Virus record (IMG/VR): IMGVR_UViG_3300042477_000341
Length of the DNA: 64,000 bases
Direction: 5' to 3' (one strand)
Origin: an uncultured virus (IMG/VR IMGVR_UViG_3300042477_000341)
Lineage: Duplodnaviria; Heunggongvirae; Uroviricota; Caudoviricetes
Shown here: positions 1 through 64,000 of the stretch, in pieces
How the letters are laid out: each line of letters begins with the position of its first letter
Numbering within the stretch: the stretch's first letter is position 1
Made by a program: the position numbers and the translations under genes
Notes under the pieces: model-generated
The model's database searches: none
Seen by the model: the letters and a program-made list of their open reading frames with translations, nothing else
Told to the model about the DNA's origin: nothing

Positions 1-1504
1 TGAAGTCCCATACGTTTACTGCGGATGTCCTATTTATACCATTTACATAGATTGAGGATATTCCTGCTTTTGTTATGACCCCCGCATTATTCCACTCGTA
101 CCGACTGGCTAATCCGCTCACTAAAACATTGTCGTCGTACTGAGGGGTAAATATAACTTCTACTGTTGAAATTGCTGGGACGTTATTTAAAGAAAATCCG
201 TGTCCGTCATACATAGTAAGACCATTGTTTTTATTATATGACAACGTCTTGCTATTTGTCTTTGGCAAAGAATAGTCATAATTCGAAGATATATAATATC
301 CAGAATTGTCGCTGTAGAAATTCTTTGAACCGTAAAAAGCAATGTCTAGGGATTTTAAAATCGGTAGATATCTGGTGGCATCGTCAGATGATAAAGTTAC
401 CCTTAGATAAATAATATCTGAAATTTGATTATCGTTTTTATTAAAGTATGGCAATGGCGATCCATTTGTGCAAGTTCTCCATGTTATGTTGTCTATGCTT
501 GCCTCTACTAAAATTCCTTTTACGTCATTTTCCCAGTGTATCTGTGAGCTAGTAATCCCTAGGTAATTTGGTACAATAAAATGATCTGTGAAAGAAAAAG
601 ACTTGGCCCCAACTGCCTCTGGAATATATACAGAAGACTGATCACTTGATAAATACTGGCCATTAATATTTAGCTCGCTCCATAATTTTGATACAGGATA
701 TGTATATGAAAATTTGCGCTGCATAGATTCTGTGTTCATGCTAAAAAGGTAACCGCCATCTATAGACGCTATTTGAGATACATTAACTTCCTTTGTACCC
801 TCATTGTAATGACTTAAAATCTGAGAAGGTGATAAGGCATACCTATAAAATCCTACTGAGTCTATTACAAATTTTCCTGTAGAAGGACCACTTTTAAATG
901 TTGCAATGTCATTTAAAAATTTATAATTATCTACAGATGTGGTGTCAACCAAAATACCGTTGACATACAAAGACAAAAGATTGCTTTGGAATATACCTAC
1001 TACATGAATTGCTTCAGAATTAGATACTGTATGTTCTGCCTTATTGGCACCTACTTGAAATATAATATTACCATTTTCATAGAATATTCCAGTGTCTGTA
1101 GCCGTGTCTCCCACAACTGTTGCAGTAGCATTATATGCTGGAAGCAAAACCCAGGCCTCTATTGAAAAAGTATTATCTTTATAATTTTTGTTTGCTATTC
1201 CTTTTGGGCTATAGGTAATTTCAGTAAGTGGCAACATTTCTGTTCCTCTTATTCCTCCCGCCACCAAGGGCATTATTTGCCTTAAAGATGTCGAAGAAGC
1301 AGATCCATTATTTAAGCTTCCAGAGTAGTCGTAAACAGAGATTCCACCTAATTGTGCATAAACTAATCCGCTATCTTTTAAATCTTGATATGTAGCAAAC
1401 TGTGATAATAGCTCGGTGTAGTCTGCTATTTGCCCAGACTCTACTTCATCTAATAAATAAAATGAGTTTGGAAAGTCGTTTAAGACTGTATTTTTGTATG
1501 ACAT
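1..1504 (-). CDS. LamG/concanavalin-A-like virion (tail) protein, runs off the window start
   Basis: Not in the ORF track. ATG at 1504 after a GGAGG RBS; translates MSYKNTVLNDFPNSFYLLDE...FSIEAWV...HVVGIFQSNLLSLYVNG...IDSVGFYRYALSPSQILSHY, a LamG-type pattern. Confidence 0.75.
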   Translation of the reverse strand, partial: MSYKNTVLNDFPNSFYLLDEVESGQIADYTELLSQFATYQDLKDSGLVYAQLGGISVYDYSGSLNNGSASSTSLRQIMPLVAGGIRGTEMLPLTEITYSPKGIANKNYKDNTFSIEAWVLLPAYNATATVVGDTATDTGIFYENGNIIFQVGANKAEHTVSNSEAIHVVGIFQSNLLSLYVNGILVDTTSVDNYKFLNDIATFKSGPSTGKFVIDSVGFYRYALSPSQILSHYNEGTKEVNVSQIASIDGGYLFSMNTESMQRKFSYTYPVSKLWSELNINGQYLSSDQSSVYIPEAVGAKSFSFTDHFIVPNYLGITSSQIHWENDVKGILVEASIDNITWRTCTNGSPLPYFNKNDNQISDIIYLRVTLSSDDATRYLPILKSLDIAFYGSKNFYSDNSGYYISSNYDYSLPKTNSKTLSYNKNNGLTMYDGHGFSLNNVPAISTVEVIFTPQYDDNVLVSGLASRYEWNNAGVITKAGISSIYVNGINRTSAVNVWDF

Positions 1505-1522
1505 TCCATCCTCCTTTTTAAA

Positions 1523-1720
1523 TTAAAGTGCTGCTATTTGTGTTTGCTTTTCAGCAATAAGTGTATTTAAAGTTGCAACAGTTGTATCGTCTGGATCAGA
1601 CTTTGCATTTTCAGCGATAAGTCTTACTTCAAGTGTATACATCTGATACTCTAGGCTTCTAATTTCTGCTTTAGCAATTGCTGCTTTCTCGTCATTTGTT
1701 AGAACTGTGTATGTTGGCAT
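1523..1720 (-). CDS. small coiled-coil hypothetical protein
   Basis: 65 aa ORF with GGAG RBS, in operon. Confidence 0.7.
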   Translation of the reverse strand: MPTYTVLTNDEKAAIAKAEIRSLEYQMYTLEVRLIAENAKSDPDDTTVATLNTLIAEKQTQIAAL

Positions 1721-1721
1721 T

Positions 1722-1937
1722 TTATTCTCCTTCTTCTATTTTTGTTTTTTCGGATTCAATGGCTTGAATCTTTTGATCTATTGACTCTATGCTGAGGTTT
1801 ATTTCAGCAAGCTCCTCCTGAGTTAAGTCAGGAGTAATTTTATTTGTGCTAGTATATTTGTTACAATTAAGTTCTTTTATATACTGATTTAAAATAAAAA
1901 CTTTTTCTTCTTTTGTTATCATATCATAAACCTTCAT
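1722..1937 (-). CDS. small coiled-coil hypothetical protein
   Basis: ORF track; start moved to ATG 1937, which overlaps the upstream stop. Confidence 0.6.
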   Translation of the reverse strand: MKVYDMITKEEKVFILNQYIKELNCNKYTSTNKITPDLTQEELAEINLSIESIDQKIQAIESEKTKIEEGE

Positions 1938-3766
1938 TATATCCAACTGGACCAAGGGCCGTCAAATATTGCAAAAGTATTGTCATTTTGCCCATAAAGT
2001 CTACATCTCAGATATCTTGCGTTGGCGCTGTATGGTAAATCTGTTGTTGATCTAACCCAATAATTCCAGTTATATCCATTTACTGGACCCCTTGTCATAG
2101 ATGTTGTATAGTTTATTGTACTGTTAGCAATTGCAGTTCCGCCTCCTTGGGCTGTTCTAACTTCCCACTCAATTCCAAATGGTGTGAACGCACCGCTAAA
2201 TGATGGGTTATCAATACCCCATTTTATTTGACTTCCAGTTCTTTCAAACTGAACAGTTGGCACACCAACTGAAGGGGGGGCTGCTGTTGTAGTTGCCGAT
2301 GCAGTTCCGTCACCTCCATAGCCATATCCTGTTTTATTTGCAGCAATTGTTACATAGTATGTTGTGCTTGAAGATAAACTTGATACAGAATATGAGGTAT
2401 TAGTTGTTGTTGTATTAACTATATTTGTTCCGCCAGAAGATGTTCCAACTTTTACAGAATAAAAAGCTGCTCCAGATACTGCCGACCATGAAATTGTAAA
2501 TGAACTTGAAGTTATTCCGCTTGTAGATGGGCTAGGTGCGCCTGGAGCAGTATATGCAATTGTAGCTGATGTTTTGTATGATCCATATGGTGTCCAAACA
2601 TTGTTGTCACCTGAAGCAGATATATAAAAATAGTATGTGCTTCCTTCGCTACCTGAAATACTATAGCTTGCAGCAGTTCCTGTCCATTCTGGTGAATCAT
2701 AGGACACAGCGGGGTCTAAAGAAATTGAAGATGCGGTAGTCCAATACACTCTATACTTTGTTGCATTTGTTGCTCCGCCCCAAGATACGGATAAATTTGA
2801 AGTACTTGCAGAACTGCTAGCGAATGTAGGGGATGTTGCGTTAGGTTGAACAAGGTTTCCGCTGCCAGTTCCATAATCGCTTCGTGTTGCTGCAGCCGCT
2901 ATAGCAGATGCCACTGATGATCCGTATCCTTGAACATTTCCTGAAGTTCTAGGGTATATAGTAAAGTTTCTAGCACTATCATCAGGAGGATTATAAACAT
3001 AACTTGTTACGTTACCCACATTTCCAAAAAAAGTACCGTTAACGTAAAGATCATAAGATACTGCGCCAATAGCTGCAGGCCAACTCAAAGAAATCCGTCT
3101 AGTTGTATTTACTGCTCTTACTGAAAATGATGCGTTACCTGCAGTTCCTGTACCGTTAAATGTTCGTGCTCCAATATTAACACTTGGTGACCCTGCAGAT
3201 CCTCCCGATGTAGTTTCATATGTGGTTGCATTTAATATAGAGTTCCAGGATCCGCTGTAGCTTAAACCATTTGGGTTAAATGAGACTGTTGGTGTAGAAA
3301 CTGACTGTGTTGTATTTGAACCTGTTAATGATGTGACGTGTGGGAGCATTTGGGTTCCAGTAGTAGAAGAAGTTGTTGTGTTACCTCTTTGATTAGTAGC
3401 TCGTACTTTAACTCCAATCACTGATTCTGCATCTGCCGAAACAGTTGTATATGTAGAAGATGTCGCTCCAGAAATGTCTGAACCTGACCTAGTCCACTGA
3501 TATGTATATGATGTTGGAACATACGCATCATTGGAATTCCATGAGCCTACAGATGCACTATATGTACAACCAAGTCTACCGTCGAGTCCTGATGATACTG
3601 TTATAGATGGATTTGAAGAAGAAGATGGAAATTCTGGGTAGTTTATTAGCCAACTTGTCCCATTATAAATCCAAGCTTGCTTTGCGGTTGACCAAGACGA
3701 ACCATTATAAATCTTTAATGATTTTTGTGTTTGCCATGTTGTTCCATCATATGCTTTTATAGTCAT
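1937..3766 (-). CDS. Ser/Thr-rich virion protein with Ig-like and fibronectin type III domains
   Basis: YTYQWTRSGSDISGATSSTY Ig-like motif; FN3-like ISWSAVSGA...YSVSSLSSSTTYYV. Confidence 0.75.
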   Translation of the reverse strand: MTIKAYDGTTWQTQKSLKIYNGSSWSTAKQAWIYNGTSWLINYPEFPSSSSNPSITVSSGLDGRLGCTYSASVGSWNSNDAYVPTSYTYQWTRSGSDISGATSSTYTTVSADAESVIGVKVRATNQRGNTTTSSTTGTQMLPHVTSLTGSNTTQSVSTPTVSFNPNGLSYSGSWNSILNATTYETTSGGSAGSPSVNIGARTFNGTGTAGNASFSVRAVNTTRRISLSWPAAIGAVSYDLYVNGTFFGNVGNVTSYVYNPPDDSARNFTIYPRTSGNVQGYGSSVASAIAAAATRSDYGTGSGNLVQPNATSPTFASSSASTSNLSVSWGGATNATKYRVYWTTASSISLDPAVSYDSPEWTGTAASYSISGSEGSTYYFYISASGDNNVWTPYGSYKTSATIAYTAPGAPSPSTSGITSSSFTISWSAVSGAAFYSVKVGTSSGGTNIVNTTTTNTSYSVSSLSSSTTYYVTIAANKTGYGYGGDGTASATTTAAPPSVGVPTVQFERTGSQIKWGIDNPSFSGAFTPFGIEWEVRTAQGGGTAIANSTINYTTSMTRGPVNGYNWNYWVRSTTDLPYSANARYLRCRLYGQNDNTFAIFDGPWSSWI

Positions 3767-3774
3767 ATGTTATC

Positions 3775-4503
3775 CTAGTAGAAAATATATAAATCGCCAG
3801 CTGCAGTGCCAGTTGGTGGCGTTCCAGTTGTGTTATAGAATATTTTATTTGAGTTTGCAGTATTTGTTCCGTTTGAATATGCTGTAGTTGCTACAGTTGC
3901 CCATGACTCTGCCGTTCCATTTGTAGTTAGAAATTTTCCAGAGTTTCCAGACTGCGCTGGTAAAGAATATTGTGCAACCGTATTCCATAAAGTCGAAGTA
4001 CCATTTGTACTTAAGAATTTTCCAGAGTTACCAGTTTGTGAAGGAAAAGTTTCCCCTGTGGGACCTGTAGGTCCTGGGACTGTGCTGTCGGCGCCTGTTG
4101 CGCCAGTGGCACCTGTAGCGCCCGTAGCGCCTGTTGGACCTACTACTGTGCTGTTAGCGCCAGTTGCGCCTGTTGCGCCTGTAGGTCCTGGGACTGTGCT
4201 GTCGGCGCCTGTTGCGCCAGTGGCACCTGTAGCGCCCGTAGCGCCTGTTGGTCCTGCGACTGTGCTGTTAGCGCCAGTTGCGCCAGTGGCACCTGTAGCG
4301 CCTGTTGATCCTGTTGCACCTGTTGGGCCAACAATTGTGCTGTCGGCGCCTGTTGCGCCAGTGGCTCCTGTTGCACCTGTGGCACCAGTAGCACCTGTAG
4401 TAAGTCTTTGTAGAGTCCATGCTGTGCCATCCCATATCCAAGTGTTCTGGCTACTTGTAAATAATTGATTTAATGAGGGGCTATTTGGAAAGTCTATTGG
4501 CAT
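3775..4503 (-). CDS. collagen-like (GAT/GPT repeat) fibre protein
   Basis: long Gly-X-Thr repeats; N-terminal PIDFPNSP...WIWDGTAW. Confidence 0.8.
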
Positions 4504-4511
4504 AATATCTC

Positions 4512-4772
4512 CTATACTCCCGCAATCGCTTTAGCTTCGGCTTCTGTTAAGCCTAACGCCTGCAACTTACTAAGAGCTGAATTTTTTGCTTCTTCTTTAT
4601 CTAAAATATCTTGTGCTTCTTTATCTTCTATTGCTTTAATTGCATCGCTTAACTGCTTTGCAGTTGGAACTGGATATTCTTGACCTACCCAAGTTATCAT
4701 AGATATGTCATCATTTACCATACTAAATACAGCATCTGGATACAAATAAAGTATTGCGTTAAAGTTTTTCAT
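4512..4772 (-). CDS. putative tail-fibre assembly chaperone
   Basis: 86 aa; C-terminal [18 protein letters not shown]; follows a fibre gene. Confidence 0.5.
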
Positions 4773-6628
4773 GCTAGTATCTCCATTGCTATAATTTGAA
4801 TTGGATTTCCACTTGGATTAGCACCCCAGTTATTTGCGCTAAGGACGTTGTTAATCTGAATTTTATAAGTTGTTGCACTTGTAGTTGCTGGAGAATCTAT
4901 ATACTGAATTGAATATTGAGCATAGTTTCCAGTATTAACTCCCCCACCATTTGGATAATAAGTACCTAGTACTGCTGAAGTTAATGATGTAGAATTTTTT
5001 ACAAGTTGAACCAAACCAGATTGATATGATGGACCAGTACCTAAAATTAAAAATGATGTCATTACAAGAATTTTACTTGTTGAAAGTGTTGGGGTAATTG
5101 TTACAGATAATCCGCTAACATCTACATATCCTGCTCCACCTGTTGAAGATGTAGTATTTGATGTTGTAGCACTAACAACTTGAACTATTTTTCCACCGCT
5201 TGCTCCTGGTAAACCAGTGGCGCCTGTTGCGCCTGTTGCTCCTGTTGGTCCTGCTACTGTGCTATCTGCGCCTGTTGCGCCTGTTGCACCTGTTGGTCCT
5301 GTAGCGCCTGTTGGACCTGCTACTGTGCTGTTAGCACCAGTTGCGCCTGTTGCGCCTGTAGGTCCTGGAACTGTGCTGTTAGCGCCAGTTGGGCCTGTTG
5401 GGCCCGCTACTGTACTATCTGCGCCTGTTGCGCCTGTAGAACCTGTTGCACCAGTTGCGCCTGTTGCGCCTGTAGAACCTGTTGCGCCTGTTGCGCCTGT
5501 TGCTCCTGTAGGTCCTACTATTTGTCCGACTGAACTCCATGAGGATCCGTCCCAAATGTAAAGATCTCCATCTGATTCAACAATTCTTCCATCATTTAAA
5601 GTATTGCCAGTAGACGGTAAAGAAGGTACTGTTGCTACTGAAGGCTTTAAGTTTACGGCAACTCCTTGAGTTCCTGTGGCACCTGTTGGTCCTGTTACAC
5701 CTGTAGAGCCTGTTGCTCCTGTTGGTCCAGATAAAGAAGAACCAGTTTCTATCCAGAACGAATCGTAGTAAGTATAACTTTTACCATTTTCAGTATTAAA
5801 CCACGCTTGTCCTTGGATTGGATCAAGTGGGGGAGTAGAAGAAGTTAAAGAAAATGTTGCTTGGGAACCAGTGGAGCCCGTTGCGCCTGTTGCGCCTGTT
5901 GCTCCTGTTGCGCCTGTAGGTCCTGCTACTGTGCTGTTAGCGCCAGATGCGCCTGTTGCACCTGTAGAACCTGTTGCGCCTGTTGCACCTGTTGGTCCTG
6001 CTACTGTGCTATCTGCGCCTGTTGCACCTGTAGAACCTGTTGGTCCTGTTGCACCTGTGGCACCTGTTGGTCCAGAAATTGGTCCTGCATTATCCCATTC
6101 GCTATTTACACTATCCCATACATGCAAATTGCCTTGCACCATGTAGCCATCTCCAGGATTTCCTGTTGGATGAGTTGATTGTAATAAAGCTAAAGAAGAA
6201 AAAGTTCCTAGAATGTCAATTCCAGTTCCAGCTTGACCAGTTGCACCTGTGGCACCTGTGGCACCTGTTGGGCCCGTAGAGCCAGTTGCGCCTGTTGATC
6301 CTGTTGGACCAGCGACTGTACTGTTAGCACCAGTTGGCCCTGTGGCACCTGTTGGGCCTGTAGGGCCTGCAACTGTGCTGTTGGCACCTGTAGATCCAGT
6401 AGGACCTGTTGCACCTGTGGCACCTGTTGGTCCTGCAACTGTGCTGTTAGCACCAGTCGACCCTGTAGCACCTGTTGCTCCTGTAGGACCAGTAGGTCCT
6501 GTAGCTCCTGGGTTTGCTGTTAAGTAATCATCAATGTCTTGTGCAAGATAACCTAAGTCTCTAGGAATGTCAGGAGACATATCCAGTGTTGGATATCTGA
6601 AATTCTTAGGAGTTAAATTACTAGGCAT
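4769..6628 (-). CDS. collagen-like tail fibre protein
   Basis: extensive GPT/GAT repeats; C-terminal GKIVQVVS...[14 protein letters not shown] tip domain. Confidence 0.8.
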
Positions 6629-6630
6629 TT

Positions 6631-7701
6631 TTAAATTATACCACTTTTAAGATTCTGAGCATCATGATAAAACGCAAGATTGTCATGCAGTCTTTGATCT
6701 TCACACAAAGAAACAGCTATTTCTCCATGCTTTGAAGCCTCTTCAAAGTCTCCTAGATTATAGTTTGCAAGGGCTAGTAGGTCATGGGGCTTCCATCCCC
6801 ATGCTTCTGACTCACAAAAATATCCTAAATACTTTTCTTTTATATTTAAAGCAAGTTGTGAATATTCTTTTACTCTGTACCAATCTCCTAATTCATAAAA
6901 ATGTTGAGCTAGGTCTACAAAAGGCTCTCTTCTTTCTGGGCATTCCTCAATAGCTTTTCTAAGCCAATACTCTTTATTATCTGGTTCACATTTAGCAATG
7001 TACCTAAGAGATTCACATCTTTCTGGCTTCCAATGGGCGGACTCTAAAGATAGGTGTCTTTTAAATTCAGCTGCCGACTCTTTATATCTAGCATAGAAAA
7101 ACAACTCACGAGCATAATAATGTGCACATCTATCACTTAAGGGATCTTCTTTTGCAGCCATTTCTAAAAGAGCAAGGTACTGTCCTCTAGATTTATTATT
7201 GTCTGGAAAATGAGATATTTTTACATCAATCTTTTTTCTTACTTCTTCTATTCCGTAAAACGAAACAGATTCATGAATTGGAAACTTCCATCTATGTCCG
7301 TGTCTTGAATGCATTCTTAATGCGTCAAACTCTGTTCCTGATTGTCCCGCTTCATCTATATGAGTAGCAAGTGTATGTATCGGTCTAGTTACATTAGAGC
7401 CTTCTAATGACTCTAATTCTTTTCTCCAGCCTTCTGAGAGTATTTCGTCCATATCTAAAGATATACAATAATCAATATCGGAGGGAAGTAGGGCAAGAGC
7501 TGCATTACGAGCATCATCAAATCGCCATGGATTTATAGAAATAGTATGCACGTTAATACCAAGTGATTTAGCTATCTCTACCGTTTTGTCTGTAGATCCT
7601 GTATCTGCAATTAATAAATAGTCAGCATCTTTTGCAGATTCATACCAACGGTTAACGAACTGCTCTTCATTTAAAGCAATTGTATATACTGCTATTTTCA
7701 T
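6631..7701 (-). CDS. family 2 glycosyltransferase with C-terminal TPR repeats
   Basis: [25 protein letters not shown] (DxD), IHE motifs; start corrected to 7701. Confidence 0.88.
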
Positions 7702-7718
7702 TAGTCTCCGACTTTTAT

Positions 7719-10112
7719 TTAGCCAATTACGTTGATTACACCTGTCATAGGAGAATGGAATTGACAAATATAGTATAGCGTATTAGGTGCTGTTGCGTCA
7801 ACAGTAAATGTAATTCCACCTACATCATCTCCGTTATTTGTAACTCCAGTGTTGTATTGGTTTGTAGTTCCAGTTGTCTGTGCTGTTTTAATCCAAAAAG
7901 GATGTCCAGAGGCATTGACTGTAAAGAAATATGTTTGACCTCTTACTAATGTCAGTGCTCTATTATCAAGCCCATCAATTGAATAAGCTCCAGATCCGCT
8001 ATTTGTAACTTGGAAATTATCTACAATACTTAACCCAGCTGGACCTGTTGGGCCAGTTGGACCTCCCGCTGGTCCGTCTGCGCCTGTTGGGCCTGTGGCT
8101 CCAGTAATGCCAGCGCCAGTTGCGCCTGTGGCTCCTGTGGCACCTGTTGGGCCTGTTGTGCCTGTTGGGCCTGTTGGGCCTTGAATGCTTGATCCATTTG
8201 CCCCAGTTGCACCTGTTGGGCCAGTTACTCCAACTCCTGTTGCTCCTGTTGCGCCTGCTGTGCCAGTTGGGCCTGTTGGGCCTTGAATGCTTCCAACATT
8301 TGTCCAAGCTGAGCCTGTCCAAACATAAAGCTCTCCAGCAACTAAATACGCATCTCCTGTTTGTCCAGATGGTTGTGCTGCTTGCAACTGTGCAAATGTG
8401 GAGTAAGACCCAAGAATTGAAACTCCTGTTCCGTCTGCTCCAGCTATTCCTGTTGCACCTGTTGGTCCTGTGGACCCTGTTGGGCCTGTTGGGCCTGCTA
8501 CTGTGCTGTTAGCGCCTGTTGCACCTGTTGGGCCTGTGGCTCCTGTATTTCCTTGAGCTAAAGTAAAGTTTAAAATAAGATCTGTTGTAGTTCCTGAATT
8601 TGTTACAGAAACAACACCAGTAGGCCCTGTTGAAGTTACCGTTCCTAAAGATATTGTAGTTGGTCCTGCTGGTCCCGTGGCGCCTGTTGGACCCTGCTTT
8701 AAAGTAAAATCAAGTACTGCAGAACCTAATGATCCCGAATTTGTAACTAAAGAATTTCCTGTTGGACCTGTGGTTGTAACTGTTCCAACTGCAACTGTAG
8801 GTGTTGCGCCTGTAGGTCCTGTTACTCCTGTTGGGCCTTGTTGTAAAACAAAGTCAAAAACTCCAACTGTATTGGTTCCTGAATTTGTTACTGATGGGGT
8901 TCCAGTTGGGCCTGTTGATGATGTTGTTCCTACTGAAATAGTAGCTGGTCCAGTTGCACCTGTAGGTCCCTGGAACTGTCCTGCATCAATCCAAACTGAG
9001 CCATCCCAAACATATAAATGTAAATCTGTTAGTACAATCCAAGCATCGCCAGATGTGTTGCTTCCGCTTGCAAGAGTTGGCAGTGAAGCAACATCTGCTT
9101 TTGTTCCTTTAATATTAATTGATCTTCCAGCTGTTCCTGTTGCCCCAGTAGCGCCTGTTGCGCCTCTTGCACCTGTTGCTCCTGTGTTTCCTGTAAAGCC
9201 TCTATAAGATCCTCCATTTTGCCATGCAACACCGTTATATATATAAATTTCTTGTGTTGCAAATACTATATAGGCAGCCCCTAGAATTGATGATTGTATA
9301 GGTGGTAAATCTCCTACTGTCTGAACAACTCCTTGAATCTGTATGCTTGTTCCATCCGCCCCTCTTGATCCTGTTGGACCTGTTGGACCTGTTATTCCTG
9401 TTGGGCCTGTTGGACCTGGTAAACCATTTGAACCAGAAGTACCACTTAATCCTGGTAGTCCAGCTACTGCAAAAACCCAATCAGAGTATGTACCTGTTCC
9501 ATTTGTTCTGTCTACTGATACTGTTATGCTTACATTTTTTACAACCTGAGTAATAGTTCCTTCTACATATGTAGTTAGAGCAAGTGGATTAATTACACGA
9601 ACACGTTGACCTGCTGTATATGCGCCACTATTATTTACAAAAAATACTTTTGCTCCAGTAGTAACTGCGTTTGTTGTTATAGAAACTACGTCAGAATATC
9701 CTGCACCAGAAGCACCAGTTGTACCGCCGCCTGAGCCTCCTCCTGAAAGTGTGCCAGAAAGATCTACGCCAGATATAGTTAATGAGTAGCAGTTTGGTGT
9801 TGTAGTAACTGCTGCAATTGATTCTCCAGCATTTAAAATTAATGAGTGCTCAAGCTTTAATGTTGTATTGTTTGGGACGTTTACATTTCCGTAAAGAGTG
9901 TATGGGTCTAAGCTTGACCTGTTAATGTTGTAAAGGTTGATAACCTGATCACCATTTTCTCCTAACAAGAAAATGCTAAATGGCAAGGTTGATCCGCTGA
10001 AGTTTGTTACAGTAAACTCTTTGATAATTATAGTTGATACAGCTGTATATATTTTAGCTGGAGATGCTGGAATTAATGAAGGTCCTGCAAATCTAATAGG
10101 AGCGTATGACAT
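7719..10112 (-). CDS. collagen-like virion protein with C-terminal cupredoxin-like domain
   Basis: G-X-T repeats; C-terminal GHPFWI...[11 protein letters not shown]. Confidence 0.75.
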
Positions 10113-10126
10113 ACTTTAAATCCCCC

Positions 10127-10843
10127 TTAGACTATAGACCACTTAGATATTAGATCTTTTTCAACAGTTTCTTGTTCTGCAAACTGCAAAGCTCTATCGT
10201 AAATTAAAAATTCTCCAATTTTAAAGTTTCCATAAGATGAAATATATCTTCCCAATGACTGCCCTGTCATTGAAGATAGGGATCCTCCAGATACTGCACG
10301 AGAAACCTCAACTCTATTTCTTCTAACGGTTCTTTGGTTATTTGATGAATCATAAACAATTGTGTAAATTTCTGTTGTTCCCGCTGCTGCTGCTGTTACA
10401 ATAGAGCCTTGCTCATCATTGTAAAAACCAACTCTGTGAGTATTTGCAGTTAGGTTTCCAGCAAAGAGATTTGTTCTTGTTCCTGTAGCTGTTCCGCCAA
10501 TGATGTATGTATTATTGTTTGCTGGCTTTGAAGCAACATAAAAAATTGTAAAAGATCTTCCTGCAATATACGCTAAGGTTTGATCTGAGAATGTCATGAA
10601 ATCATCTGTACCATCAAACTGAAGTGCACCTAGTCCACCTAAACCTGTTGCTTGAAATAGTGGCTTATTTGCTTGGGTTGCCTGAACCATATGTCGACTT
10701 GCGCCTGACTTGTCGTTCCATGCTGAAACAAAGTTAGAGCCATCTCTAATTACTGTAGCTGGAAGTGAGGCATCTAAATGAAGTCTTAAGCCTAATGTTG
10801 TAAATCTAGCTCTACGAAAGTTTGAACGCTGATTAGGTAGCAA
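10127..10843 (-). CDS. LamG/lectin-like virion protein
   Basis: LHLDAS, VSAWNDKSG, LQFDGTDD, IGEFLIYDRAL motifs. Confidence 0.7.
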   Translation of the reverse strand: MLPNQRSNFRRARFTTLGLRLHLDASLPATVIRDGSNFVSAWNDKSGASRHMVQATQANKPLFQATGLGGLGALQFDGTDDFMTFSDQTLAYIAGRSFTIFYVASKPANNNTYIIGGTATGTRTNLFAGNLTANTHRVGFYNDEQGSIVTAAAAGTTEIYTIVYDSSNNQRTVRRNRVEVSRAVSGGSLSSMTGQSLGRYISSYGNFKIGEFLIYDRALQFAEQETVEKDLISKWSIV

Positions 10844-11287
10844 TTAGTTTTCCTCTGTCCCACCATATACTACAGGCTTTTCAGGCCATGTAATTTCTGA
10901 TATATTTGAATTTTCTTTTAGCAAGTTAAGTTTTTCTCTATACTTTACCCATGCTTGCTTGTCTTTTGCAGATAAGTCTGACTTTGTTTCAAGTCCTTCT
11001 GTAGAAATTAGTTCAAAATCAATATGAGCTAACAATATATCTTTTTGATCTTCTGCAGAAATTGACTCTACTCTTACATTGTAAACTTTGCCAGACTGTA
11101 GATATGGTTCGCATGGAACTAGTTTCTCTGTATTTGAATTGTATTCTAGGCTAGTAGTTACTGGGTACAAGTTATTATCTGTTAGGAAATCACCGTACTC
11201 TTCAGTTGAAGGAAACGATGTGTTTGGGAAAAGTATGGTTATATCACCAATACTCTTAATTTGATTGTTCTCAACTACTGCGTACAT
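10844..11287 (-). CDS. tail fibre assembly chaperone-like protein
   Basis: C-terminal WVKYREKL...ITWPEKP. Confidence 0.6.
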   Translation of the reverse strand: MYAVVENNQIKSIGDITILFPNTSFPSTEEYGDFLTDNNLYPVTTSLEYNSNTEKLVPCEPYLQSGKVYNVRVESISAEDQKDILLAHIDFELISTEGLETKSDLSAKDKQAWVKYREKLNLLKENSNISEITWPEKPVVYGGTEEN

Positions 11288-11305
11288 GTAATCCCCTTTT
11301 ATTTT

Positions 11306-11743
11306 TTAAACGAATAGGTCAGCAAATGCATAACCACCAAAAACAGTTGTTCCACCGTCTCTAGTGTAGAAATTCAATAGTGTTGTATTTGTTGATAGTA
11401 GTGGTGCAATGTTTGCTGCTCCGCCACCGTCCCACTTAATATTTCCTGGCCATGTAATTGTGTATGATCCGCCAGCTTTAATCTCTAGTTGCCAGAAGGC
11501 ACCTTTTGCTGTTGTTGGATAGTTATTAAATGAAACTGTTAAGTTTCCGTTTGCTATTACTTTGAATACGCCAGCTTCTGATAGGTTACATGCTACTGTT
11601 CCTCCAGCGTTCACTGTTCCTTTGTCTTGAAACTCGACTGGAATATTAAAGTATGTAAAACCTTGGCCATTGATTGGGGCCTGAAGGTATGTGTATGTCC
11701 ACAAAGATGGTGTAACAGCTTGTGGGCTCATTGATACTGGCAT
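11306..11743 (-). CDS. virion/tail fibre-associated protein
   Basis: ITWPGNIKWDGG...FYTRDGGTT pattern of fibre domains. Confidence 0.6.
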   Translation of the reverse strand: MPVSMSPQAVTPSLWTYTYLQAPINGQGFTYFNIPVEFQDKGTVNAGGTVACNLSEAGVFKVIANGNLTVSFNNYPTTAKGAFWQLEIKAGGSYTITWPGNIKWDGGGAANIAPLLSTNTTLLNFYTRDGGTTVFGGYAFADLFV

Positions 11744-11767
11744 TTTATTCTCCTTTTATTTCTTTAA

Positions 11768-12703
11768 TTAAGCTTTTACCCAATAGGTAATTTTACAGAT
11801 TCCTGAACCGCCTGTGTTTCCTCCGCCGCCTCCGCCGCCTGAACCAGAGTTTGGCATTGCGTCAGCTCTTTGTGTTCCTATATAATCTCCGTAACCATTT
11901 CCTCCGCCAGCAGATCCTCCGCCTCCAGTACCTCTAGCAGAACCGCCTCCGCCGCCTGCAAGTCCGTAAAGGCCTGGGCCTCCACGTCCACCTGCTGAAC
12001 GTCTATCAGAATCGTTTGAGTTTGCCCATCCTGGTCCTCCACCTGAAGATCCTTCTGAAGAGTTTCTTGATCCGCCAAAATATCCAGAATATCCTCCTGA
12101 GTTAGGCTTTTCAACATGTGGGTATTCTCCTGCTCCGCCTGCGCCTCCGCCGCCTCCGCCGCCTCCCCATGAGTTCTGCCAGTTGCCTTGTCCGCCTCCG
12201 CCTGAGCCAATTCCTGTAATGTTATTTGCTCCTGGACCGCAGTTGCCAGATTGTCCATCACCTTGAGTTGAGCCTCCGCCGTATGCAACCATATAGAATG
12301 GTTGTCCCGAAGTTCCAAATGTTGAGTTTCCACCTTGTGCATTACATGTTCCACCATTTGCAATACCAACTGAGATTCCAGTTCCTGTAGGAATTGAAGA
12401 AACATCAAGCATTCTTTTTAGAAGTTGCCCTGCTCCCCCTCCACCGTGGTTTGTTGAACCATTTGAACATCCGCCGCCTCCGCCGCCTCCTACTAATGTT
12501 ACTTCAATATTTGGTGCGCTATTTGCGGGCCGTACCCATGTTCCACCACTTAAAATTGTAACTTCATATGCGTTATAAAAACCTGAAAGATTTGCTGCAA
12601 TTAACGGAATTGCAATAGATGTTGAAAGAGCTGTTGTTGAAGCTAAAATTTGAGCATCAAGTCCTGGTACGTATATCTGATTAATTGTTCCATATGTTGC
12701 CAT
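11768..12703 (-). CDS. glycine-rich tail fibre-type protein
   Basis: VTLVGGGGGGG...GGSGICKITY; paralogue of 13229-14224. Confidence 0.75.
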   Translation of the reverse strand: MATYGTINQIYVPGLDAQILASTTALSTSIAIPLIAANLSGFYNAYEVTILSGGTWVRPANSAPNIEVTLVGGGGGGGCSNGSTNHGGGGAGQLLKRMLDVSSIPTGTGISVGIANGGTCNAQGGNSTFGTSGQPFYMVAYGGGSTQGDGQSGNCGPGANNITGIGSGGGGQGNWQNSWGGGGGGGGAGGAGEYPHVEKPNSGGYSGYFGGSRNSSEGSSGGGPGWANSNDSDRRSAGGRGGPGLYGLAGGGGGSARGTGGGGSAGGGNGYGDYIGTQRADAMPNSGSGGGGGGGNTGGSGICKITYWVKA

Positions 12704-12948
12704 TATGATATTACCTCAATTTCGTGAGCGCTATGTTCTACTTCATGCTCTGGTTTTGGTCTTACTGATTCTGGTGCCTTAAACTTATTGTCTTCTAATA
12801 CCCACATAATTCCTGGTTGTGGGTTATAGTCTGTAATGTCAATCCGATCTAATCCTGAAAAATCTGGATGAGATTCAATAAAATCTTCTTCTGCAAGAAT
12901 TACATTTCCTATAACGTTATCTACTAATAGTGCCCATACTCTTGACAT
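12703..12948 (-). CDS. small tail-assembly protein
   Basis: 81 aa, translationally coupled; PGIMW motif. Confidence 0.55.
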   Translation of the reverse strand: MSRVWALLVDNVIGNVILAEEDFIESHPDFSGLDRIDITDYNPQPGIMWVLEDNKFKAPESVRPKPEHEVEHSAHEIEVIS

Positions 12949-13226
12949 TATTCTTGACCTCCCGCTAGTGTATCTGCTACTGGTTCTGTAAGAGGAACAA
13001 GGTGCTCTACAACAACATTTGAAATAGGTGGTACTGGCTTAGTCCAGACCTCTGTATCTTTATTGTATGTCCAGCCTGGTGCTGGCTTATCGTCGTAAGC
13101 CCAGTCTGTGTAATCAAAGTGTAAAAGATCTTTTAGGTCTTCATTTGCTTCAATTGCTTCAGGTCCTTCTAGGTTCAATATGTTATGTACTGTTCCATCT
13201 TCATTAATAAATATATAGTCTCTCAT
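12948..13226 (-). CDS. small tail-assembly protein
   Basis: 92 aa; PAPGWTY motif. Confidence 0.55.
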   Translation of the reverse strand: MRDYIFINEDGTVHNILNLEGPEAIEANEDLKDLLHFDYTDWAYDDKPAPGWTYNKDTEVWTKPVPPISNVVVEHLVPLTEPVADTLAGGQE

Positions 13227-13228
13227 AG

Positions 13229-14224
13229 TTATGCCTTAACGTAGTATGTAATAATAGCTACGCCAGCACCTCCTTTAGCGCCAACTCCTGATTGATGGTT
13301 ATTTCCGCCGCCTCCTGAGCCAGTTCCGTCTCTACCTTGACCACCAGAGTTGTCTACTGTTTGTGAGCCTCCAGCTCCGCCTCCACAGGATCCGCCTCCG
13401 CCTGCTCCGCCGCCTCCGCCGCCTCCGCCTGCAATTCCATATTGTCCATCGCCACCTTTTCCGCCAACGCCAATCCATGATGTCCAGCTGTGGTTTGATC
13501 CTACTCCACCTCCAGATGCTCCTGGTCCAAAACCAAATCCTCCAGCATATCCAGAACTACCAGTTCCGTTTGTCTGTGTTGTATTCTTGCCATTTTGTCC
13601 TGCAGATGATGATCCGCCGCCTCCGCCTGCTGCGCCATATTGCCAGTTTCCGCCTGCTCCGCCGCCTCCGCCTGAGCCTCCGCCATTTTGATTGCCCATT
13701 CCTTGGCCCATGCTTCCAGAGTTTCCATTGTTACCAGAACCGTAAGGATAGCCTCCGCCGCCTCCGCCGTATGCAATACAGTAGTACGCATTTCCATTTA
13801 CACCAAATGAAGAGTTTGCTCCATTGTTTCCGTTTGAGTTTCCAGAAACTGCTGGACCACCGTTTCCAATAGTAATTGGAATAGTTCCTCCGACTGGAAC
13901 TGAAGAAATGTCTAACCATCTTTCAATAAGTTGTCCTGCTCCGCCTCCACCAGATCCATTGTGTGACCAAGAGTGCCCAGATCCACCTGAACCTCCACCA
14001 CCGACAAGAACAAGTTTAATAACTGGTCCTGTGTTTGCTGGACGTGTCCAGTTTGAAGAAGAATAAATTCTTGTTTCAAGAGGCATGTACATTGAGCTTA
14101 CTCCACCTGCAGCAATTGCTTGAGCGGTAATACCAGTCTGTAGACCCTGTGTTACAGCAGCATTAATTGTTGTGGTTAGGCCTGGTAAATAAATTGATGA
14201 CGTGGTGTTGGAAACTTGTGACAT
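13229..14224 (-). CDS. glycine-rich tail fibre-type protein
   Basis: LVLVGGGGSGG...GGAGVAIITYYVKA. Confidence 0.75.
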   Translation of the reverse strand: MSQVSNTTSSIYLPGLTTTINAAVTQGLQTGITAQAIAAGGVSSMYMPLETRIYSSSNWTRPANTGPVIKLVLVGGGGSGGSGHSWSHNGSGGGGAGQLIERWLDISSVPVGGTIPITIGNGGPAVSGNSNGNNGANSSFGVNGNAYYCIAYGGGGGGYPYGSGNNGNSGSMGQGMGNQNGGGSGGGGGAGGNWQYGAAGGGGGSSSAGQNGKNTTQTNGTGSSGYAGGFGFGPGASGGGVGSNHSWTSWIGVGGKGGDGQYGIAGGGGGGGGAGGGGSCGGGAGGSQTVDNSGGQGRDGTGSGGGGNNHQSGVGAKGGAGVAIITYYVKA

Positions 14225-14241
14225 TTTATTACTCCTTTAAA

Positions 14242-14562
14242 TTATGATGATGTTATTTTTACGCCTGAAATAAACATCGTCACTGCGTTGTTATTTGAAG
14301 CTTTAACTAGAATACTTTCAGCTGTATTAAGAACTTGCTTAATGTCCAAAGTCATAAATGTCTGTGGTGGAAGACTTAGCTGGTAAGCCAAGAATGTTCC
14401 TGCCATCTTAACATCAAATGTTTGAGCAGCAAGTGTGATGTTTTGTACTGTAATTGATGTAATTACATCTGTTTCTGCTGCTGGAACTGTCCAAACTCCT
14501 ACTTCGGCATTTGTAAGTGTTCCTGCATAAAAACGTGCTGGTAAGCTAACTGTTGTTGGCAT
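14242..14562 (-). CDS. small virion structural protein
   Basis: WTVPAA...KQVLNTAESI...ISGV pattern, similar to the N-terminus of 7719-10112. Confidence 0.6.
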   Translation of the reverse strand: MPTTVSLPARFYAGTLTNAEVGVWTVPAAETDVITSITVQNITLAAQTFDVKMAGTFLAYQLSLPPQTFMTLDIKQVLNTAESILVKASNNNAVTMFISGVKITSS

Positions 14563-14563
14563 T

Positions 14564-14896
14564 TTATATTACTCCCATATTCTGATATATTGTAAAGTTA
14601 TTTAATTCATTTGCAACAGCCGCTACCTGTGTTGCTCCTGCTGCAGCCACTGCGGCTACCTGTGTACTTCCTGCAGCTGACACTGTTGTTACAGCACCAG
14701 TTACAGCATTAGAGATGTCATTAAGTTTTGTATTTGTAGCTGCCAATACGTCGTTGACTCCCAAAAGATTTCCCATTGATTCAATAGCTTTTGCTAAATA
14801 AACCAATTCTTGTGCGCCCAGGTTTGATCCACTAAGGGCTGCTACCTTAGTCTTAAATAGATCTACTTGAGCCGTTAAACTTGCATAATCTGGCAT
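14564..14896 (-). CDS. virion protein, N-terminal paralogue of 16276-16944
   Basis: MPDYASLTAQVDLFKT versus MPDYSTLTSQINQFKT. Confidence 0.65.
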   Translation of the reverse strand: MPDYASLTAQVDLFKTKVAALSGSNLGAQELVYLAKAIESMGNLLGVNDVLAATNTKLNDISNAVTGAVTTVSAAGSTQVAAVAAAGATQVAAVANELNNFTIYQNMGVI

Positions 14897-14933
14897 TATT
14901 GATCACCTCTTTGTATAGTATAGCATAATGACA

Positions 14934-15341
14934 TTATAAAGTGGGCTCCGTAGGATACACAATATTATAGTCTGTTACGGTTTCTGGAAGATCTCTGAGG
15001 GCTTGTCTATAGACTCTCCACTCTTCTTTCTTCTCATCAGACAAATTAGATGTTTCCACCCAGTCTGATAATTTTAATAGGTTGCCTCTTTTGGTTCTAG
15101 CAACTTGCAGTGCTCCGCTTAAATTAATTCCCGCCTGCCAATCGGCATGCTCTTCGTCTGTCATTAATCTAGGCGATCCGTTATTATAAACTAAATGTCT
15201 TTCTCCAGTAAATGTCTCATCTACCTCAAACCACTCTGAACCATCTTCTGTGTTATCAGTTGGAAACTCATGCCATGTTCTAGTCTCAACTTGAATATCA
15301 TATTGAGGGCTAAATCTTGCATATTTTTTAAATTCGTCCAT
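14934..15341 (-). CDS. phage tail assembly chaperone
   Basis: RTKRGNLLKLSDW...WRVYRQALRDLPE...YPTEP. Confidence 0.8.
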   Translation of the reverse strand: MDEFKKYARFSPQYDIQVETRTWHEFPTDNTEDGSEWFEVDETFTGERHLVYNNGSPRLMTDEEHADWQAGINLSGALQVARTKRGNLLKLSDWVETSNLSDEKKEEWRVYRQALRDLPETVTDYNIVYPTEPTL

Positions 15342-16276
15342 TATCTATCTCCATATACTGTTGCAGCATAATTCCAAATTTTATGGGAATCAATTGTTGA
15401 TGTGTAGTTACCATTATTTACTTCGTTATACATTAATGCTGCCTGTGTCAATCTAATGTCAGGCTGAATAAAGTTGTTTGATCCTGTAAATGTGCTTTGC
15501 AGGTTATAGAACGCATTGTTCTCATTCCAGTGGTACTGATTACCAGTATCTGTCCAATATGTAAATGTGTTACACAATAGAACTACACAAGATTCTCCAG
15601 CATTTAAAGTAAATGAGCCAGACATTCCTGAGTTAGACGTATTAGTTCCTGTTAGGGTTGCAAGGTTTGTCCATGACATACCGTTTGCATTTGCGTAATT
15701 CTTACCTGAAGAATAGGTTGGTCTTCCGACTTGAAGTCCCGCTCCGTCGTATCCACTGCACCAGTAGGTTCCAACTAGGCCCCAAACTGAAACAGTCTGG
15801 TTTGTTGGGCCGAAGTTACGAATAAACATTACACGAGAGCCAAATGGACCGTAGCATGTAGTTCTAGGCCATGTGTGCATACGTGAGTTTGATGTTCCGC
15901 ACATATTATTTGTTGCATAGTCTAGGCGCTTATAAGCAGCTGACCAATAAGATTTTCTGTTTTCGTTCATATTTCTATATCCGCCTAATGCATGCCAGAA
16001 TGCTCTTTCGGCATCCCATGGCTGTGTGCCAGTTAGATATGTATAAAAGTTAGTCCAGTCGTCTGAGTTATCCCATGAGTAGTTGTTAAACATTGCATTT
16101 CCACGCATATTAACCGAATAGATAGATGGAATAGAATATGGTCTTCTTGATCCGTCTGTTACTTCTGGGAGAACTGAGCTAAGACCACTTTGAATTCCTA
16201 GGGATGCTGCAGTAATTCCTAATTGTGCTACAGATACTCCTGTTATTGGACCGTTTAAAGCTGAAAAAAGTGCCAT
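15341..16276 (-). CDS. putative virion/receptor-binding protein
   Basis: aromatic/Asn-rich ORF upstream of the chaperone; start moved to MALFSA. Confidence 0.55.
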   Translation of the reverse strand: MALFSALNGPITGVSVAQLGITAASLGIQSGLSSVLPEVTDGSRRPYSIPSIYSVNMRGNAMFNNYSWDNSDDWTNFYTYLTGTQPWDAERAFWHALGGYRNMNENRKSYWSAAYKRLDYATNNMCGTSNSRMHTWPRTTCYGPFGSRVMFIRNFGPTNQTVSVWGLVGTYWCSGYDGAGLQVGRPTYSSGKNYANANGMSWTNLATLTGTNTSNSGMSGSFTLNAGESCVVLLCNTFTYWTDTGNQYHWNENNAFYNLQSTFTGSNNFIQPDIRLTQAALMYNEVNNGNYTSTIDSHKIWNYAATVYGDR

Positions 16277-16944
16277 TATGTTAATACCCATCCTCTCGTT
16301 GCATTAACGTAAACTAAAGTCATAGATGCTGAGTTAACGTTTACTATAAGATCTTCTGCAAGACCTTCAATCTTTTCTGTGTTTCTTGAAACCGTAAAGT
16401 TTGTTGTTGCTGCTGTGCCTGTTGCATCTTTAATTTGAACTGTATATCCCAATGTTGGGCCGAAAGGAAGAGTTACTGTTATTCCACCTTGATTTACAAA
16501 TATTCTTTCATTATTTAACGCTGTGGTATTTGTTGTAGCGATCCGCCATGAAAGAGGTACTGTAGATAAAGATGTCTGAAGAGCAGATACTGTAGATTGA
16601 AGTGTTGTATATTGAACTGAATTTGTATTAACAAATCCTTCAATATTTGTTGTTCTTCCTTGTAGATCTACGATGTCTGCTTCTGCATCTGTTAATCTTG
16701 TTCCATTTGTGCCAGTATTAAAGGCTGTTATGGCTGAATCTTTTGCGGTATTAATTACTGCTATTGCGTCTGTAGTAGCATTGTTAATATCTGCAACACC
16801 TAGGGTGTTGCCCATCTGATTTAATGCCGCTCCGACAAGCTGCAGCTCATTTGCATTTAACGGATCATTAGCATTAGTCATTAAAGCAGTTGCTGCTGTT
16901 TTAAACTGATTAATCTGTGATGTTAATGTTGAGTAATCTGGCAT
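16276..16944 (-). CDS. tail fibre-type protein
   Basis: coiled coil plus ITVTLPFGPTLG...IKDATG...LVYVNATRGW domain. Confidence 0.7.
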   Translation of the reverse strand: MPDYSTLTSQINQFKTAATALMTNANDPLNANELQLVGAALNQMGNTLGVADINNATTDAIAVINTAKDSAITAFNTGTNGTRLTDAEADIVDLQGRTTNIEGFVNTNSVQYTTLQSTVSALQTSLSTVPLSWRIATTNTTALNNERIFVNQGGITVTLPFGPTLGYTVQIKDATGTAATTNFTVSRNTEKIEGLAEDLIVNVNSASMTLVYVNATRGWVLT

Positions 16945-16947
16945 TTT

Positions 16948-19900
16948 TTAGGCCTGCGCTTCCGTCCATGCAAGAACTGCTGAAATGTTGGCCGCTGAAG
17001 AACCAAGATTTGTAGCAACAATTGTAAGGATGTCTGGGGCATTTGGGAAACCTGGTGTAGCAACGCTACCGTCTCCATTTAGAATAGAGTTTCCTAGGTC
17101 TCTTGCCTTTGTAAGATCGATACGTGTTACAGAGTAGTTTGTACCTCCGCCGTTATCTGTGTAGAAAGCAAATACACGGTCTCCTCCAGAAACTGTATTG
17201 GTAGGAGAAAGAACTGGTGATCCAGGGACTCCAGTTCCGTCGTGATAAATAATTTGTGCAAGGGATCCTGATCCCACCCTATCGGTTGCCCATGCATTTG
17301 GAATATTTACACCGTTTAGAGATTGTGCATTTAGAATTCCTTCAACAAGGAACTGTCCTTGTGCAAGAATGTTAACGCTGTATAACTTTAACTGCATGTT
17401 GTTTGACAATTCACGAAGTCCAAAGTTACGTCCAGTACCGTTATCGGCAGATGGCGCAACTCTAAGTGAAATTAGAGGACGTGCCTGCTGTGTTGCTCCA
17501 AACGTCTGTGTTACAGCTCCATTTGGGTTAACCGCAGATGAAGTTTCATCTGGCTGTGCAACAGCATATGAAATTGTATTTGAAGTAACGTTATTTACTA
17601 AAAACGTTCCATTGTAATAGCTTGAAGTTACAGCGGTTGGGCTAGTAAATGATGACACTGCCTGGAATGGAATATTGCTGGAAGATCTAGCAAACAAGAA
17701 TGTTGTAGATGTAACTCCAGTAATTGTCCATGTACCATTAAATACGTTATCAACTCCAGTGACCACTACTGTCTGTCCAACTCTGTGTCTGTGGGCAACA
17801 GATGTTGTAAGGCTTGCTTGGTTATTGGTTAGCTGCTTGTATGTAATTACAGATACATCATTTACACCTGAAACTACTGCGTTGTAACCAGCAAGTAATG
17901 AGTGGGGAGCTGAAGTTGTAATTGTTGCAACTCCTGATGTTCTTACTCTAGAAACAATAGTTGCTGAAACGGATCCAGAACCACCGACCTGTAAGTAGCG
18001 CTGCATACCAGCTGTAAAGATAAAGGAAGCATCATCATCAAAGCCTCCATCCATAATTACTGAAGATCCCCAGTGGCTCATAACTGGAGCACATTCTTGA
18101 GAAATAACTTGAACTGAAACTTGTGCAGATCCTGATCCTCCAGGAATAGTTGAGTCTGGTCTAAAAGTTGCTGCGATATAAGTTCCATTAAGGCTATAAG
18201 CTGATCCTGCATAATATGTAACATAAGGCTGTCTACGAATAAGATTCATAGCGTATCCCTTTGCAGTATTATTGTATGCACCAATTGATGTATATCGTGC
18301 AATTTCACAATAATTTTCATCTTGAATTCTAATAAATCCACTTGCTGGCCAGTAGTCTACATTATCAATATACATTACTGTGTCTTGTGGAAGAAGATTG
18401 GATCCTCTTACTGCCGTTCCTCCTGCAACTAGCTTTGAAAACTTTGTTGGTTCGTTAATTGCTTCATATCTAGCTGGTAGGTTACCAGATCTTTGATATG
18501 CGGCAAGGTTATTATTGTTATTAGAAATTTCATGACACCAGGTAATTTTTCCGCCTTGGCCTCTAAATCCATATCTAATTGTTCCTGCTCCGTACCAGGA
18601 GTAGTCAATATATGTCATTTGCATTTTTGATGGATCAAATACGTGTCCTGATGGACCGCTTCCATCAAACTTGTCTAGGTTCCACTCCGACTGCTTAATT
18701 TTAATAATTTGAGTCTTGCGAACCTTAACGCTTGTTTGGCTTGCTCCACGATAGGCGGGAGCAATTGTCAAAGAAGAATCTGAAGCAATTTGAAGAACTC
18801 TGTAAGACTGTCCACGGATTACAATTTTATCTCCTGAAACTAATTGCTTTCTAAAGATTGTTCCGCTTCCTGTTACTGTTGAGTTAAACTTAGTTACAGA
18901 AACATTTCCTCTAAGTACCTGTGTTGACCATTGACGACAAGCAAATATACCTTGTCCATCATATTCAAAAAAGAATCCATCTTGTTCTGAATAAAGGCCA
19001 GCTCTTGTTGATGCACCCTTCCAAATATAAGCTGTACAAAATACATTTACTCCGCCTGGGATTTGATCAATTGCTGATAATGTTTGTGTAAATACAACAT
19101 TGTATTTAAATGTTGTAGCATCAATAATTGATGTTACAAGATGAATTCCGTTAAATGGATTATAGGAACCAGAAGTTTCTGTTCCTTCAATTTTAACGTA
19201 TGCTCCTGGCTGTAAGTTATGAGAATTAAGTGTAGTTACAGTGATGTCTTGTGATCCTGGAACTAGTCCTGCAGATGCTAAATATTCTACCTGGAATGTA
19301 GGTGTAAACTTTGTTCCTGTTGAGAACTGAATTGACTTACCAGACTGGTATCTAAAGTATCTACGTGTTTGACGCATTGTTTGTGTACCGCACACATTGT
19401 TTCCTGTAGACATAATAACTCCACCGTCATGTGGTCTATGGTTTACATATCCTTCAGGCTTTGCATAAAATCCTTGATCAAGTGTGTTAATTGGATTATT
19501 AATTTGTCCATTTGCCATAAATGACATTGAGTTTGGTGTGTCTACAGTGTCAATAAAGAAGCTTCCAAAGAAGTTGCTTCCTTCTTTTTGTGTAACAAGA
19601 ATTGGTGTTCCTGGAAGAAGTCCGTGTGGCTTTGGTGAAACTACTGTAATTCTTGAAGGTGTAGCCTGATCTGATACTGCAGAAAATGTTCCAAGCTGTC
19701 CTACAACTCCGCCCATAATATGTGCGTTATCAAAAATTCCTCCGCCGTAAATTGATGTCAGTGTTCCATCTTGAATAGGACCATTTACAACACCTTTTGC
19801 TGTATATGTAAATGTTGTTGCTCCAGTTGGGAAGCATAGGAATGTTCCATCCGCATTATCTGAAGTTGTTTCTTGAACTGATATAACATCTCCTGAGCTT

Positions 19901-20454
19901 AATCCGTGTGGTGAATTACATGTAACAGTTATTGTAGATAATGGAGCAACTCCATTTCCTTGAATTAGCTGTATATCAATTGCGTTTCCACCAGTGGATC
20001 TTCCAAAGAATCCTGGATAGTTTTGAATCATTGTAAGTGTTTCCCACTTAGAGTTCTGAATACCATACTCAAAGTCAGTATCAATAAGGGATACTGGGTT
20101 TGCTGTACGAAGCTTTCCTACCGCATCTACCAAATAGTCTGCTGGCTCAAATGCTTCATTTTCTGTATCATAAACAATTTGCCAATCATCTGTAGGCAAC
20201 ATTGTAGATGTGTTGTACTTTAATACTAATATTGTTTTTCCGTGAGCAGCATCATGATATGGGTCTGAAGCAGGAGTAGAAAATGAGTGACTATATAATC
20301 CTAGGGCAGGATCAGCAAAATTGTAAACAATCTTGTTAGCTGTTGTATTTGTAATTAACAGTAATTTTTCTCTGCGAATTAGCTTAGGAATAGTTAATGT
20401 TCCTGTGCCTGGTACAAAATCAATATCTGTTAAACTTAAAATTTTTCTTGCCAT
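16948..20454 (-). CDS. large virion structural (baseplate/fibre) protein
   Basis: 1168 aa; repeated T..PHGL..GD / TFTY beta modules; RYFRYQSGK and YSWYGAG motifs. Confidence 0.75.
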   Translation of the reverse strand: MARKILSLTDIDFVPGTGTLTIPKLIRREKLLLITNTTANKIVYNFADPALGLYSHSFSTPASDPYHDAAHGKTILVLKYNTSTMLPTDDWQIVYDTENEAFEPADYLVDAVGKLRTANPVSLIDTDFEYGIQNSKWETLTMIQNYPGFFGRSTGGNAIDIQLIQGNGVAPLSTITVTCNSPHGLSSGDVISVQETTSDNADGTFLCFPTGATTFTYTAKGVVNGPIQDGTLTSIYGGGIFDNAHIMGGVVGQLGTFSAVSDQATPSRITVVSPKPHGLLPGTPILVTQKEGSNFFGSFFIDTVDTPNSMSFMANGQINNPINTLDQGFYAKPEGYVNHRPHDGGVIMSTGNNVCGTQTMRQTRRYFRYQSGKSIQFSTGTKFTPTFQVEYLASAGLVPGSQDITVTTLNSHNLQPGAYVKIEGTETSGSYNPFNGIHLVTSIIDATTFKYNVVFTQTLSAIDQIPGGVNVFCTAYIWKGASTRAGLYSEQDGFFFEYDGQGIFACRQWSTQVLRGNVSVTKFNSTVTGSGTIFRKQLVSGDKIVIRGQSYRVLQIASDSSLTIAPAYRGASQTSVKVRKTQIIKIKQSEWNLDKFDGSGPSGHVFDPSKMQMTYIDYSWYGAGTIRYGFRGQGGKITWCHEISNNNNNLAAYQRSGNLPARYEAINEPTKFSKLVAGGTAVRGSNLLPQDTVMYIDNVDYWPASGFIRIQDENYCEIARYTSIGAYNNTAKGYAMNLIRRQPYVTYYAGSAYSLNGTYIAATFRPDSTIPGGSGSAQVSVQVISQECAPVMSHWGSSVIMDGGFDDDASFIFTAGMQRYLQVGGSGSVSATIVSRVRTSGVATITTSAPHSLLAGYNAVVSGVNDVSVITYKQLTNNQASLTTSVAHRHRVGQTVVVTGVDNVFNGTWTITGVTSTTFLFARSSSNIPFQAVSSFTSPTAVTSSYYNGTFLVNNVTSNTISYAVAQPDETSSAVNPNGAVTQTFGATQQARPLISLRVAPSADNGTGRNFGLRELSNNMQLKLYSVNILAQGQFLVEGILNAQSLNGVNIPNAWATDRVGSGSLAQIIYHDGTGVPGSPVLSPTNTVSGGDRVFAFYTDNGGGTNYSVTRIDLTKARDLGNSILNGDGSVATPGFPNAPDILTIVATNLGSSAANISAVLAWTEAQA

Positions 20455-20466
20455 AGTTGTTTTCTC

Positions 20467-21087
20467 CTAGAATATCATGCTTGTTGCTAAAAGTGTTGCA
20501 TTTTGCTGGGTCATATTTGTTAAGAACTCGTACTTTGGATAGTATACACCAAGATTGAGTATCTGGTCTGCTTTCCAACTGTCTAGCTCTGTTATTACAT
20601 TTTGTACTGCTGTTTCTCCCGCTGGTCCTGTTGCACCTTGGGGTCCTGTAATACCTTGTGCGCCTGCTGCTCCTACTGGTCCCTTTAAGTTTCCTTGAAG
20701 AACCCATGTAGTGTTTGAAGAGTTATATTGAAAATAATCTCCAGTTGTTGTATTTAAATATGTGTCTAATCCTAGCTTGCTTGCTGGGTTTGATCCTGTT
20801 GGATTAGCGATTCCTGTAAATGTATAAGAACCTCTTTGTCCCGCCACACCTTGTGATCCTGCAGCACCTGCTGCGCCAGTTGGTCCTGCTGGAATTTGAA
20901 AATTAAATATTGCAGCTGATGATGTTCCACCATTTACAATTGATGCTGCTGTTCCTGCTGCAACAGTTGTAACTGTTCCTACAGAAATAGTTGCCGCAGA
21001 ACCTGTAGGTCCTGTTGCACCTTGGGGTCCTGGTCTTGAACCAGCGACGGTGACCCATGAGGTACCGTTCCATCTTTTTAGTGACAT
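20467..21087 (-). CDS. collagen-containing virion protein
   Basis: G-X-Y repeats; DTYLNTTTGDYFQY. Confidence 0.7.
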   Translation of the reverse strand: MSLKRWNGTSWVTVAGSRPGPQGATGPTGSAATISVGTVTTVAAGTAASIVNGGTSSAAIFNFQIPAGPTGAAGAAGSQGVAGQRGSYTFTGIANPTGSNPASKLGLDTYLNTTTGDYFQYNSSNTTWVLQGNLKGPVGAAGAQGITGPQGATGPAGETAVQNVITELDSWKADQILNLGVYYPKYEFLTNMTQQNATLLATSMIF

Positions 21088-21123
21088 TTTATGACCCTCC
21101 TATCCTAAATTATACCAGAATGG

Positions 21124-23049
21124 CTATTCAAAGCCCATCCAAGCTAAAGCTTTTAAATCTTCAAACACTGTTGAATTTGAAGAAATAATATTATTTATAT
21201 TAGATGCGGTTACTATTGCTAGCCACTGTCCTTGGCTTCTTACGTACGCCAGTCCAGTTGAAGCGTCTGAGGCAACAAAACCATTTGGTGCATTTTGTGG
21301 AAAGTTTGCAACTGTTGCATAATTTGTAAAAGTTAATTGATCATAATAGCTTGGGCTTTCGTTTTCATTTATATCTACCCATAGCTGTACGTTATTTGGA
21401 TTAGGAGCCGTTGCTCCAAACTCTACAATTGCACCATCAAATTCATCTGTATCTATCCAAAGCTCTCCTGGGTATGAAGGTGTCCCTGGTTCGTCTGCGC
21501 TATAAATTAATTCTTGAATTGGTTCAACATTGTCTACCCAGAATTCATATTGTTCTGGATCTGGAGCAACACCGCCTGTATAAAATTGATTAAAAGGAGT
21601 ATCAATATCATCAACATCAATCCACAAATCTCCAGTTTGTGTTGCTCCTGCTGGGGGTGCAACTAGTCCAACAAAGAAAACAGATGGAGCTGCGGTGTTG
21701 TCTGTAGGTGTAAGAGAAAGTCCTCCTCCACCTCCTCCAACCTGAATATCATCCCAAAGTAAACCAGTCCACACCTTTAGTTTGTCTAAAGGAAGGTTGT
21801 AATAAATTTGTCCGTGTACTGGATTTTGTGGAGGGAACTCTAGTCCAACAATTACACCATTGGTAAATGTATTTTTAGATGTCCAGGTGTTTGTTGTTGA
21901 TAAAGAAAGATCTGTTGATACGTACTCCCAAGTTGAAGATAGGGCATTCCAAACTTTTAATGATCTAGTGCTGCCGCTTCTGTATTCATCAGTATCAAAC
22001 CAGAAAGCTCCGTCTGCTGGTGATGCTGGAGCAGAAGCAGACATAATGGCTTTTGATGGCGGAATAATAGTTTCTAAAATAAGCTTATTTGTATCATCGT
22101 CATATGTTGCTGTAATATTAGGATTTAATCCATGCGTAAATAAAGGAGCAATATAGTCTTGAGCCTGCTCTTGAGTTAACTGAGCGGTTACTGCCAAATT
22201 AATCCGATTTGCAACATCGTCATATGTAGCGGTTACATTTGTATGGCCAGCGTGTGCGAATAGGCTAGAAACTGAGTCTTGTGCGGCTTCAGTAAACCCT
22301 GGAAGATCTTTAGTGGTTATTTCAAAATTTAATTTTCCTGTTGGATCATCATATGTAATACCTAGTCCTGTAGAGTAAACGTTTCCTGAGACCATTCCTG
22401 CAACAACATCTTGAACAACTTCTGTTGTGTTTGCTAGTGCTAGGTAGGTGCTTGCTGCAGTAGTTATATTAAGTTTAGTTGCAAGGGCTGTTGTTATCGT
22501 TGTTGCAAAATTTGCATCGTCGCCTATCGCTGCAGCAATTTCATTTAATGTATTTAGCACTCCTGGTGCTGCATCTATAAGGTTAGATATTGCTGTATCT
22601 ACATAGGATCTGTCAGCTATAACAGATGTATCAACCTGAATAGTAATTACATTTGTTGTATCGTTAAATGTTTTTGAAATACCATTTCCAGCTGTGAGTG
22701 CTTGAGCTACTGCAGTTACTACTTCATCGTCATCGTAGGTTGCCGTCAAGCTTAAAATATTTGTAGTGTCATTATAAGACACAGTAATTCCAGTGTGAGT
22801 ACCGCCCAATATTGAGGCAGCTGCTAGGTCTTTAATTTCGTTTGGGTCTTGAAAATTTATTTCTAGCTGTCTAACCTTATAGTCAAGAGAAGATGGGTCG
22901 GTTGAGTTATCAACACCAACTTTATTCTCAAGAGCTTCTATGGCATCGTTTGCATTTGCATGTTGGGAGGCGTGAGATACTAGAGACGTTGAGTCTGTAG
23001 GTTGTGGATTAATTAGTTGGTCTTTTGATGCTGGAAATGTAGTTGCCAT
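21124..23049 (-). CDS. tail fibre-like protein
   Basis: APGVLNTLNEIAAAIGDDANFA motif; repeated TYDD and GDLWID units. Confidence 0.75.
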   Translation of the reverse strand: MATTFPASKDQLINPQPTDSTSLVSHASQHANANDAIEALENKVGVDNSTDPSSLDYKVRQLEINFQDPNEIKDLAAASILGGTHTGITVSYNDTTNILSLTATYDDDEVVTAVAQALTAGNGISKTFNDTTNVITIQVDTSVIADRSYVDTAISNLIDAAPGVLNTLNEIAAAIGDDANFATTITTALATKLNITTAASTYLALANTTEVVQDVVAGMVSGNVYSTGLGITYDDPTGKLNFEITTKDLPGFTEAAQDSVSSLFAHAGHTNVTATYDDVANRINLAVTAQLTQEQAQDYIAPLFTHGLNPNITATYDDDTNKLILETIIPPSKAIMSASAPASPADGAFWFDTDEYRSGSTRSLKVWNALSSTWEYVSTDLSLSTTNTWTSKNTFTNGVIVGLEFPPQNPVHGQIYYNLPLDKLKVWTGLLWDDIQVGGGGGGLSLTPTDNTAAPSVFFVGLVAPPAGATQTGDLWIDVDDIDTPFNQFYTGGVAPDPEQYEFWVDNVEPIQELIYSADEPGTPSYPGELWIDTDEFDGAIVEFGATAPNPNNVQLWVDINENESPSYYDQLTFTNYATVANFPQNAPNGFVASDASTGLAYVRSQGQWLAIVTASNINNIISSNSTVFEDLKALAWMGFE

Positions 23050-23100
23050 TAGTGTTCACCTCTTACACAATTATACATCATAAGCATCTAAAGGTATGGG

Positions 23101-23760
23101 CTATAAAAACCTTGATCTTCCCTGAAGTTTGCCTGAAGGATTGATATGGTCTTTATGGGTTCTGTCATTGTATGAAAACATCGTTACCGCAGAATACTTT
23201 GTCCCCGATTTTACTGGCAAAGCTGCATGGGAATAAAGAAAGTTAGACGGGAATAGAACAATGTCTCCGTACTCTGGCTTGTATGTGTATTCAAAATGAG
23301 GGAACATTAGTTCTCCACCCTCATAGTCATCATTCAAGTACATTACTGTAGAAACGTCACAATGATAGGTTGGGCCACTATCTGGATGAACTTGAAAATG
23401 CTGGCCTGGCCCGTATTTTACAAAGTTAATAGCTTCCATGTAGCCTAGGGGATTCATTCTAAAAGTCTCAACGTAATGATCTAGACATTCGTTTAATTTT
23501 TCTGTTATTTGATCATGAATAGCAGCTACTTCATCTGCTTTTGGATCACCAGCTTTTAGCGCATCTCTTCTTACTTTAAAGTCAACACAATCCCTATAGT
23601 CTTTTATTTTTTGGAAGTCTCCTACAAGCGCTTCTGACCATTTAAAGAATACGCTTTTACCATCGCCCAGAGCGTTTTCTATTTTTTGTGGGATTCCCAT
23701 AGATTCTGGTAAAGCATTTCTATATATATAAATACCTTTTGCTGGGTTTTCGATTATCAT
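23101..23760 (-). CDS. 2OG-Fe(II) oxygenase, prolyl 4-hydroxylase-like
   Basis: HPD...YLNDDYEGGEL...FPSNFLYSH...GTKYS. Confidence 0.88.
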   Translation of the reverse strand: MIIENPAKGIYIYRNALPESMGIPQKIENALGDGKSVFFKWSEALVGDFQKIKDYRDCVDFKVRRDALKAGDPKADEVAAIHDQITEKLNECLDHYVETFRMNPLGYMEAINFVKYGPGQHFQVHPDSGPTYHCDVSTVMYLNDDYEGGELMFPHFEYTYKPEYGDIVLFPSNFLYSHAALPVKSGTKYSAVTMFSYNDRTHKDHINPSGKLQGRSRFL

Positions 23761-23770
23761 CTTTATCCTT

Positions 23771-24352
23771 TTATAGTATTGGTATCCACGTATGCGGGTA
23801 CTGTTTTTCTATCATCGATAGTGGGGCTATGTTAAAAAGTATTCCTTTTATTTGACTAGAGTACTTTATCTTATTGCCTGCTTCTGATATTATTATATCA
23901 CCTGGGGAAATCTTTTTCAATACCCCCGATATCTCTATTTCTTTTAATTCTGTATCAAGTGACATTATTCCAAAAAGTGCTGGTTTAGACATCCCGCCTG
24001 TATCATACCAACAAGAAGTATCTATCCCCTCTATCAGGCTTGAAGATAAAAAATACTTATTTTTATCAAAATCAAGATCATGCTCTTTGCATGCTATTTT
24101 AATTAAAGACACTAGATATATAAGAAGGCCATGTATTTTTTCATCATAAATAAAAAAAACATTTTTATTATTATCAGAGTATATGGGAACTTCTATTTTT
24201 GTTTCTTCTGGGAACCTGTAGACAATATTTTTTTTATTAAATTCTTTATTTATTTTTTCATAAATCCCTTTGTGATCAAAATTTCCTAAAGTAATTTTAA
24301 TCTCTCTATTAAGCCTATACAAAACATTTTGATTTTTATTTTGCTTAATCAT
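23771..24352 (-). CDS. hypothetical protein, possibly a degenerate cupin/oxygenase fold
   Basis: ATGA overlap start at 24352; in oxygenase cluster; no HxD seen. Confidence 0.5.
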   Translation of the reverse strand: MIKQNKNQNVLYRLNREIKITLGNFDHKGIYEKINKEFNKKNIVYRFPEETKIEVPIYSDNNKNVFFIYDEKIHGLLIYLVSLIKIACKEHDLDFDKNKYFLSSSLIEGIDTSCWYDTGGMSKPALFGIMSLDTELKEIEISGVLKKISPGDIIISEAGNKIKYSSQIKGILFNIAPLSMIEKQYPHTWIPIL

Positions 24353-24900
24353 ACTACAGAAACTCTTTTTCTTAGAACCCTCTGAGCCTCTCTTGGAATC
24401 TTTAGCCATGGGTGGTCTGGATCTACCCAGTGAAGTAGCATGATTCCAACCTTGTTAAACTCTGGATCTGGGAAAGGGCCCTTCCAATGCTTTTGATCAT
24501 TTGCTAAAAATAATACTGCTTCATTTTCATCAAAGCTGTATTCATTTCCTTCTATAAATAGCCCCCATGGAGTTTTTTGATATAGACCTAGATCTACTGT
24601 GTATGTACATGGGCCAATATCTAGGTGTTCATCTAGCTGCGCCGCTCCGCTAGAATATTCTGAAAAAACTGCATACGTTGGAAGAATGTCTGGCTTACCA
24701 AAATGATGTCTTGCAAAGTCTGTAAGCTTATTTAAACATTCAAGAATTACGGAGTCGTCAAAAGAGTCCATTCTTTTGCTTCCATAATAGTCGTAAGGTA
24801 TGCTTCTTAATTGTGGATGATTTTCAAAATAATTCTTAATGTATTCAAAAAATGGTTCTTCAAATACATTAGATACTACTTTAGGATCAAACTTTTTCAT
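24349..24900 (-). CDS. 2OG-Fe(II) oxygenase-like protein
   Basis: Y..GAQLDEHLD...CTYTVDL...HWK. Confidence 0.7.
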   Translation of the reverse strand: MKKFDPKVVSNVFEEPFFEYIKNYFENHPQLRSIPYDYYGSKRMDSFDDSVILECLNKLTDFARHHFGKPDILPTYAVFSEYSSGAAQLDEHLDIGPCTYTVDLGLYQKTPWGLFIEGNEYSFDENEAVLFLANDQKHWKGPFPDPEFNKVGIMLLHWVDPDHPWLKIPREAQRVLRKRVSVV

Positions 24901-25411
24901 TATAGGCTATTGCTAGGATAAAATCGTTGTCTTCGGAATTTGTTACAACGTATTTATATTCGGGCGATGATGAAAGAATTATACAAGACCCCTCTTCTGG
25001 ATGAATTGTAGTTTCTTTATCTTTAAAGCTAATAGATCCAGACATGTTAGTGTTTTTTAATACATATATTACACTTACAGTGTCTTTTGTAAACTCATTA
25101 GTAAAGCTTTGTAAATATTCAGCATCCTTGCCTATTTTTATAAAATCATTTTCGTGTAGCCATTTATAATTAATATTTTTTTCTTTTGCAAACTCCATTA
25201 AATTTGTTACGTTTGAAGACTGTAAATGTCTATTTAGCACAGCAAAGTTATTAATGTCCAGTGACGTTTTTATGCCTTCCATATACGAGCCAATTCTTTC
25301 TTCCCATACAACCTCATTTGGATTATTTAAAATTGCAAGCAGATCTTCTCTTTCATTAAATTGGCTTGAATAAATACAAGCGTCAAAAATTCTATTTAAT
25401 AAATTACTCAT
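24887..25411 (-). CDS. degenerate 2OG-Fe(II) oxygenase-like protein
   Basis: SVIYVL...GSISF...HPEEGSCIILSS resembles the P4H C-terminus; metal ligands not evident. Confidence 0.5.
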   Translation of the reverse strand: MSNLLNRIFDACIYSSQFNEREDLLAILNNPNEVVWEERIGSYMEGIKTSLDINNFAVLNRHLQSSNVTNLMEFAKEKNINYKWLHENDFIKIGKDAEYLQSFTNEFTKDTVSVIYVLKNTNMSGSISFKDKETTIHPEEGSCIILSSSPEYKYVVTNSEDNDFILAIAYNEKV

Positions 25412-25946
25412 TTACTCCTCCTATTCTTTGATTATACCAAATATGCGGATAAACTGCATCTCTTTCTGGCTCAGTATTATATACTGAAACAGCAGATTCT
25501 GGTACGTTTGCTTCTATTCTTTCATTTAAAATATTTTTTGTTTTTATATAAGCTTTTTCTATAAATGGGGCTCTATCTTTACTTCCGTCAACTATAAATC
25601 CTTTTAAATAAGAGTAAAAAATTCTTCTTAGTAGCAGTGCTGATATACCAACAAAGCCGTTCCGTCTTAATTTTGGTGAAACGTAGACTTTTTCTGCCAA
25701 GCCGTCTAAATAAAAAGTATTATACATATCTGGATAAGAGTTTAAAATAAAATCAGAAACTATTACCGTCCCAGAAGGGTGTTGGTCGTTAAAATAAAAT
25801 GTAGAAAGATAACTTATTTTCCCATTATTAATTGGTGTTATATGAGCCCAGGCTCCGTTAAACTCGTCGGGGAATTTTGAAAAAATTGGGATAGATTTAT
25901 TATCTACAGAGTCAAAGCCAATAACATTAAATTGCTGTTGAGTCAT
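25404..25946 (-). CDS. hypothetical protein, weak GNAT-like motif
   Basis: VYVSPKLRRNGF resembles GNAT motif A. Confidence 0.45.
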   Translation of the reverse strand: MTQQQFNVIGFDSVDNKSIPIFSKFPDEFNGAWAHITPINNGKISYLSTFYFNDQHPSGTVIVSDFILNSYPDMYNTFYLDGLAEKVYVSPKLRRNGFVGISALLLRRIFYSYLKGFIVDGSKDRAPFIEKAYIKTKNILNERIEANVPESAVSVYNTEPERDAVYPHIWYNQRIGGVNE

Positions 25947-27051
25947 GGGTTAATATCTTTTCTGTAAAGAACATATCGTATGGCTCACAGTTAATGGAAA
26001 CAACCTCATGAACAATTGGAACAGATTCTAGGGTTGTTATTTCTTCCCACGTCTGATCAGCATAAGAGTATACAAGGTCTGTATTTAAAACATCTACTGA
26101 AGATACAAACTTTGCAACACCGTCTCTTTTAATTAGAATATAGTGGTAGTTTGAAAAAATATCACTGTTAATAACTACTGCGCCATCTGACATTTTTTTA
26201 TTTATAGAAACGATTGTAGTCTCTGTAATATTTATATTTGGATTTGTATCTGACCATGCGAGTGCAATCTGAGTTGAGTTTTCCTGTGGAGAATTTATAA
26301 AACCTTCTATATCTGCTGATAATAGAATGTCTCCTACTTGTAAATCGTCTGCTTTAACAAGGCCATTTGGAGTTCTTACTAATGTTGAAACACCAACACT
26401 TTTAAAAGAAGGAGGTCCAAAAAATAATGGAGTAGACCAAAAGATAGGTGGTGCTGGAGTAAATTGTGGACCTGGATTAAATATTGGATTTGGATTAAAT
26501 ATTGGACCTGGATTAAACACTGGACCTGGATTAAATCCTGGATTTGGATTATATGAAATACTAAACTCTGGAATAAGTGGAACTCTTCCGTTATAGATCT
26601 GAATAGTTCTGCTTCCTGATCCGCTTAAAGAAAATGTTATTTGGTTTGAACTTGGGGTCCAGCTTCCAATGTTGCTTCCGTTTACAGCAATGTTTGTAGG
26701 AAAAGTATTAAATGTTCCATTGATTGTTACTGTAGATCCATTCCAACTTGAGCTAGATACAGATGAATTCTGTGGTGGGCTAGGAACAAAAGAAGGACCA
26801 AATGAAGGTGGGGCAACATAATTATAATAATTAAAATCAATTGATGTACCAATTGGCACAATAGTATCTGCTGGAGTTCCTTGAGACAATACAGTTAAAT
26901 TTAATGCAGATGTTGATGTAGCAGTTGATGTTTGATTATAATTTAAACCTTTTGCAGCAAGTGCAGATTCAGCTTGAGCCTTACTTAAATTAACTAGTGA
27001 CGGAACGCTAACTTTTCTTCTGCCAAATCGGCCAAAAAATCTTCTAAGCAT
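25927..27051 (-). CDS. PASTA-like + Pro/Phe-rich repeat + Hint (intein-like) domain protein
   Basis: VPSLVNLSKAQAESAL...VLSQGTPADT (PASTA); FNPGP repeats; KSVGVSTLVRTPNG...DLQVGD...FFTEKILTHD (Hint). Confidence 0.75.
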   Translation of the reverse strand: MLRRFFGRFGRRKVSVPSLVNLSKAQAESALAAKGLNYNQTSTATSTSALNLTVLSQGTPADTIVPIGTSIDFNYYNYVAPPSFGPSFVPSPPQNSSVSSSSWNGSTVTINGTFNTFPTNIAVNGSNIGSWTPSSNQITFSLSGSGSRTIQIYNGRVPLIPEFSISYNPNPGFNPGPVFNPGPIFNPNPIFNPGPQFTPAPPIFWSTPLFFGPPSFKSVGVSTLVRTPNGLVKADDLQVGDILLSADIEGFINSPQENSTQIALAWSDTNPNINITETTIVSINKKMSDGAVVINSDIFSNYHYILIKRDGVAKFVSSVDVLNTDLVYSYADQTWEEITTLESVPIVHEVVSINCEPYDMFFTEKILTHDSTAI

Positions 27052-27057
27052 TTTTTA

Positions 27058-28158
27058 TTATACTGCTAGGTCACCCAATACGACCCAGCTGTTACTACCT
27101 CTCTTTAATACCGATGCGCTTGACCACTGTGTTCTAAGCTTGAGACCTGGTGTAGAATTTGGTGTAAATCCTGTTCCAGCTATAGTAACCTGTGAGGTTC
27201 CTGTTTGTAAAATTTCTATTGATGTGCCTATTGGAAAATTATACACTGCGTCAGAAGGTATTGTCAAGGTTCCGCCGCCTGACATTTCTACAAGCTTACC
27301 TGTGTCTGTAGATTGCAAGGTATAATTTCCACTTTGTGAATTAAATTCAATAATTTCATTTATTTTAGTATCTAAAGCTGTTTGAGTTAAAGTTGAGATT
27401 GGCTTATTTGCATCTGAAGTATTATCGACATTTCCAAGACCAACGTGGGCTTTTGTAACACCACCTACAGTTCCTGTAAAAGTTGGTGATGCTATAGGGG
27501 CATATGTTGTTGCTGCTAGGGAAGAGTCTAGCTTGTTTCCTATTGTTGTTGTTATGCTTGTAGCAAAATTAGGATCGTCTGCAAATGCTGCTGCAATCTC
27601 ATTTAATGTATCTAGGGTTCCAGGGGCTGAATCTACAAGATTAGATATTGCAGTTGAAATTGCTGTATTTCTATTTGTTACTTCTGTAGAAATTGCTGAA
27701 GACAGCTCTGTGTCTCTTGTAATTGTGGCTGGAATTTCAGAATCTGGGATTTTGCCATTTTCATCAAGAGTGGCAACTCCGTCTGCGTTTCCATATTGAC
27801 TTAGTGGAATGTATGTCTGTGCAGCAGTTCCGCTTAAAGAAGAAACAGCTGTATCTACATATGTTTTATTTGCAATAGTGCTATCTACAGATAATGTTAG
27901 CTTTCCAGCAACTGAGTCAAAAGATTTATCTAAGCCAGTTCCGTCCAATACTGTATCGGCAATATTTGCTTGAGTTAAACTTAAGAGTTCTGAAGGGGCT
28001 ATACTAAAAAATGGAAGAGCTCCCCACAAAGAAGATCCATTTCCAACTTTTATTTTACCTAGAGTTGTATCTAATGCAATTTCTCCAGCTGCAAGAACAT
28101 TTGTAGATGCATTCCATTGAGCTGTAGTACCTCTTCTAATTCTTATACTAACTGCCAT
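27058..28158 (-). CDS. tail fibre protein with Mtd/hyaluronidase-like N-terminus
   Basis: IRIRRGTTAQW...LAAGEI...KIKVGNG; VGLGNVDNTSDANKP; WVVLGDL. Confidence 0.8.
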   Translation of the reverse strand: MAVSIRIRRGTTAQWNASTNVLAAGEIALDTTLGKIKVGNGSSLWGALPFFSIAPSELLSLTQANIADTVLDGTGLDKSFDSVAGKLTLSVDSTIANKTYVDTAVSSLSGTAAQTYIPLSQYGNADGVATLDENGKIPDSEIPATITRDTELSSAISTEVTNRNTAISTAISNLVDSAPGTLDTLNEIAAAFADDPNFATSITTTIGNKLDSSLAATTYAPIASPTFTGTVGGVTKAHVGLGNVDNTSDANKPISTLTQTALDTKINEIIEFNSQSGNYTLQSTDTGKLVEMSGGGTLTIPSDAVYNFPIGTSIEILQTGTSQVTIAGTGFTPNSTPGLKLRTQWSSASVLKRGSNSWVVLGDLAV

Positions 28159-28457
28159 TATGGTGCTCCTCCGTCGACTATGTTAAGCTCTGTTTGACCA
28201 CTTAGCTGTGGTGTTCCGCCATCTACAAAAGTTGCGGCAGTTGTAACTGCTTGAACCGAATAAATTTCTCCATCATATGTGTGCTCATGAATAAGCAAGC
28301 CAGTTTCTGTGCTTCCACCGATTGGCTTCCACTCTGTTCCTGTGTATACACGAAGTTCCTGAGCAGAACTGTTAAAATAAATATCTCCAGCTCTTGCTAC
28401 TGACGGGTCAGAAGATAATTCTGTTGTATTTAATGGAACTAATCTTTTAACTGACAT
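28158..28457 (-). CDS. small virion protein
   Basis: GDIYFNS...YTGTEW; ends VDGGAP. Confidence 0.6.
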   Translation of the reverse strand: MSVKRLVPLNTTELSSDPSVARAGDIYFNSSAQELRVYTGTEWKPIGGSTETGLLIHEHTYDGEIYSVQAVTTAATFVDGGTPQLSGQTELNIVDGGAP

Positions 28458-28468
28458 TCAGTGTCTCC

Positions 28469-29875
28469 TTAACCAGTAATTACGACTCTGTATGCTCCAC
28501 TTGCAGGGGCTGATGCAAATTTTAATGTAACTGTATTTGATGATGTACGCTCAACATCTGTTTCAACAAGAGCCTTAGATCCTGATGTTTCAAAAACTTG
28601 AACAGTAACGTCATCTGATCCCAAATTATGTGTAACAACTAAAGCTGTTAATGTATCTGGATTTGCAAGATCTACTGCATACTTGCGAGCAATTGCATGG
28701 TAGTTTGTACCATTATTTGTGAGTGTCCAGTTGTCGCTTGTTTCATTCCACAGAATTTCAACATCTGCACCATCTCCACGCTCTACACGAATTCCAGCAT
28801 CTGCTAAAGGAATTCCAATAAAGTCGGTATTTAAATTAATCTTATTATCAACAATATTTACTTGAGTAGTATTTACTGAGTTAATTGTTCCTGTTACGTT
28901 TAGGTCTCCGCCAACATTTAAATCATTAGTAATTGTTACATTATCTGGAAGACCGATTGTTACTGTTGTGCCTTCACCTGATGTAGGGCTTACTGTTACT
29001 TCATTAGCTGTTCCCTGAATGTTTGCTACATAGTCGCCTGTTGTATCTGAACCTAAAGCTACAGAGTTTGGTGCAACTGTAGTTGTGATTGTTACATCAC
29101 CAAGATTTGTTATTGTTCCTGTACCAGTTACATCTCCTGAAAGAGTAATTGTAGGATCTGCTACGTTAAAGTCTAATTTTCCATTTACATCGTCATATGT
29201 TACTGAAATTCCAGACTCTGTATTAGAGTCAACCATTCCTCCGACAATGTCTTGTACACGCTCAGCGTTTAATGTTACTGCGCCTGACGCTACCGTAAAG
29301 TCTGTTGAATCAAAACTTGCAACACCCTTATTTGTTGAGGTTGCGTCTTCTGCTGATACCGTAATTGTGTTATTTGTTACAGCTACGTCAATTCCTTCTC
29401 CGCCTGCAACTGTTAATGTATCAGTTAAAAGATTAACTGTATCTGTTCCAGTGTCTCCAGCTATCGAAAGGTTTGTTGCTACGTTTGCTGTTCCTGCTGC
29501 AGTTAAGCGTCCTTGTGCATCTACTGTAAATGTAGGAATTGCTGTTGCTGATCCGTATGATCCAGGTGTTACAGCTGTATCATTAAGCTTTAATGTTGTT
29601 GTGCCCGCTGTGTCGTCATATGTTGCTGTTAACGCTGTTCCAGCTACTACCGAAGAGCCAATTACATCTTGAATAACCTCTGTGGATCCAGACATCGGCA
29701 TCCATGGGCCATTTGGTGATGTGAGTCCATTGTAATAATACATTGTATTATTAGATGTGTCATAGTAAATCTGTCCAGATACTGGGTTGGATGGAGCAGC
29801 ACCTAAGTTTTGGATTCTAGCATTTAGTAACTCATTTTTATTGAGATCTAAACTAACTAAGAATTTTTTTGCCAT
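28469..29875 (-). CDS. tail fibre-like protein
   Basis: GSYGSATAIPTFTVDAQGRLTAA; THNLG C-terminal domain. Confidence 0.75.
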   Translation of the reverse strand: MAKKFLVSLDLNKNELLNARIQNLGAAPSNPVSGQIYYDTSNNTMYYYNGLTSPNGPWMPMSGSTEVIQDVIGSSVVAGTALTATYDDTAGTTTLKLNDTAVTPGSYGSATAIPTFTVDAQGRLTAAGTANVATNLSIAGDTGTDTVNLLTDTLTVAGGEGIDVAVTNNTITVSAEDATSTNKGVASFDSTDFTVASGAVTLNAERVQDIVGGMVDSNTESGISVTYDDVNGKLDFNVADPTITLSGDVTGTGTITNLGDVTITTTVAPNSVALGSDTTGDYVANIQGTANEVTVSPTSGEGTTVTIGLPDNVTITNDLNVGGDLNVTGTINSVNTTQVNIVDNKINLNTDFIGIPLADAGIRVERGDGADVEILWNETSDNWTLTNNGTNYHAIARKYAVDLANPDTLTALVVTHNLGSDDVTVQVFETSGSKALVETDVERTSSNTVTLKFASAPASGAYRVVITG

Positions 29876-29887
29876 TTTCTTTCTCCT

Positions 29888-30340
29888 TTACGACAGATGC
29901 GCTGTCCCTGAAAATGGTTGGGCCATCGTCAGTGTTAATCTATTAAGACTATTATAATCTATTCCTGTTTCCAATACGTCGCCTGCGCTAGATATTACGG
30001 TTACATTGGGACCAAATCCTAAATTATGATTTATTACCACAGAATATACCCCATCTACTGGGCCTTGAACCTGAGACATTTCCCAGGAGTAAACAAAAGC
30101 GATATCGTCTTTGGTAGCAAGATCAATCTTGTTGGCCCCGCTCCAAGTGGTGATTGATAGCTTTGGTCCGTAAAATTCATTTGTTGTTGTATTGAAGTAA
30201 AAGTCTCCTTCAATTCCAACGCTGTCTAGTGGGGCAGATGGTCCACTAAGTATAGATTTTCCTCTAGGTCCTTGAGGGCCTGGAGATGAAAGAACAACCT
30301 TGTTTATCTGTTCCGTAATCTTTACAATATTTTCTGCCAT
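29888..30340 (-). CDS. tail-associated protein
   Basis: GPQGPRG, GDFYFNTTTNEFYGPK, INHNLGF motifs. Confidence 0.65.
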   Translation of the reverse strand: MAENIVKITEQINKVVLSSPGPQGPRGKSILSGPSAPLDSVGIEGDFYFNTTTNEFYGPKLSITTWSGANKIDLATKDDIAFVYSWEMSQVQGPVDGVYSVVINHNLGFGPNVTVISSAGDVLETGIDYNSLNRLTLTMAQPFSGTAHLS

Positions 30341-30687
30341 TAGATGGTTACCGATCTACTTAGAGTTAAAAAGCCCTCAACAAGTTTTGTTTTTGTATTA
30401 TTGCTATCTGTAATCATTATGTCGTAGGAAGATTTTGGGTGAAATAGTTTGCTTGTTTGAGCAGGTGTCATTGTGCATGTAACTCTGCCAAGTGGTCCGT
30501 TAATTGTAATTCCGCCAGCTGGTGAAGTCAAAGTAAATGATAATTTAGATCCGCCCTTTGTATCTCTAACCTGCATTTTTGCGGTAGCTCCAGAAAGGTT
30601 TATGGGCAAGTCATTGTTATCGGTATAGTCAATAACAAATGAAAAAGTAGTATTTTGATCAACTTCAAAGTTTTTTTGCGCTGCCAC
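30340..30687 (-). CDS. baseplate/tail adaptor-like protein
   Basis: GTG start; DQNTTF...PINLSGATAKMQVR...YDI...LVEG. Confidence 0.65.
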   Translation of the reverse strand: MAAQKNFEVDQNTTFSFVIDYTDNNDLPINLSGATAKMQVRDTKGGSKLSFTLTSPAGGITINGPLGRVTCTMTPAQTSKLFHPKSSYDIMITDSNNTKTKLVEGFLTLSRSVTI

Positions 30688-30702
30688 GGTTACCCCTAAT
30701 TA

Positions 30703-30735
30703 GAAAAGCCCTTATGGATATTTTACCATAAGGGC
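30703..30735 (-). terminator. intrinsic terminator downstream of the holin-like gene
   Basis: GCCCTTATGG/CCATAAGGGC stem followed by TTTT on the minus strand. Confidence 0.6.
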
Positions 30736-30757
30736 ACTCCTAATCTATATTAAATTT

Positions 30758-30982
30758 TTACTTCTTTGTAAACCCAAATGAGCTTTCGTTTGGATTAAGT
30801 GCCTTCAAAATAACTGGCAGACATGCTGCGATTCCGCCCTTGAGTAAGTCTCCTGGGTCAGTGTTACCAGTCATGTAAAGAGCAATGGCTGCACCCAAAA
30901 AGTGACGACCATAGCTTGCCAACGCTGCTAGAATTTTCTCTTGCATAGTTACCTTTCCATCATTGTTTAGATCTTGTTTCAT
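30758..30982 (-). CDS. holin-like small membrane protein
   Basis: SYGRHFLGAAIALY...PVILKALNPN; two hydrophobic segments. Confidence 0.55.
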   Translation of the reverse strand: MKQDLNNDGKVTMQEKILAALASYGRHFLGAAIALYMTGNTDPGDLLKGGIAACLPVILKALNPNESSFGFTKK

Positions 30983-31050
30983 TAGATCCTCCTATTTCTG
31001 GGCGTTGTGCCCAGGAATTTGGGTTTTACCCCAATTACATTGTACTACTT

Positions 31051-32985
31051 TTAACTAGAAATGTCTACTAGCTCGCAATTTCCATCTGAGCTACATGCTA
31101 GTGTGGCATTTGTAGAAGTTCCGTCTTCTGTTTCATAAAAAGATAAATCTTCCCAACGAATATCTTTAGGCATTCTTTCAACAAGCGCATCATATTCTGT
31201 TTTATCTACTTCTTGGTATGGCGCCTGCTTGTATGAATGATCTGAATGCGGTAGAAATGAAATTCCAGATACTTCATCAAAATTCTTATAAACCCATGCC
31301 CCAACTTCCATCCACTCATCTTCTTTTACAGATACTGTAATTGATGGCTTATGCTCACACCATGCACGTTGGTAAACCAACCAAATGTTAAGGTGCTCAA
31401 TAGCTGTTAGATCATTTCTGACAATTGCACCCTCTGGTGCCTTTACTGGAAATGAAAATACGTATGTATCGTTTGGCTTCATTACATCATCTTCTACTGG
31501 AATCCCCACCTCTTTAAGGAAGGTAGAAATTGGATCTCCCTTTGAACCACGAACAGTTCTAATATAATATGGAGAATGCCAAGCATGCATTCCTGAAGAT
31601 ACCCCGACCAATTGAGATACTGTTCCAGAAGGCTTTACACAAGTAATAGCGGCAGACTCAGGAATCCCAATTTTCCCAGCCTCTTCTTTATTCTTTGCTC
31701 TTGCCGCTTCTCTAAGGGTCATCAAGAATGACTCTAGTGCAACCAAATCTTGTTTGCCTGACATAAACTTATGCCCAAACTGTCCAGTCAAAGAAACTCC
31801 TAGTAAGCGTTCCTCTTCTGTGTTATCTTTCCAAATCTTACGTAGATACTTAAAGTCTGTAAGAGTAGACTGCCAGGTTCCAAGAATAGTTGCTAGTTCT
31901 ACTTTACGTTCAATATCTTTCTTTGTATCATTTTCACGTAGTACGACTTCTGAAAGATTACAAAACTGGTAAGGACGTAGAATAATCTCTGAACACGGGT
32001 TAGTTCCATAGTGTATATCTGGATCTCTTCTTCCATACTTGGCTGCTTGGGCTTGAGCTGCGGCCACATTGTATATGCCTCGTTCTCCTGATTTTGAATC
32101 ATATAGCGATTTCCATTCTGCAATAAACTGCTCCATCTCTGGCTTGCGTGAATACGCAACAGAGTTATTAGACAAGGCACGTTGTGGGCTTGCTTCCCAC
32201 CAGTTACCTGACTTTGCCTGCGCCATTTCAATATCATTAATATTAGAAAGAGAAATCATTGCTGAGCGACGGACTCCTCCTACAACAACTACTTCACCAA
32301 TCTTGCACATAATGTCGTGGCATTCGATTGGCTTTAGGTTTCTTCCTGTAGCATTCTTAAACTTTGCAATTGTAAAATCAAACAAGTTAATAAGTGGCTG
32401 TGGGCCTGAAGATCTTCCACCCATTGTCTTAAGTCTTGCTCCTGCTGGTCTTACCTTAGAAACATCAATTGCTGGAATCTGTCCAGACCAAAGTAGTGCT
32501 AGCAGCTCACGGTATGCTTTAGCCCAGCCCTGCTTTGAGTCTTCTACTGTAATAACTGTAGTTGATTTCTCTAAAGTTTCTGGGACGGCAGGAAGTTTAT
32601 TGATGTACTTATACTCAACAGAGAATCCTACACCTGTACCGCACATAAGGATATACATAGTCTCATCAAATGAACGTGGGGAATCAACTGGTAAGAAAGC
32701 ACAGTTATATCCAGCTACATTATCTCTTTCCAATGCGGCTCCTGAAGTCATAACAGAACGCATTGATGGCATTACATTTCTTTCAAAAACAAACTCTTTT
32801 AATTCCGCAACAAGCTTCTCATTTGGAATATAATTATGATTTTTTTCTAGATGGCCGAGCATAAAGTTAAAATATCTATCTACTGTTTCACCCCAAGTCT
32901 CACGGCGATTATCTTCTGATATCCATCTTGCATATCTTGATAACGCAATAAAATTTTCGTATGGGTTTGCAATAGTTTTAGACAT
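31051..32985 (-). CDS. nrdJ: class II (adenosylcobalamin-dependent) ribonucleotide reductase
   Basis: YNCAF, GTGVGFSV, VVGGVRRSA, TNPCSEI, CNLSE, TCVKPSGTVS, C-terminal ACSSDGNCE. Confidence 0.93.
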   Translation of the reverse strand: MSKTIANPYENFIALSRYARWISEDNRRETWGETVDRYFNFMLGHLEKNHNYIPNEKLVAELKEFVFERNVMPSMRSVMTSGAALERDNVAGYNCAFLPVDSPRSFDETMYILMCGTGVGFSVEYKYINKLPAVPETLEKSTTVITVEDSKQGWAKAYRELLALLWSGQIPAIDVSKVRPAGARLKTMGGRSSGPQPLINLFDFTIAKFKNATGRNLKPIECHDIMCKIGEVVVVGGVRRSAMISLSNINDIEMAQAKSGNWWEASPQRALSNNSVAYSRKPEMEQFIAEWKSLYDSKSGERGIYNVAAAQAQAAKYGRRDPDIHYGTNPCSEIILRPYQFCNLSEVVLRENDTKKDIERKVELATILGTWQSTLTDFKYLRKIWKDNTEEERLLGVSLTGQFGHKFMSGKQDLVALESFLMTLREAARAKNKEEAGKIGIPESAAITCVKPSGTVSQLVGVSSGMHAWHSPYYIRTVRGSKGDPISTFLKEVGIPVEDDVMKPNDTYVFSFPVKAPEGAIVRNDLTAIEHLNIWLVYQRAWCEHKPSITVSVKEDEWMEVGAWVYKNFDEVSGISFLPHSDHSYKQAPYQEVDKTEYDALVERMPKDIRWEDLSFYETEDGTSTNATLACSSDGNCELVDISS

Positions 32986-33212
32986 TTATAGTACCTGTTT
33001 CTCCGCCTAGCGGTTAATTTAAATTTAGTGTGAAGATCCTATTCTACCAAACAACTATTCATATGGGAAGCAAAAATATATTTTTTTATGCTTAAATTTA
33101 AAATATTATTACTAAACTAGACATTTATACTTTACATTTATTCTAGTTGACTGGCTTGACAGGGTTATGCAATTAATGTTATGCTTAGAGTTCGTTATCT
33201 CTAAAGGAGGAA

Positions 33213-33773
33213 ATGCCAATGGAGAAAGTAAAACAACGCTTGAGCGAAGTTGCCAATAGTTGGTCGTACATAGTAGTAATAGTATTATTTCTATTTACGG
33301 TTCAGCCAGGACCAACAGCAACTCAAGCATTGCAGGTAGAAACACCTGTGAAATCAACAGTACAACTAAAGAAAGAAACCTTAGAGAAGTACAGCACTAC
33401 TGTATACAAGCCTTCTGAGACGCTAACAGACGAAGAACTAAAAGAACTTCTATCAGCTGTTGGTTTTGAAGGAAAAGCCCTTAAAACGGCTTGGGCTATT
33501 GTTAAGGCAGAGTCTAACGCAAGACCTATGGCTTACAATGGTAACAGGAAAACTGGAGACAGTTCCTACGGAATTTTTCAGATTAATATGTTGGGTGAAC
33601 TCGGCATTGATCGTAAAGAAAAATTTGATCTAAAGTCAAACATTTTATTGTTTGACCCAGTAATAAACGCAGAGATAACGTATTACATGACTAAAGGCGG
33701 CACAGATTGGTCATCATGGTCTTCCCTAAATGGGACAAGACACAAGGAGTTCCTAGCGGAATTCAAACATTAG
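33213..33773 (+). CDS. membrane-anchored lytic transglycosylase (lysozyme-like)
   Basis: N-terminal TM; AIVKAES...DSSYGIFQIN...WSSW. Confidence 0.82.
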   Translation: MPMEKVKQRLSEVANSWSYIVVIVLFLFTVQPGPTATQALQVETPVKSTVQLKKETLEKYSTTVYKPSETLTDEELKELLSAVGFEGKALKTAWAIVKAESNARPMAYNGNRKTGDSSYGIFQINMLGELGIDRKEKFDLKSNILLFDPVINAEITYYMTKGGTDWSSWSSLNGTRHKEFLAEFKH

Positions 33774-33785
33774 AAAGGAAGGTAC

Positions 33786-34013
33786 ATGAAGATACAATAT
33801 GTGTCTAAGTACCTTTCTCTTTCAAGAGAGGGCCTTGTTCCAGAGCTTTTATGCCCAATGGATCAAGGCTCTCTCTATCCCAATCAAGATGTTGAAGAAA
33901 ACATATTTTTATATTGCTTAACTTGCTCATACAAGAAAACAGTCGGAATTGTCGACTATAAAAATCTTGTAGATTTAGTAGAAAGAATTATTAATGGACA
34001 ACAAAAAAAGTGA
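33786..34013 (+). CDS. small Cys-containing (zinc-binding?) protein
   Basis: LCPMD...YCLTCSY. Confidence 0.6.
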   Translation: MKIQYVSKYLSLSREGLVPELLCPMDQGSLYPNQDVEENIFLYCLTCSYKKTVGIVDYKNLVDLVERIINGQQKK

Positions 34014-34115
34014 GTCGGCGGAAGAAGAGCTTCAATACGAGTCTTCTGGATTTAACACATACGAATGGAAGATGCCTGTAATTTTCCCTAATACAGATGG
34101 AGGAATAGACAAATA

Positions 34116-34340
34116 ATGGATGAATCAAAGCTACCTGATGGAGCAATAATTAGAGACGCTGGAACTATTGAAGATAATTTGCCTATGGTTAATTATATTA
34201 TGCTCCACCGTATATACGACATGATGACGCTTATTGCAAATCATTTTGATACTGAAAAGGCAACAAGAATGATCGAGTACCACCAAGAGGGATACCTGCT
34301 TGGACCTGAACCAGCATTTACTCCAGGGGAAAAGGCATAA
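34116..34340 (+). CDS. hypothetical protein
   Basis: ORF track; GGAGG upstream. Confidence 0.65.
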   Translation: MDESKLPDGAIIRDAGTIEDNLPMVNYIMLHRIYDMMTLIANHFDTEKATRMIEYHQEGYLLGPEPAFTPGEKA

Positions 34341-34639
34341 TGTCTTACAGTCAAGAACAAATGGATTTTGCCCATAAGGTTGTTTTTCGACTTATGGAAA
34401 TATTAAAAGTTTGTCCTAATGTAGACGACAAATATAAATGCCACACAGCTCATCAAAAAGCTCATACTAGATGCGTAGACCTGATGGTTCTTTTGGCAGA
34501 AATAACCAACCTGCCTGAGTACCTAACCTATCTAGGCAATAATCCTGAAACTAATAAGGATCCCTATGGCTGGATTACTGAATATCCTGTTGCTGAAAAA
34601 ATTGTTGAAAAAACAGTTGACTTAGAAAATAACGTGTAA
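34340..34639 (+). CDS. hypothetical protein
   Basis: ORF track; coupled start. Confidence 0.6.
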   Translation: MSYSQEQMDFAHKVVFRLMEILKVCPNVDDKYKCHTAHQKAHTRCVDLMVLLAEITNLPEYLTYLGNNPETNKDPYGWITEYPVAEKIVEKTVDLENNV

Positions 34640-34651
34640 TACAATTAAGAT

Positions 34652-34745
34652 GTGTAGGTGACGGCAGTAATGCTTCCCTATATAATGTATAGCAATATAC
34701 TAGAAAAGCCCATTCGGATCCGCCTCTGAATGGGATTTTTTCTTT
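34652..34745 (+). ncRNA. candidate small structured RNA
   Basis: TTGACT-N17-TACAAT promoter (34617-34645), two GNRA-capped hairpins, terminator CCCATTC...GAATGGG plus T-run; no ORF. Confidence 0.55.
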
Positions 34746-35507
34746 TTATTTCTTTTTATCTCGTTCTCTTTGTAATAGCCTATACAAGCCATTTGGAACA
34801 AACTTTGACGCTATATTCATTTCGTTTTTCTGAAAACGTTTTCTGTCTATGTCAGTCAATTCTCTAATCTCAAGTCCTAGCTTTGACTTTCTTTCAAAAG
34901 GAATATAATGGACAAAAGGGTCTCCTCGACTAATTGTAATTTTATCTGTGCCACCATGATACAAAACTTGTTGATTAATTTCATGATGGATATCAGTATC
35001 AATAATGCCAGGAAGAACTGAAAAGTTTTTATTATAATGATAAAACATTGGAAGCTGTAAAACAGACCAGCCTTTAGGAGTAATTATTCTCCAAGGGCAT
35101 TCGGCTTTAAAAACAAACTTTGCCTTGTCTCCATGCAGGGATGCATCTGCCCATTTTAAAAACTGATTGTTAGTGTGAATACTCCAAGAAAATGCATCGT
35201 TAGAGGTCTTCCAAAAAAATTCCTGTGTTTCGTCATTAAAGGCAAGTTCTGTATCGCACCACATTGGAAGAACATAGCCTTGAGAAAAGAAGTCTGGGAA
35301 GGCAGGACAAATTTTTACAGTAGATGCGGAAGGAAAGCTAATAGTACCAACTTGAGCAGATCCTGGGCCATACGGCATGTCATTTAAGCCCAACATACTT
35401 GGAGTATCTTTAAACCATTGCGGCACAAACTGCTTTGAAGGCTTTGGCTTACATTGCTGTATCTCTTGCAGCCCTGGCATCATAGATATAAATTCAATAT
35501 TACTCAT
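34746..35507 (-). CDS. hypothetical protein of a four-member paralogue family (DUF6065-like)
   Basis: PQWFK...TVKICPAF.D...GY...PW.I.TP.G.S...PGIIDTD...G.P....IPF.R. Confidence 0.7.
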   Translation of the reverse strand: MSNIEFISMMPGLQEIQQCKPKPSKQFVPQWFKDTPSMLGLNDMPYGPGSAQVGTISFPSASTVKICPAFPDFFSQGYVLPMWCDTELAFNDETQEFFWKTSNDAFSWSIHTNNQFLKWADASLHGDKAKFVFKAECPWRIITPKGWSVLQLPMFYHYNKNFSVLPGIIDTDIHHEINQQVLYHGGTDKITISRGDPFVHYIPFERKSKLGLEIRELTDIDRKRFQKNEMNIASKFVPNGLYRLLQRERDKKK

Positions 35508-36271
35508 TACAACAGTATAGCAAATTTATTTAGACCTGTATAGTGCAAAAAGTGCGAAAAAAGTGCGCCGTCGAAAGAAGAGCCATATCTCATGTGCAGT
35601 AATTTGTAGAATATGTCATATAAGGCCTCTACGGGGCCTCTAAGCCCTTAACGGGTCATATTTGGTATCTCCGATACAAAGACCCCAGAAAGGGCGGGAG
35701 AAAAAAGATGAGCTATTTAATCTGTATTACAATACCCAGTACATAGGTAGTTATTAGGACCAATGGAAGTAATATAAGTAATTTATATCTCTTCATGATC
35801 TATATCTTCATTTAGGTCAAAATCAAAGATTTCTTGCTGTCCCGCCCAATTTAAAAATTTAGACATAGCAAGACCTGAGAAGACTGCTGTCGCAGTTAAC
35901 GCAATTAAAGCATAGATCTTTTTCATTTTATATCATCCCAAAATGCTATTAATAGAACCAATATAGGTCCAAATATTACTGTTGCTTGTATCAAGCTCAC
36001 TTGCAATTACAATTTTTCTTTTTCATCTTCCACCACATCCAAATATGGTGAATGGCCATGGCTCCCATGATAATCCACATCAGTTGCATTTCAGTTATTC
36101 CTGAACCTGTGGTTAATACTATATTTTCATGATCATGCATAATATTATTATACCATAATTCTAGTCAACTGTAATATTAATAGCATGTTCTAAACAATAG
36201 TATTTCATAGATCCATCTAATAATAGTTTAGATGTATATGATGCCTTATCGCAATAACTACAAAATCTCAT

Positions 36272-36553
36272 TTATCCTGCCTTCCGATTTTTTCTCATAT
36301 ATGTTCTTGCTCTGTGGCAATTAGAACATACTACTTCACATTTGGCTATTTCTTCATCGATTCGTTTCTTAGATAACGTATTAATGAGCTCCGCCACATT
36401 TGCATGTTTTTGTCCACGGACGTGATCAAAATCCATCATATAGTATGGGTACCAGACCTTGCAATCCATACATGGGTTCTTTTCTTTTACTTCTTTTAAA
36501 TAACGTGCCAGAGCTTCTTTTTGTTTCTTGATCGATATCTTCTCTGGAGACAT
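36272..36553 (-). CDS. HNH endonuclease-like protein
   Basis: CMDC...MDFDH...EIAKCEVVCSNCHRART. Confidence 0.8.
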   Translation of the reverse strand: MSPEKISIKKQKEALARYLKEVKEKNPCMDCKVWYPYYMMDFDHVRGQKHANVAELINTLSKKRIDEEIAKCEVVCSNCHRARTYMRKNRKAG

Positions 36554-36603
36554 ACCTCAATTATATAACATTATTTTCATAACATAAGGTGTATAATTAT
36601 ATT

Positions 36604-36780
36604 ATGACCCCAGAAAAAGGACCTAGAAGACATTTTACCCATCAACAGTTTAGCCCTACATTTGTAGGCAACGAATACGTTGAAGGTCCTGGTGGCAAGT
36701 TTGAACGCAAAGCAGAAAAACTATTCAAAGCTTTTAAGAACAACCTCATTAGAATCATCCGCTTGGGCAAAAGTAGTTAA
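36604..36780 (+). CDS. possible leaderless small protein
   Basis: ATG just after TATAAT; overlaps the end of a convergent gene by 60 nt. Confidence 0.3.
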   Translation: MTPEKGPRRHFTHQQFSPTFVGNEYVEGPGGKFERKAEKLFKAFKNNLIRIIRLGKSS

Positions 36781-37248
36781 AAAATATCTATCTGATCCAG
36801 ACAAAACTTCTTTTACGCCATGTCTGATATCACCTTTGTGAATAACAAGAGATCTTAGTTTAGGTTTTATCTCAATGCCTAAATCTGGATAATACACTTC
36901 TCCACCTGTGTAGTTATCGTTTAAATAACAGACTATCCCATATCTCACATTGTTATATGGCATTTTATCTATATGAACACCCATACTTCCACCAACTTCA
37001 AATCTTTGAATACTTTGAATGTTGTTTATTACTCCATAGGATAAAAAAAGATTAGAAATTCTTTTGCATATGTCATTAAGTTCTTCTGGTCGTGGATTTA
37101 TTTTTTTAATTCTTTTTTCCCAATGACTTCCGCTATCTAAGCCTTGCCATTCTCCAGAATCTAAAGTTTTAAGGATTGAATCTACTTCTAGTTGAGTAAG
37201 AAATTCTTCTATCTCGTAGATACCATCGTGGATTTTATTTATTTTCAT
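36721..37248 (-). CDS. 2OG-Fe(II) oxygenase, prolyl 4-hydroxylase-like
   Basis: HID...YLNDNYTGGE...HGV...RY. Confidence 0.85.
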   Translation of the reverse strand: MKINKIHDGIYEIEEFLTQLEVDSILKTLDSGEWQGLDSGSHWEKRIKKINPRPEELNDICKRISNLFLSYGVINNIQSIQRFEVGGSMGVHIDKMPYNNVRYGIVCYLNDNYTGGEVYYPDLGIEIKPKLRSLVIHKGDIRHGVKEVLSGSDRYFLTTFAQADDSNEVVLKSFE

Positions 37249-37460
37249 TAAATGATCTCAAGTTCTGGCCATTTGTTTATTGGACAAGTAGCATTTTCTA
37301 ATTTTGCTTTTAAGTTCATAAAACACCCACACTTTTTACATTGCTTTGTAGCTTTAATAAATTGTGGACATGTTGAGCATATCTGTAATCTTTCTTCTAG
37401 CACATCTAAAGACACTCTTGATTCTTGAGGATTGAATAAGTCCCACGGTTTTACAGACAT
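37248..37460 (-). CDS. small Cys-rich protein
   Basis: RLQICSTC...QCKKCGCFM..K......CPINKW. Confidence 0.7.
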   Translation of the reverse strand: MSVKPWDLFNPQESRVSLDVLEERLQICSTCPQFIKATKQCKKCGCFMNLKAKLENATCPINKWPELEII

Positions 37461-38164
37461 TACTTACCTTTTCTATAATGTAGCTTTAAAGCTTTAAGCT
37501 CATGCTCTCCGATTTTATTGCCATGCATATCTGTAGCATTTCTATAAAAATTCAAAACTCCACCTTTTACATTTGTCATTCCAACCAGTGCAGCATACTC
37601 ATTGCTCATAATTTCTTTTGTTTTTAAGTTTTCAATTGGCTTTTCAATTATCTCAGAGTTATTTAGATGTGTTAGCGATATTGGCATTACTGCTGAGATT
37701 GGAGTTCCAGCCTTAATTGTAATGATCTTGTTTGGAGTAGTTATTCTCCCAGCAACCTGCCATTCTCCCATAAAGAAAGAAGTTGATATAAGTGAAGTGA
37801 AAGATTGAAATCCATCAATGAACTGATTTGGAACTGGATAACCTAACATGCTTACATCAGGATCAGTTTTAAATTTAATCCCAGTTCTAAAGTTTACTGT
37901 TGCATATCCTCTAGTTGTTGTTAACCAGTTTTGACCTTTTAAAATTTTTACTGAGTCTGAAGATCCTGTGTATCTGCCGTCCCAAATAAATGATAAATCT
38001 TCTGGATAACTTATTCCCCAACCCATTGTATTTGCAAGAGTCAATGGAAAGCATTTGTAAACATGCTCGTAATTAGTCTCGTCCTGCCAATCTCTTTTTA
38101 AACCCAAAGGAGAAAGTATTGCAGTGTTGGTTGGATGAAGTTTATAAGTCTCAACTGAATACAT
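37460..38164 (-). CDS. DUF6065-like protein
   Basis: RDW...YKCFPLTLANTMGW...GTPISAVMPI. Confidence 0.65.
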   Translation of the reverse strand: MYSVETYKLHPTNTAILSPLGLKRDWQDETNYEHVYKCFPLTLANTMGWGISYPEDLSFIWDGRYTGSSDSVKILKGQNWLTTTRGYATVNFRTGIKFKTDPDVSMLGYPVPNQFIDGFQSFTSLISTSFFMGEWQVAGRITTPNKIITIKAGTPISAVMPISLTHLNNSEIIEKPIENLKTKEIMSNEYAALVGMTNVKGGVLNFYRNATDMHGNKIGEHELKALKLHYRKGK

Positions 38165-38184
38165 ATATATCCTAGTTGACTAAA

Positions 38185-38352
38185 TTAAATATTGTTTACA
38201 GATTGTTCCCAGGCTAGCTTTGCAGCATAGTCTCCAGAACATTCGATGCAAAAAGGTGCAGCAACTCCATCTGAGTTTAATTTAACTCCCCATCTGCTTT
38301 CTTCGCAAATAGGACAGTCGCCTAAATTAGTTCCAATAACGTTGTTTGTCAT
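38185..38352 (-). CDS. small CxxC protein
   Basis: manual translation MTNNVIGTNLGDCPICEESRWG...FCIEC. Confidence 0.55.
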   Translation of the reverse strand: MTNNVIGTNLGDCPICEESRWGVKLNSDGVAAPFCIECSGDYAAKLAWEQSVNNI

Positions 38353-38376
38353 ATCTTTATTATACCACCCTTGAAA

Positions 38377-38532
38377 TTAATTAACAATAATATCTGTAGT
38401 GCTAGATAGAGTCTTAACCATAGATAGCTGTGATGCTTGTCCCTGATCCATTTTTGCTTGTGCTTCTTCTTCTGTTTCCGCCATGACTGCTACCTGAATA
38501 GCTAAATCGTAAATGTATACCTTTAATGACAT
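38377..38532 (-). CDS. small hypothetical protein
   Basis: manual translation MSLKVYIYDLAIQVAVMAETEEEA... Confidence 0.55.
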   Translation of the reverse strand: MSLKVYIYDLAIQVAVMAETEEEAQAKMDQGQASQLSMVKTLSSTTDIIVN

Positions 38533-39057
38533 GTTATATCCTAGTCGACTGCTTTTAATATCCTACTAAATGTTAATAAAATATTTTTTTGCCTATTGCA
38601 TATTGCTTATATATATTATATATTCTTTTTATTGATTACTTGGGAATTAGATTTTTTAGCAAACCCCCCCTACCCCCCAAATTTTAACTTTTTGGAAAGA
38701 TAGAGGAGAGTTGCAAGATCCAATCCCAAGAATTACTTGGTGTATTGAGTTCTCTAGTGTAACCCCCGAAACCTTCCCAAGTATAACATTACGTATTTTC
38801 GAAAGTCAATAGCTTTTTGAAATTTGAGAAAATGTTAATATATTTTTAACTTGTATGATACACACTATAGAAAATGTCCGATTTGCCCGATAGTGAGCAC
38901 ATAGGCTTCCGACCTTGAGCGTGAGTGTGATGCGACTCACAAAAGTTTTTTACCGACACGCCCGAGAAACGGGCATAAATGTCAGTCCCCCCTGCTAGAC
39001 TAAATATATAAAGAAAAACAAGCGGTAAAGAAATCCGCTAAAGAAAGGAGCAATCAA

Positions 39058-39210
39058 ATGCTCACTCAAAAAACACTAGACGCAATCGTCTATGAATACC
39101 AACACGGGGGCGTGAAGTCTAACCACCCCGAATTGACTACCTATGAACGCAAGGCGTTGCTAAAGCACCTCTTTAGCCTACCGACCTATTGCGCTTGTTG
39201 TGTGAGGTAA
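39058..39210 (+). CDS. first small gene of the early island
   Basis: AAGGAG RBS; MLTQKTLDAIVYEYQHGG...CACCVR (50 aa). Confidence 0.65.
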   Translation: MLTQKTLDAIVYEYQHGGVKSNHPELTTYERKALLKHLFSLPTYCACCVR

Positions 39211-39382
39211 ATCACACGGACACTAGGGTCTAAATCCCCCTAAATGTCAGTCGTATCGGCTACAATAACGACATAACAACTAAATAAGAATTAGAGCGTG
39301 AGCCTAGCAAATAATCCGAAAGGTGAGCCTAGCAAATAATCGCTCAACAACTAACTAACTACTAACGAAAGAAGAACAGACA

Positions 39383-39535
39383 ATGACTATCACATACACA
39401 CTATGGCAAGGCTCTCAACTATTAGCCGTCAATCAAAAGGCTAGCAAGCCTGAAGAAATCTTAGCGGTAATCGCTGAACTAAATAAACTAGGTAAGGGTT
39501 TCACTTACAACATTAGAGAAGTAGAGGTCAAGTAA
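39383..39535 (+). CDS. small hypothetical protein
   Basis: MTITYTLWQGSQLLA... (50 aa); stop overlaps the next ATG. Confidence 0.65.
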   Translation: MTITYTLWQGSQLLAVNQKASKPEEILAVIAELNKLGKGFTYNIREVEVK

Positions 39536-39717
39536 TGTCATACGCATACTCATACAATACAAACACGATAGATAAATACGAGTCTATCCAATCAGATGTC
39601 GCAGACGCATACACTTATCTAGATGAGGCAGATGAAGAACAACCGCCACTAGATGACTTTGATGATGTTGATGATGAAGAATTAGCAAAAGTATTCGCAC
39701 TAAGTTGGGATAACTAA
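39535..39717 (+). CDS. small, very acidic protein
   Basis: Asp/Glu-rich 60 aa; coupled start. Confidence 0.65.
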   Translation: MSYAYSYNTNTIDKYESIQSDVADAYTYLDEADEEQPPLDDFDDVDDEELAKVFALSWDN

Positions 39718-39719
39718 TA

Positions 39720-39875
39720 ATGATACCTAACGGATTTGATTTATACATAACAAGCGAATACGGATTTGAGTTAGATAGTTTCTTAGGGTCTATCTATCTA
39801 CCTTGGCACACTATTATTATCACCGCCCTAGCACTAATCGCTTATAAGATTTATAAGAGAAAGAAGAATAAGTAA
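39720..39875 (+). CDS. small membrane protein
   Basis: MIPNGFDLY...WHTIIITALALIAYKIYKRKKNK. Confidence 0.6.
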   Translation: MIPNGFDLYITSEYGFELDSFLGSIYLPWHTIIITALALIAYKIYKRKKNK

Positions 39876-39985
39876 TGACTACTAATCGCATACTAACTAC
39901 GCTAGTCCAATTAGGTATCGGTATCCCCGCCCTAATTATGCTACGCCTAGTAATTCGTGATCTAATTCACAATAAATTACGCTAA
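39875..39985 (+). CDS. small membrane peptide
   Basis: MTTNRILTTLVQLGIGIPALIMLRLVIRD...; coupled start. Confidence 0.5.
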   Translation: MTTNRILTTLVQLGIGIPALIMLRLVIRDLIHNKLR

Positions 39986-40189
39986 CGCTACGGCGTGTCG
40001 GCTTGACAAAGTCAAGCTGGCCCGCAAGGGCACGGGGTCGGGCGTGTCGTTACGCTAATGTTATAGAACCCCTTGAATTTTGTGAGGTTTATCACAAAAA
40101 AAGATTTCTTGAAACACGGCGTGTCGTGTTGATAATGTCGGTGTGCTCGTGTATACTACCTACTATAACCACAACGAAAGGTCGATAAA

Positions 40190-40318
40190 ATGACACTAGA
40201 TGAATACAAGGCTTATGTAGAAGCCACACGCAAGGAAAGCCTATTGAAGGCTATCGCAACAATGTCAGAGGCTAATGATAAGATGTCCTCTCTATTCAAT
40301 ACTAAGGAGGCAGACTAA
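40190..40318 (+). CDS. small hypothetical protein
   Basis: MTLDEYKAYVEATRKES... (42 aa) after the promoter at 40136. Confidence 0.6.
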   Translation: MTLDEYKAYVEATRKESLLKAIATMSEANDKMSSLFNTKEAD

Positions 40319-40441
40319 ATGGGTTATGTAGAAATCTTTCGCATAGATAACGAGGGTGCGGGTTGGGTAGATTTATCCGAAGCAACCCCCGATGAATTAC
40401 TAGATTTAGAAATTGGATTATTTCAGGAAGGTGCGCTCTAA
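40319..40441 (+). CDS. small acidic protein
   Basis: AAGGAGG RBS; MGYVEIFRIDNEGAGWVDL... (40 aa). Confidence 0.6.
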   Translation: MGYVEIFRIDNEGAGWVDLSEATPDELLDLEIGLFQEGAL

Positions 40442-40593
40442 TGAAAAGATACACATTTGGCGTTTGGCTAGACATAGATGCAGAAGATGAAGAAATGGCT
40501 ATTTCTTTATTTGATAGCGTTGTAAAAAATGCTTTTGTTTCAGACTCTTATTGTTTTGAATGGAAAGAGGTTGCAGATGAAATCGCAGTTTGA
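40441..40593 (+). CDS. small hypothetical protein
   Basis: MKRYTFGVWLDIDAEDEEMA... (50 aa); coupled start. Confidence 0.55.
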   Translation: MKRYTFGVWLDIDAEDEEMAISLFDSVVKNAFVSDSYCFEWKEVADEIAV

Positions 40594-40771
40594 AAAAGAT
40601 TTAGAAATCAAAGAAAGTTTTATAGACTTTCTAAATGACCTTTATCCAACTGTAAAAATCGGCTACTCAACTTTCACACCCGCCGAAATTCTAGAGTGTT
40701 GCGATCCTGTTGCGTTTGCGATTGGATTAGTAGAGCACGAAGATTATTTAGCAGAATTAGAAGAAGAATAA
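40577..40771 (+). CDS. hypothetical protein
   Basis: MKSQFEKD...YPTVKIG...PAEIL..CDPVAF. Confidence 0.65.
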   Translation: MKSQFEKDLEIKESFIDFLNDLYPTVKIGYSTFTPAEILECCDPVAFAIGLVEHEDYLAELEEE

Positions 40772-41021
40772 CGGCGTGTCGGCTTGACAAAGTCAAGCTG
40801 GCCCGCAAAGGCACGGGGTCGGGCGTGTCGTTACGAGATTGTTATAAAATCCCGTGAAATTTGCGGCGTGTCGATTTGACAGACAAATCGGACATATTGA
40901 TGTGATTAGTATCACACGGCTTGAGCGTCTCATTATTTGGACTTACTGGCTAGTAATGTGAAAATGTCAGTAGGCTCGTGTATAATTCCATACATAACAA
41001 CAAACGAAAGAAGGTCTGCCA

Positions 41022-41228
41022 ATGGCTACCAAACTATACACAATCGAAAGCCTACTCGTAGGACAAAACTACCGCTCACGCAATCGCCACTTTGCTGGTG
41101 AAATTGTATCCGCTAAGCCTCGCCCTGAAATTTGGTATGGCGATAAAACTGAAGCGTTTCTAATCGAAATTCGCACAGGCGGTCTGCGAAATAAATTCGC
41201 AACTGTTGCCGTAAAGGTTGGTGAATAA
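41022..41228 (+). CDS. hypothetical protein
   Basis: follows promoter 40965 and an AACGAAAG leader. Confidence 0.7.
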   Translation: MATKLYTIESLLVGQNYRSRNRHFAGEIVSAKPRPEIWYGDKTEAFLIEIRTGGLRNKFATVAVKVGE

Positions 41229-41550
41229 ATGATAACTAAAGATTACATTGACCAAACCGAATTCTATTTGGTAAAAGATGAGCAACACTTTTGCTGTGAT
41301 GAAAGTCAATTCCGCTATGTGTGTAAAGCACACGGCGAGCAAATGGATTGCTACTTTTGCGGATTTGATTATGACCAAGATTGCGAGGAACAACACTAAT
41401 GATAAATTCAGTAATGACTTTCCCTTGTGATGAATGTGATGGTTCAGGTCTTATCTTTTGGGGTAATGACCTTGACTATGATGTCGAGCCTTGCGATTGC
41501 GCTCTAACTCCAAACTATAACCACTACAACCCAAACGAATAGGAAAACTA

Positions 41551-41754
41551 ATGTATAAAATAACTTGTGCTTATGATAGCAACGCTCCCCACTGGTCTGC
41601 CGAATACGAAAGCGAATTTGGTGCTTGGGAAAACTTTTTCAAATTTACCGATTGGGGATTTGCTGATGAATACTCAACTGTAAATATTTACACGCCAACA
41701 GGCAAATGCTATACAAAAGTTTTCTACAGAACAGGAATGGTATCAGTTAAATGA
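41551..41754 (+). CDS. hypothetical protein
   Basis: ORF track. Confidence 0.6.
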   Translation: MYKITCAYDSNAPHWSAEYESEFGAWENFFKFTDWGFADEYSTVNIYTPTGKCYTKVFYRTGMVSVK

Positions 41755-41942
41755 TGACACGCAAAGATTATGTCGCAACGGCAGAAATTCTAAAGTATGC
41801 TAGCAATAAAATTCACCCCGCTGTTTTTTCTAAAATCGTAAATGATTTCGCTGAAATGTTTGCGGTTGATAATGAAAGATTTGATGTAAAACGATTTCAC
41901 GAAGCGAGTGGGTATAATGTTCCTAACTTCACTTCAAGATAA
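41751..41942 (+). CDS. hypothetical protein
   Basis: MTRKDY...DNERFD..RF..A small phage protein pattern. Confidence 0.65.
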   Translation: MMTRKDYVATAEILKYASNKIHPAVFSKIVNDFAEMFAVDNERFDVKRFHEASGYNVPNFTSR

Positions 41943-42188
41943 AGTTAAACGAATTCAGGAATTGCGTCGCAGTAATGCGGCGCAACCTGTTCGTAATAAA
42001 AAAAAATACACACGCAAAATAAAACATAAAAATAAATTTGATCAATAGCCCGCAGCTTGGCCCCCAAAGGCACGGGGTCGGGCGTGTCGTTACGGCTGTG
42101 ATCAAAATCACCCTGGAAAGCTGGGCCAAGATTGGAATATGTCGGTCCATTCTGCTATACTTGCCATTCAACCAACGATTGAGGTCCA

Positions 42189-42908
42189 ATGAAACTAAAA
42201 CGCTCTAACGATAGAAAGGTGGCTAACCTTGTCACAAAAAATGGAAAGCAAGCCGCAATTGCGAACACGTTCGGGCTCCCTGCAGGAAAGAATTATTCAT
42301 GCCCTGGTGCCACTAGTATTTGTGAGAGTGTTTGCTACGCAGGAAAACTCGAAAAGTTATTCCCTGGAGTAAAAACTAATCTGCTACACAATTGGGAATT
42401 GCTACGCAATGCCGATATGGAAACAATGTATCAATTGCTAAATGAAATGATTATTGATTTCAAGGCTGATTGTGTAAAGAAAGACGCCCCTATGTTATTC
42501 CGTATCCACTGGGACGGGGATTTCTTCAATGATTTCTATACTTATGCCTGGAAGAATGTAATCAATGAGCACACCGATGTTCAATTCTGGGTTTACACAC
42601 GTGTAAAGTCTGCAGCGCTTATTCTAAAGGATGTTCCTAATCTATCTCTTTACTATTCCACCGATGATGATAATAAGGAAATCGGTCACGAACTAAAAGT
42701 AAATGAGGGAATTCGTCTTGCCTACCTAGGGAAGACATTCGCCGTGACTGAAAGCACAATGAAAGAATTGACGGGCAAGCCTGGTGCTAAGTGTCCTGAG
42801 AATATGAAATCAATTCCACTTATCTCTTCTGCAGGGTCCGCCTGCGTATCGTGTGGATTGTGTGTTTATGGTAAAGCGGATATAAGATTTTCTGCGAGTA
42901 AAAAATAA
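42189..42908 (+). CDS. GP88-like protein (Cys-rich, radical-SAM-like)
   Basis: FGLPAG..SCPGA...C...CYA; FRIHWDGDF; FWVYTR; C-terminal CP...CVSCGLC. Confidence 0.75.
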   Translation: MKLKRSNDRKVANLVTKNGKQAAIANTFGLPAGKNYSCPGATSICESVCYAGKLEKLFPGVKTNLLHNWELLRNADMETMYQLLNEMIIDFKADCVKKDAPMLFRIHWDGDFFNDFYTYAWKNVINEHTDVQFWVYTRVKSAALILKDVPNLSLYYSTDDDNKEIGHELKVNEGIRLAYLGKTFAVTESTMKELTGKPGAKCPENMKSIPLISSAGSACVSCGLCVYGKADIRFSASKK

Positions 42909-43251
42909 ATGTATGACGTGATCGGATCTGTAATTGGAATTATATTAATTGCATTCTTGTGCTCACCACTTGTGCTAGCGGTGTACATGTGGCGTGGGGC
43001 CAAGATTGATAGTGATAATGACGGTAAAGATGATGTGCCCTATCGTTGGGAGAAACAATAACGGCGTGTCGAGTTGACAATTGTCAGCTCGGCCCCTATA
43101 TGTAGGGGGGTTATCCACAGGCTTACGAGAGTTATCCACAACCCCTGAAATTGTGAGGTTAATCACAAAAGCTGCGACACGCCGAGGATGGATTAGGTAA
43201 TGTCAGTGCCATACGCTATAATTGCTACTATCCAACAACGAAAGGCTACAA

Positions 43252-43476
43252 ATGTCTAATCTAATGAAAGTTCCACACACAGTTGTATTCGAGGCAATTA
43301 TTGACTTGGATAAAATTCCTGCAAGTTTATTGCCTGCGCTAATTGCGCTTGATAAAAGTTCAATTGAACAAATGTGCAAGGAAGCAACACTACACGCACT
43401 TGGTATGTCTAATGTATTACCACTTGCAAATGATAACAACACTTGGGCTGAAGTAACTATCAAAGGAGATAACTAA
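43252..43476 (+). CDS. hypothetical protein
   Basis: start corrected to MSNLMK after AACGAAAGG. Confidence 0.65.
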   Translation: MSNLMKVPHTVVFEAIIDLDKIPASLLPALIALDKSSIEQMCKEATLHALGMSNVLPLANDNNTWAEVTIKGDN

Positions 43477-43478
43477 TA

Positions 43479-43742
43479 ATGGGATACAACACTGCGCTTG
43501 ATTTTGCAGAATTAGATTTAGAACAAGGTATTGCTATGCACTTACAAGGTAATCATTACCCGCCCGTTCCACTATCTATGGTCGAGCCTTGCATCGAGGC
43601 TATTGACGCCTATTGGGAAAATGACTACAACCGACAGATCGAAATGCCTGAAGGCGTATTCTATCGAGGCGAAAGGTTTGCCCCTGCATCGGCTATTGTC
43701 GAACAGCACCACTTAGACGCTTGGCTACAAGAAAGTGACTAA
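43479..43742 (+). CDS. hypothetical protein
   Basis: HLQGNHYPPVP...HHLDAW. Confidence 0.7.
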   Translation: MGYNTALDFAELDLEQGIAMHLQGNHYPPVPLSMVEPCIEAIDAYWENDYNRQIEMPEGVFYRGERFAPASAIVEQHHLDAWLQESD

Positions 43743-43836
43743 GGTCACACAATAAGTTTCTCAAATACTGAGATAGGGCTAGACAAATGTCAGACCCCAA
43801 TGTTATACTTACCACCTACACAGAAAAGAGGCAAAA

Positions 43837-44019
43837 ATGACAATCAACGACAAGTTGTATCAGGTTGGCGATTTATTCACCACCCTAAAGTCAAAAAAGA
43901 CGGGCGTTATCAAAGAGATACACCCACAAGCATCTGGCTCGGTGCGTGTCTTGCTAGAAATGCCTAGCAAAGAAACTCGCTGGACTTCAGTATCTGCTAA
44001 AACACTTCTAGGCGCATAA
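43837..44019 (+). CDS. small SH3-like hypothetical protein
   Basis: YQVGDLF...TGVIKEI; follows promoter 43788. Confidence 0.6.
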   Translation: MTINDKLYQVGDLFTTLKSKKTGVIKEIHPQASGSVRVLLEMPSKETRWTSVSAKTLLGA

Positions 44020-44148
44020 CCTAGAACGAAACAGGGACAGTTTAGAGAGTGTTCTAGTCCAATGTCGTAAGTAAGAACTCTCCACCTTCGGGTGGAAATG
44101 TCAGACCCCCCTGCTATACTAATCAACCAACCAACGAAAGGAAATACA

Positions 44149-44565
44149 ATGAGCAGACAAATCACAGTAAAGGTAGCAACAAGCAAAGTAATCAAAGCAC
44201 TAGAGGCTCGTCTAGCAACACTAGAAAGCGATTACAGCACACAGACCGCAAAGGAAGCAAAGTTCGGCAAAGCGCAAGAAGCGTGGCGCAAGGAAATCGG
44301 TAAGTGGGCTATTGCCAACTTCTCAAAGGCTGAGAACCTTCGCACAAACTATCGTCAATGGAACAACACTCTCAATGTTGATTTTGACATCATCACAAAA
44401 GATGGAAGTTTTCCTGCTGAACCTGAAAAGGATTTTGAGGTTATCCATCAGCACCAGTATCGTGAGATGAAAGAGGACATTACAAATGCTCTCACAATTC
44501 TCAAGATGACAGATGAGGAAACAGTAAATGCTTCTACAATGAAGCAGATTGCTAAGTATCTCTAA
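44149..44565 (+). CDS. hypothetical coiled-coil protein
   Basis: start corrected to MSRQIT after AACGAAAGG. Confidence 0.7.
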   Translation: MSRQITVKVATSKVIKALEARLATLESDYSTQTAKEAKFGKAQEAWRKEIGKWAIANFSKAENLRTNYRQWNNTLNVDFDIITKDGSFPAEPEKDFEVIHQHQYREMKEDITNALTILKMTDEETVNASTMKQIAKYL

Positions 44566-44633
44566 ATAATCCAACGACCTGAGTATGTCGCCAAACTGCT
44601 CTCCTTCGGGAAACTACTAACAAAGGCAATACA

Positions 44634-44894
44634 ATGGCAAATCGTTATCGTGTTGAAATCTATGACGCAAACAAACTCAATGATGTAACAATTTATTCTG
44701 AGCAAGGTGTTGATAAGGAATACCTAACTGAATTAGTTTTTAGTAATCTAAATAAATTCAGCGGCAAAATAAATGCTTACGTTTTTGATAACGTAAAGAA
44801 AAAGAAGACAACCGCAATGTTCTTAGATGAATCTATTGTGAACTTCAATAAACAATTACTAAGCAAGGCTACAAGGATCGAATTCGGGAGTTAA
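44634..44894 (+). CDS. hypothetical protein
   Basis: ORF track. Confidence 0.6.
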   Translation: MANRYRVEIYDANKLNDVTIYSEQGVDKEYLTELVFSNLNKFSGKINAYVFDNVKKKKTTAMFLDESIVNFNKQLLSKATRIEFGS

Positions 44895-45074
44895 TCCTGA
44901 GCTCGGCCCCCAATAGGGAGGGGTTATCCACAGCGTTACGGCCACCTGTGGATAAGCCCTGAAATTCTGTGAGATTAATCACACTGATCAATTCGGACAT
45001 ATTGTAACTAATCCTAGACAATGTCAGTGGGGTCTGTTATACTTACAACTAATCAAACGAAAGGTAAAAAATAT

Positions 45075-46082
45075 ATGGCTCACAATCTAGAAATGGAAAA
45101 CGGCGAAGTTGCTTTCGCTCTCCGTGGCGCACCTGCTTGGCACAACCTAGCAAATCGCATCTTTACAAAAGATGAGGAAGTTACAACTGCAACAATGCTT
45201 GAAGAAGCAAAGTTAGCAAATTGGAATGTTCGCTTATCTCCACTCACCGACCACATTTCAGAATCTTGGAATGATGTATCTCAGGCTCAGTTGGTTATTC
45301 GTGATAACCCATTCAATAAGGGAACTGATGTTCTTGCAACTGTTGGCAAGCGTTACAAGCCAGTTCAGAATGAGGAACTATTTGCATTTGCCGATGCAAT
45401 TCACGATGCCAATGCTGATTGCCGTTGGGAATCTGCTGGCTCACTAAAGAAGGGCAAAGTCGTGTTCGGAACTGTAGATATTCCACGCACAATGGTTCTT
45501 GACCCACAAGGCGCTAACGATGAGACAAAACTTTATCTCATTGTATGGACTTCACACGATGGTTCTGTTGCCGTTCAAGCAGCGGTTACTCCTGTTCGTG
45601 TTGTCTGCCAAAATACATTGAACCTTGCAATGCGTAATGCAAAGCAATCATTCAAGATTCGTCATACACAATCTGTTGATGGTCGTATTCAAGTTGCTCG
45701 TGAAACTCTTGGGCTTGCTCTCGGTTACTTCGATGAATTCGAAACTGAAGCAAAGGCACTTTACTCTCAGGCAATTACTGATGCTGAATTCTCTAAGTTG
45801 ATTCAGACAATCTATCCTAAGCCAGATAAGGATTCTGCTAAGGTTGCATTGACTAAGTGGGAGAATAAGGTTGTATTGCTTGATGACCTTTACCACAATT
45901 CACCAACTAACGCTAACATCAAGGGAACTAAGTGGGGTGCTTTCAATGCACTTACTGAGCGCCTTGACTATTATCGTTCAGGTCGTGGCAATTCTGAAAC
46001 ACTAATGGCTGGTGCATCAGGCTTTGACCCAATTCTAACTGCTGAGAAAAACAAAATCAAGAAATTGGTTTCTGCTTTCTAA
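45075..46082 (+). CDS. DUF932 / TIGR03299-like phage-plasmid protein
   Basis: MAH...PAWH, YKPVQN, SAGSL, SHDGS, TPVRVVCQNTL, IRHT, GTKWGAFNA.TE; start corrected. Confidence 0.85.
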   Translation: MAHNLEMENGEVAFALRGAPAWHNLANRIFTKDEEVTTATMLEEAKLANWNVRLSPLTDHISESWNDVSQAQLVIRDNPFNKGTDVLATVGKRYKPVQNEELFAFADAIHDANADCRWESAGSLKKGKVVFGTVDIPRTMVLDPQGANDETKLYLIVWTSHDGSVAVQAAVTPVRVVCQNTLNLAMRNAKQSFKIRHTQSVDGRIQVARETLGLALGYFDEFETEAKALYSQAITDAEFSKLIQTIYPKPDKDSAKVALTKWENKVVLLDDLYHNSPTNANIKGTKWGAFNALTERLDYYRSGRGNSETLMAGASGFDPILTAEKNKIKKLVSAF

Positions 46083-46129
46083 ATAAATAAATCCTGAGCA
46101 AGATTTAAAACTGCTCACAATTTTTTCTT

Positions 46130-46203
46130 GATCCATTAGCTCAGTTGGTTAGAGCGCTACCCTGTCACGGTAGAGGCCGACGGTTCAAGTCCGTTATGGA
46201 TCG
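46130..46203 (+). tRNA. tRNA-Asp(GTC)
   Basis: acceptor GATCCAT/ATGGATC, D arm AGCTCAGTTGGTTAGAGC, anticodon arm CTACC-CTGTCAC-GGTAG, T loop TTCAAGT. Confidence 0.92.
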
Positions 46204-46308
46204 CAAAGCGCCCGCAATGTTAAGGGAAGTAAAAATGTGTTACGACTCACATAAAAAAAGCCCTGAAAACTATTGCACATGTCAGTGGGGTCGTGTATAA
46301 TTCTCGGC

Positions 46309-46968
46309 ATGACAAAGTATCAGAAGTATACCTGGGTGTGCACAAGCGATTGTGATGCCTTAATTGAATATACCTTTAAAGATGGCTATGGATGGCCAAA
46401 CGGTGTGATGGACCTCACATGCAGATGTGGGACCAGTTGCACATTATTGTCAGTGGAAGATGCTACAATACCGTATACAGATACACCCCTAACGAAAGAG
46501 GAACCAATGGAAACAACAGAAACATCAGCAGTAACAATTCCTGATACATACAATCCTAACTTATTGGTTACATACAAAGTAATCCGTGGTTATTCAGATG
46601 CAGAATATGCAACTGACAAAGTCTCATCAATTGAATGGGACCTTCATAACTCTAGAACTAATTCTAAAACAATTCACGTTTTAAATTCTAAGATTGACAC
46701 AGTCAAGGATATTATCACTGAGGCATATGCCGATTCAGATGACCAAGATACACTTCGTGCAATTGCTGAAGCGCTTGGCATTGAACTAGTTCGAGAAGTT
46801 CTATTTACTGCAACTCTTGAAGTTAGCGGAACATATTCATACAATGTATTAGATTCAGATTATGAATTGGACCTTGATTCAGAAGTCACAGATGCTCTTT
46901 ACGCCGATTCAAATAACGGTAACATCACAATTGATGACACCGAAGTTTGCCACGTAAGGGAAGCATAA
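46309..46968 (+). CDS. hypothetical protein; probable leaderless long form and internal start at 46507
   Basis: ATG 8 nt after TATAAT; second promoter (46448) plus AACGAAAGAGG before in-frame ATG 46507. Confidence 0.65.
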   Translation: MTKYQKYTWVCTSDCDALIEYTFKDGYGWPNGVMDLTCRCGTSCTLLSVEDATIPYTDTPLTKEEPMETTETSAVTIPDTYNPNLLVTYKVIRGYSDAEYATDKVSSIEWDLHNSRTNSKTIHVLNSKIDTVKDIITEAYADSDDQDTLRAIAEALGIELVREVLFTATLEVSGTYSYNVLDSDYELDLDSEVTDALYADSNNGNITIDDTEVCHVREA

Positions 46969-47180
46969 TGTATTTTGAGTTGACTGCTCCCGATAGGCTA
47001 TCTCTTGAGATGGCTTATTGGGATGCACAAATCACTGGACTCGACCCTGAGTTTATGCCACCGTTGACATTCAATGTCGGAACTGGTAGTATTGAGAAAG
47101 TAAGTCGCATTCGTGACAAGTATAATTTATCAGAATCATATTGGTCAGATAGAGAAGCGACAGGATATAAGGAGAAATAA
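46968..47180 (+). CDS. hypothetical protein
   Basis: MYFELTAPD...; coupled start. Confidence 0.6.
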   Translation: MYFELTAPDRLSLEMAYWDAQITGLDPEFMPPLTFNVGTGSIEKVSRIRDKYNLSESYWSDREATGYKEK

Positions 47181-47322
47181 TGTCAGATTACAAAGATGGT
47201 TTTGAAGACGGGTATAAGTTTGCTCGTGAAGAGATGATGGAGAAGTTGGCAGAGATTGATATCGCTGACATCGACTCTTGGATTCTTGACCGTCTTTCCG
47301 AAATGATTGAAGGTGGAACATT

Positions 47323-47532
47323 ATGACAACTGAGGATCTAACTAGATGGATTGGCTGTGATCAATGTGGTACAGCTCAAGCAAAGTATGTAGTTAAACTA
47401 GTAGAAGGCGAGCTTTTCTTCTGCGGGCACCACTACAATGCAAGCAAGGCAGGCCTTGACAAGGTCGCATACGAAGTGATAGAATTAAATAAAACGGAAG
47501 AAGCAATACCTATACTAGAAACGGCGGAATAA
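47323..47532 (+). CDS. small zinc-binding protein
   Basis: CDQC...LFFCGHH. Confidence 0.7.
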   Translation: MTTEDLTRWIGCDQCGTAQAKYVVKLVEGELFFCGHHYNASKAGLDKVAYEVIELNKTEEAIPILETAE

Positions 47533-47533
47533 A

Positions 47534-47902
47534 ATGGGCGACAGAGCAAACTTTGGATTTAAAGATTCTAAGGGCGATGTACTATATCTATACGGACACT
47601 GGGCTGGACATCGCATGCTAGAGAATTTAGCAAATGCTGTAGAGCAGGCACGTCCTAGGTGGAGCGACCACTCATATGCAACACGTATATGCATTAGCCA
47701 ATTGATAAATGAGGAATGGCCTAGCGAAACTGGATGGGGCCTCTACATCAATCAATTAGGCGATAATGAGCACAAGGTACCTGTAATTAACTGGGCCGCT
47801 AAAACGTTTACCCTCATGGAAGAGGACCTGCAGGCAGAAGTCTTCAGTCAATCGCTGGATGCATTTGTCTCAAAGTATTCCAGTCAACCAAGTATGGTAT
47901 AA
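47534..47902 (+). CDS. hypothetical protein
   Basis: MGDRA...LYLYGHWAG...RWSD.SYATRI. Confidence 0.7.
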   Translation: MGDRANFGFKDSKGDVLYLYGHWAGHRMLENLANAVEQARPRWSDHSYATRICISQLINEEWPSETGWGLYINQLGDNEHKVPVINWAAKTFTLMEEDLQAEVFSQSLDAFVSKYSSQPSMV

Positions 47903-48025
47903 TTAATCCAAGGACCTTGGTCCTGGTTTTAATATAGAAATGAAATGGTGCATCTATTAGTCTACGGGCCAGGTGCTAAGTAAAGCGGTTTATTTCTTTC
48001 GTTGGAAATCAGCAGCCATATTCAT

Positions 48026-48056
48026 ACCCCCAGCTTATAGCTGGGGGTTTTCTTTT
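48026..48056 (+). terminator. intrinsic terminator
   Basis: ACCCCCAGC-TTATA-GCTGGGGGT followed by TTTCTTTT. Confidence 0.8.
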
Positions 48057-48231
48057 GCCCACAAAGACATGAGGGTATCATATCTCTTTTACGAGGTCAA
48101 TATGAAAACTCCTGAAATTCTGTGATCTTGACCACATTCTGAATAAAATGTGGTGTGACTCACACCCAAATAGTATTCCAATTGTCAGTGGTCCAATGTA
48201 TAATTATCACATATCAACGAAAGGATATAAA

Positions 48232-49023
48232 ATGCCAAATTGGTGTTATAACACATTAACTATCCAAGGACCTAAGTCTGAGGTAGATATGATTAAAGAT
48301 AGATTGAATAAGCCATTTGTATTAGCACAAGAGACATATGGTATGGGTGATATTAGTCTTTCAGGTTTCCCCACCAAAATTGAATTAGTTGAATATAATA
48401 ATCCTGTCTTTGCTTTCCACAATATCCACTCATATAAGGATGACGGAATTACTGATGAGGAATATGCTTGCCAACCTAATCGTGGTGATATAGATATTCA
48501 GAATGACCCTGATTGGTTCCGCAAATCTGTTGAGTTTGCTAAGACTCAAAAGGATTGGTATTCTTGGAATAATTCTAATTGGGGAACCAAATGGGATGTA
48601 GCCGTCCGTGACGGTGATAAATATCCAAATACAGAATTGCTTGAATATAAATCAGAAGGTGATGACAATTGGGTTGTCTATAAGTATGAGACTGCTTGGT
48701 CACCTGCTGTAACTATCTTAACTAAACTAAGTAATCTTGTTCCTAACTGCCTGCTCACATTAGAGTTTGAGGAAGAAACAGGTTGGGGTGGAGAATATGA
48801 GATTGTCCGTGGTGAAGTAAAGGAAATCTTGGAATATGAAAACCGTTGCTATGCTTGCCAGTCTTTTGATTGTGTTGAGTATTGCGAAGATGACTGCGGT
48901 GAATTCTGCTCAGAATGTAATCAAGGTTCTTGGCAGGATGAAAAGGCTATGGCAGAATGTCAGACCCATAGTGTATTATTACCTTTGAAAACCTACACAC
49001 AGGAGGAAGCGCTAAATGGCTAG
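48232..49023 (+). CDS. YubB/DUF1281-like ferredoxin-fold protein
   Basis: MPNWCYNTL, WYSWN..NWGTKWD, YETAWSP; start corrected. Confidence 0.8.
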   Translation: MPNWCYNTLTIQGPKSEVDMIKDRLNKPFVLAQETYGMGDISLSGFPTKIELVEYNNPVFAFHNIHSYKDDGITDEEYACQPNRGDIDIQNDPDWFRKSVEFAKTQKDWYSWNNSNWGTKWDVAVRDGDKYPNTELLEYKSEGDDNWVVYKYETAWSPAVTILTKLSNLVPNCLLTLEFEEETGWGGEYEIVRGEVKEILEYENRCYACQSFDCVEYCEDDCGEFCSECNQGSWQDEKAMAECQTHSVLLPLKTYTQEEALNG

Positions 49024-49234
49024 TTTCTTAGAAGATGTAAATCAAATGGTAATTGACGCTGTATATCAAGATATAGCAGAACAATTACTAGAGGACTGGA
49101 TTAATAATAATCTAGATGAAGGCCAGTACTATGCAGATAAACAATTTGCAGAAATGTCAGGAGATGAATTTATATATGGTGAATTCAATAAGTTCTATAA
49201 TCTAAAAGAGGGAGATGAGGATTACCTATGTTAG
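49016..49234 (+). CDS. acidic hypothetical protein
   Basis: ORF track; GGAGG RBS. Confidence 0.6.
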   Translation: MASFLEDVNQMVIDAVYQDIAEQLLEDWINNNLDEGQYYADKQFAEMSGDEFIYGEFNKFYNLKEGDEDYLC

Positions 49235-49410
49235 GCTACACTGAATCCGATCTAAATAGAATGATTAATGCTATACACGATTCAAAGCTTTTCTATCTTA
49301 GGACCCCGTCCGATTTAATGGACAAGGAGCCTTTGAGGAAAGACTTGGAAGACGCTGTTAGTTTCTTGCAAGGTCTGTGGGCGGAGGGTTACTTTGACTA
49401 CACAAACTAA
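49228..49410 (+). CDS. hypothetical protein
   Basis: MLGYTE...FLQGLWAEGYFD. Confidence 0.6.
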   Translation: MLGYTESDLNRMINAIHDSKLFYLRTPSDLMDKEPLRKDLEDAVSFLQGLWAEGYFDYTN

Positions 49411-49588
49411 GTCTAGTAAATTCATAGAGTATATGAAGATACATCTAATTAGTCTTAACCAGGACTTGGATAAAGACTTGAATGTTCAATCTAAGATTAA
49501 TATCCAGGGACAAATTATGGCAACCGAACATTTATTGTCAGTGGCTACTGATATAATGAATGACAACCTACAAGGAAAGGGATATTAA
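49394..49588 (+). CDS. hypothetical protein
   Basis: ORF track; GGAGG upstream. Confidence 0.55.
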   Translation: MTTQTKSSKFIEYMKIHLISLNQDLDKDLNVQSKINIQGQIMATEHLLSVATDIMNDNLQGKGY

Positions 49589-49878
49589 TGAATGCTGAAG
49601 ACATTGGGCTCCCGCCCCATTTGCAACGTATGGTTAATGCAGATGTACCTGGAATAGATATAATGCACGGGGAACTAAAAAACCTAATGCTTATTGCTGA
49701 ACAAGAACTATCGGACGCAATTGAACAAGAAGAGCGGTCCGAAGAGGCAATGGATTCTATGGTCCGAACAGAATGTGAAGGACGACTAGATACTCTAACA
49801 GAACTATATAAACTAACATATGATTTATCATTTGCGATTGGAATTCGCACAGAAAATAGAAAGGACGGGCACATTTGA
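49588..49878 (+). CDS. hypothetical protein
   Basis: follows promoter 49536. Confidence 0.65.
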   Translation: MNAEDIGLPPHLQRMVNADVPGIDIMHGELKNLMLIAEQELSDAIEQEERSEEAMDSMVRTECEGRLDTLTELYKLTYDLSFAIGIRTENRKDGHI

Positions 49879-50111
49879 TGTCATACGAGCCAACCTTGGA
49901 AATCCTGGAAATGGAATACTCTTGCTCACCTGGAGGAGTAGATACATTTGAGGTCTATGATAAAACAGATATACCTTTGTCTGTCCCAATATATGAGACT
50001 GAGTCCTTGACGGATGCTGTGCTCTACTGTTATAATTTAGGGAAAGACTTTACTGTCAAGACATTAGCGGAATGGAATGAAAGGGAGTTAGCATATGAAG
50101 CCAGCCGATAA
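49875..50111 (+). CDS. hypothetical protein
   Basis: ORF track. Confidence 0.6.
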   Translation: MMSYEPTLEILEMEYSCSPGGVDTFEVYDKTDIPLSVPIYETESLTDAVLYCYNLGKDFTVKTLAEWNERELAYEASR

Positions 50112-50409
50112 AGATAAACTCAACGAATGTTTAAAGATTCTAGATACCACCGACCTTGGATTATCCCTGGTTTGGTTGTGGACCTGGTCCACCATTAACA
50201 ACTTTAGAAGCGACACAGACTGGGAAGTGGTGGCAACTGAGGACGAGATGTGGGCACACCTCTGTGAGGCTGTGGAGGCTGGTATGGGCTTTACATTAGA
50301 GTATGGTGCCGAACAGCATTACGAAGATGTAATGCAATGGATGTTGAGTCGAGAATATATGATTGACCTCAATGACGACAGGGAAGAAGACGAAGATGAA
50401 GATGAGTGA
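50095..50409 (+). CDS. acidic hypothetical protein
   Basis: ORF track; GGAG RBS. Confidence 0.65.
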   Translation: MKPADKDKLNECLKILDTTDLGLSLVWLWTWSTINNFRSDTDWEVVATEDEMWAHLCEAVEAGMGFTLEYGAEQHYEDVMQWMLSREYMIDLNDDREEDEDEDE

Positions 50410-50625
50410 TCAATACATCAATGATCAGTTAAGTAAGGCCCAAGCTTTGTTATGGTCTGGATCTCTACATGAGGTAGACGAAGCACATAACATTGTATCT
50501 AATCTAATTAGAGATAGGTTAGAACAAGTTTCTAACTAAGGGCAAGTTTTTCAGTTTACGAAAGCTATTTACAAAGCCGTGAATAGTTGATATAATTAAA
50601 GCAAACCGATCTAGAAAGGATCATC

Positions 50626-50778
50626 ATGACAACAAAGCGAGAATATCTAAAGACACAAGGCATCACAGTAGGTGTACGTGGTCGCTTCTCAGGAGCTGCT
50701 AAGGTAGCTATCCAGGAAGCTATCAACAAGGGCATTACATTTTCAGATCCGCAGCCAGCTACAAACAAGGCTAAGTAA
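50626..50778 (+). CDS. Lsr2-like DNA-binding mini-protein
   Basis: Not in the ORF track. MTTKREYLKTQGITVGVRGRFSGAAKVAIQEA...; RGR motif; own TTTACA-N17-TATAAT promoter and terminator. Confidence 0.65.
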   Translation: MTTKREYLKTQGITVGVRGRFSGAAKVAIQEAINKGITFSDPQPATNKAK

Positions 50779-50784
50779 ACCAGG

Positions 50785-50830
50785 GACGGGGTTAGGGCTT
50801 CGTTGGTCCTTGACCCCGTTTCTTATTTTT
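50785..50830 (+). terminator. intrinsic terminator after the Lsr2-like gene
   Basis: ACGGGGTTAGGG...CCTTGACCCCGT plus T-rich tail. Confidence 0.65.
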
Positions 50831-50859
50831 GATATAATGATAGGTTAGAAAGGCGGACT

Positions 50860-51240
50860 ATGAGTAAGACACAAGAAATCAAAGTAGCAGAAGCACTAGT
50901 TAATCTAACAGATGACCATTGGTTCAACCCTACTATTTTCGGTAGATATTTGGCAGACCAGCCAGTATATACAGTTGATAGAATTGTTGAGATGTTGGTA
51001 TCTGTCATTAGCGAACTAGACAAAGTATATGAACTGCTAAAAGTAAGAGGAACTTCGTCAGAAGGTCTGCTTCTTGCCAATGAACTAAATGAATGTATCA
51101 AAGCATATCAGGAAGTCAATGTTATATCTAATCTAAAATTACCTAAACCTACCACATATAATATAAAGCGGGAGGTCAAAGTAGAACCAAGAGTCTTTGG
51201 TTATACAGATGAAGATAAGAATCCATTTGACCAAGTATAA
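50860..51240 (+). CDS. hypothetical protein, last gene of the plus-strand island
   Basis: TTGACC...TATAAT promoter and AAAGG RBS. Confidence 0.7.
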   Translation: MSKTQEIKVAEALVNLTDDHWFNPTIFGRYLADQPVYTVDRIVEMLVSVISELDKVYELLKVRGTSSEGLLLANELNECIKAYQEVNVISNLKLPKPTTYNIKREVKVEPRVFGYTDEDKNPFDQV

Positions 51241-51776
51241 ACTAATCTAGGCCAAATTATCCACAGGGTTATCCACATCCTGTGGATTTTTTGTGTGTGG
51301 GCATGAGGGCCAAATTTTCTATTTACGACACATGATCTAGAATCCCTGAAATGTGGGCAAATTTTTCTATTTACGACGAGCTTATAAAAATCCCTGAAAA
51401 GTTATAACAAATCTAATATAATATATATAGATCGATATAGAATGTATACTAAATCTAATAGAATATGTGCAGAATAGGCCAGAATTTGTCAAAATTTTTC
51501 TATGAAAATCTATTGACAAAGTGGGCCAAATATGCCATTTACGAAGGGTATTGACAAATCCCTGAAAATATGCACATGTGAGTATATGTCCGAATTGTCG
51601 CTATTGACATTACGGTTATGATAATGGTATGCTCAATTACATAGGTATATCTAACTAAGTATAAGTATAGTAATTGATATAGTATCTATAGTATTTATTC
51701 TCCACTATGCTCCACTTTACTCCATTTATAAGGGGTCTAGGAGGCTATATGAGAGCATATAATGGGCGGGGGGATA

Positions 51777-52025
51777 CTAGGATATGGATCCATATCTGTC
51801 TGGATCAGCCAATATATCTTGAGCCAAGCTATCTGGCATATTATGACCTGAGATCTTGTGTTGGAGTATATGCATCAATAATGTCTCATCATTATATATC
51901 TTAGTTGACTGAAATATAGTATGTTCATCTGGAGATATGTTTAGAAAACATCCAGCACATTCGATATGTCCTTCTACGCTAGGGTATATGTATATATCGC
52001 TATTGGTGAATCTGCTATATGCCAT
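51777..52025 (-). CDS. hypothetical protein
   Basis: MAYSRF.NSDIYIY...IECAGC. Confidence 0.65.
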   Translation of the reverse strand: MAYSRFTNSDIYIYPSVEGHIECAGCFLNISPDEHTIFQSTKIYNDETLLMHILQHKISGHNMPDSLAQDILADPDRYGSIS

Positions 52026-52175
52026 TGGTTCCCCGCCTTTTATTGCGTACTATTCTGGCTATGACTACTATAGATATCGTGATACCGAAGAGTAACAACC
52101 ATCTATCTGAATAGTCATAATTCCAGCAGTCCCCGCCTGTAAAGCATTTGGGATCTCTGCCCAATATCTCGCCTA

Positions 52176-52412
52176 TCATCTATTAGGTCCTAGAAATGGA
52201 GTTATGCCAAAGTCATCATCATCTGACCATTTGCCTGTTGAATATCCTATTTCGGTAGCTTCAGGTGAAGGGTTCGAACCTTCATTTACAGGTTCGGAAC
52301 CTGGCGTACTGCCGTTATACGAACCTGAAATATTTACTTCATTATCCATAGTACCACACATACTGCATGTTACCTGTCCATCTAAATCTAGTTGAAAATC
52401 GTGATTGTGCAT
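52176..52412 (-). CDS. small CxxC protein whose frame runs through a tRNA
   Basis: MHNHDFQLDLDGQVTCSMCG...; start coupled to the upstream stop. Confidence 0.45.
   Translation of the reverse strand: MHNHDFQLDLDGQVTCSMCGTMDNEVNISGSYNGSTPGSEPVNEGSNPSPEATEIGYSTGKWSDDDDFGITPFLGPNR
52259..52329 (-). tRNA. tRNA with anticodon CCG (nominal Arg), atypical body
   Basis: TTCAGGT/ACCTGAA acceptor, GTAT-AACGGCA-GTAC D arm, CAGG-TTCCGAA-CCTG anticodon arm, GAAGG-TTCGAAC-CCTTC T arm. Confidence 0.75.
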
Positions 52413-52621
52413 TAGTATCCACCCAGACATTCATTCCTGGTATGGTAAAGTCTGATCTTTGTTAGCATCTTCTTACTACCAGCGCTCAATGGCTCTTTGC
52501 ATGCCCCGCATTCCATATCCCATTCACCGCTAAAGAAGTCATATTTAGCACCTTTGAAATTGGCATACTTATGCGCCACAAATGTAGCAAATGGATCAGG
52601 TATCTCTAAGCTTTGAATCAT
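52412..52621 (-). CDS. small zinc-binding hypothetical protein
   Basis: CGAC...HTRNEC. Confidence 0.65.
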   Translation of the reverse strand: MIQSLEIPDPFATFVAHKYANFKGAKYDFFSGEWDMECGACKEPLSAGSKKMLTKIRLYHTRNECLGGY

Positions 52622-52707
52622 ACCCTAAGTATAGTATATATGACGGGTACCGTCAATAGGGCTTCTACTTTCCGCCGCACTTTTCGCTTCACTAATTGCG
52701 AGCTATA

Positions 52708-52998
52708 TTACTTATTTTTAGGTATTAAGTCTTGAGGACCTTCTGAGCCGAATATAGACTTCTTGATAGGAACACAGTTAGGAACTCTCTTACCATTCTT
52801 GTCCTTCATGCCTACCTGCTTGTAACCAGACCAGCATGCTTTCTGGATGTTATCCCAGTTGTCTTCTTGTTCATTGTCCGACTCGTAACCCTTTGAGATC
52901 TCTTCATCTGTAAGGTCTTCAGGCTTAGGGTCAATTGACTTTGACAGGCTATCTTGTAGCATGTCCTTGATCTCGTCTACAATCTTATTTAATTCCAT
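52708..52998 (-). CDS. hypothetical protein with CW.GY...VPNCVP motif
   Basis: KACWSGYKQVGMKDKNGKRVPNCVP. Confidence 0.7.
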   Translation of the reverse strand: MELNKIVDEIKDMLQDSLSKSIDPKPEDLTDEEISKGYESDNEQEDNWDNIQKACWSGYKQVGMKDKNGKRVPNCVPIKKSIFGSEGPQDLIPKNK

Positions 52999-53014
52999 AA
53001 CCTTAGTATACCAC

Positions 53015-53449
53015 TTATTCTTTTATCTTATTCTTTGCATTACACACTGAAGCGTTGTATACATATAGGCCTAGTCCATCTTCAAACTTATCATAAAATC
53101 CAGCGTTTCCTGCCGATTTTCTTGCAGTATCCACCAGCAATACACCCTTAGCAATCCATAGCTCTCTTTGAGGTGGATTGGCTATAAACCATCTATCTGT
53201 TAATAGCCTTTGCCTTTCTGCTATTTTTAAGACCTCTTGGCTATCATGTGGCAACCTTGACCTAAAAGCCTCTAAGAAATCATATATTATGTCCAAAGAT
53301 TCTATCTTCATCTCTTCCCAGTCTTCTCTGGTATAAGTAGACATTCTATCTTTCATTACACTTAGCTCTTCTGGAGGTGTATCAAAAGACTTCCATAGTT
53401 CTACGCATGATGTTCCCTCTTTTGATAAAATCTCAGAATATTTTTCCAT
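53015..53449 (-). CDS. TipAS-like (antibiotic-recognition fold) protein
   Basis: YTREDWEEM...PHDSQEV..IAERQ...FYDKFEDGLGLYVYNA. Confidence 0.55.
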   Translation of the reverse strand: MEKYSEILSKEGTSCVELWKSFDTPPEELSVMKDRMSTYTREDWEEMKIESLDIIYDFLEAFRSRLPHDSQEVLKIAERQRLLTDRWFIANPPQRELWIAKGVLLVDTARKSAGNAGFYDKFEDGLGLYVYNASVCNAKNKIKE

Positions 53450-53599
53450 TTTATTTTTTTATAATCCTTTTGATCTGACATAAACAATCAGGGCATTCCC
53501 CTATATAAAGCATTTTGCCTGAATCCAGGGCTACTATCTCGTTTAGCTTACCGACCACATTTTTTTGACACAAAACACAATAGGCGCTAACTGTTACAG

Positions 53600-53809
53600 T
53601 CATAGGTCATATTTAGACTGGCTTATTGGAACGTATTGAGCAGGTGTCTCTTCTTCATCAGGCTCTTCGTGCCACAGCACATGCATTGACATAAACTTTT
53701 CTTCCACCATGCAGTAGCATATAGGACAACTGGTCATGCAAGGATCTCTACAGGTATCATAGCCATACATCTTGTACAGTGTTGATATGTCCTGCCCGTA
53801 AATGGGCAC
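53600..53809 (-). CDS. small Cys/His protein
   Basis: CPICYC...HVLWH; start uncertain. Confidence 0.4.
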   Translation of the reverse strand: MPIYGQDISTLYKMYGYDTCRDPCMTSCPICYCMVEEKFMSMHVLWHEEPDEEETPAQYVPISQSKYDL

Positions 53810-53870
53810 GATCCAGCAGCAACCAATACGTGATCTTTAAATCGACATATAATAGATTTAATTAAGTTCT

Positions 53871-54101
53871 TCATATCCATACACCTTTTTCTGCTTCTCG
53901 TCTCCATAGTAAGTAAGATTTAATATAAACTATGGCATAGGCTATTGCTGAGAGAATAAATCCATACTGATTAGTAATTAAGGCATATGCTATCCATAAT
54001 ACCTCATTAAATAAAAGAACAAACCATCCCCAGATAGTTTTACGACCTACAAAGAATATACCTGTGACTCCGATTGCTGCTAATACATATGACCACATCA
54101 T
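53871..54101 (-). CDS. short PnuC-like membrane protein
   Basis: three hydrophobic segments; GRKTIWGW...QYGF. Confidence 0.65.
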   Translation of the reverse strand: MMWSYVLAAIGVTGIFFVGRKTIWGWFVLLFNEVLWIAYALITNQYGFILSAIAYAIVYIKSYLLWRREAEKGVWI

Positions 54102-54415
54102 TTAGCTTCGGCCTCTTTTTCTCTAGCCCATTGATCTTCCCATAGGCCCATCAATGATTCATTGCCAATGTCGTCAAAGTAATAACGCTTGGCGTTACTA
54201 TTATATGTCCAGCCATACCACATATCGCCTTCAGACCATGTTAGATTAGTTGGAGTATCATTCTCTTCGTATTGCTTAAGCATGCGTAGCAATTCATCAT
54301 TCTCATGCACAACCGCTTCAATCGCCTCTCTAAGGCGTTTAGGACGCATAAGGTATCTTTCTACAAATTCAATTAACATCTTCATCTGGATCCTTTTCCC
54401 ATGTAAGCTTTCCAT
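54098..54415 (-). CDS. hypothetical protein (start probably near 54379)
   Basis: ORF track. Confidence 0.55.
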   Translation of the reverse strand: MESLHGKRIQMKMLIEFVERYLMRPKRLREAIEAVVHENDELLRMLKQYEENDTPTNLTWSEGDMWYGWTYNSNAKRYYFDDIGNESLMGLWEDQWAREKEAEAK

Positions 54416-54519
54416 CTTTATAGACAGGCCAGTAGCCGAGTGGACGCCAGTCCATTTTCATAATCTTGGGCTCTCTCATATATTTAGTATACTATATTTG
54501 AGCGGTATCGTCAATGCTT

Positions 54520-54804
54520 TTATACCCAATATTTAATTATAGCAGTTGCTGCAAGAATAGACCATATTATATTAAACCAGATAATTGTTGGCAATGTTTT
54601 AACTGTTGATGACCAAATTAAAGATAAACTGGTTATTAAAGCAATTATGTAAAGCCACCAAATCTGTGTGTTAAATAAAAGCCCTGGAATAATAATTGCT
54701 ACCTTAGTCATAAATGCAAAGAACTCAACAGTATTAGGTTTATTCCAGTAAGACTTATGTCCCATACCACGGAGCGTAGTTATCCATTGTGTTCTAAATT
54801 TCAT
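54520..54804 (-). CDS. small membrane protein
   Basis: hydrophobic; KTLPTIIWFN. Confidence 0.65.
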   Translation of the reverse strand: MKFRTQWITTLRGMGHKSYWNKPNTVEFFAFMTKVAIIIPGLLFNTQIWWLYIIALITSLSLIWSSTVKTLPTIIWFNIIWSILAATAIIKYWV

Positions 54805-56315
54805 TTCACATACTCCAAAAACTCTTTATGATCTATGCACAGTTCAATCATATTGTCCCGTAAAAAAAGAAATTGATTATACAATTCAATAGAATCTTTA
54901 TATTCAGCTAAATTGTCAATATAAGTGGCCGCTATAGATTTATTTATTAAGTTTAGCCCAGACCCCACGGCAAGCCAGCTTACGGATTGCCACACATCTT
55001 GATTGTCAAGATCATTAGGAAGTCTATCTTTCCAGGTGTTAATCTTTTCTTTTATCTTTTCTGGCGCATTTTCATAAGAAAATTTTTGCCAGAATTCAGT
55101 ATCTTTTCTTAATGTCATATAATGAAAATATATAAAATTAGAAATAATTGTATTAAGATTAAGTATATTTTTATTGAACTTTTCTCTTAAATCATCTGAG
55201 CTGCCAATAATGTGATCTGCGTTATTAAAAAATGTCCCTATCTGAACCATGCTTACAAAAATAGAAGTTGCCTCTAAAGGCTCTATAAAGTTTCCTGCTA
55301 ATCCGATTGCGACACAGTTATTTACCCAGGTTTCTTCGTAGCAACCAGCATCAAACTTAAATCCACCCTTATCTTTTCTAGGATACGTTGGAGCATAACC
55401 TAACATACTTTCTATTTCTGCTACTGCTTCTTGCTCTGAAATTAAAGATGAATCGTATACGTAGCCACACCCGAACCTATTCTGCAATGGGATCTTCCAC
55501 ATCCATCCATACTTCATTGCGATTGCTTCTGTATATGGTGGAATTTCATCTGTCATATTAGTAAAAAATGGTATAGCAGCGTCCACTGGTAAAAATTCTT
55601 TATAGCTTTTCCATTTTGAATTAAATGTTTTGCCAATAATAAGCCTATGAAATCCACTGCAATCAAAAACAAAATCACATTGAACTGATTCATTGTTTTC
55701 TAAAACTAAAGACTCTACATAATTTTTGTCACTTAGGCCTACTGTTTTTATTTTGCCTTCTACAATTTTAATTCCACGACTTAGCGCAACTTCTTTTAGT
55801 TTATTTGCTAGCTTTGTGGCATTAAAGTGAACTGATATACCTGATAAGTTTTCAAAATCTAAAAGTTTATTTTTATGTTTTTTTGCTCTAAATACAATAG
55901 GAACTTTATTTTTTTCTGAAACATTTTCTGGAAAGTCTACTTCTTTTAAACCATTGTTTATCGCAATGCTTGCTACTTTTGCTGCACTAGGATTTAAATG
56001 GCTATAAAAAGCATTGCCAATTTTTGAATCGTTATAAAACCCATGGTAGTAGAAATTATTATCATTGTTCCAATTAGTAAATTTAATTCCATTCTTTATT
56101 GTTGCATCACAATCTTTTACTAAATCTGATATTGATATTCCTAAATCTTCAAGGAATTGAACAAGCATTGGAGTAGAGCCTTCTCCTGCACCTAGTATGC
56201 CTATTTCTGCTGACTCTATAACAGTAATGTTGTCATTTGGTAATTGTTTTTTTGCATACAAAGCGGTTAACCATCCAGCAGTTCCACCACCTACAACTAC
56301 TATGTTTTTTGGCAT
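54801..56315 (-). CDS. flavin-dependent tryptophan-halogenase family protein
   Basis: VVGGGTAGW, GAGEGS, ATIKNGIKF, DCSGF, GWMWKIPL, FIEPLEATSI; start corrected to MPKNIV. Confidence 0.9.
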   Translation of the reverse strand: MPKNIVVVGGGTAGWLTALYAKKQLPNDNITVIESAEIGILGAGEGSTPMLVQFLEDLGISISDLVKDCDATIKNGIKFTNWNNDNNFYYHGFYNDSKIGNAFYSHLNPSAAKVASIAINNGLKEVDFPENVSEKNKVPIVFRAKKHKNKLLDFENLSGISVHFNATKLANKLKEVALSRGIKIVEGKIKTVGLSDKNYVESLVLENNESVQCDFVFDCSGFHRLIIGKTFNSKWKSYKEFLPVDAAIPFFTNMTDEIPPYTEAIAMKYGWMWKIPLQNRFGCGYVYDSSLISEQEAVAEIESMLGYAPTYPRKDKGGFKFDAGCYEETWVNNCVAIGLAGNFIEPLEATSIFVSMVQIGTFFNNADHIIGSSDDLREKFNKNILNLNTIISNFIYFHYMTLRKDTEFWQKFSYENAPEKIKEKINTWKDRLPNDLDNQDVWQSVSWLAVGSGLNLINKSIAATYIDNLAEYKDSIELYNQFLFLRDNMIELCIDHKEFLEYVK

Positions 56316-56518
56316 TACTTTCTGCCCCATTTAACTTTGTTCCATCCACGCTCATGAAAGTAATAAAGGATTGTTTTTGTAATTACCTCAAAGCTTGCGA
56401 TTGCTCCTGCTGTAACTGGTTCTTTAGTTATCAACCAAGATATAACAAATGTATCTGCCGTTCCTATTAAACGCCATGTAACAGCCTTTAGCGCTGATCT
56501 TTGCTTAGATACATTCAT
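56315..56518 (-). CDS. DUF2061-like small membrane protein
   Basis: RSALKAVTWR...KTILYYFHERGW. Confidence 0.8.
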   Translation of the reverse strand: MNVSKQRSALKAVTWRLIGTADTFVISWLITKEPVTAGAIASFEVITKTILYYFHERGWNKVKWGRK

Positions 56519-56563
56519 GATGGCCACTCAATATTATTTGGCTTAGTAACAAAGTTCCAGACT

Positions 56564-57319
56564 TTAGATGCCCATCTCTTTACGTTTTTGCGTAGCACTA
56601 ATAGCTTCAATTTCTGCTCCTAACGATACTTGTTCAATCTTATACCCTACATCACGTCCATAAACAATGTTGGTAATGTTAGGCATCTTAATTACCATTG
56701 CTTTATCCATAATAGGATCCTGAGATATGTATCCCTTTACCTGCTCAAAGTCTAGTGGATCTTTATCGGTAGTCTTATAAGTATTTCTTACACCAAGCAT
56801 TACCTGATCTGTCCTGTTCCCCGCCTCTTCATACAAAGCGTGATGTCCTTCATGCCAAGGCTGATATCTACCAAGCATCAAAGTGGTTGGCTGTCTCCAG
56901 TCATGTAGTTCAAAATCAATACATGCAATTCTTGCTGCAACGTTATACTCTGTCATGTCGTCAAACATTAAATCTGGATTAGCGGGTGTTTCCCACATAG
57001 CAGTTGTATCTGGAAAATCTCTAACTGGCTTTCTATTCATCCAAACAACTTTATCTGGATCACCAAATGCTGCTCTTGTCTCTGCCGTTGGATTAACAAA
57101 GTCTACAACAACATGATATCCTTGATTAGACAGTAGTCTAGATAAAGCACCCATTCTACGGGCCTGCTCTAGTCTGTCCTCTGGGCTAAAACCTAAGTCT
57201 TTATTTAACTCTGCTCTTACTGCGTCTGCATTTAAATGAACTGCATTAATTCTATCCGCTAGTTCTTTTGCAAAAGTAGTTTTTCCAGCTCCTGGGAGCC
57301 CTATAACTTGTATGATCAT
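56564..57319 (-). CDS. APS kinase-like domain fused to an HxGH nucleotidyltransferase domain
   Basis: GLPGAGKTT, LNADAVR..LNKDLGFSPEDR; GRYQPWHEGH; ISATQKR. Confidence 0.82.
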   Translation of the reverse strand: MIIQVIGLPGAGKTTFAKELADRINAVHLNADAVRAELNKDLGFSPEDRLEQARRMGALSRLLSNQGYHVVVDFVNPTAETRAAFGDPDKVVWMNRKPVRDFPDTTAMWETPANPDLMFDDMTEYNVAARIACIDFELHDWRQPTTLMLGRYQPWHEGHHALYEEAGNRTDQVMLGVRNTYKTTDKDPLDFEQVKGYISQDPIMDKAMVIKMPNITNIVYGRDVGYKIEQVSLGAEIEAISATQKRKEMGI

Positions 57320-57350
57320 ACTTCAATTATATAATAATTTATTAGGTCTG

Positions 57351-58043
57351 TCAAGAGTCAATTCTCCAATAATTTGCATTTTTGTATAAATCATCATCTA
57401 TTTTATTGTATTTTCTAATCAAATCTTTTTCTTTATCTGAAAGCTTATTAAATAAATCAGTAGATTCAAAATTTAAAAAAGACTTAGAGGTCTCTGACCT
57501 TGGATTTGCATGAAACATTCCTAAATCACGAAATATTTTTTTCTGTATTACTAAATCTTTACCAGATATATCTTTTATATCAAGGAATAGGTTTACCCTA
57601 TCTTTTCTTTCATTAAACAAGTCATAGTTAAATATCCTTCTATTGCCGTAAATTTCAAACCTATTTAATTCATGATGCAAAAAAGATCTAGCTTGAAAAT
57701 TTGGAAAAACTGGGTCGTGATTTTGGAACTCTATTAGGTTTTCTACTGTCAAAGCGCTAGAGTTATAGTTTTCTTTTAAATTTCCCTCGTTATCAAGACA
57801 AATAACATGAGCAAAATAGCTAACGGCATGCTCAACTGGGTCTCTTAATGCGCTTATGACATATGTCTTTTCATCTATTCTTGAATGCCAGCCATTGTGC
57901 GAATCGTCATTCCACATCATTAACTCAATGCCACGTTCATTTAACTGCCTCCTCATTGGAGAAAGAACATTTCTTCTTATATACCTACCGCCAGTTTTCA
58001 TGGTATGCAAAAAATATACTTTATTATATTTCAAGGGTGCCAA
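57351..58043 (-). CDS. sulfotransferase-family protein
   Basis: FLHTMKTGG (5'-PSB), LRDPVEHAVSYF (3'-PB), N.ID.DLY. Confidence 0.75.
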   Translation of the reverse strand: MAPLKYNKVYFLHTMKTGGRYIRRNVLSPMRRQLNERGIELMMWNDDSHNGWHSRIDEKTYVISALRDPVEHAVSYFAHVICLDNEGNLKENYNSSALTVENLIEFQNHDPVFPNFQARSFLHHELNRFEIYGNRRIFNYDLFNERKDRVNLFLDIKDISGKDLVIQKKIFRDLGMFHANPRSETSKSFLNFESTDLFNKLSDKEKDLIRKYNKIDDDLYKNANYWRIDS

Positions 58044-58670
58044 TTACTTATACTCTCCCCAAGGTAGCTTTTTAACTTTTGAATTTGGATTATGGTTAAC
58101 ATTGTTTGGAATTACTGTCTTAAAAAAAACATCTTTTACTGAATCAGGTAGATTCTTTAATGTCTTTATGTCCTCCATTATTTTATGGCCTAGCGGAACA
58201 AGATTAACATAAAGCATTATCATAAAATCTTCATCTGATCCAGGGTAGGGTGGCCTTGAGTGATAGTCTTCATCCCCTTTAAGGAATACTGCAGAATTAT
58301 CTTTACACTCCATGTCCGTGTCTTCTATTGTCAGTGGCCAATTTAATGTTGTTTCAATTGTTATGTCTAGGGTATATATGGCATAAAAATTATCAACATG
58401 ATTATCAAGCCTTGGAACCGATTCGCCTTCTTTTTTATACTTAATGCATTGAGTATAGGCTATGTCTAAATCCTCAATACCCGTCTTTTCTCTTGCCTTG
58501 TTTATAATCTTATTATGCAAATCTTCTGGGAAGTCTATCAGGTTCCAATATCTACCATAATACGGAGCGTAGTTAAAGTCCTTAGATTTTTCCATATGTT
58601 CGTAGACATAGTTTTTTATTCCCGTATACGTTTCTTGATCAAATATATTTTCAACATAAAAGGATTTCAT
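58044..58670 (-). CDS. 2OG-Fe(II) oxygenase-like protein
   Basis: PRLDNHVD...YTLD...WPL...HSR; paralogue of 24349-24900. Confidence 0.7.
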   Translation of the reverse strand: MKSFYVENIFDQETYTGIKNYVYEHMEKSKDFNYAPYYGRYWNLIDFPEDLHNKIINKAREKTGIEDLDIAYTQCIKYKKEGESVPRLDNHVDNFYAIYTLDITIETTLNWPLTIEDTDMECKDNSAVFLKGDEDYHSRPPYPGSDEDFMIMLYVNLVPLGHKIMEDIKTLKNLPDSVKDVFFKTVIPNNVNHNPNSKVKKLPWGEYK

Positions 58671-59368
58671 TTGTACTCTTTCCTTGCCCAGAATATATTT
58701 CTGTAGGCATCAAATAGCTTGGCAGATACTGCTCTTTTGTTATTTGCGCTTCTCTTCTTGTCTATAGGGACAACTTCCATTTTGTAAGGTTCCCTCTTAA
58801 ATGGAATTACTTGGGCTATAGGTGTTCCAGCCTCAATCATTCCTTCAAAATTATCGTTCTTTAGGTTAAATGGCAAGTTTATTTTTTCATAATATTTATC
58901 TGTATCAACTATTCCTGAAAGGACTACAATCTGATTGTCTCTATGCATTGGGGGTATAATCAAACAAGAATACCCTGGCTCTGTTTTAATCATCCACTGG
59001 TTTTCAATTTTAAGCTGATGCCCTAAAGTATTATCTGGGTGACCCTGAACTTGAAACTCAACATGTTGAGTAAGAACTTTTCCGCTTTCTTCATCACCTT
59101 CTGTTCTCCAGTGAAAGAATGGTCCTGTTTCTGTTTGTTCGCAGTAGATGTCTCGTCCTAATAAAATTAAATAACCTGCTGTCATCGAATCAAATACGGG
59201 AACACACTTTTTAATAGTAACAAATGCTTCATCGATACTTGGCTTTTTATCGTTATTCAAATATGACTTAGCATTCTTATACCACTCTGGTATAAGCTTA
59301 CTTGCAGGAGTTGGGTTATAAAGAGATTCGGTGTCGTCAATTATTGAAAAATATATTTTTTTAGCCAT
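58667..59368 (-). CDS. hypothetical protein, paralogue of 34746-35507
   Basis: IPEWYK...TIKKCVPVFDSMTAGY...GIVDTD...GTPIAQVIPFKRE. Confidence 0.75.
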   Translation of the reverse strand: MAKKIYFSIIDDTESLYNPTPASKLIPEWYKNAKSYLNNDKKPSIDEAFVTIKKCVPVFDSMTAGYLILLGRDIYCEQTETGPFFHWRTEGDEESGKVLTQHVEFQVQGHPDNTLGHQLKIENQWMIKTEPGYSCLIIPPMHRDNQIVVLSGIVDTDKYYEKINLPFNLKNDNFEGMIEAGTPIAQVIPFKREPYKMEVVPIDKKRSANNKRAVSAKLFDAYRNIFWARKEYK

Positions 59369-59547
59369 GCATCTATTCTATCTAATGTATGCAATATAGT
59401 CAATAGACTATATTGGTGAATCTAATATTTCGTCTACTGCATCATCTATCGTTCTTCCGCCGTGCTCTGATGAACAGTTTCCACAATTCTTACACATATT
59501 TATCCTTAAAGTAATATGGCCCCATTTCTGAGGCCATATCTATTTAG

Positions 59548-59748
59548 TTATACTTTTTTAGGTCTGCCTTTTCTTGGTGGCTTTGGGTCTAGCGATGTTT
59601 CTCTTCGTATGCCATGCTTATTTTGGTCTATCTTAATTCCAGATCTTGTTCCTTGTTTAGGATACTTTCTTGGTGTTTCTCGACTTGTGACCGCTCCTGA
59701 TGGCTCAGAAACTGGTGGTGTTGCCATACCTGTTCCGTTTTCACTCAT
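59548..59748 (-). CDS. small basic protein
   Basis: ORF track; last of a run of short coupled ORFs between 59548 and about 60203. Confidence 0.55.
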   Translation of the reverse strand: MSENGTGMATPPVSEPSGAVTSRETPRKYPKQGTRSGIKIDQNKHGIRRETSLDPKPPRKGRPKKV

Positions 59749-60679
59749 TGATAAATTGTCTTGTCTGCTCAGGTGTTGAAGTCATGTTTAATGTTAAACC
59801 TGATTCACCATCTCTTGAAACATCAGTGATAGTAACTGGAACAATACCAGTCTCGCTACCGAATGCTTCGCATCCACATTCAATACACATTAGACGCCTC
59901 GGTTTGCCCAGGCGTTCGCCCAGTAATCTACTACAGCGTCCGCATTTGATGCTGGTGCTGGTGTTTCTGCCTTTGGCTTTGCTTCTTCTACAACTACCGT
60001 TTCAACAACTGGTGTTGGATCAATATCTTTTTCTGACATGATTACTTACCGTTGTTTCCGAGACCTGCGCCATCTTGTGATGACTTGTCTGCTGCTGCTG
60101 GGAATGATCCTGTAGCTGGTGAGTAATCTCCAGATGCATCGATTGAGTTTTTTCCTGCTGGCTTTGTTTCGTTAAATCCTGTTAAGTTAATTCCGTCTGA
60201 CATTTTGTTTCTCCTATAGGTTATTTATTTAAGCGGGACTAGTATTCCGCTCATCCCTCTATTATAGCATTTAGTTGATTAGGACCTGTATCGCTCATGC
60301 CAGCAGTCATCGCATATATCTATGATAGGGCCTTCTGGCTTTGAAGTAAGTCTGGTTGCTTTTTTACCGCATCCCGCCATTTCACATAATCCGCTAAACA
60401 TTATTTAATGCCATTTTTAGCAGGGCCTTGTTTATAGGGGCCTAGGTCAGCCTTAATTGACCCATCTTTTCTAATTCTAACTATTCTGCCATCTTTAATA
60501 ATTGTTTTATTAAAAGGGTGTTTTGTTTTGCCTTTTTTATCAGCCATTACTTTTTTCTATTATCCTTACTATATATCTTATTACTTCGTTTGGTCTCCAT
60601 TCTGGAGGCAATTCTAGACCACTTATCTCGTTAGAGATCTGTCGCCTAATTCTTTCATCTTGATATTCTTCTATGCTCA

Positions 60680-61447
60680 CTAAATTAAATTCTCTTTAAT
60701 CTTTTTAAGTAATATGTCTCTAGTTCTGCTTTTGCTAAAAATTTTATATGAATCAACTAATGGCATTTTATATCCAAACATATGTTTTGCGTTAATACAT
60801 TTTCTTGAATAAGTGTCTATCTCTTTTGTTAATTCAAATCTTTTAAGAATTATTTTACGATCAGTTAAAAAGTTTACGTAAAATATTGGCTCATCTTTTT
60901 TGAAATGAAGCTCACCTTCATTGCCGTAAAGCTGTAACTCTACATTTAAAGTTCTAAACCATTTACCTATATCAAACTGTCCACTTGTTAAAAATCCATA
61001 CTTCATATACTCTACTTGTTGCAGATAAGGACTGGTGAGCATAACCTCTACTGGTTCTTCTGCAAACATGTGAAGTCTATATGAGAATTCAATATTTGGT
61101 CCAACAGTCATGGTCTGGTTTCTTGGTGGGTAGCATGCGACAAAAGATTCTGATAATGGATTAATCTCTATTTGGTTTAAATCAGTTGATGCAGCCTTAT
61201 ATGAATAACTTGAATCAAAAGGCCAAGGCCACGAATAAATATTTTTGCTTAGATTTTTAAATGCTGGACATTTTATAAAAGAATCGACCTCTTTAGTTTC
61301 AGACTTTATATCAAATTGAGTCCAGTGTTTAAATACATTAGTAGGTTCATGATACATCATGTTCCAGTTTCCTACAAGGCCGTCGTCTTCTGCTATTGAA
61401 TGCGGAGCCCAGTAAACAACTATCGGGCCTTTATTTTCTTTTTTCAT
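60680..61447 (-). CDS. hypothetical protein, distant paralogue of 34746-35507
   Basis: FIKCPAF...GQFDIGKWFR...DEPIFYV; start corrected. Confidence 0.7.
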   Translation of the reverse strand: MKKENKGPIVVYWAPHSIAEDDGLVGNWNMMYHEPTNVFKHWTQFDIKSETKEVDSFIKCPAFKNLSKNIYSWPWPFDSSYSYKAASTDLNQIEINPLSESFVACYPPRNQTMTVGPNIEFSYRLHMFAEEPVEVMLTSPYLQQVEYMKYGFLTSGQFDIGKWFRTLNVELQLYGNEGELHFKKDEPIFYVNFLTDRKIILKRFELTKEIDTYSRKCINAKHMFGYKMPLVDSYKIFSKSRTRDILLKKIKENLI

Positions 61448-61468
61448 GTACTTCTTTCTGTTAATAAA

Positions 61469-61500
61469 GGGGGGCAAGATTAATCCCGCCCCCCTTTTTA
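61469..61500. terminator. bidirectional terminator-like hairpin
   Basis: GGGGGGC...GCCCCCC flanked by A and T runs. Confidence 0.6.
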
Positions 61501-61505
61501 AGCAT

Positions 61506-62564
61506 TTACTTCTTTAGTGCGACCTTTAGCTTAGGGAACTTCTTGTTCCACTTTGTAGCAAGGGCGTTGTATTCCTTGACATAGGTAGCCTTAGCAATAT
61601 CTGCTGCTGCCTTATCAACGATAGCCTTTGCTGCTGCTGCATCTGCTGCTGCCTTGTCTGCTGCACGAGCAGTCTTTTCGGCTGCCAATGCTGCTTCTGC
61701 AATTGCCTTAGCGGCATTTGCTGCTGCAAGTTGAGTTGTCAAGGCTGCAACGTCTCCAGCCAAATCACGTACTGCAATAATCTTTACAGATGATGCAGAT
61801 GGTGTGCTGAATCCTGTTACTGCTGTTGCCATATCAGCTGTTGCTGCATAGAATACAATTGTTACTGGGCCAGTTGCTGGGGCAACAAACTTAACGTCTG
61901 CTGATCCAAAATTGGTTAGTGTTGCGCCTGTTGTTACAGTTACTGTATCAAGGGTTGCGCCATTAGCAATTGCATTTAGGGTCTTTCCAGAAATCTTATT
62001 TCCGAATACATCCTGTGCTGTTGCTGTTACTGTTACTGATGTTCCTGCAGGAGCAGAATCTACGCCAGTTACGGCAATCTTGTCGATTAGAGTAGATGTT
62101 CCCTGTAGGTAATATGTTACAGTTGTGCCCAAGTTAGTAACTGCTACTGAGCTTACTGCTGTCGTTTTAGTATATACATAAAACGTTGCGGTTGTACCTG
62201 TACCAACATTCTGTGTCCATGTTGCTGAACCTGAAGATGCTGTTACTGGTGCTGTAGATGTAGCAAATGCTGACACAACTACTGCGTTAGTTGCTGAAAC
62301 AGTTACTGCTGTTCCTGTATCAACTGTTACTACAAACTCAACTACATCTAGTGAATCAACAGAGTTATCTGTTGGAACTGAAATTGTAATTGGAGTTGCT
62401 GCTGATGTTCCAGCAGTTTGTGCTGTCCATGTCGGACTTGCTACCGTACCTGTATTCTTCTTTACAGAAGTTACAACCATTGGCGCAGCACTTGCAGGTG
62501 TTGCTAGTGTACCCATGGCAATGGCTGCAACCATTGCTAGAGCGATTTTCTTAAATGACTTCAT
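61506..62564 (-). CDS. secreted Ala/Thr/Val-rich Ig-like (surface-layer-like) protein with C-terminal coiled coil
   Basis: signal peptide MKSFKKIALAMVAAIAMGTLATPASA; TATAQDVFGN; Ala/Lys helix. Confidence 0.75.
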   Translation of the reverse strand: MKSFKKIALAMVAAIAMGTLATPASAAPMVVTSVKKNTGTVASPTWTAQTAGTSAATPITISVPTDNSVDSLDVVEFVVTVDTGTAVTVSATNAVVVSAFATSTAPVTASSGSATWTQNVGTGTTATFYVYTKTTAVSSVAVTNLGTTVTYYLQGTSTLIDKIAVTGVDSAPAGTSVTVTATAQDVFGNKISGKTLNAIANGATLDTVTVTTGATLTNFGSADVKFVAPATGPVTIVFYAATADMATAVTGFSTPSASSVKIIAVRDLAGDVAALTTQLAAANAAKAIAEAALAAEKTARAADKAAADAAAAKAIVDKAAADIAKATYVKEYNALATKWNKKFPKLKVALKK

Positions 62565-62612
62565 TTAATTTATTCTCCTTATTTCTTCTGCCTCTTATGT
62601 GAGCACAGAAAC

Positions 62613-62813
62613 TTAGTGTAATTCATGTATCTTTACATGAAACGAGCAGGGATCTCCGCCTTCTTCCCATTCTTGCATTTCTTCATCTGACATTGGTGGA
62701 CCATCATGTGTATCACAAAATACATCTGATACCCATCCACGATCATAACCATTCTTAAGCCATATTTCAAACTCTAAATGATTAGCATCTGTAGAATCAA
62801 ATTCTAGATCCAT
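62613..62813 (-). CDS. hypothetical protein
   Basis: CDTHDG...EEGGDPC. Confidence 0.7.
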   Translation of the reverse strand: MDLEFDSTDANHLEFEIWLKNGYDRGWVSDVFCDTHDGPPMSDEEMQEWEEGGDPCSFHVKIHELH

Positions 62814-63106
62814 TCGGACAACTCCTTTAATAAAAGATGTTTAGGCTTTGCCCCAACAATCGTTTTAACTGGTTGACCAGACTTAAATAATACCATAGTT
62901 GGTATTGAATGTACAGAGTATTCTTCCATTTTTAATGGATTTTCATCAACATTTAACTTACCAACCAGTAGGCCCGTATCACTTGATATCTCATCAAGTA
63001 TCGGGGAAAGCTTTTTGCATGGTCCACACCATTCAGCCCAGAAATCAACCAATACTAAATCATTTGTTGAGACTATGTCATTAAATGAATTATCAGTTAT
63101 GATCAA
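62804..63106 (-). CDS. trxA: thioredoxin
   Basis: VDFWAEWCGPCK, SIPT, GAKPK. Confidence 0.93.
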   Translation of the reverse strand: MIITDNSFNDIVSTNDLVLVDFWAEWCGPCKKLSPILDEISSDTGLLVGKLNVDENPLKMEEYSVHSIPTMVLFKSGQPVKTIVGAKPKHLLLKELSEWI

Positions 63107-63107
63107 T

Positions 63108-63320
63108 TTACTTATCTTTCAGGGCTTCTGCTGCGGCATTGAATCTATTCATAAATTCCTGAACAACCCAATATGTAGTTTGCGTAGCATTTTCTCTTAA
63201 AGCCTTAGAAGTTTCTTCTGTCTTTTGCTCTTCTGTAGCAGCGTTATACCATTTCTGATACAGTTCATTTGCTAAATCAGCAACAATGCCTTCTAATACT
63301 GTTACTTGCTCCTCAGCCAT
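63108..63320 (-). CDS. hypothetical protein
   Basis: ORF track. Confidence 0.6.
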   Translation of the reverse strand: MAEEQVTVLEGIVADLANELYQKWYNAATEEQKTEETSKALRENATQTTYWVVQEFMNRFNAAAEALKDK

Positions 63321-64000
63321 TCAAGGCCGCCTGTAGATTAATAAGATTTCCCTTGCTAATCTTTGAGCTTTTTGTAATAGAAGAAGTCCTTGAAATTAAA
63401 CTATACATTTCTGAATAGCTTAAGTTAGACTTAACAGACTTAACAGTTGCCCACGAAGTTGCTCCGACTAGAACAGATGCTGAAGTTCCTGCAAAATTAG
63501 TTTTCTTTGCATTTAGCCCGTATAAAACTGTTGTTCCACGAGCATAGAAGTCTAACAAAAGTGGGTCATAGTTTGAATAAAATCCAATAGATCCTGATGG
63601 CAGTGTTGCACCCATTGTAATTGCTTCAGGGATACATCCAGGCCAGTTTACTCTTTGATAGTCGCTATTATTTCCTGCTGGAAAAAATACGCCGACACCT
63701 AGTGAGTTTAAAGACTTTACTTTATCAACGGTAGTTGGTGTTTTTGGACAGTAATCTGTTCCAACAGCACCTACATTGTGTGAGCCTTGTGCCATTGCAA
63801 CTGATTGAATATTAAACTTAGACTGATTGTTAATAACCCACTGTAGGGCATTATAAACAGTTGCTTCATTAGTATATTCTCTTGCACCGTTTTCACGTTG
63901 ACCAACAATTCTAATAAATACAATTTTTACGTTAGGGTTTGTCTGAATAGCTTGATCTGCCATAAGTGTGCCATGATCAAATCCGCCAAGCAGAAGTCTT
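63313..64000 (-). CDS. S8 (subtilisin-like) peptidase, N-terminus outside the window
   Basis: frame open to the window end with DHGTLM (catalytic His); AGNN oxyanion; GTSAS catalytic Ser. Confidence 0.8.
   Translation of the reverse strand, partial: RLLLGGFDHGTLMADQAIQTNPNVKIVFIRIVGQRENGAREYTNEATVYNALQWVINNQSKFNIQSVAMAQGSHNVGAVGTDYCPKTPTTVDKVKSLNSLGVGVFFPAGNNSDYQRVNWPGCIPEAITMGATLPSGSIGFYSNYDPLLLDFYARGTTVLYGLNAKKTNFAGTSASVLVGATSWATVKSVKSNLSYSEMYSLISRTSSITKSSKISKGNLINLQAALNG

What the first reader, a model, noticed from the sequence alone, without database searches (positions are those of the whole stretch)
38980..49557. Phage gene island wired to 14 PafBC/RecA-NDp DNA-damage promoters
Seen: 14 exact TGTCRG-N10-TAnnnT matches, all on the plus strand, confined to about 10.6 kb and each shortly upstream of a start codon (38980, 39245, 40136, 40263, 40965, 42140, 43201, 43788, 44099, 45022, 46280, 46448, 48183, 49536). 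The 10-nt spacer length is invariant while its sequence varies. Established: this is the RecA-NDp consensus of mycobacteria, read at -26 by the WYL-domain activator PafBC, which is switched on by ssDNA. Inference: the phage drives a whole block of early/takeover genes through the host LexA-independent DNA-damage activator, perhaps triggered by its own incoming DNA, or through a phage-encoded mimic. I know of no description of this strategy.
Basis: partly seen in the sequence, partly recalled or inferred. Interest (0 to 1): 0.92.

Follow-up and report, generated by a model that had tools for sequence, protein, structure and literature searches.

The report
Actinophage island with PafBC-type promoters
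A very abundant lake-water phage of actinobacteria drives a hypervariable block of small genes from 15 near-identical promoters built like the DNA-damage promoters read by the actinobacterial activator PafBC, which suggests the phage uses its host's damage alarm to switch these genes on.

Summary
There are 15 (not 14) exact TGTCRG-N10-TANNNT sites, all on the + strand, at 38980-49557 (shuffles: mean 0.97, max 3).

The phage is not a mycobacteriophage. It is a ~115-kb, 38.5% GC, WhiB-encoding siphovirus from lake water, and its closest isolates are Streptomyces phages (Stanwilliamsviridae).

In 80 related IMG/VR loci the motif occurs 1130 times forward and 5 times reverse. The spacer is strictly 10 nt, there is no -35 element, and a TG-extended -10 is present. 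Relatives down to 54% portal identity keep the motif. Streptomyces relatives and D29 lack it.

The architecture equals the published PafBC consensus tGTCgg(N10)tA(N3)T, with the 5' part at -28..-23. In 58 distinct actinobacterial-type recA promoters from metagenomes, the unconstrained positions -22..-19 (W-S-S-C; TGG/ACC) show the same preferences as the phage promoters.

No WYL, sigma, MotA or AsiA gene was found in the phage. The rest of the genome uses canonical -35/-10 promoters. Lake metatranscriptome contigs cover the island.

Best reading (about 0.58): these are sigma-adaptation promoters read by host RNAP-sigmaA with host PafBC. The host identity, dependence on PafBC and the transcription start sites remain untested.

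The parts
38980..51287 (+). Plus-strand island of about 36 mostly small ORFs, divergent from the otherwise minus-strand genome. The part 39128-50006 is missing from the near-identical record G001.
   Evidence: Strand map of the 115,305-bp genome.
38980..39001 (+). P1 TGTCAG-N10-TAGACT. A GC hairpin lies just upstream. ATG at 39058.
39245..39266 (+). P2 TGTCAG-N10-TACAAT. Long 116-nt leader carrying a direct repeat. ATG at 39383.
40136..40157 (+). P3 TGTCGG-N10-TATACT. ATG at 40190.
40263..40284 (+). P4 TGTCAG-N10-TAAGAT, lying inside the preceding small ORF. ATG at 40319.
40965..40986 (+). P5 TGTCAG-N10-TATAAT. ATG at 41022.
42140..42161 (+). P6 TGTCGG-N10-TATACT. Drives the GP88-family gene 42189-42908.
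43201..43222 (+). P7 TGTCAG-N10-TATAAT. ATG at 43252. RNA-library contigs of two runs begin at 43249 and 43259.
43788..43809 (+). P8 TGTCAG-N10-TATACT. ATG at 43837.
44099..44120 (+). P9 TGTCAGACCCCCCTGCTATACT. A hairpin (44079-44098) lies just upstream. ATG at 44149. Near-identical TGTCAGACCCCCCTGCTATAAT/ACT sites recur in the distant relatives G004, G006, G007 and G008.
45022..45043 (+). P10 TGTCAG-N10-TATACT. Drives the DUF932 gene 45075-46082.
46130..46204 (+). tRNA-Asp(GTC) inside the island.
46280..46301 (+). P11 TGTCAG-N10-TATAAT. The ATG at 46309 lies 7 nt after the -10, so a leaderless mRNA for a 219-aa protein (46309-46968) is likely.
46448..46469 (+). P12 TGTCAG-N10-TACAAT, inside the 46309-46968 ORF. 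With the RBS and in-frame ATG at 46507 it would give a 153-aa short form.
48026..48048 (+). Intrinsic-terminator-like hairpin (10 pairs plus a T run) ahead of P13.
48183..48204 (+). P13 TGTCAG-N10-TATAAT. Drives 48232-49023 (DUF1281_C/Api92-like domain). An RNA-library contig starts at 48228. A variant contig carries a different promoter of the same class before 48211.
48958..48979 (+). It lies in the 3' end of the preceding ORF. ATG at 49016.
49536..49557 (+). P15 TGTCAG-N10-TATAAT. ATG at 49588.
50007..50838 (+). Three canonical sigma-70-type promoters with TG-extended -10: 50007-50036, 50568-50596 and 50810-50838, each 11 of 12 matches. They drive an acidic 104-aa protein (50095-50409), a 50-aa Lsr2-like peptide (50626-50778) and a 126-aa protein (50860-51240).
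51259..51287 (+). Terminator-like hairpin (11 pairs plus a T run) closing the plus-strand block.
38780..38809 (-). Canonical TTGACT-N18-TATACT promoter pointing away from the island, back to back with P1.

Best explanation
The 15 sites are promoters of a hybrid '-26/-10' class. They have a TG-extended housekeeping -10 (TGnTAtAAT), no -35 hexamer, and an invariant TGTCAG (rarely TGTCGG) exactly 10 nt upstream, at -28..-23.

They drive a hypervariable, cassette-like island of small accessory genes in a ~115-kb freshwater actinophage. Each cassette has a promoter, a short A-rich leader, an AACGAAAGG-type RBS and one to a few small ORFs.

The most likely mechanism is sigma adaptation. Host RNA polymerase with its housekeeping sigma A cannot use these promoters through region 4. 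An adaptor sitting between sigma region 4 and the DNA recruits it by reading the GTC core. The adaptor is most probably the host's own ssDNA-activated WYL regulator PafBC, because the phage encodes no WYL protein.

The island would then be switched on when infection produces ssDNA, from DNA entry, end resection, replication or nuclease attack. The rest of the phage is read from ordinary -35/-10 promoters.

Shown: the motif, its statistics, its conservation, the architecture, the shared extended consensus with recA promoters, the actinophage identity, and presence in RNA libraries.

For: (1) Window statistics: 15 of 15 sites on one strand, against 0.97 expected.

(2) Relatives: in 80 related IMG/VR loci (1,299,586 bases) there are 1130 forward and 5 reverse matches; the reversed-pattern control gives 6 and 1; there are 258 distinct 22-mers. 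Spacing is N10 only (1130, with 0 at N9 and 0 at N11). The hexamer is TGTCAG 1055 times and TGTCGG 75 times.

(3) Position matrix: no -35; W-rich -31..-29; T/A at -22, S at -21 and -20, C at -19; T at -15 (0.63) and G at -14 (0.76); TAtAAT.

(4) Published PafBC motif: tGTCgg(N10)tA(N3)T, 5' part at -23..-28, no -35, GTC read by PafB R46/R50 and conserved across actinobacteria; PafBC occurs 'in almost every actinobacterial species' (PMC8635444, passages).

(5) Independent check: a metagenome scan for the motif upstream of a RecA N-terminus returned at least 120 stretches. 80 were fetched and 70 parsed, all with RecA N-termini. In 58 distinct actinobacterial-type promoters the unconstrained positions agree with the phage:
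- -22: T .60 / A .29 (recA) vs T .69 / A .22 (phage)
- -21: G .69 / C .19 vs G .53 / C .39
- -20: G+C .98 vs .93
- -19: C .66 vs .52
- Top triplets: TGG, ACC, AGG, TGC vs TGG, ACC, TGC, TCC.
These four columns are the only contiguous block of free positions with positive log-odds (a few isolated columns, -31, -13, +2 and +4, are also positive), and they rank 2, 0, 1 and 0 of 39 control columns.

(6) Actinophage identity: WhiB. GP88 homologues in 283 Mycobacterium, 99 Streptomyces and 4 Fromanvirus records of 390 matching phage records; the other 4 are 2 Synechococcus and 2 unclassified Caudoviricetes. Portal 60-61% and DnaE 55-57% identical to Streptomyces phages.

(7) Phage repertoire: no WYL domain in six frames of G001; no WYL, sigma, MotA or AsiA in Pfam scans of the called ORFs.

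(8) The rest of the genome has canonical TTGACW-N17/18-TAnnnT promoters, several also with TG. The host sigma therefore reads ordinary -35 elements, and TGTCAG stands in place of the -35.

(9) Deep conservation: relatives with portal identity of 79, 60, 58 and 54%, plus a fifth fragmentary record (G006) with no portal match, keep the same hexamer, spacing and even the same spacers, in clusters of 6-15 sites. G003:C31 shares only 9 of 36 island ORFs yet has 12 sites.

(10) RNA: 21 lake-water metatranscriptome runs hold 42-73% of the island's words. Contig depth is higher in the island (bin 43671-44337: 26-52) than in the flanks (bin 36334-37000: 0-1.0; bin 53009-53675: 0.1-2.5) (contigs only, so a weak hint).
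Against: - The host is unknown, and I could not open any actinobacterial genome. Whether it has pafBC, or uses TGTCAG, is untested.
- None of the 70 parsed recA loci has a GC near 0.40; the lowest are 0.50-0.54.
- Six Streptomyces relatives (BillNye, StarPlatinum, Mildred21, SaltySpitoon, Mandalore) and mycobacteriophage D29 show no cluster (counts 0, 0, 2, 0, 3, 0), although their hosts have PafBC. One paper does report that the M. smegmatis PafBC motif is not conserved in S. venezuelae (PMC9380542).
- The phage sites differ from the recA set. At -24 the phage has A .88 where recA has G .69. At -29 it has A .70 where recA has T/C. The phage also has a consensus TG-extended -10, which might work without any activator.
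- All six hexamer positions are near-invariant in the phage, whereas only GTC is strongly conserved in the published host motif.
- A family-conserved phage HTH protein of unknown role exists (L007:6943-7425).
- PafBC needs ssDNA, which makes it a risky dependency for a lytic phage.
- No transcription start site was mapped (table 6: none).
Confidence: 0.58

Rival explanations
1. Same promoter class, but the adaptor is phage-encoded: a constitutive, WYL-less stand-in for PafB made from the canonical promoters or carried in the virion. The island would then be a classical 'middle' class, comparable to T4 MotA/AsiA.
For: - All six hexamer positions and the spacing are more rigid than in the host motif.
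- The motif is confined to one aquatic clade and is absent from Streptomyces relatives.
- Streptomyces relatives carry a different conserved element (CCGCCCCGGYCAAAAGATCTTG plus -35/-10) in homologous cassettes. The upstream half of the promoter therefore co-varies with phage lineage.
- Candidate proteins exist: the conserved basic HTH protein L007:6943-7425 (weak HTH_17), and three proteins made from canonical promoters at 50.0-51.2 kb.
Against: - No WYL, PafB-like, MotA, AsiA or sigma domain was found.
- The HTH candidate is also present in relatives that lack the motif and has no hit to solved PafBC structures.
- The three proteins made from canonical promoters are acidic or very short, and no DNA-binding family was detected in them.
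- A phage factor would not explain why free spacer positions match actinobacterial recA promoters, unless it copies PafB's read-out.
Confidence: 0.15
2. The TG-extended -10 is sufficient on its own. TGTCAG would then be an operator for a repressor (a shut-off or immunity-like site), or only a modulating site, rather than an activator site.
For: - The extended -10 is close to consensus: T at -15 (.63), G at -14 (.76), then TAtAAT.
- Host recA promoters with the same -26 element have a weak -10 (TAGCGT) and no TG. The phage sites therefore have much more intrinsic strength.
Against: - The phage's other promoters keep a -35 hexamer even when they have TG. The extended -10 alone therefore seems insufficient, and TGTCAG sits where an activating element would be needed.
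- The position, orientation and extended consensus match a known activator site.
Confidence: 0.12
3. Another host factor that binds at -26 reads the motif: a second WYL activator of the SiwR kind, or some other sigma-adapting regulator, rather than PafBC itself.
For: - Actinobacteria hold several WYL regulators per genome (PMC6789036).
- SiwR also acts through a -26 element (PMC10693628).
- The authors of the PafBC structure suggest that sigma adaptation is widespread (PMC8635444).
Against: - SiwR's conserved triplet is GGA, not GTC.
- The phage hexamer and its flanks match the recA/PafBC type.
Confidence: 0.1
4. The repeats are primarily recombination or packaging signals (joints for cassette shuffling) and are not promoters.
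For: - Strong mosaicism around them: 1119 instances, 263 upstream and 237 downstream sequence clusters, 443 pairings.
- RNA-library contigs show other promoters of the same class joined at 48211 and 39356.
- 69 contig ends lie within 10 kb of the DUF932 gene in 80 loci.
Against: - Strict strand bias, a perfect -10, and a fixed distance to an RBS and start codon.
- The island is covered by RNA-library contigs.
- Shuffling at promoters is known as a by-product in T4-like PeSLs (PMC4122927) and does not exclude promoter function.
Confidence: 0.03

Closest known systems
PafBC-dependent (RecA-NDp) promoters of mycobacteria and other actinobacteria; sigma adaptation
   Same: - A 22-nt bipartite motif with a GTC-containing hexamer at -28..-23, an exact 10-nt spacer, a housekeeping -10 TAnnnT and no -35 (PMC8635444).
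- The same preferences at -22..-19 as recA promoters from metagenomes.
   Different: - Found in a phage, 15 times in 10.6 kb, and driving small ORFs of unknown function rather than repair genes.
- A instead of G at -24, and A instead of T at -29.
- A consensus TG-extended -10.
- All six hexamer positions are near-invariant.
- Dependence on PafBC and ssDNA has not been shown.
T4 middle promoters (MotA box plus AsiA; sigma appropriation)
   Same: A phage promoter class in which the -35 is replaced by a factor site closer to the -10, while the host housekeeping sigma still reads the -10. The PafBC authors themselves draw this comparison (PMC8635444).
   Different: - No MotA or AsiA homologue.
- A different box sequence and position: the TGCTT Mot box, as quoted in PMC4122927.
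PeSL promoter/stem-loop cassettes of T4-like phages
   Same: Repeated promoter units that flank small variable ORFs in hyperplastic regions and coincide with mosaic joints (PMC4122927).
   Different: - PeSLs carry sigma-70 -35/-10 promoters.
- Here only about 3-4 of 15 promoters have an adjacent hairpin.
- The upstream element is the -26 hexamer.
Terminal-repeat gene cassettes of Streptomyces phages (Stanwilliamsviridae, e.g. SaltySpitoon)
   Same: Homologous arrangement and partly homologous genes: GP88 and Lsr2-like genes, one promoter per small gene, an ACGAAGG-type leader, and a hairpin before the promoter.
   Different: - The Streptomyces cassettes use TTGcnn-N17/18-TAGACT plus an upstream CCGCCCCGGYCAAAAGATCTTG element.
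- TGTCRG-N10-TANNNT is absent there.
Host-takeover / pre-early modules in terminal redundancies of SPO1 and T5 (recalled, not checked in a paper here)
   Same: A compact block of many small genes, each with its own strong promoter, set apart from the rest of the genome.
   Different: - Those modules use ordinary host-sigma early promoters.
- A terminal-repeat location is not shown for this island.

Membership tests
PafBC-dependent (RecA-NDp) promoter class | Hexamer tGTCgg with a conserved GTC core at -28..-23 | tested here: met
   TGTCAG or TGTCGG in 15 of 15 window sites. In relatives: 1055 TGTCAG plus 75 TGTCGG. Position relative to the -10 as published.
PafBC-dependent (RecA-NDp) promoter class | Exactly 10 nt between the hexamer and a housekeeping -10 TAnnnT | tested here: met
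   N10 = 1130; N9 = 0; N11 = 0.
PafBC-dependent (RecA-NDp) promoter class | No -35 consensus | tested here: met
   Information content at -36..-32 is at most 0.17 bit. The sigma-70 scan finds only 9-10 of 12 partial matches at some sites, and the regional total of 57 is not far above shuffles at 43.7 +/- 6.7.
PafBC-dependent (RecA-NDp) promoter class | Same extended sequence preferences as bona fide actinobacterial PafBC-type promoters (recA) | tested here: met
   Positions -22..-19 agree. Positions -24, -29 and the -10 interior differ.
PafBC-dependent (RecA-NDp) promoter class | Host encodes PafB/PafC | not tested
   The host is unknown. Actinobacterial genomes could not be reached. Only the literature statement that PafBC occurs in almost every actinobacterial species is available.
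PafBC-dependent (RecA-NDp) promoter class | Transcription requires PafBC activated by ssDNA | not testable with these tools
   Needs in vitro transcription or reporter assays.
T4-type MotA/AsiA middle promoters | Phage-encoded MotA and AsiA, and a TGCTT Mot box near -30 | tested here: not met
   No such Pfam families in any called ORF. The box sequence differs.
Canonical sigma-A/sigma-70 promoters | TTGACA-like -35 placed 16-18 nt upstream of the -10 | tested here: not met
   Absent from the 258-sequence matrix. Present at other promoters of the same phage.
PeSL cassettes | Promoter immediately preceded by a stem-loop, at mosaic joints in hyperplastic regions | tested here: inconclusive
   Hairpins precede P1, P9 and P13 only. 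Mosaicism is strong, but my clustering is crude.
Stanwilliamsviridae-like actinophage (identity of the carrier) | Shared core genes with Streptomyces/Rhodococcus phages of this family, and a WhiB gene | tested here: met
   Portal 60-61%, DnaE 55-57%, WhiB about 50% and the HTH protein 42% identical. Formal family demarcation was not computed.

The most novel reading that the evidence does not exclude
A globally abundant clade of freshwater actinophages has rewired its whole hypervariable accessory island, probably takeover and counter-defence genes, onto the host's ssDNA-sensing activator PafBC. The host's own DNA-damage alarm then serves as the phage's infection or attack sensor: the island fires when phage DNA is resected or cut. 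The identical 22-30-bp promoters also serve as joints for swapping gene cassettes between phages. This would be the first case of a virus exploiting sigma adaptation. It would also be a natural set of hundreds of optimised PafBC promoters.
Probability: 0.3. Interest if true: 0.88.

Novelty: new variant of a known kind. Interest (0 to 1): 0.78.

Why it matters
PafBC sigma adaptation is so far known only as a host DNA-damage response. My searches found no paper that links it to phage promoters:
- 'PafBC'+'phage'+'promoter': 54 papers, 20 listed.
- PafBC with actinophage or prophage terms.
- 'sigma adaptation'+'bacteriophage': 6 papers.
- 'cyanophage'+'TGTCAG'.
I judged these by titles and abstracts only. 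One cited paper on pafBC and mycobacteriophage resistance (ACS Infect Dis 2025, seen only as a reference) is not held, and I could not read it.

If the reading is right, it shows a new way for a lytic phage to time gene expression: borrowing a conditional host activator instead of making its own. It also predicts that phage infection switches PafBC on. It supplies 258 or more natural promoter variants that define the extended PafBC site. And it gives a handle on gene regulation in uncultured, ecologically dominant lake actinobacteria and their phages.

Tried and rejected
- **Cyanomyovirus idea.** Low GC and tail-fibre-like hits to Synechococcus phages suggested a T4-like cyanophage. I rejected this. 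The motif is at chance level in S-PM2, S-MbCM7 and S-RSM4. The rest of the genome is a siphovirus with WhiB, DnaE, and an HK97-type capsid and portal closest to Streptomyces phages.
- **Syn9 transcriptome paper** (Doron 2016): not held.
- **Host identification.** The window's assembly is not held. 'of' needs a genome handle. The protein atlas gave only viral WhiB clusters. The search for homologous proteins with RecA was saturated by the phage group (best 120 of 4604 hits, all 89-96% identical). Metagenome loci cannot be given handles.
- **Phage-encoded reader.** Pfam at E<=0.05 gave only sub-threshold HTH hints. The HTH protein has no informative PDB sequence match.
- **De novo dyad search.** Outside the island and in the small-gene region of BillNye it found no second -26-type motif.
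- **Terminal repeat.** G001 lacks exactly 39128-50006, and GP88 lies in the terminal repeats of BE-type Streptomyces phages. But contig ends in 80 loci are scattered over 39.5-54 kb rather than piled at two points. A terminal repeat is therefore not shown; hypervariability explains the breaks.
- **RNA contigs.** They cannot give transcript starts (table 6: none). Uncovered parts carry no weight.
- **Rfam:** only the two tRNAs in 38-53 kb.
- **IMG/VR pattern scan.** Single-site loci with no similarity to the group look like chance hits. No clearly unrelated phage lineage with a cluster was found, so the test 'do unrelated phages of the same host share the motif' remains open.
- **Not used:** no structure prediction and no complex prediction was run.

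Full report
**1. The observation.** The pattern TGTCRG-N10-TANNNT matches 15 times in the window. All matches are on the + strand, between 38980 and 49557. Dinucleotide-preserving shuffles give a mean of 0.97 and a maximum of 3. It missed one further site at 48958.

With flanks the sites read roughly aaa-TGTCAG-Tgg/Accc...cTGc-TATAaT. A short A-rich, G-poor leader follows, then an AACGAAAGG-like ribosome-binding site and an ATG. The -10 lies 27-56 nt from the start codon in 13 of 15 cases. It lies 116 nt away at 39245. At 46280 it lies 7 nt away, where the ATG at 46309 would make a leaderless mRNA. The next site, 46448, lies inside that same ORF. It precedes an in-frame RBS and ATG at 46507, so two promoters may give a long and a short form of one protein.

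**2. What carries it.** GC is 0.31-0.47 across the window, so this is not a mycobacteriophage. Some fibre-like proteins, a tryptophan halogenase and 2OG oxygenases resemble cyanomyovirus genes. I first suspected a T4-like cyanophage, but the motif is at chance level in S-PM2, S-MbCM7 and S-RSM4.

The nearest held record, G001 (104,426 bp), equals window 1-39127 and 50007-64000 at 99.99-100% identity and lacks 39128-50006. Window plus G001 gives a 115,305-bp genome. That size matches many 110-117-kb IMG/VR contigs.

The part outside the window encodes the following:
- a portal, an HK97-type capsid and a 2768-aa tape measure;
- DnaB, primase and DNA polymerase III alpha;
- RecA, RuvC, Hsp20 and a CHAP lysin;
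- WhiB.

The closest isolates are Streptomyces phages of the Stanwilliamsviridae. Identities are portal 60-61%, DnaE 55-57% and WhiB about 50%. The island's GP88-family protein has homologues in 283 Mycobacterium, 99 Streptomyces and 4 Fromanvirus records out of 390 matching phage records; the other 4 are 2 Synechococcus and 2 unclassified Caudoviricetes. WhiB is regarded as an indicator of actinophages (PMC10202952, passages). The phage is therefore an actinophage of low GC. 21 lake-water metatranscriptome runs hold 42-73% of the island's sampled words, so the habitat is fresh water. The host itself is unknown.

**3. Anatomy of the island.** Almost the whole genome is transcribed on the minus strand. 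The block 39.0-51.3 kb and a small cluster at 33.2-34.6 kb are on the plus strand. I called about 36 ORFs in the island. Five have Pfam families above cut-off: GP88, DUF932, DUF7455, a DUF1281_C/Api92-like domain, and a weak NUMOD1 hit. PHROGs adds a 50-aa Lsr2-like peptide. A tRNA-Asp lies inside the island.

After the last TGTCAG site, the plus-strand block continues with three canonical TTGACN-N17/18-TATAAT promoters (11 of 12 matches, each with TG). It ends at a strong terminator at 51259-51287. Elsewhere the phage also uses canonical -35/-10 or TGnTATAMT promoters. One of these lies back to back with P1 at 38780-38809. The phage therefore has two promoter classes, and its host's sigma evidently reads ordinary -35 elements.

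**4. Conservation.** A DUF932 query returned 286 IMG/VR relatives, of which the best 80 loci were kept. In their 1,299,586 bases the motif occurs 1130 times forward and 5 times reverse. The pattern read backwards occurs 6 and 1 times. There are 258 distinct 22-mers. Spacing is N10 only (1130, against 0 at N9 and N11). The hexamer is TGTCAG 1055 times and TGTCGG 75 times, and other single changes are rare.

The matrix from the 258 distinct sites shows:
- no -35;
- A/T at -31..-29;
- T or A at -22, S at -21 and -20, C at -19;
- T at -15 (0.63) and G at -14 (0.76);
- TAtAAT at the -10.

A relative with 72% RecA identity (G003:C31) shares only 9 of 36 island ORFs but has 12 clustered sites. An IMG/VR pattern scan led to more distant relatives. 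Their portal identities are 79, 60, 58 and 54%, and a fifth, fragmentary record has no portal match. They carry 6, 8, 7, 10 and 15 clustered same-strand sites with the same hexamer and even identical spacers. By contrast BillNye, StarPlatinum, Mildred21, SaltySpitoon, Mandalore and D29 have 0, 0, 2, 0, 3 and 0 scattered matches.

In SaltySpitoon the homologous terminal-repeat cassettes have a hairpin, a CCGCCCCGGYCAAAAGATCTTG element, TTGcnn-N17/18-TAGACT, and the same ACGAAGG-type leader. The cassette design is therefore ancestral, and the aquatic clade has exchanged the -35 half for a -26 element.

**5. Comparison with PafBC promoters.** The published in vivo consensus is tGTCgg(N10)tA(N3)T. 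Its 5' part lies at -23..-28 and there is no -35. The GTC is read by PafB R46/R50 and is almost invariant across actinobacteria. PafBC inserts between sigma-A domain 4 and the DNA, and it is present in almost every actinobacterial species (PMC8635444, passages). It is activated by ssDNA (PMC11804915, passages). The phage motif has the same hexamer core, position and spacing.

As an independent test I scanned metagenome contigs for the motif followed by a start codon and the conserved GKG[SA][VI]M of RecA. 70 parsed, and all begin with RecA N-termini. 54 of the 70 also show the Walker A motif within the fetched part. GC ranges from 0.50 to 0.74. 58 distinct promoters precede RecAs with the DREKAL-type N-terminus. 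I take these to be actinobacterial; that is my inference from sequence signature, GC and the literature, since no tool gave a taxonomy.

At positions that neither search constrained, the two sets agree:

| Position | recA promoters | Phage promoters |
|---|---|---|
| -22 | T .60 / A .29 | T .69 / A .22 |
| -21 | G .69 / C .19 | G .53 / C .39 |
| -20 | G+C .98 | G+C .93 |
| -19 | C .66 | C .52 |
| Top triplets | TGG, ACC, AGG, TGC | TGG, ACC, TGC, TCC |

This agreement holds although the recA loci are about 66% GC and the phage about 39%. These four columns are the only contiguous block of free positions with positive log-odds; a few isolated columns (-31, -13, +2, +4) are also positive. They rank 2, 0, 1 and 0 among 39 control columns.

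There are also differences. At -24 the phage has A where recA has G. At -29 it has A where recA has T/C. The recA promoters have TAGCGT without TG, whereas the phage has TG-n-TATAAT.

**6. Who reads it.** The phage has no WYL domain in six frames of G001. It has no WYL, sigma, MotA or AsiA family in any called ORF. Its only candidate regulators are three:
- the family-conserved WhiB;
- a basic 160-aa protein with a sub-threshold HTH_17 match, which is also conserved in the Streptomyces relatives that lack the motif;
- three small proteins made from the canonical promoters at 50.0-51.2 kb, none with a detectable DNA-binding family.

The host's PafBC is therefore the most economical reader (about 0.58). 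A phage-encoded stand-in (0.15), factor-independent extended -10 promoters with TGTCAG as an operator (0.12), and another host -26 factor such as a SiwR-like WYL regulator (0.10; PMC10693628) remain open.

The absence of the motif from Streptomyces phages counts somewhat against a universal host factor. However, one paper reports that the M. smegmatis PafBC motif is not conserved in S. venezuelae (PMC9380542).

**7. Expression.** Contigs from four lake metatranscriptome libraries cover the island. Depth there is higher than in the flanking minus-strand genes. For example, the bin 43671-44337 has depths 26.1, 26.3, 37.8 and 52. The bin 36334-37000 has 0, 0.81, 0 and 1.01. The bin 53009-53675 has 1.58, 0.12, 0.6 and 2.5.

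Some contigs begin 17-30 nt after the predicted start sites of P7 and P13. Variant contigs carry other promoters of the same class joined at 48211 and 39356. These are contigs, not reads. They are a weak hint of transcription, and they map no start site.

**8. Mosaicism.** Around 1119 promoter instances I found 263 upstream clusters, 237 downstream clusters and 443 pairings. 89 of the 237 downstream modules have more than one upstream partner (crude k-mer clustering). 69 contig ends fall within 10 kb of DUF932 in the 80 loci, scattered over 39.5-54 kb. The island is a population-level hypervariable region, and the promoters probably double as recombination joints, as described for PeSLs (PMC4122927). 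A terminal-repeat location is possible but not shown.

**9. Novelty.** I found no paper that connects PafBC or sigma adaptation with phage promoters (searches; judged by titles and abstracts). One cited 2025 paper on pafBC and mycobacteriophage resistance could not be read.

The promoter class itself is known. Its wholesale use by an abundant phage clade is new. I rate this as a new variant of a known kind, with interest 0.78.

Noticed in passing
window 50626-50778 (+): A 50-aa stand-alone peptide matches the PHROG 'Lsr2-like DNA bridging protein' (E 8.6e-9) and contains an RGR motif. It sits behind a canonical promoter. From memory, RGR is the Lsr2 DNA-binding motif. A mini-Lsr2 in a 38.5% GC phage could counter host Lsr2 silencing of AT-rich DNA.
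   Followed up: partly
window 46280-46968 (+): Two promoters serve one ORF. P11 gives a probable leaderless mRNA (ATG 7 nt after the -10) for a 219-aa protein with a Cys-rich N-terminus. P12, inside the ORF, gives a 153-aa form lacking that N-terminus.
   Followed up: partly
L105 (Streptomyces phage SaltySpitoon, record 1-10262): The terminal-repeat cassettes of this phage share a conserved unit: a hairpin, CCGCCCCGGYCAAAAGATCTTG, TTGcnn-N17/18-TAGACT, and an ACGAAGG leader. The upstream element looks like a factor site. I did not search for a description of it.
   Followed up: partly
L018-L097; window 39356 and 48211: Promoters coincide with mosaic joints. The same downstream module is found behind up to 15 different upstream modules, and RNA-library contigs show alternative promoters of the same class joined at the predicted start sites.
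   Followed up: partly
L251-L330 (metagenome recA loci): Actinobacterial-type recA promoters share an extended consensus beyond the published one: W at -22, S at -21 and -20, C at -19, C at -13, and -10 TAGCGT. There are two spacer classes (TGG... and ACCC...).
   Followed up: partly
G002 (contigs C3, C6, C49, C57, C106, C174, C213, C215) and G003:C31: Contigs of this phage group are binned into MAGs labelled Bacteroidia and 'uncultured cyanobacterium'. This is a binning artefact, and it could mislead host prediction.
   Followed up: partly
window 39267-39382 (+): The 116-nt leader after P2 contains a direct repeat (GTGAGCCTAGCAAA twice) and no obvious ORF. It may be a small RNA or a regulatory leader.
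   Followed up: no
window 1-30000 (-) and 54801-56330 (-): This actinophage carries collagen-like and glycine-rich fibre proteins, a 1168-aa structural protein 36-38% identical to cyanomyovirus proteins, two 2OG-Fe(II) oxygenases, a PASTA-domain protein and a tryptophan halogenase. This suggests gene sharing between lake or marine phages of different hosts.
   Followed up: partly
window 50095-50409 (+): A very acidic 104-aa protein ending in a DEDEDE tail sits behind a canonical promoter at 50007, exactly where record G001 resumes. It might be a DNA mimic or an anti-restriction protein. That is speculation.
   Followed up: no
window 52258-52329 (-): A second tRNA gene, Arg(CCG), lies on the minus strand just right of the island.
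   Followed up: no
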